A DNA stretch of 64,000 nt, taken from assembly GCA_973895155.1 (NCBI GenBank), contig OZ316891.1, forward strand, positions 16,519,651-16,583,650, written 5' to 3'. Source of the stretch: Marsupella aquatica (taxonomy: Eukaryota; Plantae; Marchantiophyta). Shown one piece after another: positions 1-64,000 of the stretch. The notes under the pieces are model-generated. The model saw only the letters and a list, made by a program, of their open reading frames with translations. It did not search any database and was not told where the DNA came from. The translations under genes and the position numbers were made by a program. Position 1 is the stretch's first letter. Each line of letters opens with the position of its first letter.

Positions 1-465
1 TATGTTTTTGGCTTTGCGATGGGGGCCCAAAAAAGGCCTCCCAAATACTTTGTCAAAAATAATACTAATACTAGAACTGCTATACTGGATTACAATACAA
101 GACTTTACATTCCCACTGGTCCGCTATATTGAGAGGTCCGGCAGCATTTGGCCGGGATGCCACCGATATACTCCCCCACTGGCACCCGTAGCCCTAATCC
201 TATCGGCCCGGTCCCGCCTTTTTCACCTCTTGCCACAGCACTGCGACAGTGCAGAAGCTCCAAAGTTGCACAACATCCAGTTGCAATGGCCCAGATTACC
301 TAGTCCTGCCTCCATCCAACGGTTTCAGTCATTGCTGTTCCCACCATGGTCCGGCGTTGCAAGGACCTCGTGACTCCAATCCTGCAATAGAGTTTCCCTT
401 GCTTCTGCACTGTCGCATCGCACGAGCTTCTGCATGTTGTCGAGCTCGAGCGGTCCTTGGCAAAG

Positions 466-1788
466 ATGGCAACAAATAGTGCTCGTGGGCAAAAAAAATT
501 GTCTGCAGAGTTGAAACAATTGTCTATGTCGTGAGTGAACATAGGACAGGATCCTATTGTGGGTGCAGGGCAAAAAAATCAAGCTTTTGGGGATCGTGTC
601 GCTGGAAACTACAATCAACACAGGCCGAGAGCTACCCAAGAGAGAGGCTCAAGATCATTGGAGAGCAAATGGGGAGATTTGAAGCATGACAGTGCAAAGT
701 TTTCGGGTTCGTATGCCAATGTAGAAGATCTTAGGATTTCTGGTTCCAATCAGGAAGATACTTTGCAGAAGGCAAAAGAGCATTATCAGGCACAACATCC
801 GAAGCTCGGGGGGTTGACTATCAAAAATCTTAGGAATCACGTGCGATCCAAAATATGTATTTTTCATAGAAATTAGCTAAATTTTTAAAAAGCGTAGGAA
901 GCAAAAGAAGGTATTATAGACCAATATTTATAGAATATTCTCTAATATATACCTTTTATAAAGTAAAATAGGTCATTAATATTGAAAATAGAGAATGTTT
1001 TTGGCATATTCCCATTATAAAATAGGTGTGTTTATATTAGGCTAGGATCGCACATGGTACCCCAAAATATACACTAAGTTAACCCCCCGAGATTCGAAGG
1101 GGAAGGATTTTGCTTTCATGGATTGCTGGTACTAGTTGAAAGATTGCCCACGTTTCTCCCATTCTATAGAAGACATGGAAGATAAATGAAAGGGCAAGAA
1201 GGCAAAAGGAAAGGGCTCCGATCCGCAGCAGATAAGGGGAAGGCATCGCCTACGGACAAGGAGAATGTACCCCCACCCCCTATTCGCCTACACAAATCAT
1301 AAACCCAAACTATTGTGATAATAGTGCTGCTGGGGAATTTAGCAGCGATGGACAACCCATGGGCAACAAGGCTGCCCAAAAGCTGAAGAGTGAGGAGTCT
1401 GCTTTTCAGATTGCAGCTTACACCCAAAGGGATATGGCAATGACCAATTCAAAATGTTTTCAGAACCTACTCCAGGATCATAGCATTCACAATTTGTTCT
1501 CCATGAGGGCAGCAGAAGTGGATGATGATTGCAAAGATTCTTTCAAGCAATGGAGAGCTTGGGAGCTTCAGAAATTTGATCAAGGTTGCATATGAAAAGG
1601 AGTCGGCAGATATTCAGGGCGCCACACATACTCCAGCCAGAGCTTCTCAAAGTGTACCAGTGCCTGTGGAGGTGCCAATTCCAGATGAGGTCCCCGGCCA
1701 AGAGCCAATTGGACCAGTGCATACACCTCCTGCAATGATTCCAGAAGACCTACATTTTGTGGGTGTTGATACAAGTTTTACTCTTTGA
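466..1788 (+). pseudogene. PIF/Harbinger ORF1 (Myb/SANT-like, NAM-associated), decayed and split by a MITE
   Basis: ATG at 466; motifs DPIVGAGQKNQAF, RSLESKWGDLKHD, SGSNQED. Removing the 805-1091 MITE restores HPKGKDFAFMDCWY*LKDCPRF. Continues as PMGNKAAQKLK with stops and frameshifts. Confidence 0.8.
805..1091. mobile_element. MITE with CTCGGGGGGTT(G/A)ACT TIRs and 8-bp TSD
   Basis: TIRs 805-819 and 1077-1091; TSD ATCCGAAG (797-804) / ATTCGAAG (1092-1099); excision restores the host reading frame. Confidence 0.9.
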
Positions 1789-3105
1789 TCCCAATAGACC
1801 ACATGTGTACGAAGACCTGGCGTAGTATGAATTGGGTTTTGCAATAGTGCAATTCGGGTTTTGCAATAGTGCTACTCTTTTGGAGTTTGTAAAAGAAAAT
1901 TTGTTTTCTTTTCGAGGCAGAGTTTCATCTTTTACTCCTACCGGAGATGTTTTGTACAGAGGATTCCTCTGGTATGTATTAATGAGAAGCATGTGTGTTC
2001 TCATGAACTCTTTTAATTAATAAATGGCGATGCATCCATTCTTTCATTTCTCCAGTGTCGAATACATTGAAAAGCCCTTGCAAAACATGAACCAGCGACA
2101 GACCATGAAAGAGAGACAATGACATTCTTGAAATCTCCTCCTGCGGTACAACAACGACTACATACAACATTGGCCCCGACCCTCACAAAAATTCTACAAG
2201 AATCTGGCTGCAAGTGTTTGCTTGCAGTTTGTTTTGCCTCACGTCAATTCGTGTTTGCTCTTGTAATCTTTGTCTACCGCCTTGTCAAGCTTTGCTTTGT
2301 ATCATTACCATCACTTTGCAAAGTTTAGGGAAGCATGCCTGCAAAGGAGAGTGCGAGAGGATCTTTCGTGCCTGGCCTTGCTGATGATGCTGCTGCCAAT
2401 CATTCAAATGGTTCACTTCCTATATTGAAATCTTGTGAGGGAATACGTAATGGAGTTGGTCCAACAGAACCTAATCATGCGCTAGCAATCGCAATTCCAC
2501 AAACCTCATCAACAATTCATGAGGAAGACGTCATGAAGCAATGGAGGGCTTCAATTTCCAAGCAACTCACAACTGAGGAGGATGCCAGACGTGAACATGC
2601 AGAGCAAAGATACAAGCAATGGGAAGCAAAGGTTGAGAGGAAGCAACAATAGAGAGAATTGGCTCGGGAGGAACAGAATGAAGATGAAGGGAATTCCAAT
2701 GATGAGCGATGGTATGGTGGATATATCTGGAAGTGGCCGAAGGATTGAGTAATCCATAATGTAGATTGTGTATTTACACTTGTGGGCAGTGAGCAGAGAT
2801 TTTTGCAAAGTTGTGTCTACTGCACTCTGCAATAGTCTTAGTCAGGTGGAATGTCGATTTTACAGCTTGGCTTTGACCTCTAGCACTGACTTTGTTCAGC
2901 ATTGTGTAAGTGAGAATACAGGAATTTTATTTTATTTAGAGAGGTAGTGAAAAATCCAATTCCGTAGCAAACAATCGGGCAGACAATTTTGTTGTACATA
3001 ATGCCACTTTTGTAGGCAGTCAATTTGAAGGAGCACGAATGGTGCAAGTTTCAGTTGAAGTTTTATGTTTTAACACATTTGTACATGTATGTCTTGGCCT
3101 AGTTT

Positions 3106-4809
3106 CTAAACTTGACTGACATAATCAAATCTATGACCTTTGCCTTTCAGATTCCACAAGTGCTCCACTATACCATTTTGTAGCATGTAATGTGTCTCTG
3201 AATCATGGATTGTTTGGGTAGCTGCCATATATTGTTTCCACTCAAAAGTCGGAAGTAGGGTTCCATGGCTCCCTGCCCCTGGCCTTTGGTCCCAATTTTG
3301 AGGTAGCTTTTCATCTCCTTTGTCCTCAACAATCATGAACATTATGTAAAATAACACATGCTATGCATATGTCTTTGATCACATCACTGCAATGAATTTG
3401 TGCAAGATTCCAAATAATTGCAAATCTTGCTTGAAGAACTCCAAATGCTCTCTCGACATCCTTCCTTGCTCCTTCTTGACATTTTGCAAACCACTTCCTA
3501 GCCTCTCCTTGTGGCAATGCAATAGTTTTAACAAAAATTGACCATTCTGGATAGATCCCGCCCTTTTTTTATCTGGAACTTTTTTGGTCCTTTTCAAGTA
3601 AAACCCGTGAAAACCCACGGGAAGGCGGCCAAAACATCCAAAACAACATCCAAAAGGCCAAACAACCAAAGTTGAGGCCCCATGGGGCAGAGCCGGAAAG
3701 GAGCACAAAGCACATGAGTGCTTGTGGGAGTGACAAAGCCAGGGCAGAACTCTAACATCTAAAGGCCTTGTAAGTCACCAGACCACAAACCGATCCACAG
3801 TGGAAGGCCACTACCATCTAAAGAGTTGTTGTCAAGAAAGTGAATAGGCAAAATAGAAAAGCGTCAGCTGAATGAACAGGTCTAGAGAGCCAGAGCTCAC
3901 TTCTAAGCCTAATAGAGCCACTGCCTTCCCCTAGTAAGTGCCCAGTGAAAAAAAAGACACATCACCATGTCGCGAAGGCATCCTTCCTTCCTAGCCACCG
4001 CCTTCTCTCACTGAGCAAAGCTTCCTTGGCCTGGAGGAGCCGCGCGTGCTTGCGGCAGGGGCCATAAGTTTCACATAGCCCATGGATGTTGTCCGCCATC
4101 TCAGAGAGGACTAGATTAAAATTGAAGGAGCGTCATATTAGGGGATTGAAAATTTGTTCATTTCTGGCAGTCCACAAAGTCCACAGGGCCTGATAGACCA
4201 TGAAGGCCACGATTGTGTGCGTAAAGTTGGGTCCTTTGAAAGAACCAAGCAGTTGCATAATATCCGCAGGAGGCCAGAGAATGATACCCGGAAAAGACTG
4301 AGACACCAAACTCCAGCATTTACGTGCAAATTGACATTTAAAGAAGAGGTGAGGGATAGATTCCAGTTCCGTAGAGCAGATTTGGCACATACCATTGCTC
4401 TTCCCGATTCTAAGAGTCCATGTGCCTGTGAAAAGACCTTGTGCAAGTATCCTCCATACAAAGGTGCAGGATTTCAGAGGTAAATCCGAAGTCCATAGTG
4501 ACAGCCATAGGTTATTCCCGCCTTTGAGGAGGTAGTATCTATTATACTCTACTCCATTCACTTTGAATTTGCGGTGAGTCATTTGCTTCACTTATGAGCA
4601 TATTTTTGACCAAGGGTGATTTTTCCAGTACATTGAGGTCGTTGTTGCATCCAGGAAGTCCAAAATATGCATGCCAAAACCACAATGACTTATCTGCTAC
4701 TACTTCTAAATCAATTGATTTCTCCCTGTCTTTGTTTGTGAAAAGGCCTTGCCAAGCAACAAGACAATTTTTCCATGATCTATAGTGCATGCAATCTAAA
4801 GAGCCAAAC
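3106..4809 (-). pseudogene. PIF/Harbinger DDE transposase (Plant_tran type), 5'-truncated and interrupted
   Basis: FGSLDCMH..WKNC..AWQG, LEVVADKSLWFWHAYFGLPGCNNDLNVL, YYLL-GIYPEWSIFVKTI, QEGARKDVERAFGVLQARF, ACVILHN, IVEHLW. Convergent with ORF1. Confidence 0.9.
3563..4515 (-). mobile_element. 5'-truncated L1-type LINE (zf-RVT C-terminus + 3'UTR)
   Basis: LW...LPLK..TFVWRI....L...CQIC..ELESIPHLFFKC.FA..CW; A-tract at 3564-3570; TSD core TCCCGCC at 3556-3562 and 4516-4522; removal rejoins the Harbinger YYLL..GIYPEW motif. Confidence 0.85.
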
Positions 4810-5215
4810 CACTAGTAGAAACCGCCCCATTTCGTGACCAGACCACTTATGATAGGCTTGACCGCAATAGTGGGCTTTTCGCACATCAATCTTAATTATG
4901 TGACAATATAGGACTTATAAGTTTTTATTAAGTCAATATAAGACGACCCCACAAATCAAAGTTTTTATTTTATGGTCTATGTCGTATTCGAATGACCAAT
5001 GAGTCATTCTTAGTCCCACAATAATGGGCGGGAATGAAGCAATAGTCATTTTTGGTCGCAAAGTATATTTTTTCCCTATGATCCCTTCAACTACAAGCCA
5101 GTTACACAAAATACTCCCCCATTTTGCACCTTCCCTAAAACTAAGAAAACCATCGACTTTTGTCACATTTTGCAACTTAGGGTTCATTGTCGTTGCCCTC
5201 ATGTTAACGGTCATT
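4810..5215. mobile_element. CACTA (En/Spm) terminal fragment
   Basis: CACTAGTAGAAA begins exactly where the Harbinger transposase is cut. No partner end found, so the right boundary is approximate. Confidence 0.5.
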
Positions 5216-6622
5216 CACACTGGTCATTGCATCTAAGTGCCTGTTAATGTTCTTGCACCATCATCAACTTTGTCCATTTGGCTCCCTTCAATTCACTCTT
5301 TTGTGGACTACATCTCTCGCAACCTCTATGTTTCTGGGAGGGAAACATGCATTCTAATCTTTCTAGTTTTGTGTTTAGAGTTGGCACTATCACTTGTGTA
5401 TAGTGCTTGCCTCTTGTTTTTGCTTGCACCCTATCATCTCGAGCTCTCGGTTGAGTGGAAAATGTGCTCCTTTGGGCGCTGTGGATGTAGACTACAGTGA
5501 AGTGTCTTCACTTAGCAGCATTATTAGCGAGGAATCACCGTTTCACTACTCCAACTGTTTGTGCGCATCCCCTTTCACCTGCAACTTTGACTGAGGAGCT
5601 AATCAAGCTTCCCTGATCTCGGAGTTGAACAAAGTGGTGGACCTAGCCACCCAACGCCCTCACCAATTCTAGCACTCATGCCTAAGTGCCCTTGGTGCCC
5701 AAATGCCTCCACGGAATACCTCGAGCAAGCACCCTAGTGCCCCTCGCACCACCAGCCGCCCCTCCCATACAAAGCTGCACTTGCTCTCCAACACGACCAC
5801 TACTCAATGGTCCTCGCTGTCTGCACAAGCAACCAAGCGCCTCGGTAAGTAACCCTTCAGGATCTAGAACTTGCCAAGTCTAGCATCCTAACTCAAGCTC
5901 AACAGACATTGGTAAATAGGTCAGCAATAGGTCCTCCCGATACCATTAGCCAGAACCAGAACCCACGCCCACTATTCGTCCAAAACAGCTCCTTCCTTGG
6001 GCGCGGCCTGGGTTCCCCCTCGTACCTATCCATCACCAACTGACCGCCCTGACCCTAGGACATGCTCATGGCCCCGACTCTAGCAACCAACTCCCAATTC
6101 GCCTCACTGATGGTCTAGGGGCCGAACACTCTTGGAACTCAACCTTCGCACCTACTTGGCCTTGCCTCCCCAACGCAAGCTCCCTTGGGAGACTGAACGC
6201 GGCTTGACTATTGTTTGGCAGGATTTGGCAAGCGGGCAAGTAAACACCCGTAAACCCCAAGAACTCATGGTTTTTCTAGACCCAGCTAAGCTTAGGAGGG
6301 CGCAGTCCTTCTCCAGAACTTTCTAATGCACCCAAGAAGTCCTCCAATGGACTTCCCGTTGGGAAGATATCATCGTTTCTATTTGGCGGTTTCCCTTAGT
6401 GTCGCGACCACCGCGGCTCACGACTTCGGCTTGCCCTTAGCCCCCAGGGAGACACCACTCCCCTCATATATGCTTCTGGAGACCTGCCACCCCCGGACCA
6501 GCTTTGGTCCCTAAACATTTGGCCTCCAACCCGGATCCTATCGCGCATAATGGGCGTGCCACCAACTGGCAACGCCCATAACTTGCTCGTTAGGCATCCG
6601 CAAGCGGAATGCCTTGGCCCAT

Positions 6623-7724
6623 TGTCGCAAGGACAAGAAGTTAGGGGCTCCTTGGGTAAACTATGCGTTTCTGGCTGTGATTGGGATAGGCAACAAGCAC
6701 TTTTCGGAGCAAACTCTCACTCCTTTATTTTTTTTACTTTTCTCTCAATGGTTACAATGGGTGCCCTCGAGTAAGCTTGCCTACAAGATTTTGGTAGCTG
6801 GCCCTACGGCGGGCCGCTACCTCTGACTTGTCAAGCAGAATTCCTCAAGTGACTATCTACTCAAAATCTGACGGAAAAACTCTCCTCCTTAGCTCACAAA
6901 ACCAAAAGTTGACTAGCTACTCAACTAGTCCTAACAGCTCACAAGAAAACTCGGGCCTGGACCAACAAGGCTCCAAGCTTGAGAATCCTCGCCTGGATCC
7001 AACACTCACACAAAACACCAAAACCGCCGCACAACAGTTGAATTCCGTAGAACGCAGCGGAACTCATAGATTGGAACACAACGAAACTCAATAGACAACC
7101 GCCAATCTCAATGAGCCGAGGCTCAAGTCTTCCTTGAAATTATTTTTTATACAAAATAATGGCGGCCGCAAAAAGCTCCACGGCCAGGGCAAGCAGACAG
7201 CCAAACAGGCCACAAACCAGGACCCCAATCAACAAGGGGACCAAAGCAACAATGTGAAAACATGCACATGGGGGCCAAAGCAACAATGTGAAAAGGCCCA
7301 ATACTATAACAGAAGCACTGAATGCAGGCCCCGCGGCAAGCAACTCATAAGCCAGATGTGATACGGCTGCAGCCGTGTCGTATCCAATTCCTAAAAAAGG
7401 CATCAATCCATGTTTTGGCTCTAAGGATGCGGGTACCTTTCCGGCCCAGAGGAAGCCCCCGGCTAGCTGCATAAAGGTTATTAGCCGTCTCCGAGAGAAC
7501 CAGGCCCAAGTCTTAAGTAGCATCGGAAACCCAACCTTCCAGCCTGAGCCAACTGGCATCAGCGAGGCTCATCCAAACTCCAAGCCTGGTGACTCACCCA
7601 AACACCAAACCTCAATCCATCCAACCAAGCAGCCCCTTGACGCATGCACGCAACCGAACCCGAGAGGCCTCGCCCATCATCCCCTATAAAAGCCATTCCC
7701 GAGCCAAAATCTTTCGGCACGACA
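6623..7724 (-). repeat. Gypsy 3' LTR (1102 bp)
   Basis: Direct repeat of 9239-9946; adjacent to the PPT. Confidence 0.9.
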
Positions 7725-7769
7725 TCCTCCCCTAGTAAACCTGAGCAGCCTCCGGTCTGCTCCAATCCA

Positions 7770-8880
7770 TCAGATTTCCTCTAAGTCTAAGTCTGAACTC
7801 GAGCCATGTGCCTCAACCACTTCCTCCTCAAGAAACTCAAATCCAATGTCTTCAGACTTGGCCTTAGGCACTCCACTTTCCAGAAACTCAAAATCCAACT
7901 CATCTAAATCAGAACTAGCCAAGACCCTTTTGAAACTCAAGTCCGTCGGATGCGCCTGGACCTGCGCCTCGTCTTCAAATTCACTCAAGTCAGAACTTGA
8001 GTCCATTCCCTTCTCGGTCCTCCTCTTGAAGATCTTTACCCTTTTCCCTGCGTAAGGTACTTGGTGAACCGTTCCATCCAACTCCTGAATAGTGTAGGTC
8101 GCATTCGCATGAACAACAACCACCACATACGGACCTTGCCACCTCCGAGAAAACTTGTTCCGGCTCAAGTATTGCTCGTCCAACTTACTTTTGTAAATCA
8201 GAACCCAATCCCCTTTGTTAACCAAGACAGGCCTCAACCAATGAGTCCTGTCGAACCTGCCCTTGTTCCTTAACCTCGCCATCTTCAATTGCTTCCGAGC
8301 CACCTCAATCTTTGCAGGTAATAAGTTGAAGTGTTCGATCCTTTGAACCAGCAACTCCTCTCTCAAAACTTTATCTTTCCAACCAATCAGTTGCCAACTG
8401 CAAACATCTTCCTCGAGTGGCATCATCGGCAAGTGCCCAGTAAGTAGCTCAACCGGAACGTATCCAATCACTGAGCTACAAGTCATTCGATCCGCTAACA
8501 AAGCAAGTGGAAGAAGACTCGACCACCTGCCCAAGTCCCCATCACAAGACTTAGCCAAAGCGCTCACAATCTAAATATGCTCCCTTTCAGATTTCCCATT
8601 GCCTTTCGGATTATAACTTGAAGTCAGCTTCAGTTTGATGTGGTATTGGTCGAAAAACTCTTGCGCCTCCTTGGACTGGTCGTAACCCGAAAACAAATCA
8701 CCCATGGAATAGATCGCCTCCCAGCAAACTCCTCTGCAAACTGATCCACTAGGGGCCCAACTCCCACATTCCTGATGGTCACCTTATTCGGAGGTTGCAT
8801 ATCCTAAATGAACCTCAAGCTTCCATTTTTCTTCCTCACTGTAAATCATCGGTTTGAGTAGGGAGCATCAGACCTCTTGA
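7770..8880 (-). pseudogene. Gypsy pol remnants (RT fragment fused to integrase C-terminus)
   Basis: APYSNR*FTVRKKNG..RFI*DMQP.NKVTIRN and YSMGDLFSGYDQ; YNPKGNGKSER; LPLALLADRMT, GDWVL, KFSRRWQGPYVV. Confidence 0.85.
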
Positions 8881-8885
8881 GAATC

Positions 8886-9215
8886 CTAGCACTCAGCTGA
8901 CTCAATGATGGTCCGCACCGTCAAACTCAACTCCTTCTCAACCAGCACCATGAACTCTTTCATCGCCGTCCCTTCGTCCAACTTGTAGACAGCTGCTTCT
9001 GTCAAGTAAGACTTAAGGTAGCTTGTCATATTTCTCTCATCGAACTGCCCATTCTCCTTCAGAACCTCTTGGAGACACCGAGTAGTCCTATTTGCTTCCC
9101 TGTTTGCCCTTTCCACCTCAAGCTCTTCCTTCCTTATGGTTCTCATCATCGACATGACGATGCTCAAAATCTGATCGACTTTGTCATAGTCACCCATCTC
9201 GTCCAATCGCCCCAA
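8886..9215 (-). pseudogene. Gypsy gag N-terminal remnant
   Basis: Directly after the PBS; GQFDERNMTSYLKSY resembles gag N-termini. Confidence 0.65.
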
Positions 9216-9238
9216 GGACTCCCCAGTATGGTCGCCAA

Positions 9239-9946
9239 TGTCGCGAGGACAAGAAGTTAGGGGCTCCTTGGGTAAACTACGCGTTTCTGGCTGCGATTGG
9301 GACAGGCCACAAGCACTTTTTGGAGTGAACTCTCACTCCTTTATTTTTTTTACTTTTCTCTCAATGGTTACAATGGGTGCCCTCAAGTAAGCTTGCCCGC
9401 AAGAGTCTGGTAGCTGGCCCTACGGCGGGCCGCTACCTCTAACTTGTCAAGCAGAACTCCTCAAGTGACTATCTACTCAAAATCTGACAAAAAAACTCTC
9501 CTCCTTAGCTCACAAAACCAAAACTTGACTAGCTACTCGACTAGTCCTAACAACTCACAAGAAAACTCGGGCCTGGACCAACGAGGCTCCAAGCTTGAGA
9601 ATCCTCGCCTAGATCCAACACTCGCACAAAACACCAAAACCGCCGCACAATAGTCAAATTCCGTAGAACGCAGCAGAACTCACAGATCGGAACACAACAG
9701 AACTCAATAGACAACCACCAACCTCAAGTCTTAAGTAGCATCGGAAACCCAACCTTCCAGCCTGAGCCAGCTGCCATCAGTGAGGCTCATCCAAACTCCA
9801 AGCCTAGTGACTCACCCAAACACCAAACCTCAATCCATCCAACCAAGCAACCCCTCCAAGTCAGCATGCACGCAACCAAACCTGGGAGGCCTCGCCCATC
9901 ATCCCCTATAAAAGCCATTCTTGAGCCAAAATCTTTTGGCACGACA
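9239..9946 (-). repeat. Gypsy 5' LTR (708 bp, internal deletion)
   Basis: Matches 6623-7724 but lacks about 390 bp; adjacent to the PBS. Confidence 0.9.
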
Positions 9947-12900
9947 CCATTGTGATCGGGCCGACCCAATGCTCATGCCTAGGCCCTCAGGTCTCATCGC
10001 CGATTGGGACCCCCGATCGGCCCAACCTGAATTGGGCCATAACTCGCGCCCCAAGCGTCCGTTGCCCATGGCGTCAACTCCATGCCTTGGGCCCAAGAGG
10101 AGCTCACACTCAAGCCCTCAGAACTTAAAGTCCATTCAGAGGTCCGGACGGTCGTCCTTGAGCAAGGCCCATTTCCCCTTGACCCGACCAGCTCTCAACT
10201 AGTCTAAGTCCTTAGTGTGTGTCCACCAGCATGGCTCCTTGCCTTCGCTAGCGCCACGTCTTATTGCCCACCAGTCTCTCCATGCTAAGTCCTCCCCGAA
10301 TGGCCTATCCGGGCTTGGACCAGAAGGGAGCTCAGCGTCGGAGTCAGCGACGTTGGAGCTAAGTGTTAAGGTAGTCGAGTTTCGCGACTAACAACAAGTG
10401 TGCACATACCCAACTGCCTCATTGTTATTGGGAGTTGGCACTGGCAAGGAGGGTGGAGGCAACAGGTTTGCATCGGGGTTTGCAACTGGAAGCTGGATTG
10501 GAGCTCGGAACAATGCGGAGGTGCTTAATGGGCGACTTTTAGGCTTACGACCGGGGAGTTGCAGTTGGACATCGAGGAGCATTCTTCCACATAGAATATA
10601 GGTGAGTGAAACACCATCTCTTTTGGTCCAACCCCTGCTTTTGGTACCTTGCCAAGAAATACTGGACTGCTAAGTACAGCTCAGTCATATTGCTAATTGC
10701 TAGATAGTGCTCTATTTTGGACATGTCATCCGCAAGTTGTGTTGCTCTCTTGTGCTCTTGTTTTCCATGAAGGTTGAATGCGCCATTGCTACTCCTACAA
10801 CCCGCATTGCGTTGAACCTCTAGGCGGTGATAGTGGTGTCCACACTTGTAATCCTTTGTCTGTTGGTCGTTGTCAACTGCATTTGTTGCTGCTCACCTGT
10901 TCAAGAGGTGCAAGGTGAGAGGGCGGAGAGGACCTGTGCTGTTGACAATAGAAGTGGCGAGGTTGAGGGGAGCACCCCGGGGAGCAACTGCAAGCTTACC
11001 ATCTGCTTCTATGGTATATAGTAGCTCAAGATTTTTTCCTATTGAATGATATTCTAGGAGTGGGATGGTAGAATTTAACGGATACAGTGCCAATCCATTT
11101 GGCTTCAAGGTTATATGTGCTATCGGTTTTTCTTCAAGGTTAAATGCGTGACAGTAGTCTCATTTGTGTTGTAACCAATGAATGCATTCTCTAAAGCATT
11201 TGCCATTGAACTAAGTCTCACCCAAGGAGGCAAGACTATATATGTAGAGACTCTGGTCTTCATTGAATGGTAGCCATTTTATAAATTTTGTTCCCCCGCA
11301 AAAAGCCCCACGGAAAGGGCGCACAAATAGGCAGCAAGGCCGAGAAGGCAACACCCAACAGGGCAGCAGCCCAATCACACACACCGACACAACAAAGGGC
11401 CAGGCTTCCGCCCCAACCCAACTCCCCATTGCCCGGACAGAGCACTACAGGGAGGGCACCCCTAAATACACAAAGAAACAAATCACAAGGCCAGTCCAAA
11501 TTTGGAGGGCCAACCTCTACGAAGACAGTCAATCCAGGATTTGGCTTGTAGAAGTCTTGTGCTCTTCCTGCCTGGGGGGCAATGCCTATTAACCGAGAAT
11601 TCCCCCTAAACTATTTCTCTTGTCGTCTTGTACCCTAAACCCCTGCTTCAACCTAGTGATGTACTTTTATATAATTGTGTCTTTTGCTGTGTTATTCTTA
11701 TCTGTCATTCATCACTAGATTGAGCCCTTTTCTATCTTAGCTTGTGTATAGAAAGCCTTCTTCCATGAACTTTTGTGTCATTTTGTCCCTCAACTTCATT
11801 GGTTGGTCAAGTCCAGAGTTGAAACAGCCAAAATAATATCTTTGTTTGAACTAGGTTACGTAGACTGTTATGAAATTTGACCCCAACTTTTATACTTGGC
11901 TATGCAGTGAGCAATCTGGTGGTCCACAAAGCGCCCTCAAGTGAACTCATTGGATTAATTGCTCATCCACACTGTGAGTGTTCATGATATCTTCGTTGCC
12001 ATCGCCTTTTGTTGACCTGTCCACTGCCTCTCTCTTCCTCTGAGCAGAGTGTTGCTCAGTGTATTTGTCAAACATTGATGGCCAAACTAAAAGACCTAAC
12101 ATGAGTTTAATGATCTCTTTGAATCTATTGTAGGGCTTTGTCTCTTGTTGAGCTATGACCTGAGAGCAATCACAGGTAAGTCCAATCTCTCATTCTCCTC
12201 TCGATGCTCCTGTAATGCTTTCCCTGAAAAATAAGTCCTTGTTTTAATGTTGTAAGCTCCTTCAATGCATTTGCATGTTTCTTGGCCATTGTATGTTTGG
12301 ATTGCATATTCCAATGTCGGTTGTGCTCAAATGTTATGATTGAGTCAATTGGCCCACATTTTCCATATTTGTACCTTATGCTTTGATCCAAGGAGTCAAA
12401 TCAGTTGCTTGTTCTTTGCAAATTGTGAAGTGAATTTACAGACTGAATCCCCTTTTCAACTAAAATGCAGAGATGACTTGAAAAGGAACCTATAATTTTG
12501 TTTCTTGTGGTTGGTCCAATCCATTCTATATATTTAGAATTTCATTCCATTCTTGTATTTTGTACACCTTGGCCAATGTTGTCCAATGTCACTGTTCAAG
12601 TTGCCGGTTCATAGGGTTTTGCATGAGGCATTGAAAGCCTTGTTCTATCAACTTCTGTGTCATTTTGTCCCTCAGCTGGCAAGAACTCAGTCATCCTGAA
12701 GTTGATGAGATTACATCACAGTTCCTTTTTTTCATGAACAGTTTCTTGAAATACTACTAATTAAAAACCCTTACTTACAACAATATAGTATATTGTAGTC
12801 AAATGTGAATGGTTACAAAAGTATATGTACTACATTTCATTGTACAACCTTCAGAACGTTATGACACAATATACTTTATTTAACAACAGTTAAATAAAAC

Positions 12901-13085
12901 TTGACTTAGAACCTTCACTTCCAACAAAATAGCAAGGCCAAATCTGAATGGTTCTAGAAGTATGTGTGTTGCATTTTGATCTGGACAACCAAGTGTAGAG
13001 TTGACTCTTTTTGAATATTCTAATCTATTTTGCCTTGAACTGGGCCATGGATTTTTCATTCCGATCTTCTTGAATGAGTTAGTAT

Positions 13086-13850
13086 TGTTGTTGATGACCC
13101 CAGCCATTGACGATCAACAAGGTGCAGGCTGTCGGTCAACCGCGTCAATAGATAGTTAGTCGGAGGTTTTCCAGGGAAGGTAGCATCTCCCCCGGCCCTT
13201 GGCAAATAGTATTTAGGTTCCCCCTTTGGTTTAGGTGGGGGGGGGAGACTCCCAGCCTAAGTTAGAGTCCCGGCCTAAGTAAGATTAGAGAGCACTGAGG
13301 GGTGAGAGCCAAAGTCGAGCTTGCTAGGCAAGTGCAAGCTAGGTAGGGTCTCATAGAGACTGGGCATCGACCGTCATAGGCCTGCTGATTGCTTAGAAGT
13401 TGAGTCAACTATGTACATGATGCAACTTTCTCTCTGAGTAAAACTTGGTCTTTCCCTCTGATCTTTGCGAATGTTCTATGTATGAGGCATAACTGGTCCT
13501 TGACAAAGGCGCCATTTCAAGGGACGTACTGGGTGCGAACTAATGGTTGGGATTGTAAGGAAGTGTATGCTGATTACGTCCCGAGTTCTGGTTATTGGCA
13601 ATGGCTTGAAAGTCCCCAAGCTGGGAGTTAGTCCGAGTCATTAATTGTGGGTGTGTTCCAGCGGTGGAAACCAAATATACGGTCTATGATGTCCATAAAT
13701 ACATAATATTTTTCTGATATATATATAGTCCATCTTAGACTAAAACTGGGGCCACTACACCCCTCCTTGCCCGAAACCTTACCCTTACTGGTGGCTATGC
13801 GTGTGCCAATGAGTTAACTCAGATTTAAGGCCCAGGTTACTGGCGCAACA
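13086..13850. mobile_element. Probable solo LTR
   Basis: Relatively GC-rich non-coding island bounded by TGTTG...CAACA; flanks GTAT/GAAT match only imperfectly. Confidence 0.4.
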
Positions 13851-14049
13851 GAATATATATCCTGTTTGGTTTTCAAATCAATAGAATGTCTTGTCTAGAT
13901 GCCCTAGATCTAAACCCCGTTCAATAAGACTTTCCCCTATATGGAAGGAATGAATTCAATATTCAATTAGGGCACTGCATAAAGGAACTACTACAATTAT
14001 TGAGAGGGAATCAAAGGAGTTAGTAGGAAAAAGTGACAAAATGAAAACT

Positions 14050-14330
14050 CTCGGGGGTCTCACTATATGGGGACCTCCCCATCACCTACGACGTTTTTAG
14101 GTCTTGGACCCCCTAAAATGTAAGAATTTTTAATTTTTTAAACCCCTGTAAATTTGGAATATTCCAATTGGATTTAAAAAACCCCAATGTTCTTATAAGT
14201 CTCAAAATTGAATTTAAAAGACCTTATTGTTCTTCTGCAAAAATTCTTAAGTCTTCCCTTAGAACCAATAAAACAACCCTATCCTTCTTCGCACGTGGTA
14301 TGACATTTTTGTGGAAGTGAAACCCCCGAG
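14050..14330. mobile_element. MITE (281 bp), CTCGGGGGT(C/T)TCACT TIRs, 8-bp TSD
   Basis: Perfect TSD TGAAAACT at 14042-14049 and 14331-14338; homologous to 50382-50672. Confidence 0.95.
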
Positions 14331-14776
14331 TGAAAACTTGACTAAGTTCTTCATTAAATTGAGAATACTCCACACCCGACTCCACAATGCTGTCATTCAA
14401 AGAATGCCCAATTCAAGATGGATACAAGGACCAATCATCATGATTGTATGCAATTAAAACCACCATTCAGCTTGTTCTCATCCATTCAAACCAAAATGCG
14501 TTGCCTACAAATGGTGACTTAGTTAAAAAAGAAGTAGTCTGTATTTATATCTTTAGGTGACTTAATTAAAAAAGAAGTAGTCTATATTTATATCTTTAGG
14601 ATAACATGTGCTACAACCCAAGGGTCAAAAACATCCACAATTATCAAAACCAACACAAATAGATGAATGGTACTTGAATTCTAAAGTTCTTAATTGAAAC
14701 CACTTCCTAAAATTCCAAAATTTGCAACTGAAACAAAATGTTACGTAGTACTATGATGTCTCAAAGTGCATGCAAT

Positions 14777-15776
14777 CTATATAATTCTGAAAGCTTCCTT
14801 GCACTTGTATTTGAACTCCTTTGTGATCAGATCAAGTGTCCTTTGCTTCTCCAAGAGTGCAACCTTAGCCATGGTGCTCTTGGCTTGGGACTCAACTGAT
14901 CTAGAATCAACTACCTGCTGTCTATCAGATTTCAAGCTCTTGAATTCAGTTAAGATATCAGCCATGCTTTCGCCAACACGTTTGAGACTGTCCTTCTTGG
15001 TGAATGGCTTGGGCAGAATTGGATCAATGCAAGTTGTTGCTGTAGGGGGTCAAGGTGGAGCAACGGATCCTGATGCCTCTGCATTGGAAACCTGACTAGA
15101 ATTACTACCATGCATGGCATCCTCCCTGATTTTCAAAATGCTCCTAGCCTTCCATGATGACATTTCCATTAGCTTCTTCATGAGTGTTGGGTCTTGCAAT
15201 GTAGCTCCTGCATCTCCCTCAGGGTTGTTCACCCCCGACTTCATGTCCTTAACACTGTCTCTCAAGTGCTCTTTGAGTGTCTCCTCTTTGAATGGTGAAT
15301 TTGGGAACTCCTTCTTGTAATCCACGTAAACATGACCCCAAACTTTCTTTGGAACAAGCTGCTTTGTTTTTTGCTTTCTCCCCTGCCTGAATTTTCTGGA
15401 AATGGTCCCAATACGCTTGCACAAGAGTTCCTATGTGATTGTTGTCAACAACTTGTCTTCCCTTCACCTTCTTCTTTGCCTTTCGCTTCCCGTCATCATC
15501 ACAGTTATGTTGATGCTGCTTGTCTCTGCGCTGCACCTCCTCAATGTTTGTAGCACTGCTAGAGCTATCAGAATCAGAACCAGAATCCATCAACATTTGT
15601 TTCATTTTGGATCCGCTGTTGTTGCTACTGTCAAAAATCACAGGCCCAACTTCTGCTCTCACCGATTCTAGTAAGAAAATTGCTCCACAAACTCCCGCAT
15701 CTTTAATTGCTTGCCTCTTAAGATCCTTCAGTATTTCATTCCAATAATCTAGTGAACATGTGCACCAGCAAAGCAA
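14777..15776 (-). pseudogene. Myb/SANT-like + coiled-coil accessory ORF of a PHIS-type transposon
   Basis: LVQAYWDHFQKI...PKKVWGHVYVDYKKEFPNSPFKEETLKEHLRD, then a coiled coil; frameshifted; downstream of the DDE_Tnp_4 ORF. Confidence 0.5.
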
Positions 15777-15832
15777 TTAACAATCAGACCCAAGATAGAT
15801 GCGCACTTGATCAAAAATTGCAATGCACAAAT

Positions 15833-16441
15833 GAATCCAATACATCCCAATAAATTTGTTATGACCTGGCCTAGTTCAATTCTCTCCTCAGCAGTAGGCC
15901 ATCGGATCTCATCCGCTATGGCTTCATTGACACAAGATGCAACATAAATTGCATCATCACATACAGAAGACTTAGCCCAGTTCCAGTGTGCAGCCTTGAA
16001 GTAGATTGTATTATTGTGTTTCATGTATAAAATGAAGCTGAACAATTGCTACTCTAATGAAGCTTTGCAAGGCCGTCCCTTGAGCTTATGGCCTTGGCCT
16101 GTAGATCGTGTGTTCATTTTAATTGTTGGACAAACCAAAGCACATAGCTCGTGGAACTCCTCAAGAGTGAAAATAGTTAAATCTTTGAATAATTGAGGCG
16201 TTGCTGCATACTTTGATAGAAGATCGTCAATTGGTCTTGTAGGATTCACTGTTACTTGACTTTCAGTGGAAAGCTCAATAGATTGAAAGCAGTCAAGGAG
16301 TATTAGGTATGCCTGCATTGCCATCGTCATCAACATGAACAACTGAAGATTTAATTCTTCAAGCTCATCATTGATTTCGTTGACTGAGGCTGGGAGACCA
16401 TCCATATCCATTTTGAGCTCAAGGAACAGCTGCATATCCAT
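15833..16441 (-). pseudogene. HTH_Tnp_4/DDE_Tnp_4 (ISL2EU/Harbinger-like) transposase, truncated
   Basis: FKDLTIFTLEEFHEL, GRPCKASLE*QLFSFILYMKH, WNWAKSSV, IRWP...GCIGFI; cut just before the expected DGT. Confidence 0.8.
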
Positions 16442-16799
16442 GGTCCTTCATCGCTCCTCAACAATTTTAGAAGTTCAATGAAATTGAAAGGCGTGCTAAG
16501 AGCGAGCGGGCGCATGAGCAAGGAAATAGATTGATCTACATGTCAAGAGGGTTGCTACGAGCTCAAGCAGTCAAGAATCGCAAATGGTACGTAGTGTGAT
16601 GTCGGTTCTTTCCAAAAGACACTTGATCCTGCAACTTTCATTGTGAACGTTTCACTTGTTGCATTTTACCCCTAACTCATCTCACTTTAGTGTTAACTCA
16701 ACCTCCTTCCATCAGTGTAGTTTACTTTCCAATTATTGGTGCCTTTTGACTAATCATCCATGGTTAGCTGAATCTGTCCGTCAAACTATGTCTAAACTT

Positions 16800-16963
16800 T
16801 ACAAATATTTCTATTATTAGAATATTCCCAAATTTTTGATTAAAAAGACCCTAATGAATTTAATTCCTGGAGAATTTTTTAAAGTCTTCCCTTAGAACCA
16901 ATAAAGTGGCCCTATCCTTTGTCGCACTGGATGTGCCATTTTTGTGGAAGTGAAACCCCCGAG
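16800..16963. repeat. Lone transposon terminus matching the right half of the 14050/50382 MITEs
   Basis: AAGTCTTCCCTTAGAACCAATAAA...GTGGAAGTGAAACCCCCGAG; left boundary approximate; no matching left end found. Confidence 0.85.
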
Positions 16964-17522
16964 CCAATGAAGAGCTCAGAGAAGATAATGCAACTTGCTA
17001 CATTCATGCGGCAGAAAGAAAAGTTGAAGATGATGGACCAATGGGGCATCACCACCGAGACAGGAAACAGGAAAACAGGAACCTGTACCATGAATGTTTT
17101 GAAGTTTTGAGCCCACATTTTAGCGAAAGGTAACACTTGATCGGGTTCCTTACAACAACTAAATGCAGTCACTTCTCCACCAAATATACATAAACCATCA
17201 AGTGGGTCCCACCATACACTGGCTGCTGATACGAAACACACTCGAAATGTTACTTATCTTAAAAATATCATCGGAATCGGAACTGTATTCTATAATATCG
17301 CTAGGCGCTAACCAAAAACAAACCAAGATTTCTAGCCCATTTAAATAAACTTCTTGCAAAAATACTTACTAGTGTAAGAGTTTAGATGAGAAGAATTTCA
17401 TTCCCAGAATGTTAAGAAATGGAAATTTTGGTTGCAAACACAAGTACTTTAAAGCATCCATCCGGCCCATGAAATGAAAGAGATTCACTCAGAACGGGGC
17501 AAACTTATGCTAGCGCCGGGCG

Positions 17523-20500
17523 CTAGCCATATATATTAACCAAATGTGATCGTTGAAAAGAAATGAAACGTTGCACATGCCTAGCTAGAATGAGCCTCAC
17601 CTCACCTACAGTCAAAATTGGCTGACTAGCCAAAGTTGAATCCACGACATCTAGTTTGAGGATGTTGGTATAAACCCAATATAGATGCTTGCAAGGCATG
17701 AAAGGCCGTCCATGAGAATGGCGACGATAGAAGTCCTCACAAGAATAGCAGGGGAAAATACAAATCTGCACCTAGTAAGCGTTTGCCGTATGAAGTTTCT
17801 CTTGGGTCTGGATCTGAAATTGTTTGCCCCAAGAGTTTTCGATTGAAACATCAAACTGTTGAATCAATGTCATCGGCTCCTTGTTTGCAAATTCAATTCT
17901 TTTGTTGTGTCCTTGTGAAAGATTTGAACGTGGGACTGTATTTTTACCATTCCTACTCCGAAGGCGGATATTTGGCTCCAGAAGATTGATTTTCTCAGGG
18001 AAAACATTCACATTGATTCGCAAGTCAAATGGAGATGGAGGAGCCTGACGTCCGGCCTTTGGATTGATCGCAATCCCTTGCTGAGATAGGAATTGGACCT
18101 TAGCTTCCGAAAGATTCGTGCCCTTCAAAATGGGTAGGGTATGAGGAAACGGGGGAAGATTCACCACATTACGACGGGGCCGACTCTTATAGCATGCATT
18201 ATTGGGACAGAACCAAATCATCTCAGGATGTGGTTCTCCCCTGAACATGCGGTATCCTTTGACAACAATGCCAACTACACCATCCGTTGATGGGTAACCA
18301 ACCTTTTTCAGACGATTTTGACAGTCATCTCGATCCGATTTACCACCAAGAGATCCATTACATTGAGGCCCTGCACCATGTTTCGTCACTCTTCGCAGGT
18401 GCCAAGCACCTGGTCGCACATCTGTCTCCAACATAGATGAGTCATGGACAACCCTTTGGAGGTTCGAAGGTGCACTTTGCGGTGCTACAGAAGACCTTGT
18501 CACCCTCCTCCACGGCGGAGTACTCCAATGACAACCTTCTTCGATTTCGCTTTCCGACAGATCCACAACGCCAATGTTATCGTGAACAGGTCCCTCTGCA
18601 TTCGGAGAGAATTCGGTCTTGTTTAAGTTTTTCCTCTTCATGCCTCGAGTATTTGGTGATGTTACAAGAATAGTGTCATGCCGATGGGAGTCTTGTGCCG
18701 AGATGTTCCCAGAGGCCTGACCTTTCCTCTTCATAGACTTTGTTGTAACATCCCCATTGAATGGACCACTCCTTTCCAGGTCGAATTTAGCCGCACCGGA
18801 AAGAAGCATATTGGAAACATCTTGGAAAAGTTTTGAAGAACCTGCCTGGTCCGCCGAACGGAATGCCAATTCCCAAATTGTAGGTCCGGTTCCTCGGTGA
18901 AGACCTCTCTTATACGCCGTGTATGCTGCAACTTGTGAGACACCCCTGTTTTGGTCCATATCACATGCTTCGAATAAGCCAGCCTTTTTCTTAGTTTGCC
19001 AAGCCTTCATTATGGAATGCGCCGCCTCTGAAGTAGTACAGTTAGGAATCATAGCGCTTTCCTCCACGCTTTTGTTCTGCATCCACCATAGGAGCAGAGT
19101 TTAGGAAATATGAATTAGCCACGTGTACATAAAATCAATGACAGCACCTAGCGCTTGCAACATTCAAACTAAATTTTTGTAAATTTAAGAAACAAGTGGT
19201 CCATTAATACTAGCATCGGGCGCTAGTATCAAAAACCAGATAATGATGAACGAAACCTACGAGACCACACTAACTGAAAATAATGGTAGCGCCAAGCACT
19301 AGTATGAGTTCGAGTGGTTACTGGATGTTGAAACTCACCAAACAAATGAAATTTCCCCATTGACGCCATCGGACCACCCACCACGCCAACCAACCTTGGA
19401 GCATTCGAAGCTTCCCTGGAACACAATTCCCAGATCTCCACCATACATCGATATCCCTTGAAATTCTGTACGCTCCAAGAAATGTGGACGCGTTCCTTAA
19501 AGAGTCCCACATCTTCCGATGCTCATCTCGTTTTGCTTCCAATACACCTTCAATCGAGTGACGATGAAATGATTGATAGAAGTGAAACGCATCCGATCGC
19601 TCCTTTTCTGGGTTAGGATGTCCTCCGAAAAACACATTCCGAACAACATTCCATCCAGCTTGGGCATTGTCAGCCATGAATCCATGGATCACAACATTAT
19701 CCAACCCATTTTCATGGCAAACCTCAATCATCAATTTCTAGGCTTTCTCTAAAGACTCTGAATCTTCTGCTTTCAACTCACATGTGAAAATTGTGCAAAG
19801 AGCACGATAATTGTGATCATAAACATGTGTGCTAAAAGTTATCCAATCTTTTGTCATCCTCCTCATCACATCAAAACTGACCCATGCCCCTTCCAATGGA
19901 CCTCCAGGCTGCATTTGGTGCAATCAATCAACTCCAGATCCCTGCCCTTTTACAGTCATTTTGAAAATATGTGGCCTATCCTCTTTACAGCCTTGACCTG
20001 GGAGCATGTAACGTTGTAGAAAGGGAAAGATTATGCATTTCTGCATTTCAACAAGAAACTCCAACTCACCTTTGCCTTTTTGGTCTTGCCGAACGCTTCG
20101 AAAAAGAGATGCAAACTTTTGAGGGGTCAAAACTACCATTAACGACTCCCAAATTTCTCTTTCCTCCAATTCACCAATGTCATTGTTGGACACACAAAGA
20201 GCCTTCCTTAAAGATCCAGTTATAGCGTTCTTCAGATCCGATGGTGTGGCACACGGCGTAGCTTCATGTTGTTTCTTTATGAAGTTGTGAGCAATCTTTT
20301 CAACACCACGAGAAAAAACTTTTCGACTGGGATGAGCATGAGTTCCAACATGCACAGCAAGACGGGACATATGCTTACAAGTATCCGCATCTAGAAGTAG
20401 TTGAGGGTACATATAAAAAAGCATTGCAGGACATGCTTCAGTACAAAAGGGTAATTGTTGGCAATAGTGACAAACTACGCCACCCTCGTCAATCATCTTT

Positions 20501-21447
20501 CCTACGGTATGTGGCCCCGCGAGTTTGGTTGTCCCATCCCAAGCTTTACAATTTCTTCGTTTCTTCCGCAAAAGATAATCACACTTCTGATTCTGACATT
20601 CTAGTGCTCCTGTACACGTCACTTTACCAAATTCCCAGAACATTTTTGGTTGTACATTTGCAGAGGTTGGAAATATTCGTGTCCAGAAGTAGTAGTCTTT
20701 TGGCCGATCCATGTCACGGAGTCTTGAACCTTTTGAAAGAAGACCTTCTGCGGGAGGCAATTCAAATACAACGTTTCCATTGTATTTGCTTGGGAGGCAA
20801 TTCACCTGCTCATGCCTGAAATCACATGTTCGGATGAATCGCGATAGTTCACTATGGCCAATTGGTTTGAGAATAGCATCCATCGCGCTTGGACGGTAGA
20901 CAATACCTCCCACAACACCCCCCGCAACGTGTGTCTCAGAAGGAAACTAACCTTCCAACTTGACCGAAGTTCCCGGATTGGGCAATTTTTGCGAATGAAC
21001 GACAACATCCTCCTCATCACTATCGGAAAGGTGAATGACTGGAACCGGATGAATTTCATTCCTAACAAAATTATCTTGAAGATTGATATAGTATCTCTTC
21101 CCAGCATTCAATTGCCAAAATCTGACTCCATCGTCGATATCAAACAATGCATCACCAGCCTCATCTCCAGAAGCATCAACAGGTTTGATGGAAAGAATGT
21201 CATTGATGCCAATGTCAAATCTTCCACAAAGATAGTTCTCACTAACCTGTTTGTACATAGCGGAAGAACCCAAAGGAATGCGTACAATCTCTCCAGTTCC
21301 AGAACGCAAGCACAACTGAATTAGACATTGCGGAACAATAATCCCGAATTGACAAACAGAGAAAATGAGAGAATAGGAGAACATAACCCGACTTAAGTTA
21401 AGTGAATTCGTAACAAACTCCAGAAGATTATCGTTTGTGAACGACAA
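17523..21447 (-). pseudogene. MULE-like transposase: GCM-like Zn domain, DDE core, C-terminal SWIM finger
   Basis: GNVVFELPP, CTGALECQNQKC, CHYC..PFC..ACPA, HVGTHAHP; SFDVM, GFMADNAQAGWN, AFHFYQS, NCTTSEAAH; SCEDF..CKHLYWV. One frame with stops at 20947, 19924, 19738, 17772 and a predicted intron 19338-19077. Start uncertain. Confidence 0.8.
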
Positions 21448-21995
21448 AACGGGTACTAGTTGTAAAATATAGAAACATAAATGTCGTTTGTCGTTTTGCC
21501 AACGTCACTACGTACTGGTAACATCAATAATATAGTTTGAGAAACATGATCAGATATTTACTAGCGCTCGGCGCTACCATAAATAAGTCATGGAATTAAA
21601 ACCTAAAAACCAAACTTCATATGCTAGCGCCAGGCACTATCATTAATCCACTTCCATTTAAAGGTGAAAAACTCTATTAATTTTATTGGAATAACAAAAA
21701 TATCAAAAGACATTGAGTTTGTTTGATATAATTGTTGTTTATAGGAAATATACACGTATCAAATATAGTTAGCGCCCGGCGCTGACATAATTTCATGGCT
21801 AACATCAGTGTTAATGATGTTATTTTAGTGGTTTTTGAATGCTAGCGCCTGGCGCTAGTATCGAAAGGAATGACTTGTATTATCCCAACGGTTACATCTA
21901 ACGGTAAAGTGCATGAACGTACTCATTGTTTCACGCTTTTTGTAGTTGACTTCCTTAACAATAGCCTACGGATCATCGCTCCTCCCTTACCCCAG

Positions 21996-22329
21996 TTAAA
22001 AAGAGGCGTTACATATACTCATTCTAAACAATATCAGCCACTTGTCCTTGTCATGATTGGTGAGTGAGATCCTTTTCTTGTGCATCGATCTACCTCCCAT
22101 GATGTCAATCGCCCAAGTTTTAAAGGTTTCCTGCTTGTTCTTCTTGTACGGTAATTTGTTCAGAGCGTGAGAATAGACACTGGCTCTGTGTCGTATAAGC
22201 ACCTTCGCAAACTTTGGGGCTCCACGATGTAACCTTCAAGCGCTCCAAGCTCTCCAAGAGGGTATACCATGGTTCCGGAGGGAGATCAGGGTCATTGCGA
22301 GAGTACACAATCTTCATTCTCTGGGGCAT
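21996..22329 (-). pseudogene. Possible small frameshifted orphan ORF of the large transposon
   Basis: ORFs 22120-22329 and 21996-22202 can be joined into a protein-like sequence; no recognisable motif. Confidence 0.25.
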
Positions 22330-24174
22330 TCTATTCGCGTCGTGTTACAAGATCGAGCAGAGCGATTCCTTCGTCGAACACAACACTCTCGAGCCAGAAG
22401 CCAAGAAGGGGCAGAATGGAGACTGATGGCATGACCGATTACGTTTTGGGAGAGGGCAACGAGGTAGGACTTGGAATGGATGAAGTCATCTCCAAACACA
22501 TTATGTCATTTGGGAAAGATTTCTGGGGGAATGAGAAGGAACCTCCACGGATTCCGCTTTGTCGCCTGGTCCACATGGAGGTTGTTCGGACGTTACAGAA
22601 GGAGAGTGCGTCAATTGAGAAATTGAAAGACTCATTCCGAAGTAGTGGATACAATCCCAAGATAGGAATGCGGTTTTTTGTACAGCCGACCGATTCGGAT
22701 GGTGTGGAGAAAATCTGCACTAAAGAGATCAGGAAGAGTTGGGATGCAATTTGGGTTGCTGAGAACGAGAAGTTTGAGCTGGAGTGCGAGGCAGATCCTG
22801 CCTTTATGATCTTGAAAGACAAAATGTTCTCAGTGTTCGACGAGAATCATCAACTTTACTCGTGGACGATGGTCACAAAGGAAAATCCTAACAACGTCAA
22901 GTATCATCCCAGAGTTCTCTGCACAATTTTCAAGGGTGACAAAGCTTCGCAAATTCAGATTGAGGCGGCTATGCACACTGTGAACCAGTACATTTTTTGC
23001 CCTAGCTTGTAATTAACGATTTCCGCAATACTTGGTTATTACATAAATACAGTGTTTATGGAGTGTTTATAGAATAATACAGTGTTTATAGGCTAATTGA
23101 GTGTTTAAGTTAAACTAGCGCCCGACGCTAATAATTGAAAACCTGGCCTATTGCAGGTTAGGGCAGGCCGTTGTTGAACCGTCGTGGATCCTTGACGCAG
23201 ACAGAATCCGAAGGATTCTTTGTCACGATCTAGAGCAGTACAAGTCTATCATTGACAGCGCCAATTATGCAAAGTTTGAGTATATCAAACAGAAGACTCG
23301 AAAACATTCTTGGTACACAAGAAAAATGCCTCTGGAAGCTCTAGTCTATATTTTATGCGAAAACAAAATTAAAGCTTACACTAACCAGTTCAAGATGGAC
23401 ATGGCACTGGCAGCAAGTCAAGGCAATCCTTGGTCGGCTGATGACATCACAAAGCGGCAATCGCTCATGTTGAAAGAATCTACTAAAGATTGGTCCTCGA
23501 AAACGTCCAAAATCACTCCTCTTCTTAGTCCTGAGTTTGAAGATTTTCTAGGTACCTGTGCAGAGATGTATGTTTTGACAGAGAAAAACAAGTGAGAGAA
23601 AAAACCAGATTCGGTTGTTTGCACTATGGACCGTGCCAGACTCTTCACTGCAGTTTCAGCGCTTGATCCAAAATTGAGATGTACATTGCTCGTTGCTCAC
23701 TGTACTCCAGAGTTGAGAAAACAATTCTTCCACCCTTCGAGTGTGAACGATGATCCAGTGAAGCAGTGGTGCCACACATGGCAAGCATGGAATACCATCA
23801 AGGGAATTGCAATTGGGATGCTACACTCGGCAATTTCCGCAGCGATTGAAACGCTACCGGTTGACAGGCTTGCCTAGTCAGGGTGTGACTCGGTAGAAAA
23901 TCTGATTGAAGTAATTTCAAGTGAATTCCGAAGGTATGGAGATCTTGTGAAGGCAAAGTTCTTCAACACCATGTGGCCATCAAAATACCCTGATAAAGAG
24001 GTATATACCGAGAAAAATCAGAAGAGGGCCAAGAGGTATTTGTATCGTTTCTACATTTGGATGGAAATTCATTCCCCGGATGCTCTTTGGGCGTATCCAG
24101 CCGCATTTCACAAGTGGATTACTGTAAAGGAGGGAGATCTTGTTTGTGACTTATACTCGATGTATCTTGCCGAG

Positions 24175-24595
24175 TGTTGGGTATTTACTCTTACGTCTAG
24201 GTTAGGTATGACGTGGTTGGTACAACAACGTGGGTTGGTACAACTACGTGGTTAGGTACAACTACGTGATTAGGTACAACTATGTGGTTAGGTACAACTA
24301 CGTGATTAGGTACAACTATGTGGTTAGGTACAACTAAGTTGCACACTATATCATAAGAGGCATGTGTGCTTGGAGAGGTAGAACCAAGGCTCATTGTTAT
24401 GGAGCCACTTGAGAGATAGGGAGAGCTTACACTGTGGAGACTCGGTATAGCCGACGGGTTTAGAGTTCAGTAAAGCTCTCTTGTGTGTTCCCGTGGCCGT
24501 AGCCTCAAGGAGGTGAACCACGTATCTCTTGTGTCGACTATTGTGCGTTGGATGGTTCATGGGCTTGCCGTTGCGATCGTCGTCTATGCTCAACA
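24175..24595 (+). repeat. Copia 5' LTR with 18-bp tandem repeat (GGTACAACTACGTGGTTA, about 7 units)
   Basis: Direct repeat of 30228-30648. Confidence 0.97.
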
Positions 24596-25926
24596 ATTGG
24601 TATCAGAGCATGCTTGGGAGGTGACGTGTGTTCGTGACAGGATTTCATGACGGTTTTTCCAGCGTTGAGTGTTGGTGGATTTTCCAGAGTTCCATCGCAT
24701 GGAACTTGGAGTTTATGGGCTCAACGGATAGATCAGGGCAAGAGCTTTCTAACGGTGTGAAGAAATCATTGAACGGAGCTCGTGGTGCAGAGAGATCTAA
24801 GTTTTCGTCGTTCTGGATTTTGTGAAGAAAGTTGGCAATCGACTCGGAGGGAGAAGCGTCAAGTGTTTTGACTCAACGGAGAGATTGAGGCAAGACGATT
24901 GTTTTTGAGTCCGGGATTGGCTCTTTGATGCAAAGAGGAAGGCTAAGCAAAATCAATTAACTTGTTGGACTTGGTGACGGCACCAAGTGCAATTGATCAA
25001 CATTCGTTGTTGACAAGGTACCATTTTTTTCTCTTTGAAAAACTGATTCGAAATTGGCTATGGCAATTGAGAGAAATCTGTCATCTTTACCAATTTTTTT
25101 CTCCCTCGTTCTTTCCTCGTTTTGGGTGCTTCTTATATCGATCTTCATCGCCTCGGAGTCTAGTTTCCAAATCTGAAATCGGATCTTGATTTCGTCAAAA
25201 CCCGAGTGAGATATCTTGCGTTTGGTGTCGAGGGGTACATTCTGCCGTGTGTATTTTCTGCGCGCGCGACCAGATTTCGACGACGAAGGGTGGTAGGGGG
25301 TTTTGAGGGTTCGAGGACACATGTCAGCCCCTCGATTGTTCTTCCAAAATTCCCACAGGGCCTGTACAAGGGTCATAGAATATTCCAAAAAACCAGAGAG
25401 CTATTTTTTGACCGTCCGACAAAGATTTCATCCGCCGAACGGTAACTTTTTTGGTTATTTTTCGGCGAGGTCGTAGCCATTGAAGTTGGCAATGTAGCGC
25501 ACCAATCACATCGCAATTCTGACAACGGGTTGTACTTGGTATTTCGGTTATTCCCTGAGGTGGTCAAAACGGGGGAGTTTCCCAAGGTTTTACCCACCTT
25601 GACCGAAATTTGAATAACTTTTCCGTCAAATTTCAATTTTGATTTTGGTTTTCAGTATTGGACTCCTAGCTTTGTGGGCTACGCGGCGGTGTTGAGTTTC
25701 GAGTTTTTTGAGAAGTTGTGAAAAACAACATTTTTTGTGACTTTCTCATATGAGTGATTCGGAGGAGTTTTTCGAAGACGTGGAACTTGAAGCATGAGGA
25801 TCACCGCGGAGGTTTCAGGGGCAGAGAGAGGAGCAGGAGGAAGAGCACGTGACACCGATACCATCACTGGTGCGGCGTGTGGTGGAGGAAGCAGTACTAC
25901 TACCGGAGCTCACGGTAAAGAAGAAG

Positions 25927-26784
25927 ATGGGGACTTTCAAGCTTGGGGGACCCAAGTATGAAGTGACAAAGTATGATGGGAGCTCTGACTACTTGCTATG
26001 GGAGAAGCAGGTGAAGGGAGTGCTTTATGCGTCAGGGATGGGCCAACTGCTGAGCCCTCGTGAAGACGATGTTAATGAGAAACAATGGGACCGCATGCAG
26101 GAGCAGGGAGTGTAGTGTGTTACACTCTATCTCATGCCTCCCATCATCAAGCAGTTAGGTGCACATAAGGATTGCATGTCCTTGTTTGCGGAATTGCAGA
26201 GCAAGTATCACCGCAAGGAGTTGTCGAACCGGCTCTACACTTCCTACAAACTGATGAGTTTCAGGATGAAGGAATCTGGTACGAAGTTGCAAGACCATGT
26301 GGATGCTTTCAACGACATGGTCGTTGACTTGGAAAACCTTGGGGAGACTTTGAATGATGAGACGAAGGCTCTACAGCTTCTTAGTTCATTGCCTCCATCT
26401 TACCAGTCCCTATCACGAGTGTTGTTGCATCGTGATAGGGATACCATTTCATACAATGACGTGGTAAGTTCTCTGCTTAGTGATGATCTTCAGCAGAAGA
26501 TGCACATCACGTCACAGCCTTCATCATCTGGTGCTGCCCTCAATGTTAACCGTGGGAGGAGTATGCAGCGACCAACTGGGGACCGTAGAACCCAGTTTAG
26601 ATCTAAATCCAGATCTAAGTCCAAGGGTAAATCCCCTCAGAGGAGGCAGGTGACATGTTGGAAGTGCAACCAAGTTGGACACTTCAAGCGAGACTGTAAG
26701 GGAAAGGCAGCGGAAACTTCATCGGCAAATGTGGCTAGGGCTGATGGAGAAGCTGATTTACTCAATGATGAGTATGTTTTATGA
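25927..26784 (+). CDS. gag: Copia gag (CCHC knuckle), in-frame TAG at 26113
   Basis: KYDGSSDYLLWEKQVKGVL, LLSSLPPSY, CWKCNQVGHFKRDC. Confidence 0.9.
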
Positions 26785-29700
26785 AGCCGGGGGTATGCCC
26801 TGTGCACGTCATCTAGGAGAGCAGATGATGTGTGGATTCTTGATTGTGCTTGCTCTTTTCATATTTGTTACATTCGTGAGTTTTTCAGTTCTTACTCTGT
26901 TTCAAACGGTTCAGTTCTGATGGGAAATGATCACTCCTGTCAAATTGAGGGAATTGGGTCTGTGAAGATTCAAATGTTTGATGGCGCTGTGCGCATAGTG
27001 TCCGGAGTCAGGTATGTACCTGGCATGCGTAAGAATCTGATTTCACTCGGTGTGTTGGATTCAAATGGTCATCAATGGAGCGTTATTGATGGTGAACTTC
27101 AAGTCAGGTCGGGAGAGACAGTGATTTTGAAGGGGAGTAGACAAAAGAATTTGTATGTGTTACAGGGCAATACTGTATGTGGAGAGGCCAATGTAACCAA
27201 GTCTCACGAGGAGATGACTCAACTGTGGCATTCACGGCTAGGCCACATGAGTGAGAAGGGTTTGGCTATCTTACGGAAGAATGGACTCATTTCTGATTTG
27301 CAATCTTGTAAATTAGAGTTTTGTGAGCATTGCATTCTTGGAAAACAGCATCGTCGTGCTTTTGGTGTTGGAACTCATCGTTCCAAAGCGGTTCTTGAGT
27401 ACATACATAGTGACGTGTGGGGTCCATCCCCGACTCCCTCACACTCTGGAAAGTTGTACTATGTATCATTTATTGATGATTACTCAAGATTTGTGTGGAT
27501 TTATTTCATGACGCATAAGTCTGATGTCTTATCCATTTTTAAGAAGTGGAAGGCCCAGGTGGAGAATCAGACTGGAAACACGATCAAGTGTTTGGATACA
27601 AGGGTGAAGAGTCTGAGGTCAGACAACGGCGGGGAGTACACTTCAATGGAATTTGAAGAGTACTGTTCAGAACAGGGGATAACTCGCCATCTCACCACAG
27701 TTTATACTCCGCAGCAGAATGGTATCGCTGAGAGGCTCAATCGGACACTGTTGGAGCGGTCATGGAGTATGTTGAGCCAATCAGGTTTACCACAAGAATT
27801 TTGGGCAGAAGCTGTCAATACCGCAGCTTATTTGGTAAATCTTTCTCCTTCTAGTGCTATCAATTTCAAAACGCCGTTTGAGATGCGCTATAAGCGGCAA
27901 GCAGACTATCATGGCTTGGTAATTTTTGGAAGTGATGCATATGCTCTCACACCAAAGCAGAATAGGACCAAGTTGGATCCTACCTCCAGGAAATGTGTTT
28001 TTCTTGGGTACCAGAGTGGTGTGAAAGCCTATAGGCTATGGGATCCTATTGCCTGTAAGCTCGTTGTCAGTAGGGATGTTTCCTTCAATGAATCCAGATT
28101 ATTGAAGGAGGGGGAGAATACTCAGGTCTCCCGTACTGACAAAGGAAAATCTCCTATCCCGGATCTCGTTGAGGGGGAGATTGGTTATGAGGTGCATGAC
28201 CGGAGAGAAGGAGTTGCTCCAATTATGGAGCTGGTTCCTATGCCAGAGGAACCAGAGGAGTTTGTTGATGCTGTTGAGCTTCAAATTGTACCAGCACACG
28301 CAGATCAACCGGAGTCATCGGCTAGAAGAACATCTGGTCGCACTGTACGCGCTCCATCAAGGTATGGACAGTGGATTGATTCATCTCAACTGCAAGAGGA
28401 TGATTTTATAGCTGATGATGAGGGTGATGCGTTAATTTTGGAAGAAGGAGAACCTTCTTCATTTCATGAGGCAAGTGCTTCAAAAGAGAAGCAAAAGTGG
28501 ACTGCAGCAATGCAAACGGAGATGCAGTCACTAAAGGACAACAAAACTTGGGAGCTTGTTAAGCTGCCTAAGGGTCAGCAAGTGGTGGACAGCAAGTGGA
28601 TTTACAAGCTGAAGGATAATTCCATAGGAGGTGGATCGAAGGTCTACAAGGCTAGATTGGTAGCAAAGGGATTCACACAAGAGAAAGGTGTGGATTACAA
28701 TGAGGTCTTCTCACCAGTTGCTAAGTACTCTACAATACGACTATTGTGTGTACTTGTTGTAATGTTTGGTCTGCTCCTAGATCAGATGGATGTTGTCACA
28801 GCTTTCCTCTATGGCACATTGGAAGAGGTGATCTTCATGAGACAACCGCTAGGTTTTGTGAAGAGAGGACAGGAGGAATTGGTTTGCAGATTGCTGAAAT
28901 CCTTGTATGGGTTGAAGCAGTCACCAAGACAGTGGAACAAGCGGTTTGACGATTGGATTCGGTCACAAGGTTTTCACAGAAGTGTATTTGACCCTTGTGT
29001 GTATTTGAAACCGGTGAAGAATGTTGTCTTTGGGTTCATTGTTTTAGTACTTTATGTGGATGACATGCTAATTGCAGCCAAGGATAGGTCTGAGATTGTT
29101 AAGCTCAAGGCACTGCTTAGTGCAGAGTTTAAGATGAAGGACTTAGGGCCAGCTAAGAGGATTTTGGGTATGGAGATCACTAGGGACTTGGAGGCTGGCA
29201 AGCTATGGTTGACGCAAAGCAGTTATGCGAGGAAGGTAATTGCAAGGTTCAACATGGAGAATAGCAAGCCAGTAAGTACCCCGTTGGCTCCACACTTCAA
29301 GTTATCATCAGCGTTCTGTCCTATGGATGACATAGAGAAGGGGTTGATGTCAAAGGTTCCATATGACAAGGCAGTGGGGAGTCTCATGTATTTGATGACT
29401 TGCACTAGACCTGATCTTGCCATGGCTATGGGCAAGGTGAGCAGGTACATGTCGAATCCAGGGAAGGTACACTGGGAAGCAGTGAAGTGGATTATCAGGT
29501 ACTTGAAGGGTACCGTGGATCATGGTCTTTTATTTGATGCGAATGCAAAGAATGCTAGATCATTGATTGGCTATGTAGATTCTGACTATGGACAAGATTT
29601 GGACCGAAGGAGATCAACAACAGGATACGTGTTCACACTTGGCGGTGGATGCATAAGTTGGAGGTCTACTTTGCAGAAGTGTATTGCTCAGTCTACTACA

Positions 29701-30036
29701 GAAGCGGAGTATGTTGCAGCTGCGGAAGCAGCAAAGGAAGCGATTTGGTTGGATAGACTTATCACTGAAATGGGATTGCCACAGGGGAATGTGAAGCTCC
29801 ATTGTGATAGTCAAAGTGCGCTCCACCTTGCTGTGAACCAGGTGATGGACAGCAGAGTGAAGCACATTGACGTCAGGTACCATTTTATCAGGCAGGCTGT
29901 GTCTGATAATTTGTTTGAGCTAGTCAAGATTGATGGTAAACTCAACCCGGCTGACGCATTTACCAAAGTGATTCCTTTGGAGAGTTTCTCTAGACACCGT
30001 GACGTATTGCAGGTTTTGCAATTGCATCACAAGTAG
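26785..30036 (+). CDS. pol: Copia pol (protease-integrase-RT-RNase H), in frame with gag beyond a TGA
   Basis: WILDCACSFHI, WHSRLGH, LRSDNGGEY, QQNGIAER, YKARLVAKG, LYVDDM, DSQSA, KHIDVRYHFIR. Confidence 0.97.
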   Translation, partial: SRGYALCTSSRRADDVWILDCACSFHICYIREFFSSYSVSNGSVLMGNDHSCQIEGIGSVKIQMFDGAVRIVSGVRYVPGMRKNLISLGVLDSNGHQWSVIDGELQVRSGETVILKGSRQKNLYVLQGNTVCGEANVTKSHEEMTQLWHSRLGHMSEKGLAILRKNGLISDLQSCKLEFCEHCILGKQHRRAFGVGTHRSKAVLEYIHSDVWGPSPTPSHSGKLYYVSFIDDYSRFVWIYFMTHKSDVLSIFKKWKAQVENQTGNTIKCLDTRVKSLRSDNGGEYTSMEFEEYCSEQGITRHLTTVYTPQQNGIAERLNRTLLERSWSMLSQSGLPQEFWAEAVNTAAYLVNLSPSSAINFKTPFEMRYKRQADYHGLVIFGSDAYALTPKQNRTKLDPTSRKCVFLGYQSGVKAYRLWDPIACKLVVSRDVSFNESRLLKEGENTQVSRTDKGKSPIPDLVEGEIGYEVHDRREGVAPIMELVPMPEEPEEFVDAVELQIVPAHADQPESSARRTSGRTVRAPSRYGQWIDSSQLQEDDFIADDEGDALILEEGEPSSFHEASASKEKQKWTAAMQTEMQSLKDNKTWELVKLPKGQQVVDSKWIYKLKDNSIGGGSKVYKARLVAKGFTQEKGVDYNEVFSPVAKYSTIRLLCVLVVMFGLLLDQMDVVTAFLYGTLEEVIFMRQPLGFVKRGQEELVCRLLKSLYGLKQSPRQWNKRFDDWIRSQGFHRSVFDPCVYLKPVKNVVFGFIVLVLYVDDMLIAAKDRSEIVKLKALLSAEFKMKDLGPAKRILGMEITRDLEAGKLWLTQSSYARKVIARFNMENSKPVSTPLAPHFKLSSAFCPMDDIEKGLMSKVPYDKAVGSLMYLMTCTRPDLAMAMGKVSRYMSNPGKVHWEAVKWIIRYLKGTVDHGLLFDANAKNARSLIGYVDSDYGQDLDRRRSTTGYVFTLGGGCISWRSTLQKCIAQSTTEAEYVAAAEAAKEAIWLDRLITEMGLPQGNVKLHCDSQSALHLAVNQVMDSRVKHIDVRYHFIRQAVSDNLFELVKIDGKLNPADAFTKVIPLESFSRHRDVLQVLQLHHK

Positions 30037-30227
30037 AGTTTTCTTAAACATTCATTGTAATTACTGATATATGCTCTTCCTCATTCCTATGTATTAGGCT
30101 ACGGCTTAGTTCTGGTTTGCTCTAGTTAGAGAGGGAAATCGGTTTGGTTTCTGTCCAGAACTTCCCGCTGAGGGATCATATACATTGGCAGTATTACTCT
30201 CCCCTAGACCAGAGTCAAGGGGAAGAT

Positions 30228-30648
30228 TGTTGGGTATTTACTCTTACGTCTAGGTTAGGTATGACGTGGTTGGTACAACAACGTGGGTTGGTACAACTAC
30301 GTGGTTAGGTACAACTACGTGATTAGGTACAACTATGTGGTTAGGTACAACTACGTGATTAGGTACAACTATGTGGTTAGGTACAACTAAGTTGCACACT
30401 ATATCATAAGAGGCATGTGTGCTTGGAGAGGTAGAACCAAGGCTCATTGTTATGGAGCCACTTGAGAGATAGGGAGAGCTTACACTGTGGAGACTCGGTA
30501 TAGCCGACGGGCTTAGAGTTCAGTAAAGCTCTCTTGTGTGTTCCCGTGGACGTAGCCTCAAGGAGGTGAACCACGTATCTCTTGTGTCGACTATTGTGCG
30601 TTGGATGGTTCATGGGCTTGCCGTTGCGATCGTCGTCTATGCTCAACA
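30228..30648 (+). repeat. Copia 3' LTR
   Basis: Direct repeat of 24175-24595, followed by TSD CCGAG. Confidence 0.97.
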
Positions 30649-33462
30649 CCGAGGGTAAACTACCCCCAAGGGAAATGTCCGAGTGGGAAAGAATTCACTG
30701 CCCATGGTACCTTGACACAGACAAGTGGGATTCACCCTTTGATGAAGTGGAGAATGATTGGTTTCTGAAACTTGCAAAGTCGCAGATCCTTCCCAACATT
30801 GTTTCTGAGATGAAGCAAGGTCTCCTTAGCGACATCGATAAATCTTCTACGGAGTTACAGACAATCTGTGAGACAGTAGTTGTCCATGTATATAGGAGCC
30901 ACAAGCCACGAGGGAAAGTTAAAATAGACACTGCAGTGCCAAGTGCCTCCACGCGATCCGGAAAGAAACGTAAGTTTTCAATCTTTTTTTCAAATGTTTG
31001 CTAGCGCCCGGCGCTGCCATTCTTGTGATTCAATCTTCATCAGTGTTTGCTTGAAGGCCCTAATCCCACATTCTTTGCAATATGTTCATAGGTCAAAAGA
31101 AGTCAGATGCAGATGGCACAAATGATATGAAGGTTACTCCAGAAGCTTCAGAAGCAAATACTGGCGCTTTGCCAGATCCACTTACACCAGTTAATTTTGG
31201 GAAATCGATTGTCCCAGTCAATGCGACGAGTACAAAAAAGAAAAGCAGAAGGACTCGAGATGCTGGACAATCAGAACGGGATTCTCAGGCTGCCACTGGG
31301 CTCCAACGTGATGTTGGGGATTTTAAAGCCAAGTCGTCTCGTCATTGTTTCGTTGAGACCAGTGTCAGTGAACTTGTGGACAGTGTGTTTAATAAGGAGG
31401 GGAAGCCGGAATGGGTAAATGATGCCGAAAAGTGGGGGAAAGACCTGATCAAATCTGGATGCCGGCTGAAAGGAGTGGTGAGGGGTGGGAAGCAAAGACC
31501 TTTTGGTGTTGATGCTGGTTTTATCTACTTGCCAACTGGACTAAAACCGACTTTGCTTGACAGAAAGGTCCCTAAATGGAACGTCCCCGACTGTACCCTA
31601 GCCCGATCCTTTTTCCGGGCAATGGATCCTTTTTTGTTGGATGACAAAATTATTGCGATACTCCATACGGGGGAGTATGATCAAATTTCGCAGGTCATCT
31701 CCGCTTGTCAGGAGTCCAAGAAATTCCAATGTCTATGTACACATAATGTCGTCATGGGGTTCCCAATGTACAAAGCGAAGTCTGATTTACAGGTAATTTT
31801 GTTGATCCTTTTGCTAGCGCCCAACGCTATTCATATTGTCTATTACTTTCTTTTTTTATTTGACCTTATTTCAGGTAAACTATTCAATGTGATTTTGTGG
31901 ATTATTTGCTAGCGCCCGGCGCTATTGTAATCTAAGGGTCCTTCCTCTATTTTGTTCCCTTTTCAGGTATTCACTTTACGTTTGGATGTATTTTCGCAGA
32001 TATCATCCAAGGTGAAAGTCCCAAAAGATCCTAAGTTCAAACCCCTTTCAAAAACAGAGGATCCTTCCATTACAAATCTGATCGGACTTCCCTTCGCGAA
32101 GGTTGATACAACTCCAGAGCTTGAATTTGCCAGGAATGCCAGACTACATCCAGGATTCATGCAGTCTGTGTTGGAACTAATTACGTGTCCAGGAGATATT
32201 GTTCTGGATCGGGCGGTAGGTTCGGGGAGTACATTTGTTGCAGGTGATAATTGTGGTCGATTTGTAATTGGACTCGAGAATAGGAAGGAGTTTGTTGAAA
32301 CCGCTTCTAAGGTATTTCTGGATCTTCTTACTCCAAAAGAGTCTGAGCCCAAAGCCCCTCCAAAGTCTTCAATTTCAAAACGAAAGAGAGACAAACTGAA
32401 GTCTGTCTTAAATTTTGATTCTGAAGATGAGGATGAGATAGAAGAGGGGGAAGAAGAGGAAGATCCTAACATTCCCAAAGTGTCTCTTACCGGAGAAGAT
32501 CCAGGATCTAATCGAGGGAGTGACAACAGAGACTCTTCTGAGTAAGAAGCTTCCGAGTAAGCTCTTAAGCAAACCCGGTTTTTTAGTAGATTACCTTATT
32601 CTCTCTTCGATTTCTCAATTTTTTTCATTTTTTAAAATATTCTTGGCGTTGACATAAAACCCTAAACTTCTTGTCCTCAGGTCAGACTGGAATCTTCGCC
32701 GGCGTTTCCAACTCAGAAGAAAAGTAGCTAGGCGATATATTAAAACTCCCGAGAAACCATTTGTACTACCTTCCTATGCTGAGAATATTGCTAGATGAAC
32801 TGATAGTGTGCGGACCCTCCATTGGGAGCATAAAGGTTTGAGATTAAGGAGAGGGTCTGATAGAAAATTTATTCGTAGTCGATATGTTGATGATATGGCC
32901 AAGAACGAATTTTTAGACATGGAGGCAAAATCCACCGACAGGTCCGAGTCAAGTGAATCAGAATTCTCAGATTGATTTGCCTCAAAAGGGTATTTTGGGA
33001 TTTATATACACTGAAGTTATACTAGCGCCGGGCGCTACTGTTATGTAACCTGCAAACATCGTTTATTCAAATGTATTCGATACATTGGATACTTTTGTGG
33101 TGTATCTTTATTCTATTTTGTTCTCTATATTGTAATGTTTTTATGGTAGCGCCCGGTGCTACCATAATTTAATGTCCATGATCATATACCCGCATATTTT
33201 TCAATTTCGTTTTGTCCATTTTTGAGGGTCAGTTTACTTCCTAAGACCGGACATTCCGAGTGGTCGAAAACAATTGACCTGCAACTCCGTTTATGTTGGG
33301 TCTATTTCTCAATTGAATTATGCTAGCGCCTCACGCTACTAAAACATATTTCGGAAACATTGTCCGTTAAGTGTTTTCCACATGTCAGCGACAATTGTTT
33401 TGTTTGTTCCTTCTATTATTAACGTAAACATTTTAATACTATAATATTAGCGTCGGGCGCTA

Positions 33463-34392
33463 CTATAACTGTATGACGGTCAAGGCAATCTTACAATGAT
33501 TCTCCCGTACGCTCTGGATGACGTCAATGGAAGTTTTGAGGTAATCTTTTGTCCTGTTCTAAGTTTGTTTGGCCTGTCGCGACTCGCATGTGAGCTGGTA
33601 CCGGATTTTTCTCATCCAAACGGCCACTTCACGTCACAACGGGACTTTGGATGCCATAAACATTTTGGGATTCCAATACTGGTTTTGGTCAACCGTTTCT
33701 GAATGGAGACGAAGGTAAACGTCGCAAGTATCATGTGAGATGGGAGTGACCGTTCCATGTTGAACGGGTAGTTTGGGGACTTTGAGGATGCAACGTCCAT
33801 CCCCTCCCTCATTACAATGGGCGTATCCAGGTCGAACGGGTTTGCTTATAATACTTGGGAGATTAAATCCCGACTGCCTAGTTTCACTATTGCTTTAGTG
33901 GTTTCTGTTCCCACTTTCGATAATCTTCGAGCTCTTTCGCTGACCGGGGTCGTATTGATAACTATATCTTTGAATCTGCCATCCGCTGCCTAGACGTGTC
34001 TTACCATGAATAACCCGAGGAGAATCTCTGTGGCCTCTTTTCAAAGACACACCACAATCATTTCGGAGGAGGGCTCGGTTCCAGAAACTGAGCAGTCTGA
34101 ATGGTCGGAGACAAGTGCTTTCCGCAACCGTTTTAATCTCCCCCAAGACAAAGCCATTAGTCCTGGTGACAATCTGATCCCATGGCTGAGGGATTCTCCG
34201 CCTAGGAGATTTGCAGAGCGGTTTACGATTCACTGGCCACCTCCTCCTTATAGTCCAACTCGGGAGGATGAGATGAGGAAACAGGAAGAACTTGGCCGTG
34301 TTGATTTCCAAAACACGACCATTCCTGGCGTGTTTCCCCGAACCAGTGATGAGCGAGTTCCGTCGATGGCGTTTGTGAGGAACCGTGAGCAC
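33463..34392 (-). pseudogene. Orphan ORF of the large transposon with three in-frame stops
   Basis: The frame continues past TAA 33895, TGA 33634 and TAG 33559 to a TAG at 33463 that abuts palindrome 33448-33462. Confidence 0.35.
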
Positions 34393-34482
34393 GGTTTCGT
34401 TCCCGATAGAGCCCGATCTAATGCTGGAGTGAACGATGAATGTGGCTCATCGACCAATGAGCGGACTAGCACCCGGCGCTAG
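34006..34482 (+). CDS. Hypothetical 158-aa orphan ORF of the large transposon
   Basis: ATG-initiated; its stop overlaps the end of palindrome 34467-34481; no known motif. Confidence 0.35.
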   Translation: MNNPRRISVASFQRHTTIISEEGSVPETEQSEWSETSAFRNRFNLPQDKAISPGDNLIPWLRDSPPRRFAERFTIHWPPPPYSPTREDEMRKQEELGRVDFQNTTIPGVFPRTSDERVPSMAFVRNREHGFVPDRARSNAGVNDECGSSTNERTSTRR

Positions 34483-35309
34483 CGTAGGTCTCTAAGACTA
34501 TGGTGCCCATAGCGCTCAAGTTTTTCCGAATGTGATGAAGACTTCGTCGGGACTCGACCGGAATTTAGAAATCTTGTCGTTAGATGTAGCCATTTTGGTT
34601 ATCGATTGTGTGGAGTTCGGTGAAGTGCCTAGCACTAGTTTACTATTCGGCCATTTTAATCGAGACGCGTCGGATGCGCGTAGCTTTTTGAAACTTTCAT
34701 ACCTTCCGTTTATGGTGTGGTTATGCGGATCACTTTAATCTTTTGTAAGCACCTGGCGCTACCATCTTACTAAAAAAAATTGTATCGCAAGACTTTGTGG
34801 ATTTTGGGGTGGTGTTCAATTATGCGAATTGGTTGGAGTTGGCTCTTTTGGATGTAAAACCCTAAACGTTGGTCCGATGGTCCCGGTGGTTTCGTCGTAT
34901 TTATCACGTCGGCCTCCATCTGACTGAGCAATATAACTAGCGCCCGACGCTAGTATCTTCACCGGTCCGACGGAGGCGCCCGAGTTTCTTGTTTAGAGCC
35001 CATTCTGTACAATTACAATGGCAACTCCTGGTGCGTGCCTGTGCTTTTTAGTATAACCCAGGTTCAAATGTACCGTTCCCCTCGGCTTAGTATTCGAGCG
35101 CCTGTTGCTATTCTACATCTTTTTTTTTGGACTTGACTACAATCTTCTAAACACCCCGTTTTGGGTGTCAAGTTCTTGCTTAACAACAAAAAAGTTTCCG
35201 GTATTTTTTGTTTAAGTTTGGTGTATTCGGTTTCCTGTTTCCTGTCATCGGTTCCTGTTTTGGGTTTCCTGTTTTGGGTTTCCTGTTTCCTGTCTTATGT
35301 AAATACCCC

Positions 35310-35761
35310 GACCAATGCTTGCTCAAGTTGAAGGAGGATACCAACAGTATTATAGACCAAGAGGCTACAATTGTTATCTTGATGCGCTTGAGAGTAACCC
35401 TTCACTCCATTTGCAGGTGCTACATCAAGTCTTTGCACAACATATATGAAGATTCTCACACTCTTCTCCAAGGGTACATATTGACGTAGAGAAGCTTGAG
35501 CTTGCCCATGCTCATTGCCAGGCCAGTCACTCATGTCGTGGACCACAAACCAGGCCTTTGGTTGAACATGCCCCGACATCTGGTAGGTCAATAGTGCAAC
35601 CCCAACTGGTTAAGCATGCCCATTCTGCACCTATGCTTGTCCCTTCTTGCAATTACTATGGGAATGCAGATCGTAAGGCTAATGAATGTGATGTCCGGGC
35701 TGGGGATGAGCTCTACTATGAGTTTTGTGGGAAGTCTGGACATTTGGAACCTGTATGGTAA
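35310..35761 (+). pseudogene. Retroelement gag-like remnant (insertion target; upstream part at 16964-17042)
   Basis: Decayed zinc knuckles CNYYGNADRKANEC and YEFCGKSGHLEP. Confidence 0.5.
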
Positions 35762-37069
35762 TGGCAATGCTTCTCCAAGTTTCCAGAGCGGACAAAACTC
35801 ACAGTAGAGCTTTTCCAACCATGTTAAAAGCTTCTACTCTTGTCAAGAGGTTGAAGAGTTATGACCAGAATAGAACTCAGATGTGCTCAAAATGGCGTTT
35901 TGAGAACCGACAATGCCTTGAAAGCTTGTGTTCGGCCTGTCCCTGTACAAATTGACCTCCCCCTATTCATGCACGTCTTTCACATTCAGTGCTTCACTAC
36001 AATTGTCATCCAAACCCAAATCTGATTGATAAGCAATTACCAGATTGCTACATCAGCGGATGTAATCCTGTCAAGAGAGTTCTTCTTGAGTAATTATACG
36101 TATGTAGCATGTAGAGTGAGTAGTACATATGAAAACCAACACCATGCCATGATGTGCTGGGAGCATCTAAAGAGTCATAGCCAATCCTCAAATGTGTGGA
36201 GGTGCCATGGAGTGTACTACCATAACCAAGTGCTTGCAAAGCTAAAGCTAAGACTCAAGAAGAACTCAAGTGAATGTGCAGAGCAATCTAAGTATGTTGG
36301 CTCTGGAGTGCTCCTAACAAAGACTATTTGCTTCAAGAACAACCAGGGTTTGCTACAAGAACATTGCCCAAAGTGCTACTAAGAGGAGAATGCTTGCTTG
36401 GAGAAGAATTCAAGCACATCTACTATAGCTTGCATATATGCCTCTAAATGAATCCGTGGACCCCCATGTTCATCCAAGGAATGTGTGTTTGATGAAGTGA
36501 AATCAATTTTCAACAAGGCGGTAATCGCCCGGGTAATCGACGGTTTTGAGTCTCCCAATGGTCTTGGTGTGTGCTCGTACTAAAGAAAAGTAACGCTCAA
36601 AAGATAGAGGAGATTTATCAACGAAAGGTTGAATATGGAGGAATTGAGTTTTTTTGACGGTTTTTGCTTACACATTAGAGAAATTGTGTTTCTATCATTC
36701 ATGATTGATCATTTGTGAGTTACATTGAGCATTACCGCCACAAGACAGACCAGAGGACAACACTTAGCTATTGGCAAAAGAGCGCGTGTTGATTCGGTGG
36801 GAAGAACACACAAAACAAACAAGTCATCGCTTCACATGAAGGATTTGCAGTTTTTTTATTTAAGAAAGCTATGGTGTGAGAGGGAGACCAATGATTGTTT
36901 CTTTGACATAGAGGCTGCATTTGGCATCAACCTGTGTTCAGAGTGAGCTTCAGTTGAAGACTAGAGGAATGCAAACAATTCAAGCCGGGAAGCAAGCATT
37001 GTGGACAAGGGATGGCGACGTAATCAAAGAAATCAAGTTTCAACCTCTAAGTTTGTGACGGTGATGAGA

Positions 37070-37600
37070 TTGTGATATCTCTTAATCGAGAAAGGGTTTC
37101 CAATGAGCCTCAGATTGACAAATTTTGTCAAGTTCCAAATGAGTTGTTGAATTTCTTTGCCTTTCCAATGAGTGAGTATAAGAAATATTGATCATGAGTC
37201 CATGAGTTCTTTTAGCTTTCCAACATGATCGAGTCCAACATTGACAAATTTTACGTCAGATTTTGTCACGTTACTAAAGAGATCATGAGGTTTTCAATTT
37301 CTCTAGCTTTCTAATGTGTGACATTGAGATTATTCGTTAAGAATTACATAGATCATGAGTATCTGAATTTCTCTAGCTTTCCAATGAACCTCACATTGAT
37401 AGATTTTGTCAAGTACTAAGGAGATGATCGGTTTTTAATTTTACTTTAGTTTTCCAATGAGTGTGACATTGAGAGATTTTATCAAGACAATACTAAAGAG
37501 GTCACGAGTTTCTAAATCTTGATCTTGAGTTTTCCAATGAATCAAACATTGACAGATTTTATCAAGTACTAAGGAGATTGATTATTTAGTTTTACAATGT
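37070..37600. repeat. Degenerate tandem repeat, roughly 60-70-bp unit
   Basis: Recurrent CTTTCCAATGA...ATTGACA(A/G)ATTTT(G/A)TCAAG, about 7-8 times. Confidence 0.65.
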
Positions 37601-37769
37601 GAAGCCAAAGGGGTTTTAATAAACTATGTACATTTCTATTGGTTGGTTTTTTCAAGCTTGCAAACAATTAAAAAATACAAGCATTTTGATATAAAACACT
37701 GATATATCTTTGACAAACATCAAAATGGTAACTTTATTTTACTAAATGACATATCTCCCTTTGTATTTT

Positions 37770-37965
37770 GGTTTTTTTACGTTCAATATTTACGGCATGG
37801 CGCCCCAAAAATTACGTTGCTTTTGCCACAAACAGGAATGTGCACGTTTGTTATTGTTAAAAGTATGATCATTCCTGTTTGTGGCTGGTTGTGATGATGT
37901 GGCGCAACCTCGTGGCAGGGAATTTGCAAGAGACCTCTCATCGGGGTCCGTAATGATGAACCTAA
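37770..37965. repeat. Transposon-end-like repeat shared with 47432-47623
   Basis: Both contain TTTTACGT..ACGGCATGGCG..CAAACAGG..GACCTCT..GGGGTCCGTAA..GAACC in the same orientation. Confidence 0.55.
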
Positions 37966-39179
37966 ACTACCATAATATCCTAGCGGGCGTGCACAAGGAA
38001 TGGTGGTGGGTGATGATAACCATGCACTCTTGCACAACAACACTGATTTATAGCCCATATCCTCCAAGTTCCAAGCAACTTACAGAACTCCAAAAAAAAG
38101 CACTAACATTGAACGCTGGAAAAACCGTCATGAAAAAATCATCACCTCCCAGACATGCTCTGATACTAATTGTTGAGCAACTTAAACGACATTCATGACG
38201 GCATGCCCATAACCATCCAACGATCAAGTATTTCGACACATAGAGATATGTGGTTTATCTCAACTTGAGGCTACGTCCATGGGAACACACGATCAAGAGC
38301 TTTACTGCACTCTAGGTTAACCGACCATACCAAGTATCCATAGCACAAGTTCTCTTTACCTCTCGATCGGCTCAGTAACAATGAACTTGAGTTCCTTCTA
38401 TCCAAGCAAACACCTTTTGGGATATACAGTCTACACAACATGACTAAACCAACCTAGTGTGCAACTAAGGTTAGCTCTAATTGCGGTATAGTCATAACTC
38501 TAGACCTAAGAGTTAATCCTAACAAAATACGCAATCCGTGACCGCTTCCTTTTTCTTTTTGGTCTAAAATTGCGGTTGTTGTACCCAGTCCATGGGGATG
38601 GGCAAGGACAATGTCTCAATCCATCTGGGCTTCAAATTCTATTTTTGTAGATGAGCTTATGACATTTTTCATACAAAATTAAATTTTCTGTACATTTTAA
38701 TTTAAAGTAATAAGTATATGCAACACTCATCTAAACCACAAATGCACCTGTAAAGGGCTAGGGTTAACTGTAGCTCTCTCATTATACAATGCACACTTTC
38801 AATTTTAGTATGAATGAGCTTGAGCTCCACAAAAGGTGGTGAGTGCTCCACCTTTTATGGTGAATAGTGAGGCATGGAACGGGTCTTTTATAGGATCAGG
38901 TGTGCCATGTGATCCACCCTAAAATATTGAGCTCTTCCCACAGTCTGGTTAGTGCTTTGAGTTCCATGATTAGTGGGGACTGGCTGGGCTTTCTAGCCCT
39001 TCGTGTGGTTTCCCTGTTTGCTCCGCTTTATTGGGTCTTTGAGATCTTGTTTGGCGCTTTTTGCTATGTAAGTTTGACGAGACTTGTTAGTCTTTGCGGA
39101 GCAACTTGGGTGCGGGAAGGACGATGGCATGGCGCAGTGGGCGTTGATGAATTAAATTGGGTGCGGGAAGGACGATGGC

Positions 39180-41141
39180 ATGGCGCCGTGGGCGTTGATG
39201 AAATTGTTGCATCCCTTCACTCCGGAAGATCTTCTTCTGTCGCAAAGAATCAAATCTTCCCTAGCCTTGCCTGCTTCCACCTCCCAATTCGTTTTGGCCC
39301 TGCCCTCCTCACGTTCTATCGAGAAAGTGGTTTATGTGCTTTCGGTGGAGAAGCTTTCCGAGCGATCGATTGGCGACATTCATCGTCTCGTTGCCGCTGT
39401 CAACCCCAGCTCGGTCGTGGCATTCGTCGACGCACAGTACTTGACAGAGGTTGTGGAGGAAGAGAAGCTACTTCAATCGCCGAAAGGGTTAGAAGTTCCC
39501 ACGGCATACTTCGATCTTATAAGAAATTGCTTTGTGGAGAAAGTCAAGGCTGGTGTTTACGAGAGTCGAGCAAGGTTGAAAGTCTTGAGCAACATTTTTG
39601 GGACTACTTTTTACGGTAACGTGTTCGCCGCTAGGAAGGCCGCGAAGGAGACGCAAGCTGTGTTTGAGTACTTATGCATGCCGGCTACAGCCACGTCTTG
39701 TTTCTTGGCAGATGAGGATGCTGAGGTGGAAGGAGGAGATTCTGAAGGAAAAGCAGGAGGCAACAAACAAGCCTCTTACTCTGGCAGAATTTTGACCGCT
39801 TTGTCAGGCTTGCTGGGAGGCAATGGCCTTGATTATCTGATCGGTGTGCCCACTAGAATCACCACGTCACCGTATTTAACTCTCCGTTCGGAAGAAGTGG
39901 CGTTTTTAGCTCCAGCTGTCGCATCGTCTGTTCCTGGCACAGTGAGTGCCATCTCAGTTTCACCTTCTCATTCACCCGGACATCTTTCATCTCCCGTGAC
40001 GTTCTATGAGGGCCCGGAGAATTATTGCCCCTCTTTTGCCGCTCCCTTCTACCCGCTATTCCTTGACTTGCACCAGTTGTTCACGGAGACTCCAGGTGTG
40101 AATCAGGCTCTCAATTTCGCGAGGAGAGTGCTCAATTCTGTGGAGCGTGGCGACAGGGTGGATCATGAAGATCTGTCCCGTGCTCGCTTGTTTCGTGTGG
40201 CGGTGGAATCGGTTAGACTGTCCTGGAATTCATTTGTTCGGCAAGAAAGGAGAGTATCTTCCAAACCCGCGGATTTTGCCCAGCTCCCTTTTGAGGAGAA
40301 ATGTCAAGCACTGCTTGCGCACGCCCTGAAGTATCAAGCTCAGAAACTCAATACGGTGGTGGCAATCGTAGATGCGAGTATGGTTCCAGGAGTTCGGAGG
40401 CATTGGAATACTCCGCTTCCACCAGAAGTTGCGGTTTATGCTAAATACTGCTTCGTTGCTCAGGATTTCGAAGAAAATGGCGATGGAGGGAAAACATTGA
40501 ATATGCTCGAGAATCCCGAGACGAAAGCAGCAGTTGTTGTCAGTGCAGGAGCTGTTGCAGTTGCGGGATTGATTTCGCTGCCTCATTGGGCGTCTGTGCC
40601 AACTTTCATGAAAGTATTTTCTTTCAAAGTTCCGACAGTGTTGAAACTCGTCTTAATTCAATTGAAACGCCAGGCAGTTGTCTCTTGGGCAACTCCAGCA
40701 TCTGAATTAGTGATGCCGGCCCTTAAGGCAACGGGGTTTGTTCCTTCATCGGGAGCGAAAGCAATGCTTTTGAAATCTGTCGCAACTGCTGAGAAAGCTA
40801 AAGCGGTGGCGCACGGTGTGGTTGGAGCAGCGGAGAAAGCCAGTCTTCAAGCCATTCGGACTGCATTCTACAGTCTGATGAGAAATAGACAGACGAACAA
40901 CCTTGGTCCTCGGCCTTGGCTCGTGTTGGGCGGCTGCTTAGCGGCCGCCGCTGGTGTATTATTGTATGGAGAAGAAGTGGAACATGCCATTGGAATTCTT
41001 CCGTCTGCTCCCGCTGTAACCAGACTAGGGCGGGGTTTGGAAAAGTTAGAGCAAGCGTCTGGAAAAGTCGATGACTACGAGGGTTCCAGTTGGTGGAATC
41101 ACGTGTATGAGACTCTTTACCGCAACCCTCACCGGTGTTGA
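39180..41141 (+). CDS. Conserved uncharacterised plant protein (653 aa), probable C-terminal membrane segments
   Basis: Long intact single-exon ORF; motifs IFGTTFYGN..AARKAA, PSFA.PFYPL..DLH, EEKC.ALLA.AL, VVAIVDA resemble a land-plant family; hydrophobic C-terminal stretches. Confidence 0.85.
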   Translation: MAPWALMKLLHPFTPEDLLLSQRIKSSLALPASTSQFVLALPSSRSIEKVVYVLSVEKLSERSIGDIHRLVAAVNPSSVVAFVDAQYLTEVVEEEKLLQSPKGLEVPTAYFDLIRNCFVEKVKAGVYESRARLKVLSNIFGTTFYGNVFAARKAAKETQAVFEYLCMPATATSCFLADEDAEVEGGDSEGKAGGNKQASYSGRILTALSGLLGGNGLDYLIGVPTRITTSPYLTLRSEEVAFLAPAVASSVPGTVSAISVSPSHSPGHLSSPVTFYEGPENYCPSFAAPFYPLFLDLHQLFTETPGVNQALNFARRVLNSVERGDRVDHEDLSRARLFRVAVESVRLSWNSFVRQERRVSSKPADFAQLPFEEKCQALLAHALKYQAQKLNTVVAIVDASMVPGVRRHWNTPLPPEVAVYAKYCFVAQDFEENGDGGKTLNMLENPETKAAVVVSAGAVAVAGLISLPHWASVPTFMKVFSFKVPTVLKLVLIQLKRQAVVSWATPASELVMPALKATGFVPSSGAKAMLLKSVATAEKAKAVAHGVVGAAEKASLQAIRTAFYSLMRNRQTNNLGPRPWLVLGGCLAAAAGVLLYGEEVEHAIGILPSAPAVTRLGRGLEKLEQASGKVDDYEGSSWWNHVYETLYRNPHRC

Positions 41142-41301
41142 AATGACATGGAGTTGCCTCATTTACGTCGTGAGAGAAATGTATGTAAGTAATTTTGTAG
41201 TAAAGCGAGAAAGTTGATTCATACCTAACGCAATGGCCTACTGTCTATAAATGAAATGTCCGCAACTTGTGTTAAATTACAGAACTAATCTGAAATCCAT
41301 A

Positions 41302-43100
41302 TTAATAACACCTATTCGTATAGCTTCGGTTGAAGTCAAATCCCAGGTTAGATTCTCCCCTAAACGGAGTGTTGTGACTTGGTAATTCAGATCCAAGCTC
41401 GATGGTCCTTTTATCAATAAACGAGAAGCGCGCAATTTGCAGTGAAGCAATTCGAATTACAACCGCAAAATCCAAATCTAGGTTAGAATCACCACATACC
41501 GGAATGTTGTGACTTGGACAGTCTGCAAGGAGAAAAGTAATGGACATTGGTTCTTTTATCATTAATGATGACTCTTGGCCTTCAGGCGATCCAATATTTG
41601 TGATAAAACCACAGAGGTGCTTCCTTTGGTCGCCTAGATTTGGAGGTGTGAGATTTTTGTCCAACCGCGGGGAGCTGCATCGGTGACGAGTCGAGGATCA
41701 CCTCTATCTCTTTGTCCAGCTCTACTCGGAGATTGGTTCTGCCGTTACTCTTGACGTTTGTGATGGGTTTTCTTCAAGAGCTTGATTGCTGCCGCCATTT
41801 TTTGCTAAATGTGAATTGAGATTATTGACCTTTGCGATGGGTGCCTTGAGACAATAGCTCCGCTGGCCAGGGATAACTATTAGACCCTTTTCTGCTACAT
41901 TGGTGCTCGAGTGTCAGGGCTTCTACTTATTGTGATGTGTTTTCCCTGGTCCTCGCTTTGTTGTAGCCAGCCTGGTGTCTGGCTGGACTATTGGATGCCA
42001 AGGTTCGCAATTATGTCAACAATTTTCAACCTACTTATTAATGTGGATAGGGTCTTTGATCATGGTAGTAGATATCGTGATTGCTGGCATTATACGGTCT
42101 GATTATGTCTTGCCCTTGTAATGTGGTTTCACTTTGAACGTGGACATTGTAGCGGGTTGCTTTGTGGGTGGTGTAGTTATTTCCTGACGCCGATGCTACT
42201 AGTGTTTTTCCCCGCGTATTCATTTGGCGCTGATGTCGGATTATTATTTGAATGTATCCTCGGATTATAGCCTTCGAGAGATATCATTTCGGACATGAAT
42301 TAGGGTTCCTTGTTATTGGAGTGTTCTTAAATCTATGTGCTCTATGCATTGTGTTGCTACATCTCCAAAAACTTCCTAAATGCCGGTCGACAGCATCTTT
42401 CGTACTCCGGTCTGAAATGCTCCTACCGGGAAAATCTGAAGTTCTCAGGATGGTTGCTCCACTAGTTCAAGTCTTTATGGCCATTGCTATGTGCTGTCAT
42501 CGCCCTGGTAGTTGGTTTACAGTTCTGGCTGGCTCTGTTGTTGCTTTCCATTATCCCCGACTAATGGTCAGGTGAAATGATTCGTTTCTTATCAAGAGTA
42601 TTCACAATTGGTCTGAGAGATTTGGGATTTTTATTGAGTTCATATTTCCTCTGTCCATATGACAAGTTGGACAGTTGATGAAGTTCATCTCGACAATCCG
42701 TCCAATTCCTTCATGCAATGTGGACAGTGTTGCAGATAAACTAGACCCACTCATGAACAATTCTGCAAAAGGTTGAATGAGCAGAATTACTTTGACAGTG
42801 AAGTGGACTGCATCTAATACATTGAGGTATTTCATCGTGTAGAGACTGAAATGTAGAGTTGCAACGTCGAATACAGTGAGGTATCTCATCGTGTACAGTT
42901 TAAGATGTAGACTTGCACCCTAAACTGTCGTAGATCTATCCAATCGGAGAAGTCGAGGACAAAAGTGACGCTGAATGTTTCGGCGGAAAGTGTGTATTTT
43001 GAAGTGTCCTAAGTAAGGAAAGACGAGGATATGTGTATAGGAAATAATCTCTAATTGTTCTACTGATTTGAGACACGGCTTAGAACTTATAAGAAGTGGC
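41302..43100 (-). pseudogene. Possible decayed LRR-type gene fragments
   Basis: Repeated peptides (MRYLTVFDV/MKYLNVLDA; PSHN.P..G.SNL..DF) and LHEGIG..NCP..IKIPNL; heavily disrupted. Confidence 0.25.
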
Positions 43101-45493
43101 CGCAGAAGCCTGAAATCAAGGATGATCAACGGACTAACTAACTAACCTAAATCTAACAGCTAATCTTACTACCTGAAATTAAGCACAACAGACGACATAG
43201 ATGTGATACTTGCTCAAGTGGTTGACCTATCTTACTTCTTACTACCGTAAACACAACACACAAGATGTGATACCTACTCTATTGATTAGCCTATCTTACT
43301 AACGTAAAGTGAGCACAACAGACAACAGAGATGTGATACCTGCTCTCTTGATTAACCTAATGTCTTATGCTGTACACAGCCCTATCTCTAAGTACAGTCT
43401 TCACGGTATTTAGTGTCACTAACCAATAGTGTCACACAGTAATTAGGGGTAGCCCTTGAAATTCCAGACAAGTGACACTATTTGCTGGGAACCCCACGTT
43501 TTCAAAATAAAATAAAATATATATGGAAAATTTTAATAATTAGAGGCAACAATGTTTTTGGTGGTAACCCTAAACTGGACCCACTCCACTATGATGCATA
43601 CCAGCAGCCACATGTGTTTTTTTTGTATGTGTTAATAAGGCTTTACACTTTGTGAATAAATGACTGATTGAGAACATGGCCGGACGTGGATCGCCCATCA
43701 TAGCTGGATTTGCAAGGTGATAATTAATCCGTGGATCCCCTAGCTTAGGGTTCAGTTGAGCTAAAACATTAATGCATGTAAAATGTATAAGGACGCAACT
43801 AGGGATACTAGAAAATCCCAGTGAAAAGGAAAGATTCATGAGACAGAGGAAGATGTTTGAGACGAGGCAAAGCTTTAGAAGATCTTACTTTGAATATCTA
43901 AATTTTGAACTCTGCACTTTGACGGATGAAGTCAAAAGAAAATCTGAGCGCTGCCACCTATAAACAAGTAGGGCAACTAATAGAACAAAATGATATCTAT
44001 CAAACCATTCATCTACCCAAAAGTATGACAAAATAAAATATGCTAATACTTACTGCTAAACAGAACTGAAGGACTTCTAGCACATACTTTGTCTCATCTA
44101 TAATTGTGGAACATTTCCTGAAAGGCTGAAACTCAAGTACTGTAGCTCACTTCTGGAGTGGAGAGCTTTGGTTTTAAATGGTTGAAAATCTTCTGGTAAA
44201 ATATGTTTGCTAGAATCTTCTAGAGGAAACCACAGAATATCTTAGCTTGTATCACTTGCAAATAGTATAAGCAAAACAATCAAGTTTGGTGATGCAAAGT
44301 GCTCAATAGAGGTCATGAAATAATCCTGGGCTGAAAAGAAGATGATGTCCCGCTTCCTTGGGCACTAAGAGTTGAGAAGTATTGGTACCCACTAAGTTAG
44401 CCAGGTTTGAAACGCTTAGCCAGGTTTGAAACGCAGAAAAACAGAAAAAATAGCTAGGGCCGCCTTATCATGAATTCTCTGTCCAAACAACATAGTGGGA
44501 GGAGTTGTAAAAGTGGTAAAGAGAGCCTAACAGGGGTCACTGGATTTGTCAGCATGCAGCTCTATACAACTTTGTATCAGCTCCCCCAAAAAGGACTAAA
44601 GAAACATATAAGTCAGATAATTATTTGCAGAATATTGAGAATGCTACAAGCATTGCTAGCTTATGACAGCCTAGAATGCGCCACATATAGCCACCGCGGG
44701 TATAAATTCATCATTTCAATACATTCTATGAACAAAAGCCAATTCAAATGTCCCCTAATTTCTACATGCAAATAATGTCCAAAATTACCTGTGGGATTGT
44801 TGGCTCAGGAATATCAGAATCTCTTCTCTGAATGAGCTGAAAAGTAATGACTAAGAAAATGTCAAATGGAGCTAGGTGGTGACACCTAATAAGAATTCTA
44901 TGATCTCAAAATGTGTGAACAACCTCAGATGCAATAAACTGAATAAATTGAGAAGTGGAAAGCAAGACCAGAGTTTCCAAAGACTAACCTGTGCGGAGGG
45001 TCTTTCTTTCAATGATCTTTGTGTAAATGCTACAACCTCGCTGAACTTGACTCACAAAGTTGTCAGTCGATAAAATTTTCAAATTGGCAACATGAGGCTT
45101 CTCCTTACAAAATCCTTCAAAATCTCCTTCTTCTCCTTACAAAATCCTCAATGAAGTTATTAGATGTTCTATAGAAGACACAGTTCCAATACAAGGATGA
45201 AATGACAAGCCTCTTTCTCCAACTATAGGACTGCAGAAACTTCCATGATCCACAAGAAGCTATGGTGGCACATGAGGTCTGGGCACACATGATCACCAAA
45301 AAGCTATCCTGGCAAATGGAGCAGGGGCATAGAATTTTACTAATATCTTGAGATGGGGCTCCAAAAGGTCAAGGAGTATCAAGTTTGCTAGGCATTGAAT
45401 GACATTAAGGCACGCTACTACTATGGTAGAAATGTGACTGACTGAACAGCTCAAAGTAGTTATGATTTTTTTTAATTTTTAATTTTTTTAATT

Positions 45494-45757
45494 TTTTGGG
45501 ATCAAATTAGGCATTTTATTAGAAAGTGAATGACTCACTCATCCATACATTTTGGATCATTTGAAGCAAATTGGTCATTCAAATTCTTTCTTTCATGGAA
45601 TTGAGGTATGCTAACGTAGTTAGTCATTTTGGGATCAAATTAGGCATTTTATTAGAAAGTGAATGACTCACTCACCCATACATTTTGGATCATCCGAAGC
45701 AAATTGGTCATTTGGAAGCTTTCTTTCATGGAATTGAGTTATGTTACCTTAGTTAGT
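45494..45757. repeat. Tandem duplication, about 133-bp unit x2
   Basis: TTTTGGGATCAAATTAGGCATTTTATTAGAAAGTG at 45494 and 45627. Confidence 0.85.
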
Positions 45758-47431
45758 CAAAGGCTGGCAATAATTTGTTATTGCCGTCTAGATGTCAAAG
45801 GTCCCTCAGAATCTCTTGGAAGCCAACCTTGACTTTCTTCGTGTTATCCTGGTGGTACGGTGTCACCGAAAGTTCAAATACTTCAAATCAGTAAATCAGA
45901 ACCTACAAATCTCTTACTCAAATCCCTTCCCCATCACAATAACGAGTACTACTACTGAGTACTGGAATGGTTTATTTAGTTGATATCATTGGTTAGTTTG
46001 TTCAATACTTGCACTCGTCCATTTGGGAGTGTTTTACCAATTGTCCCTAGGGCAAGTTTTCAAATACTCTTCTAAAGGCAAATTTAGCTCATGAGTGGAA
46101 ATTTTGGATATCTCCAAGTCAAATTGTGTCATTAAGGACAAATACTGTCTGGCTGCGAGCCAGTGCCCTGATGGTCGGAGCCCTCGCCTTCACTTTGGCA
46201 TCAATGGCATCGCACACCTGCTTTGTGATTTGCAGTTTTGATTGATACTCCGCAAAAAATTTCACAACGGATTTCGTGTTATGTTCTGGAGCATTGAAAT
46301 CGACAGGAGGGAGAATATTAAATTGCACGGAACATAACACCTTACGCTCTTCAACAACCAAAGCATCTCGTTGCTGTGACAAAGAAGCACACGCTGAGGT
46401 GACAATATTCAAAATTGGGGACTGCAAAATGACCTGAAGCAATGTTGCAGCTCCCCTCCTTGGCCTACCTTTAGTAACTCTGTCGGTGTCAACCTGCTTC
46501 TCCTTGGTCATGACTTTCAACTTCCTTGCACAATGTAACTCTCACTCAACTTGGGGCGATCCAATGATCACTTGGAGTATCAATCAACACAAAAACACCA
46601 CTCCCTTACATCCCCGACGGCAACTCTGGCAGCTTAGCTTAGCTCAACTCAACTCAGCTCAACGCATCTTGGCCCTGTTCCACCTCTTTTCACTCCTCAC
46701 CGACTCCAACCTGAAAAAGCAACACAAACAACAATTTTGTTCTTGCAACCTTCCTCCGATGATTCAAACCAAAGCAATTTCCAACTTGGACTACAATAAA
46801 CCGATCCCTTCTACACAGAAACTAAATTTGCAATCGTGTGCCATTAGGTCAATTCAATTTGGAAACCAGGAGAGAATATGGACACATGATTACCAGACAT
46901 ATTCCCAAGCTGCAATGCGATCCAACAATCACGGCAACTAGGCTTGGATACAAGAACGCAATTAGACAAGTCCAACCTTGTCAATTTCTAATTAAACCTG
47001 AAGAGAATATGGACACAATTTGGCTCGGATGGAGTTCTCAATCAATGGAAATTCAGTTGCCGCTACATTACACAAGTAATTGGATGACGGAGAGAAGGAT
47101 GTCTTGTGAAGCGAAGTTGCGATGCAATGTACAGACAGATGGAGCACAACTCTACGACGTGACTAGCAAACAACAATCACGTCAATCAAACGGCATGAAG
47201 GAAGAGTGTTGAGAGGAATGAACGAATGAAAGAAATTCCAAAGTAGTTATTATGAAATAGTTATGCAACTTGTTACTTTTTCACTAGGTAAACACTGACA
47301 TATCTATATTTGGTGAAATGAATTATTTGTTCCAATCAAAATTTGGAAGGAATTTTTATTTGGGCCAAAATTAAAATTGTAACTAAAGCGATTTCAAGTG
47401 TAAATAAACGTAATTTCTTTCTGTGTATGTT

Positions 47432-47623
47432 TGTTTCTTTTACGTCCTATTTTGACGGCATGGCGACCCTATTTTTATGCACAAAGTGTTGCAAACAGGA
47501 TCCGGGTGGTTATTTTCTTTTGTAAAACCAATCCTTACGTGTTTGCGGCACGTCTCAATGACATGGCGCGCTGTGGAGTCTCAAATTTTGGAAGGGACCT
47601 CTAGTGGGGTCCGTAAAGAACCA
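47432..47623. repeat. Second copy of the transposon-end-like repeat
   Basis: Similar to 37770-37965. Confidence 0.55.
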
Positions 47624-49371
47624 AGATTATGTCAAAATATCATTGGTAATGTAATTAGCATATCCTTTTTGTCTCTGTTTGTTGTACTGGAAAATTTCAC
47701 ATCTTGGAAAAATATTGTTTACTGTGTCAAAAGATGCTATTCTTTTCTTGAAGCAACCAGTGATATACCCATTTTTGTCTTTATCTTTCATTGTTGATTG
47801 AAAACTCCCAATCCTTTAACCATTATAAGCATTGTCAGATAGGCTTTCTAACAAGCCTAGCGTTGCCAATTTTGGTTCAGCATCAATGCATATACAAATT
47901 CCAAAGTCAGCTATTGGTAATGGTAATGCATTTTAAGCTCCAGGACCATAAAAGTGAGAAGAGCTGCAACAAAAAAGAAAGTGCAATGCACAGAAATGAG
48001 CAATAATTTTTTTTTGCTCAATAGAGGATCATCCTGTCCTCAATCAAACTACTGACCTAAAGAGTACTCAAAGATGTTCCAAACCTTCTCTCCATTCTCT
48101 ATCAATTGCTAAGATAAATCTAGTAAGTTGCTGAAGGGGCAAACTAAACAATGCATACAAATCTTCAAATGTGCACAATATTTACTCTGGTTTTACAATT
48201 TCACACAAATTATACTACTCAAACACATGGAGCAAACTTCATAAATTCCTTATTACTGCACAAAAATTATAATTTATGGCTTGCTGGAAAGATCTGTTTG
48301 ACTCACTTGTATAAGACTTTGAGTACCACATGTTGTCGCATAGAAGCTACAAACTAACATCACTCTTAGTCTCCTGCAAGTTGTCCTCTATATCCTCATC
48401 ATTGTGAGACGGCTTACAACCCCAAGAGAAGTGGGTTGAGCTGGCTCTTCACCTGATTCATCAACATGGATGAAGAGCCTTTTTGACAATAGCATCAATG
48501 TCAAGGCCAACCTGCTCCCTTGAAAAATCATACTCAGTACTTCGCTATGATATTTGAAGCTCAGGTCTGAGTTGGTTTTCAGACTATCCAACATTGATAT
48601 TGAGAGACAAACTGGCTCTTATCATTGATTCTTGTGCATAAGACATGCCATGTCTTTCAACAGAATTGTTCACCTCAGCTATACAGTCCCTTTCCAATGT
48701 CAAAACCAATGCTTGCCTGGATTTATCAGTTTCCCAATGGTGCCTTGTATCCCAATCCCATTCCCCTGCTAATGTTAAAACCAATGCTTGCCTCAATTTA
48801 TCAATTTCCCAAAGGTGCCCTATAAGTCCCAATCCAATGCACTGTCCCACAAAGCAATATCTTTGGTTTCTTTGGGAAAAAGATAGTACCTTTGGGAAAT
48901 TACCATTTGTTTCCTATATATATCTGGACGGCTTTTGTATTTCTTCCTTATGAGTGCAGCTTTCCGGTAGACCTGTTCGGCCAACGTACTTTCAACTTCT
49001 TTGTAACATTTCAGAGTCGGGGTTATACTTCTTTCAGAGAGGGGAAACACTCGGGGGCCCAAGCAGATCACCATTGTGCATTGATTAGTTTTCAATATTA
49101 CTTGTCAGAAATATTGAATTCCTATATATCTGAGCTGCTGAGATGGTAAGGCTAGGTCTTGATTGTGTGTTGCTGTTTTTATTGCAGTAGGCTGGAACAG
49201 CTGTGTAGTAAGCATCGAATATGGATTCTATGTATTTTCCAATCAATACTAGACGACAATGATAGAGGCTTATCTTCTTTCTGAGCTTCGTCTCAGGTCG
49301 ACCCTCCCGCCCCTGTTGTCTCCACTTCAATCTGCCATATCCGCCTCCACTGTCTGCTCTGCCATATCTGC

Positions 49372-49374
<3 letters not shown>

Positions 49375-49421
<47 letters not shown>
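49375..49421. repeat. (CT)n microsatellite
   Basis: About 23 perfect CT units. Confidence 0.98.
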
Positions 49422-49423
<2 letters not shown>

Positions 49424-50381
49424 CCCAATTGCTCATTTTCTTTGCATTGTACACTTTTGTGTTGCAGCTCCTTTGACTTTTATGGTCCCTGAGCTTATAA
49501 TACATTACCATTTACCATCTAACTACTATAATATGCTATCCTGCATCTTTTGAGAATCGTCTGCTTACAAAATTTGAAATGGGTGGGACTGAAAGCAGAG
49601 CCATTAGATTAGAATGTGTTTATCTCGACCATTTTGGCACAAAACAAGCCCCTTGCGGAGACCTGTTTGGCCACTTAATCCTGTCCTTATGTGTATTACC
49701 AACAACACATCATCCTGGCTAGATGCGCCTTGGTCCAGGCGTTCTGTAGTTTTCCCTGCAGCAATGGCCTCCTTGCCGAACGAGGCACTTTGCTAGCTTC
49801 CTAGTAGGTTGGGTGGGGAAAGTACATGATGTTGCCTCAGTCTGCTATCACTTGTGAAAGCTTGATCTGGTCATTAGAGGTATAGAGAAGATGTTCAAAG
49901 TTGGTCTTCAAGATGATTTCTCTATCATGGAATGAATATCATGTTTTCATTGCTTGCAAGTTTTATGAGGGTGTAAGATTGGCATCTCAGATCTTGGTGA
50001 AAGATTTGTATGCATTGTTTAGTCTACCCCCTCAACAACTTGGTAGATTTATCTTAGCAATTGATAGAGAACAAAGAGAAGGTTTGGAAAATCTTTGAGG
50101 ACTCTTTAGGTTCTTAGTTTGATAGAGGATAGATTGATCCTTTATTCAGTGATTTCTTTAATTGCTCATTTCTTTGCATTGTACTTTTTTTTTGTTGCAT
50201 CTCCTTTGACTTTTATGGTCCCAGAGCTTATAATACATTACCATTACCATATCAGGATCTAAAAACAAAGGATGAGGTAGGGACAATTTATGAGCTTTGG
50301 CCGGGATTGTGAGCGACAGGCTGAGATGGAACAAAAGTGGGGAATGAGGGGACTCATAATGTGAGGGTAATGTGAGGTAAT

Positions 50382-50672
50382 CTCGGGGGTCTCACTATAT
50401 GGATGCCTCCCCATCCCCTGCGACGTTTTTAGGTCTTGGACCCCCTAAAATGTAAGAAAAAAATTATTTTTAACCCCTATAAAGTTAGAATATTCTTGGA
50501 ATATTCAAAATTTGGTTAGAAAGACCCTAATTTTCTTATAAGCCTCAAAATTGAATTTAAAAGACCCTACTGTTCTTCTGCAAAAAATCTTAAGTCTTCC
50601 CTTCAAACCAATAAAATGACCCTATCCTTCGTCGCACGTGATGTGCCATTTTGTGGAAGTGAAACCCCTGAG
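50382..50672. mobile_element. MITE (291 bp), same family as 14050-14330
   Basis: CTCGGGGGTCTCACT...AGTGAAACCCCTGAG; perfect TSD GAGGTAAT at 50374-50381 and 50673-50680. Confidence 0.95.
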
Positions 50673-50759
50673 GAGGTAATTGCTGATTTTACTAGCAGGG
50701 TAGGTGATGCAAGAAGATAGTCAATGGTGCTATTGTCTTTCCTTGTGCAAAACGTGAAG

Positions 50760-50868
50760 CCTGCAGATTGAGGAAATCTGGCAATTCCATTCATGATCCT
50801 AAGATCACATATGCCTGCAAATTGAGGAAATCTGGCAATCCTATTCATGATCCTAAGATCACATATGG
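50760..50868. repeat. 54-bp tandem duplication
   Basis: CCTGCA(G/A)ATTGAGGAAATCTGGCAAT...GATCACATATG twice. Confidence 0.85.
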
Positions 50869-53599
50869 TTCCAAATCTGAGAAAGTGAGGAGATATTTGA
50901 TTGACTTGTGAATCTTGAGATTATCTACAAAAGTATTTTTCACCTTTGTCATCATTGGACCAGATTGTCTAGTGTGTGAGTGCAAAAAATCTGTGGATCT
51001 TGAATCTGTGCAGTGAAATCCCCAATCACCCAAACCTCCCCATTGCCTTTAATTGTATGGGGTACACAACATCATCAGTATTGATATCAGCTGTTGGCAT
51101 CAGCAAAGAAATGAGCAATTGAAAGTAATTGCTCAATAGAGGATCAATCTATCCTCTGTCCAGCTAAGGACCTAAAGAATTCTCACTAAGATGTTCCAAA
51201 CCTTCTCTCTGTTCTCTATCAATTGCTAAGATAAATCTACCAAGTTGCTAAGGGGGCAGACTAAACAATGCATACAATTCTTTCATCAAGATCTGAGATG
51301 TCAATCTTACACCCTCATAAAACTTGCAAGCAATGTGAAGGAATCTAGGAACATGGGGATCACTTGGACCACTTACGATCGACCTTCAGGAGTAATGGAG
51401 TATACAGAAGATTGATTGCTCCCGATTATAGGGGATCGTTTGTTTATTATGGTCAATGGGCTTGCAAAGAGCGCGGTGATGCATAAGGTTGGAATTGGAT
51501 TAAGAGGTCCTTTGAAATCTATGAAGGGGATGGCGGGAAGAATGAGTGAAATGTTATTCATACTTCTATAGTAAGTTACCATACAGACAATACCCCAAGG
51601 AGGTGGATTGCAAGATTGAGGAGCAAAAAGGATGCAAGAAAGGACTAGCTCAACAAGGAGAGAAAAGGATTGAAATTATCATTAAGATTTAGTTGAACAT
51701 ACTTCCAAAAAGGTTGGACACACTTCCACGAATGTTGTGCACGCTTCCAAGAAGATAGGGACTTCTGAAATGGTTGCGCACACTTCTAACAACTTGGCAC
51801 GCAAGATCTAACCTTTCAATCTCAACCAAACCATCCTAGCTATTGGGTGTAACACTTTTAGAATCCTTTGTATTCTTGTGAGGACTCCAGTCCTTCCGTT
51901 GGAGAAATGGAGATAATTTTTGGACCCCTCAATCTTGCTGTTTACCAGGACACAAATCTGTGCCAATGGTGGGACTTCAGAAATGGAGAATGGAGTCGCA
52001 TGTTGTACCAGTGGATGGTTTGATTTGGGGGAACATGTGGAAGAAGTACAAAGAGGAGAAAGTTAACTTCTTCCTTTGGCAAATTATTCACAGTATTATT
52101 GCCACTGAACACTTCATTAGTCAACAGACCATTCAAAAAGATAAAGCAGGTGATATTATCTGTTTTCTTGTTAGGATGAAACGTGGTGGTGTGGCTGATG
52201 CGATACATGAGGAAGCACACGAGGATATTCTCCATTGTCAATGGAGTTGCATTGATTGCAACAAATATGGGAGGGGGTCAAGAAGATTTTTCTCGAATTT
52301 TCACTGCAAGGTGGCTCAGGCTCTGATGGCGGCACCACTTTCCAATAGAAGTAGAGGTTTCCCTCTGAAACTCTGGAATTTTGTGAGAGGCATTACTAAC
52401 TAGCAAATGTGGAAAGCTCATTGTGCACTGAAGGGAAAGGTTTGGATCTTGTGTGGGCATATAACATAGGATCTGGTACAAGCTTCAAATGGACAAAATT
52501 GGATGGATAGATGGTTTGGCTCTGGTGAAGACTGGTGGTTGTTGCAAGATGGCATTGATTGGAAGAATGGCTTGTGATTTGGCCAAGGAGGAGGATTATA
52601 TAGCATGCTAGATGAGTTGCTTGTAAGTGACCTCTAGTCCTTTGTGGCATTTTGATCCACCCTGAAGTAGTTGGCTCTATTACTTGGATTCACTTCTATT
52701 TTTGTGGTGATTTGGGTATGTTAGCTGGGTGTGGTTGTAGATGGATTGCGCTCTTTTGGATTTTTGGGATGGTCTAGTTGTTCATTCTTGGCTTTTGCTG
52801 AGTCTGGGATTCTGGGTTGAGTAAGCTCTCTATGGTAATGTAAGAAAGTCTTTGGCAACTATAGACAGAAAAATACCAAGAGAATATAAGAAACCTTTCC
52901 ATTACCATGGACAGAGGAATTCAAGGAAACATGAGAAACCCCTCGGTTACCATGGGAATACCAAGGGAATGTAAGAAACCCCTCTGTTACTTTACCATTT
53001 TGCATGGATTGTATGGAATGTTATATGGGCTGTATGGACATAGGAGTACCCAGGGAAAGTTACCTTAGTCTTCTCTTTTTGTCCTCTCATCTCCATACTC
53101 AAGCCTATTCCTCCATGAAACTCTTCCTAGTCATTTTGTGAAATGTACTTTTAATTGGCATGTGAAGATTTCTCTTTGGTTTCTCCTATTTTGAGTTGAT
53201 TGTCTTCGTGATGACCATTGGGATGGAGAGATGGGAGCTGACGCCCTTAGGCAAGACACGTTCTTGATGCATGTAGTTTTTTGCTGGTAGGCTAGCCTTG
53301 GCTTGAAAGGAAGTATATTCCACAATCGTTCACGGCAGAATGGAAATTCTTAGTACTTAATCAAGGCTTATATGGAGAGGAAATCCCGTACAAGAAAAAT
53401 GTCAGGAGGAGGCTGCATTTGAATTCTCTTTCCTGTATTGGAGTCGGCCAATATTCTAAGTTGACGGAACAGCGTGATGGTAACCGGAAAGGACACTGAG
53501 TTCAGATAACTGGAGATTACGTGCTCTTGAAGATTTTGGAATGTTGGACATGCTCTAAGATATCTTTGCAAGGAAGACTTGCTACGGTTCCCCTCTCTC

Positions 53600-54570
53600 T
53601 GTGGTGATCCAAAGTTCCATCTACAGGCCGCCCAGTATATTAGAGGGCTGAACTAGTTGACGTTCAAGACTGCTTTCTGACAGACCACCGACACCCGACG
53701 CCCTCAGCCTTTCTGCTCCCTTCCAGAGAAGGTGGCTCTGTCTCCTTTCCTTCCTTCTTGCCCACTGACAGTTTCGCTGCTACCATTCTGGAGACAGTCA
53801 TGGATAATCAAAATGTCGTCTACTTATTAGTTCTTTCGAGCAGAGGTTCATCAATGACTTCAACTCCTGCCAAAGGTGTGCATTTACCTGTTGATTTTCC
53901 TGTGTTAGTACTGCATTTGGTACATGACCGATTTTCAGAATGCCTTCAATGACTTATCGAAGCTGTACAACTTCCAATCTCAATTTGTCGAGCTCCGGAA
54001 TAAGGGGCATCACTTAAATGTCAGACATCAGATACCATCCATATTAATCTCTGCCACAACAATATCATGAGGCAAACCGATCAACGGTTGAGAGCATGCA
54101 TTAGATGGATTACCAAGGTGTACTTCTTGCAGCTGTGGCTTGTCCGCCTCGTCTGTCAACACAGCAAATTCGAGATTCATGATCCCCCGGTGCTCCTGTT
54201 TCAATGTGTGGAGAGAAATTCTCAGGAGGTTGTTCTTCTCGGCCAGGTGCTGACCTTTCATGTCAATCTTTGACCGTCCCAGTTCTCAACAAAGGGCCCT
54301 AACTTTTGTTTTTCCCTCCACAGAACAGTCATGTCGCGCAAGAAATGTATCAATTCAGTCTTTGACCATTTCTGTTGTTCAACAAGGAGCTGTAGCTTCT
54401 GCTTTTCCTCCAAAACTTCAATGTCATTCATTTTCTTGAACGCAACGGCTTGCATGACGTTAATTCCGACATATTCCTTTCTGCTTCGCTTTGCGTAATT
54501 CCGTTAGCAAGATCTCCCGGGACTGGAGAGCAATTTCCTTCGCTGTACCAACGCTTCAATCTCCTGAACA
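53600..54570 (-). pseudogene. Possible coiled-coil gene remnant
   Basis: REILLTELRKAKQK..IEVLEEKQKLQLLVEQQK and EKNNLLRISLHTLKQE with splice-like signals, but no clean joined frame. Confidence 0.3.
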
Positions 54571-55644
54571 TGCTATAGAAATATAAGCAACAACAGCTTG
54601 CCAGGACAGGAGCTGTGTGAACTCAACTGAATATAAAATTTATTCTGCAGCTTTTGAATAGAGGAAATTAGGATGTCATCTATGATACCAAAAACATCCA
54701 CAAACGGGAATATGTAACAGTGATATGAAGAGGGTGCTCACCCTCCCGCCCAAGAAGTGTTTCCCTGCCAAAGTGCAGGTTCTGGAAGACATTGGACTCC
54801 CTCACATTCGCTGTGCATTTTGGCAGGTGTCTGAAGGCCCCGACATCGGATTCCCTCAAATTCGTTGTGAACTTCATCAAGTGGCAGGCGAAACGAAGGT
54901 GCATGCATCTTGTCCAGGTTAAGGGTCGAGAGGACATCAGAGGCAAAACTTCAGCCAAATTTGCAAATAAGAAGCTCCAAGGATTGGACATCGGAGGCAG
55001 AACTTCTCGCTCACGGAGGTACTCTGACGTCATCTACTATACCAAAAACTTCCACAATCAATGTAAACAAATACAGAGATACCAACAATGTGGAACTTTC
55101 GCATCTCAAAATTTACAAGGGAATACCCGTGCTGCATTTTCGGCATGATAAAGGAACCATTGTTCGTAGTACAGATCCTACCTCGCGTGTCAATAACGGA
55201 TTACTGTTTATAGATGAGTTCTGGTGGAGTGTCAATCTCCCAGAGGGATCGCAATACTCCATTGAGAAAAGTCAAAATGAGGAGGCGGCATACGACCAGC
55301 ATTGCCCTAAAGAGGTATAATGCACATCGTGTGGATTACATCAATTTACAGAGCTATTTTCGTGCGAACAATCAGCGAGTCATCTGCTAAACGATTACCA
55401 ACGACTGCAGCGTCATGCTTCTACCGTGCTGGGCTTAACTTCTAATGAACTAGTATGCCAATAAATTGTCGTACAGCCCTTGCAGTTCTCGGCCGTTACT
55501 CAAGCTGCAGCTAGGAGTGCCATCAACAGATAATGTTCAATATTACATGCAGATGATATTTAGCATCTGTGTTGTAATGTACAATATGAGCAATAGCCCA
55601 CCCCACGTGATGTTGAACTCCAAAATTATGAGGAGAGGCTAGCT

Positions 55645-58600
55645 CTATCTTTCAATATCGTCACATTCGTCTAAAGGGTCCGAGTTGCCCAGAGGTGGCA
55701 GCTTTCGAGGAAAAAATAAGGTACTGGGATCTTCCACTCTCCACTGTTGGTTAAAATCTTCTATAGCTTTGGTTGCCGCTGCTGCAACTGCCGGATTACT
55801 GTCCTTGGCAAGCCTCTGCTTTGAGGAAAAGGACCAGGCTTAATAAGAAAATAGACCAAGACGCCAAAAGTTACGAACAAGGGGAACTAAATGTTGCACG
55901 GGACGGACAATTTTTAAATATAACAATGCTAAGATCTGGCCATAAAGTCAATCACCTGCAAGGCACCCATCCCTGCATTTCCAAGAGCCCACAGAGAAGG
56001 TGCGTCTGCTAGTGCATCTGCCAAGGCCCGCCTGCACAACAACCACAGCACAGTTTCGGCTACCAAAAAACAGACCTAAGTTGAATAAGAAAGTGGGCAG
56101 ATAAAACAGACACATCTGTTCCGTAAGAAGAACCTCTGAGCGTAATGTTGAACAGAATGAAATCTCAAAACTAAGCAAGCAAGAATTCGTGTGTAGGAAA
56201 CTTAATTCATATCACAAGAACCTCACTAGTACACATTCAGAGTTTCCAAATAACGAACACGCATATTTCCCACAATTGTCCTTGTGTGAAGCGCCTGCTC
56301 TAAATCTGCCCGTCACAACAGAAACAAGAGAAATGTCCACGAATGGACAGTGCGTACCGAGTTGCCACATCAGGTGAAGTGGCACATTCTGCTAGAAAAG
56401 TAGCTCCATTTCCCCCGGCGACTTCATCCATATCTAGTAAGGTTGCGACGACCAATTCCAACTGCTCCACATCCAGACGTTGCCAACGTGTTAACTAGAA
56501 CAGTGAGTCTAGCGGCGAGTCATCCCATAAGAGGAATTATGACTGGTATCTGAATCTCAAATCAAGGAATGGCTGAGCATATTGCAGAGTGACAGCCAGC
56601 CATTCAATCCGCACCTCACTACACTCATTCCACAACACTGAATTCTTATCACCAGAACAAGAAAGGTACCTCATCAGGATCAGTGCAGTCAATCCCATCA
56701 GACTCTACTAATAACAAAGAGGCCATGCTCGAATATACTTCCTGCATAGTACAATAATAGTTACAAAGGAGATGCACGGACCGACTACGACATATACGGA
56801 AATAAACTTGAACAAACCAAAATCAGCCGACCTAAGGCAGCCTCTAGTAAGCTTTGAGCACAAGGCTCGAAGCCGTACATAATTAAAGAGCATTCACTGA
56901 AGTTGTTGAAGTCAACGCCAGGAGATGACAACCTCAAGTTCAAGGAGGCGATCAAGAGCAACGCTGCCAGTGGAATAACTTGCATCACGCTTGAGTGCAT
57001 CCTTTGTTATGATTGAGCCATTCTTTTCGTCAGGTCTCAGCTCACTCTCCCTGAATTATAACTTCCCACCATCATTGTCAACTCCGTCCAGATATGACTT
57101 AACTAAAGCATGCCCATAAAACTTAGTCAGCCAAGTACCCACCCTAAAAGAATTCCATTGTTAAAAAGTTTGGCATTCAAACACCTATAACAGTCCACCT
57201 AACTTGGTCACATCAGACAATCTTCACGAAACCTATAGCCATCCAAAGAGGAAACAGGTCGGAGCGCGATTCCATGGACAGCATAAGAACGCTCGGAGGG
57301 AACTAGGAGAACTCACTTCAATTTCAAAATGTTGACAAGTGAGCTTTGTATCCTCTTTACAACCTGCCATCATTATGAACAAGCTATGTCTTAGCATACA
57401 AAGCAGCGACAATAACAACAACGGGAGTACTCAAAAGGAGAACGAGCGACTTATAGAGTCCGGAGGGAGAACTGATGCCAACTTCCCCTTTCGAAAAGAT
57501 TTGTATCATAAGAACTTCCGAAAACGACTGAATGACTAACGAATTCTGCTACAGTGTTTCAAGCTCGGATTGTCCAAAAAACAACAATATACATAAAGTT
57601 TTCTTCCAGCCATAAACGTGACAATGCACTCTCAATAACATTCTCAGTCAGTGCATTGCATGTGCTTCATTGTCCTTATTCTCCAGCAATGACCCTAAGA
57701 TGGACTGCAAACGAGGTAAGGATTGATGAGGATCAAAAGGACAACACATTATCCCATGCTCCCAATACCGGATAGAGGTACTTTAAATTTGCCACCAGGA
57801 CAGCTCTTGCAGACATGAGCGTGTATTCAGCCGGGCCAAAAGATTTAGCTTGCTATTTCTGATTTAGGATGTATTCCTTCTTTCCTTCAGATGAACCAAA
57901 ATGGTGAAACGGCTAAACATCACCTGGACTGATACATAGGCATCCTCCATAGCCCGCCTACGTGCCCGTAAATCTGCTAGTCGAAGATCAGCCTGCAACC
58001 TCACATTAACCAAATTCGCTTCAGGACGACATAGACATGTACAGCAGCTCTCAGGTAACCACTCGGGCACATCGTGCTTACCAGAAAGAATGATGATTTT
58101 AGTCAGCTAACAAGCATGAGAGACTTACCTCAATCTAGGATATTGAATTATACTAATTTTTTTCGATTCATTTCTAAACATGTACGTGAAAAGGGGAAAA
58201 AATGAAGATAGTGCCTTGGTGTAACCGTCCACAGAACCCCCATTGGAGCAGACACAGAGCGACACCAGAGAGGAAATCAAATGCGCAAAGAAGGCCAAAC
58301 GATTGTGTGGACTCATATCGGTAGTGACATTTCAAATGAATTTCATAATATGCAGATCAAATCCTCGCATGCGAAGAATCCTTCAGTAGCGACAGCGATC
58401 TCTCTGATGGGACGGAAGAGAAGGCCTTTACTGAACTGTTAACCACATCTAAAACAAGAGATGATGCTCTTCATCGAGCAAAGCCAAGTCAGTGTGGACA
58501 CAAACTATCCTGAAACTCCATAGAACCAAGCACAAACAAAACGGACAGGAAGGGGAGGCATACATCCAAGGCACCATCATTCCAATGTTCCTCGGCCTCT

Positions 58601-60046
58601 ATGCGAGCTGTTTCCTGGATGCCCTGCCCATGCAATAACAATTGCACAAGGTCAGAGTCACATCCATAAGGCGTTCCAGAACATTTTTGAGAGTTGACAA
58701 AGGTACAGTCAAATCTAATTGCATTGAACAATTTCCAAAAAAAGCATTTTGGGAACAACGATTACCACTGCGATCCGTCGCAATCGCTTGACCTTTTCAC
58801 GGGCTTGAATGTCCAGCTTCTCCGTATCTTCTCTGGCACGAGCTGGAACGTCAACGACGACGTTCCATTTCATTGAAATGCATCACTTCAGAGAATTGCG
58901 GATAGACATGCCCGGAATAAAGTTATCAACTGATTGATTGCAGTAAACTTGGCCAGACATTTCCAAAGTACTAGGCCATTCCATCTTCTGACTCTATATA
59001 CTAAATTGCCGAGACTTCCAAATTCAAGAAGAAAACATACCATCAAGCTTCAAAAAGCTTGAACCGATCAAAGCCACGTCTTGTCGTGCTCGCATGTCCA
59101 GCCTCAAGATTCCTCTGTAGAACAAGCATGTCCAAGGGTTATTCAAGGGTCCTCTGCCTCCGATTAGAGGATACCAATACTTTAATGAATCCTACAAGAC
59201 CCATCATTGTCTAAGAGAAAGTCATCGTTCAGTTGTTCGTGAGTTAATGAGCCAGGAATGTGCAGTTCTTAGTAAATGAATGAGTGTCATAAAGTGAGAT
59301 TTCTGAAAGGGACTACAACGTTAATAGAAATTCCATAAGCTCCGTAAGAATCTCTGCTCTTTCCATCTTCTTGACTTAAGACAGTGCTGACCCACAAATG
59401 GAACTCAGTGAACCCTGGACGTCACACGACTCCTTGAAACAGAGTGGAGAGAGCGAGATTCCAAACCGACTAAAATTTGCAGCCTATTTACAGATCACAA
59501 AGGGATGGGAGTGATACTTTGAAATTCAGAATGGGAATCTCTTGACACGTAGGACCGCTATAGTAATGGAAAGCATTGGACAACTTGGAATGATTTCAGT
59601 GAGGATGGAGACAGGATGGAGCGAGGAAGAAAAAGGGACTTACTGTGCCAGAATTGCGACATCGCTGCGCGCTCGTTCCTCAAGGTTCTGCACAGCTGCA
59701 CTCACCAGCCTGGCATCAATACAAGCGTCTTGTATTGCTCCACAACAGACGTATCATCAACAGTTCTAAAGAGCTTGCAACGATGAAGCTTGCTTCTGGA
59801 CATGGCAGGGCTTCCCGCTTGTTTGACAACACCAGCAGTAGTACCTGACCCTGAAGGTTTTCCACCATCCGATTTCTCACAAGCTCGAGGACCATCGAGT
59901 CTCCTCCACGCGCGCCTCAGCCGCGACATAGGAATCACCGGTCCATGGGGAATTGTACTTGTAGTCGTCCTTGTTGGAGCAACCGTCCCACAGAGCCCGC
60001 AGCTCAACCCTAAGCCTCCTCCTCGGCGCAGCAGAAGATCAACCAT
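55645..60046 (-). CDS. AAF: Senescence-associated chloroplast protein, AAF/OSA15/SPA15 family, 12 coding exons
   Basis: Phase-consistent exons 60046-59845, 59728-59644 (acceptor uncertain), 59114-59041, 58842-58766, 58623-58564, 57992-57924, 57363-57317, 57050-56933, 56741-56670, 56461-56358, 56031-55956, 55815-55645. Motifs RARQDVAL..FLKLDARAREDTEK, HWNDGALDADLR, DGIDCTDPDELEL, LGNAGMGALQRLAKDSNPAVA. Confidence 0.9.
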
Positions 60047-60429
60047 GCTGCTGATCTCCTTCACGTCCCGGGGCAATCCGAGTTCGGGAGGACAAACTCC
60101 TCACAACGTTCGCTTACAATAGTAAAGATCACTTCCAATCCAAAATTATTGATGCGTCAAGTGGTTCTGTTCCATTAGAAGACGGAGCTAGAAACTCCAA
60201 TACGCCGATGGAGAATCAACCTATACGGATTACAATCAAACAATAACTAAAGGGGACATAATGAATGAATGCGGGGTACGAGAGAGTGACTTAGGCACGA
60301 AGCTCAGGTCGGCTCGTTCAGCTAGGCTGAAAGTATCAACCAATCAATCTTTTGAAGACAATCAATCGTGGCATTCCTAGTCTTCGTTGACAATGGTCTT
60401 TCATCCCTCACTACATTGTGGAAGTCTCC

Positions 60430-60560
60430 TTGCCGTTCAACTATCTATAGATTGTGTCGACGGCCCACGGACTAGCAGGATTCGGAAGGTAAGGGTTGCC
60501 GTTCAACTTCCCAAAGATCGTGTCAACGGCCCACGGACCAGAAGGATTCGGAAGGTGAGG
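60430..60560. repeat. 66-bp tandem duplication upstream of the AAF-like start codon
   Basis: TTGCCGTTCAAC...GGATTCGGAAGGT at 60430 and 60496. Confidence 0.85.
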
Positions 60561-61964
60561 CAGAGATGGGAGGAAAATTTGTTTCTGTGTTCGGATGCTG
60601 ACGAATGCCGGTGCTCCGTGGTCTCGTCTATGCCCTCGCTCTGCGCTTAGGAAAACGAACCCAATTTCCCGTCGATTCATCATATCCGTCTTTAGCGCAA
60701 ATGTCTTCGACGGCGGGTACAGAAGGTGTCCGTCACCACACATTTTAAGATTCGTTTGCTGATGATGCTGGAAAGGAATCGCGTGACAGATTAGAGCATC
60801 TTCATTATCGTGATGTGCAGGAAAAAGGGTCCCGCACTCCCGTCATATTTTACGCATCCCTGTTAGTTGCATATCAACGCATCCCCGGTAGTTGCATATC
60901 AAAATGTGAAATATATGTGTACACTGAGTGATTGATCAAGTTTGTGGTAAGGAGTAATGTGAAGCCCAGATGGACCGAGACCTTGTCCTGCGCATCCAGT
61001 GGAGGACTGCTTAATATGATACTGCTTTTAAACCCCAAAAAAACCAAATCACAATTGATTACTTTGACTACCAGACTACCCCAAGAAGAAAGTAGTCAAG
61101 AACTCAAGTCATGTTTTTTTTTAAATAGTCTTTGTTTAGTTTAATGTTGTCTTAATGGCCCAACAATGTTGCTTGGAGAAGAATGCAACTCCTTTGTCTT
61201 GAAGCTCCAATCTCAACCCAATTGAAAGCAAGCAAAATAATCAATGAGATGGAAGGTGCGATTGAAAACATTTGTGCCACTCCATGGCTTCCATATCATG
61301 GATTCAAGCCCCTCACTTAAGAAAATTGTCAAGTCATCACAAACTTCACTGTACATAACACATTTTCAAAATATGTGGGACATCTGGACGACTGCCTTGA
61401 CAGGGTCGTCGTCAAGTGTTCGCAACATAAACCTTACCTTTGAATCTGGCAGGTAGATTGATTTACTTGAAGGACTTCTAGATCTCAATTAAGCTTAAAA
61501 GCATGGTCTTCCCATGTCCAATCTATTGCTTGACAAAGTTTAAGGCTTTTTTTAGACCATTTGCTCCATTTCTGATGAACACAAAGATGGTCAAATATGC
61601 TAAATCATGATTTAATTTTCCTTGAAAAAAATCATGATTTAATTTTACACTTAGAAATTTTCATGTGGGTCAACTGAAAACCAATGTTCCTCCTCGTGTT
61701 CCCTCTGGTAATGGCATTATGTCTTGACGTCTTTCATGCTTAAGGTCTTCAAGTCGTCAAGCTACCGAGGAGACCAGTTGGGTAACGTAATTGAAACCGG
61801 CTGTAAACTATAAGAAGACTGTTACAGGTCAAATTTCAGTCAAAATGTAACAAATGTTATCTAAGTCAATTTAAATGTTCTCAACAAGTCCACCCGAGAT
61901 TTGCTAGCCCATATGGGATTCATAGACAATGTGGAGGTCCATCGATCCTACCTTAGTTTCTGGT

Positions 61965-63435
61965 AGTCGTAGAACTTGACTACTTTAACACTTAATTAGC
62001 TCCGACGTTACTGACTCCGACGCCAAGCTCCTCTATGGTCCAGGCCTCCGAAATGGCCATCCGGTGGGGGACTAAGTATGGGGAGACTAGTGGGCAATGA
62101 GACGTTGCACTAGCAAGCTAGGGCAAGGCGCTAAGCTGGTGACACACACTAAGGACTTAGACTAGCGTGGAGTTGGTCGGGTCATGGGAAGGCCGGGCTC
62201 AAGGTGGACTGTCCGGACCCCCGGACGGACTTTGAGTTTTGAGGGCTTGAGTGGGAGCTTCTCTTGGGCCCACGGTTAAAGAAGTTTACTTCATGCGCAA
62301 CGGACGTTCGGCGCATGAGATACGGTGTGGCCCAGGTGTGGCCGTCCGAGACCCCTGATTGAAGACGGGTTCTGAAGGCTTAGCATGAGCATTGGGTTGG
62401 CTCGATCACAACGAGCTAAGGCACTCCACTTACGGACGATTAGCTAGAAAATCATGGGCATACCAAGTTAGTTGCGTGTCCATGAGTGCGGGTTGCAGTC
62501 CAAGTTGAGGGCCAAATAGAGGGGACCATAGCCGGTCTAGGGGTGACAGGTCTCCAGAAGCATATATGAGGGGAGTGGTGTCTCCTTGGGGCCAAGTGCA
62601 AGCCAAGTCGTGAGTCGTGGCGGTCGCAACACTAAGGAGACATGTCAAACAAAAATGATGATAACTTCTCAATGGGAAGTCTGTTGGAGGACTTCTTGGA
62701 TGTGTTGGAAAGCTATTGAGGAGTACTACATCCTCCTAAGCTAAGCTGGGTCTGGGGCTGCCTTTGGGTCTCAAGGTTTGCGGGGGCTATCTCTCCCGTT
62801 GGCCAAATCCTACCGAAATAGTAGCCAAGCCGCGTTCAATTTCCCACGAGAGCTTACATTGGGGAGGCAATGCAAAGTAGGTATGGGTGTTGAGGTCCAA
62901 GTGAATTTGGCCCCTAGAATTTCAGTTGGGTAGAACCTTAGAGATGGCCGCTAGAGTCAAGGCCAATCTGGTCACGATGTTTAGGTCAAGCTTCGGGACA
63001 AGCTAGCTATTTGGGCCATGAGCATGTCATGGGGGCAGGGTAGTCAACCAGTGACAAATAGGAAGTGGGGAAGCACAAGCGACACCCAAAGAGGGGTTGT
63101 TTTGAACAAATAGTGGGTGTCGGCTCTAGCTTTAGCTTATGGCAAGGCCATGCAGACCCGGGAGGTTCTATTCGCTGACCTACTTACCAATCTATGTTAA
63201 GCTTGAATGGAGACACTAGTCTTGGAGTTCCTAGATCTTACGGGGTTACTTACCAAGGTGTTTGGTTGCTTGTGCAAATAGTGAGGACCGTTGAGCGACG
63301 GTTGTGTTGGGGAGCAAGTGCAGTTGTAGGTGCTAGGGGTACCAAGTTTGCACAGAGAGTTTCATGTAGGCGGTCGGGCACCAAGGGCACTTAGGCAAGG
63401 GTGTTGGGATTGGTGAAGGCGTTGGGTCCATCACT
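61965..63435 (+). mobile_element. Solo-LTR-like element with AGT...ACT termini (1471 bp)
   Basis: TSD CTGGT at 61960-61964 and 63436-63440; uninterrupted homolog of 5633-10389. Confidence 0.82.
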
Positions 63436-64000
63436 CTGGTAACGAGTGATGTTGTACTCTCTATATTGTCATATTTTGATGCCCGATTGCCACTTATTTT
63501 TCTACTATAGACAAATGCATTTTTACTCTCGCTTGAAGCAACCACAAATTTGCATCAACGAACAACCCTTGTCCTTGATATTGGTGACAAGTTTTTTGTG
63601 TGTCATTGACATGCCAGGCGTAATAACATGTGTGAAAAACTTTTGATTAATAGACCTGTCTCTAAAGGGAGTGACTCCTTTTCTGCAACTTTTTACAAAG
63701 TTTTCAAAATAGAACCTATGGCAAACTTGCTTAACCAGGCATGATTGGAGACTCTTTCTTAGCAAAAAGTGGCATGACATGACAAAAGCAACATTAAGGA
63801 AAGATTTGCATGAAGATTGTTTTAGCAACCAAATCTATGTTGGGAAGTTTTTCAAAAGAAGCAACACATACCAAAATCATGAGCTCACATACAAGTCTAA
63901 TCAACGTCATTGTTTCTTTCATTTGAAATTTTTTCAAGTTGCTGGAGTACTTACAAACATTTATCTCCCACTAGCTCAATAGTCGTGCTTTGCACATAAG

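What the first reader, a model, noticed from the sequence alone, without database searches (positions are those of the whole stretch)
17043..35309. Large DNA transposon combining a MULE-like transposase, a ParB-DNA-methyltransferase-like gene and its own palindrome array
Seen: a bounded element (TIRs, TSD GACCAAT, host frame restored on removal), about 11.8 kb without the nested Copia. It holds two divergent spliced genes, small orphan ORFs and about 20 copies of one palindrome that I did not see elsewhere in the window. Established: ParB/Srx domains are nucleotide-binding modules, bacterial ParB loads at palindromic parS sites, and some plant MULEs (VANDAL/VANC) encode sequence-specific anti-silencing proteins that bind motifs repeated in their own non-coding DNA. 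Inference: this is a self-recognition or self-marking system in which the ParB-MTase protein binds the element's palindromes to mark it, protect it from silencing or aid transposition. ParB-fused MTases may already be catalogued in early land plants, so any novelty lies in the linked cis-array and the element architecture. This copy is decayed.
Basis: partly seen in the sequence, partly recalled or inferred. Interest (0 to 1): 0.92.

Follow-up and report, generated by a model that had tools for sequence, protein, structure and literature searches.

The report
Mutator-like transposon studded with private palindromes
A decayed 12-kb plant jumping gene carries a second, bacterial-style gene (a likely ParB domain plus a methylase-like part that lacks the usual catalytic motif) and repeats one mirror-image DNA word 19 times outside its coding exons, likely as landing sites for its own protein to keep its copies active, a design already proposed for algal transposons but untested.

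Summary
The element spans 17044-35309 (11,787 bp without a young Copia), with short TIRs and a TSD best read as 8 bp (GACCAATG). It carries a Mutator-like DDE transposase head-to-head with a six-exon gene of about 1,200 codons.

The palindrome TAGCGCC-N-GGCGCTA occurs 19 times in the element, never in the two genes' exons, in 4 of 5 introns, and once in the other 52 kb. A distant relative keeps three copies in the same intron, whose other sequence is no more alike than shuffled DNA, with the central base missing.

The ParB/Srx call rests on a conserved DGNHR motif and weak hits; structure prediction failed. The methylase-like domain keeps the SAM-binding motif, but 0 of 34 family members have the catalytic motif, so self-marking by methylation is unlikely.

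Best reading: the accessory protein likely binds the palindromes and keeps the element active, as VANC does; binding is untested. ParB accessory genes with inverted-repeat arrays are already in print for red and brown algae. This is a new land-plant, Mutator-like, pseudo-enzyme variant.

The parts
17036..17043 (.). Left target-site duplication GACCAATG (8 bp)
   Evidence: an X5 contig starts at 17044
17044..17082 (+). Left TIR (20 of the first 31 bases match the right end) with 3 ACAGGAA subterminal repeats, likely transposase sites
17772..19076 (-). Transposase exon 2, with the third catalytic residue (E in TSEAAHS)
   Evidence: E also in L001
19077..19338 (-). Transposase intron with palindromes at 19211 and 19287 and a degenerate third at 19142
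19339..21384 (-). Transposase exon 1: Cys/His zinc-finger region, D..D and DxxH; premature stops at 20949, 19926, 19740; start codon uncertain
21385..22268 (.). Divergent intergenic region with 4 palindromes (21562, 21625, 21770, 21843)
   Evidence: bridged by X5 contig 21341-22269
22269..22987 (+). Gene 2 exon 1: ParB/Srx-like domain (FDENHQL here, FDGNHRL in 5 of 5 covering homologues); start codon uncertain
23157..24174 (+). Gene 2 exon 2, first part; no family match; stops at 23593 and 23875
24175..30648 (+). Nested Copia LTR retrotransposon (not part of the system); no palindromes
30654..30969 (+). Gene 2 exon 2, second part
31092..31792 (+). Gene 2 exon 3: N-terminal half of the methylase-like fold; YLPT where motif IV is expected (31520 on)
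31967..32541 (+). Gene 2 exon 4: SAM-binding motif I region (DRAVGSG, IGLE), then an acidic tail
   Evidence: Pfam N6_N4_Mtase E 2.8e-8
32681..32975 (+). Gene 2 exon 5 (predicted from splice signals and frame), stop at 32796
17296..34952 (.). 19 copies of TAGCGCC-N-GGCGCTA at 17296, 17511, 19211, 19287, 21562, 21625, 21770, 21843, 23116, 31002, 31815, 31910, 33023, 33147, 33324, 33448, 34467, 34747, 34938
34006..34482 (+). Intact orphan ORF of 158 codons; its last codons overlap the palindrome at 34467
35232..35309 (-). Right TIR with 6 ACAGGAA subterminal repeats
   Evidence: an X2 contig ends at 35309
35310..35317 (.). Right target-site duplication GACCAATG

Best explanation
This is a decayed copy of a two-gene, Mutator-like DNA transposon whose second gene likely encodes a non-catalytic DNA-binding protein that would recognise the palindrome repeated through the element's introns and spacers and would keep the element's copies active. 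Shown: the ends, the two genes, the motif and its placement, its conservation in a distant relative, and the lack of the methylase catalytic motif across the family. Inferred: the protein binds as a dimer, one subunit per 7-bp half-site; the ParB/Srx-like domain binds a nucleotide and controls loading or spreading; the methylase-like fold serves for DNA or SAM binding and not for methyl transfer; the outcome is protection from silencing, as for VANC. The transposase would use the separate ACAGGAA repeats at the ends.
For: 19 of 20 window matches lie in the element (shuffle mean 0.04); 0 of 19 lie in the exons of the two genes (P about 4e-8); 4 of 5 introns carry one. Spacing is fixed: 17 of 17 best sites have the same spacer and no other spacer from 0 to 7 occurs. 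Similarity among copies falls to near background beyond about 15 bp from the centre, as for a binding site and unlike a duplicated unit. In L001 (64% protein identity) the orthologous intron is 44.7% alike against 44.6% for shuffles, yet holds three copies with the same half-site and no central base. DGNHR is intact in 5 of 5 covering homologues. VANC21 binds a motif enriched in introns, intergenic and terminal non-coding DNA of its own element (PMC5735166). Beta-class methylases work as dimers with one subunit reading DNA (PMC7544214). ParB-family KorB reads a palindromic operator and VirB relieves silencing (PMC13768133).
Against: No binding data. No DNA-binding domain was identified in gene 2: the roughly 440-residue middle region matched no family convincingly. 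The ParB call is weak: best profile E-values 0.02-0.3, models of pLDDT 34 and 49. L001 is too short to show whether it carries gene 2, so the motif is tied directly only to the transposase intron there. In L001 one copy sits in a perfect hairpin of about 60 bp, which fits a fold-back origin. VANC motifs are asymmetric and sit in tandem repeats, unlike these. 17 of 24 motif mismatches are C>T or G>A, so this copy was probably methylated and not protected, at least after it died. A Mutator transposase can itself act against silencing.
Confidence: 0.45

Rival explanations
1. The gene 2 protein binds the palindromes, but its job is mechanical: it coats and compacts the 12-kb element or recruits the transposase so that the ends meet, like MURB for MuDR.
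For: The same motif evidence as for the best explanation. The TIRs are short and poorly matched (20 of 31). MURA and MURB interact (PMC12973397 passages). The ParB-like domain is closest by features to DUF3723, a conserved Starship gene.
Against: The sites are spread through introns and the divergent promoter region and not concentrated at the ends. No interaction data.
Confidence: 0.2
2. The palindromes are fold-back DNA or RNA hairpins that arise and spread by template switching, or sites for a host transcription factor, with no element-encoded reader.
For: One L001 copy extends to a perfect hairpin of about 60 bp and L001 arms are identical over 12 bp. An earlier AI note (e1-9896733) read a moss-transposon intron array as self-amplifying filler (unchecked).
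Against: In the window, flanks beyond 15 bp are near random (0.28 against 0.26). The half-site survives where the intron is otherwise saturated. The L001 form has no central base, which suits a dimer site better than an RNA loop. Only 1 match lies in the other 52 kb. No Rfam match.
Confidence: 0.15
3. The transposase itself reads the palindromes through its zinc-finger region and activates its own copies; gene 2 is cargo with another role.
For: Seven Cys and three His are almost invariant in the transposase family. AtMu1c transposase alone activates and hypomethylates cognate copies (10.64898/2026.08.24.746577, section 7). In L001 the motif is seen only with the transposase.
Against: AtMu1c binds at TIRs, and this element has a separate terminal repeat, ACAGGAA, 3 times left and 6 times right. 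Palindrome arrays recur with ParB-like genes in unrelated transposase superfamilies (AI notes).
Confidence: 0.12
4. Gene 2 is an active DNA amino-methylase with an unusual active site and marks the element with 4mC or 6mA at or near the palindromes.
For: Motif I and the following acidic residue are kept. The Ectocarpus protein is predicted to make 4mC or 6mA. Marchantia has active 4mC enzymes. The register of motif IV rests on a weak profile alignment (probability 0.3%).
Against: 0 of 34 aligned family members have (D/N/S)PP(Y/F/W); the first position varies among Y, A, F, S, C and R. No such motif is present anywhere in the two fullest homologues P0030 and P0036 (read by eye).
Confidence: 0.08

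Closest known systems
Sola1-1_Ec32 accessory gene, Ectocarpus (PMC12477816; passages seen)
   Same: Gene on the strand opposite the transposase; protein of similar size (1104 aa against about 1,200); ParB-like domain plus N4C/N6A methylase domain; self-binding proposed.
   Different: Sola transposase in a brown alga; the methylase is presented as predicted active; no palindrome array in the passages seen (0 occurrences of 'palindrom'; figures and supplements not seen). Homology to this protein was not tested.
Plavaka PAG2/PAG3 of red algae (bioRxiv 10.1101/2025.02.11.637652; passages seen)
   Same: ParB-like accessory gene with inverted repeats in the element, proposed to bind its own sequence; a PF01555 methylase accessory gene; homologues reported in Chondrus Mutator elements.
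   Different: ParB is fused to a 2OG oxygenase and the methylase to a SET domain, in separate genes; the repeats are tandem arrays beside PAG3, not single sites spread through introns.
VANDAL21/VANC21, Arabidopsis (PMC5735166; passages and section 8 seen)
   Same: Mutator-like element, accessory gene, element-specific motif in introns, intergenic and terminal non-coding DNA.
   Different: VANC has DUF1985/DUF287, neither of which was hit here. Its motif is a 9-bp asymmetric word in tandem repeats; here a 15-25-bp palindrome with unrelated flanks. VANC function is shown by experiment; this one is not.
Phage ParB-N6/N4-methylase fusions (PMC12704722 passages; AcaML1 gp25)
   Same: Same domain order, ParB-like at the N-terminus and beta-class methylase at the C-terminus; a plausible ancestry.
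   Different: Phage proteins are about 430-510 aa with DPPY intact; this one is about 1,200 aa with a long unassigned middle and no DPPY. Direct profile comparison was not significant.
KorB/OB of plasmid RK2 and VirB (PMC13768133; passages seen)
   Same: ParB-family regulators on mobile elements that load at dispersed palindromes. OB (TTTAGC-G/C-GCTAAA) shares the outer TAGC...GCTA with this motif.
   Different: KorB has a GxxRxR motif and an HTH; here DGNHR and no HTH found. The likeness of the motifs may be chance and was not tested.

Membership tests
Mutator/MULE superfamily | TSD of 8-11 bp (PMC6446971) | tested here: met
   8 bp GACCAATG, from the ungapped TIR register and contig ends; one insertion site only, and 7 bp is not strictly excluded
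Mutator/MULE superfamily | DDE triad with a C/DxxH motif and short D2-E spacing | tested here: met
   D1 in 15 of 17 rows, D2 in 13 of 13 rows without a gap, D/CxxH in 11 of 11; spacings 67, 26 and 127 aa; E also in L001. The reference spacings for MULE versus hAT and P are recalled, from no call
Mutator/MULE superfamily | Match to MULE/IS256 transposase profiles | tested here: inconclusive
Mutator/MULE superfamily | Long TIRs (commonly hundreds of bp; variable) | tested here: not met
   About 31 bp with 20 matches; short-TIR MULE groups are listed in PMC6446971, so this weighs little, but I file it only as Mutator-like
ParB/Srx fold | Phosphate-binding signature (GxxRxR, DGQHR, DGQQR type) | tested here: met
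   FDGNHRL in 5 of 5 covering homologues; signature described in PMC4619093; broken in the window copy
ParB/Srx fold | Significant profile or structural match | tested here: inconclusive
   PHROG 1033 ParB-like in 3 of 5 homologues (E 0.05-0.27), TIGR03187 in 2 of 5 (E 0.05-0.06), DUF1015 in 1 of 7 (E 0.019), atlas scores 0.89-0.95 to DUF3723 and ParB_N clusters; models too poor to search
Canonical ParB/parS clamp | HTH DNA-binding domain, C-terminal dimerisation domain, ParA partner | tested here: inconclusive
   No HTH family hit in the middle region; no ParA-like ORF seen in the element
Canonical ParB/parS clamp | CTP binding and sliding from palindromic sites | not testable with these tools
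   Needs biochemistry
Beta-class N4C/N6A DNA methyltransferase | Motif order IV - TRD - I with SAM-binding motif I | tested here: met
   Pfam PF01555 E 2.8e-8 on the C-terminal motif I region; best PDB hits DpnA, CcrM, M.RsrI, though weak (E 0.06-0.7)
Beta-class N4C/N6A DNA methyltransferase | Catalytic motif IV (D/N/S)PP(Y/F/W) (PMC7544214) | tested here: not met
   0 of 34 rows (window plus 33 homologues); consensus [YAF]LP[TN]
VANDAL/VANC | VANC domains DUF1985 and DUF287 | tested here: not met
   No such Pfam hit on the gene 2 pieces scanned
VANDAL/VANC | Element-specific motif dense in non-coding DNA | tested here: met
VANDAL/VANC | Motif carried in tandem repeats | tested here: not met
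   Flanks beyond 15 bp near background
VANDAL/VANC | Sequence-specific hypomethylation in trans | not testable with these tools
   Needs transgenic methylomes
Algal ParB-methylase transposon accessory proteins (Sola1-1_Ec32 type) | ParB-like plus methylase-like gene opposite the transposase | tested here: met
Algal ParB-methylase transposon accessory proteins (Sola1-1_Ec32 type) | Sequence homology to the algal proteins | not tested
   Their sequences were not retrieved

The most novel reading that the evidence does not exclude
A bacterial-type, nucleotide-gated ParB clamp works on plant chromatin: it loads at parS-like palindromes planted in the introns and spacers of its own transposon, spreads over the element and displaces silencing, much as VirB counters H-NS, with a dead methylase fold as the sequence reader and a one-base change in half-site spacing as the way sister families part their specificities.
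Probability: 0.2. Interest if true: 0.9.

Novelty: new variant of a known kind. Interest (0 to 1): 0.62.

Why it matters
By the Bostrychia paper's account, VANDAL is the only transposon shown to bind and modify its own sequence. ParB-type accessory genes are suspected of doing the same in algae, but I found no test of it. This family gives a sharp, testable pair: one short palindrome, under selection across saturated introns, and a sister form that differs by one central base as a built-in specificity control. It also suggests that the methylase half is a pseudo-enzyme, which changes the prediction from 'marks itself' to 'reads itself'. If binding and anti-silencing hold, it would be a second, independent anti-silencing system in land plants, built from prokaryotic parts.

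Tried and rejected
No genome is held for this window, so intact copies could not be aligned end to end.

Structure: AlphaFold2 of the ParB-like exon gave pLDDT 33.7 alone and 49.4 with 7 sequences. Foldseek on PDB and BFVD and VIA-align found nothing meaningful; these are uninformative, not negative.

Searches without result: longer fused homologues of the ParB exon, 0 of 447 candidates (weak evidence); transposase relatives in viral contigs, 0 of 34 candidate stretches; in plasmids, none; the ParB homologue in phages, only E 4-6. The extended palindrome in viral contigs gave 1 match, inside a phage coding sequence, taken as chance. Rfam: none. No RNA holder was listed, so splicing and expression are predicted only.

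Rejected: a captured methionine-synthase fragment in the orphan ORF (Pfam E 2.6e-4, below cut-off; no MetE among PDB hits). Rejected: 7-bp TSD as the best reading. Rejected: motif inside larger tandem units in this copy. G-U tolerance in the arms was inconclusive because the copy is dead. No helical phasing was seen among 11 spacings.

Dropped rows: P0054 (low-complexity hit) was left out of alignment A3, and P0051 does not cover motif IV. Alignment A1 used 16 of the 21 transposase homologues.

Literature: four searches listed no paper on a land-plant transposon with such a gene. Iyer et al. 2011, cited for green-algal cases, was not read, and no supplements were read; either may already list bryophyte or lycophyte members.


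Full report
The observation. The element is real. Its ends align without gaps from 17044 and 35309 and are flanked by GACCAATG. Contigs of public runs begin at 17044 (X5) and end at 35309 (X2), as expected where many flanks join one shared end. I therefore correct the TSD from 7 to 8 bp, within the 8-11 bp given for MULEs (PMC6446971, passages). A Copia element (24175-30648; LTRs 421 bp, 2 differences; TSD CCGAG) interrupts gene 2. Without it the element is 11,787 bp. The 'restored host frame' adds little, since two frames are briefly open across the site and the flank is a repeat.

The transposase. The minus-strand gene has two exons, about 1,116 codons and three premature stops. It has 21 homologues among 4,430 candidates; the five with names come from the liverworts Riccia sorocarpa and Calypogeia fissa. 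The family keeps D, D and D/CxxH with spacings of 67 and 26 residues, E lies 127 residues after the second D, and seven Cys and three His upstream are nearly invariant. That spacing is Mutator-like by my recall of the superfamilies, but no MULE profile matched, so I call it Mutator-like only.

Gene 2. Six coding segments in five exons (one split by the Copia) join through GT-AG introns into one frame of about 1,207 codons with three stops. No RNA run was listed, so the model is predicted. Exon 1 has 6 homologues among 58 candidates; the 5 that cover the site all read FDGNHRL, where the window has FDENHQL, and all four runs laid show G at 22843. This resembles the DGQHR/DGQQR signature of the ParB/Srx fold (PMC4619093, passages). 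Weak hits agree: PHROG 1033 ParB-like, TIGR03187, DUF1015, and atlas clusters with DUF3723 and ParB_N. None is significant alone and the structure models failed, so ParB/Srx is likely, not proven.

The methylase-like part. Exon 4 matches N6_N4_Mtase at E 2.8e-8 over motif I. Exon 3 has 35 homologues; 5 of the 10 looked up are Calypogeia fissa proteins on contigs of five different lengths. Where beta-class enzymes carry (D/N/S)PP(Y/F/W) (PMC7544214, passages), 0 of 34 rows do; they read mostly [YAF]LP[TN]. The register rests on a weak profile alignment, and MAFFT placed it four columns off, but the two fullest homologues hold no such motif anywhere. The loss is thus a family trait, not decay of this copy. 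One ParB-exon homologue (P0063) and one methylase-exon homologue (P0040) each lie on an ENA contig of 7,196 bp, probably the same contig; I could not fetch it.

The family. Six runs of three coded organisms in four studies hold the element. All four runs laid on the left half cover 30 of 30 bins; on the right half three cover 30 and one 27 of 30. In X5 one contig runs from 21341, inside the transposase, to 22269, and the next from 22273 through the ParB exon, at similar depth (95.7 and 99.5); another stops matching at 24174, where the Copia begins. Two transposase stops are sense codons in most or all of the depth of those runs. No contig spans the element, so both genes within one TIR pair is shown directly only in the window.

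The palindrome. The word is TAGCGCC-N-GGCGCTA with weaker ATRS arms. It occurs 19 times in the element, not in the Copia and once elsewhere. None lies in the exons of the two genes (P about 4e-8); one overlaps the end of the orphan ORF. Four of five introns carry it. Pairwise identity among half-sites is 0.86 over the first 7 bases, 0.47 and 0.37 to base 15, and 0.28 beyond, against 0.26 for random non-coding positions. The only related locus from metagenomes (1 of 402 candidate stretches) has the same intron position. Its exons are 61% and 55% alike in DNA and its intron 44.7%, the same as shuffles (44.6%), yet the intron holds three copies of the same half-site with no central base. Against my reading: one of these extends into a perfect hairpin of about 60 bp, and 17 of 24 mismatches in the window copies are C>T or G>A.

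How it likely works. A sharply bounded, symmetric site with fixed spacing, kept where neighbouring DNA is saturated and confined to one element, is best explained by a dimeric protein that the element encodes. The transposase has its own candidate sites at the ends, and AtMu1 transposase binds TIRs (abstract and section 7). Gene 2 joins two folds known from palindrome-reading dimers. The placement copies that of VANC21 targets (PMC5735166, passages and section 8). I put 0.45 on non-catalytic binding with anti-silencing, 0.2 on binding for transposition, 0.15 on no element-encoded reader, 0.12 on the transposase and 0.08 on active methylation.

What is known. The Ectocarpus paper describes a ParB plus N4C/N6A methylase gene opposite the transposase of Sola1-1_Ec32 and proposes self-binding (PMC12477816, passages). 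The Bostrychia preprint describes ParB-like PAG3 beside tandem inverted repeats and the same idea (passages). ParB-methylase fusions are common in phages (PMC12704722, passages; AcaML1). Iyer 2016 reports ParB-HTH fusions in chlorophytes and chytrids and few such enzymes in land plants (PMC4738411, passages and section 8). Also seen as passages: the Marchantia 4mC preprint, the Starship preprint, PMC13768133 and PMC12973397. Earlier AI notes of this scan report like arrangements in other genomes; they led me to the algal papers and are not counted as support.

Verdict. A real, well-bounded feature and a new variant of a recently described kind. New, as far as searches reach: a land-plant Mutator-like carrier, family-wide loss of the catalytic motif, and a conserved dispersed site with a one-base spacing change between relatives. 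Binding and function are untested. Interest 0.62.

Noticed in passing
window 34006-34482 (+): Intact 158-codon orphan ORF in an otherwise decayed element, covered by contigs of other runs; sub-threshold Pfam hit to methionine synthase not confirmed. Possibly a third gene.
   Followed up: partly
L001 1160-1230: One palindrome extends to a perfect inverted repeat of about 60 bp, which hints at template-switch copying as the way sites are made or corrected.
   Followed up: partly
window 38052-38426 (-): A stretch about 74% like the Copia LTR and primer-site region, in opposite orientation: a second, older LTR element beside the transposon.
   Followed up: no
window 15749-16447 (-): Two decayed ORFs that look like a PIF/Harbinger transposase by recalled motifs; no Pfam hit.
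   Followed up: partly
window 16839-16963, 14212-14330, 50555-50672: The left flank belongs to a repeat present three times in the window; the element inserted into another repeat, with a decayed Cys/His knuckle-like ORF to the right (35450-35761).
   Followed up: partly
window 62119-62133: The only motif match outside the element (2 mismatches), inside another repeat; no protein of this family matches nearby.
   Followed up: partly
window 32542-32680: The last intron of gene 2 is the only intron without a palindrome.
   Followed up: no
window 22431-22988: By language-model features the ParB-like exon is nearest to fungal DUF3723, the conserved Starship cargo gene, and to an unnamed cnidarian cluster, which hints that DUF3723 has a similar role.
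   Followed up: no
window 17044-35309 without the Copia: CpG observed/expected is 0.81 in the element, against 0.63 in the Copia and 0.54 in the rest of the window; compatible with a history of less methylation, not tested further.
   Followed up: no
window 37089-37578, 43158-43366, 45494-45759: Short tandem-like repeat clusters outside the element.
   Followed up: no
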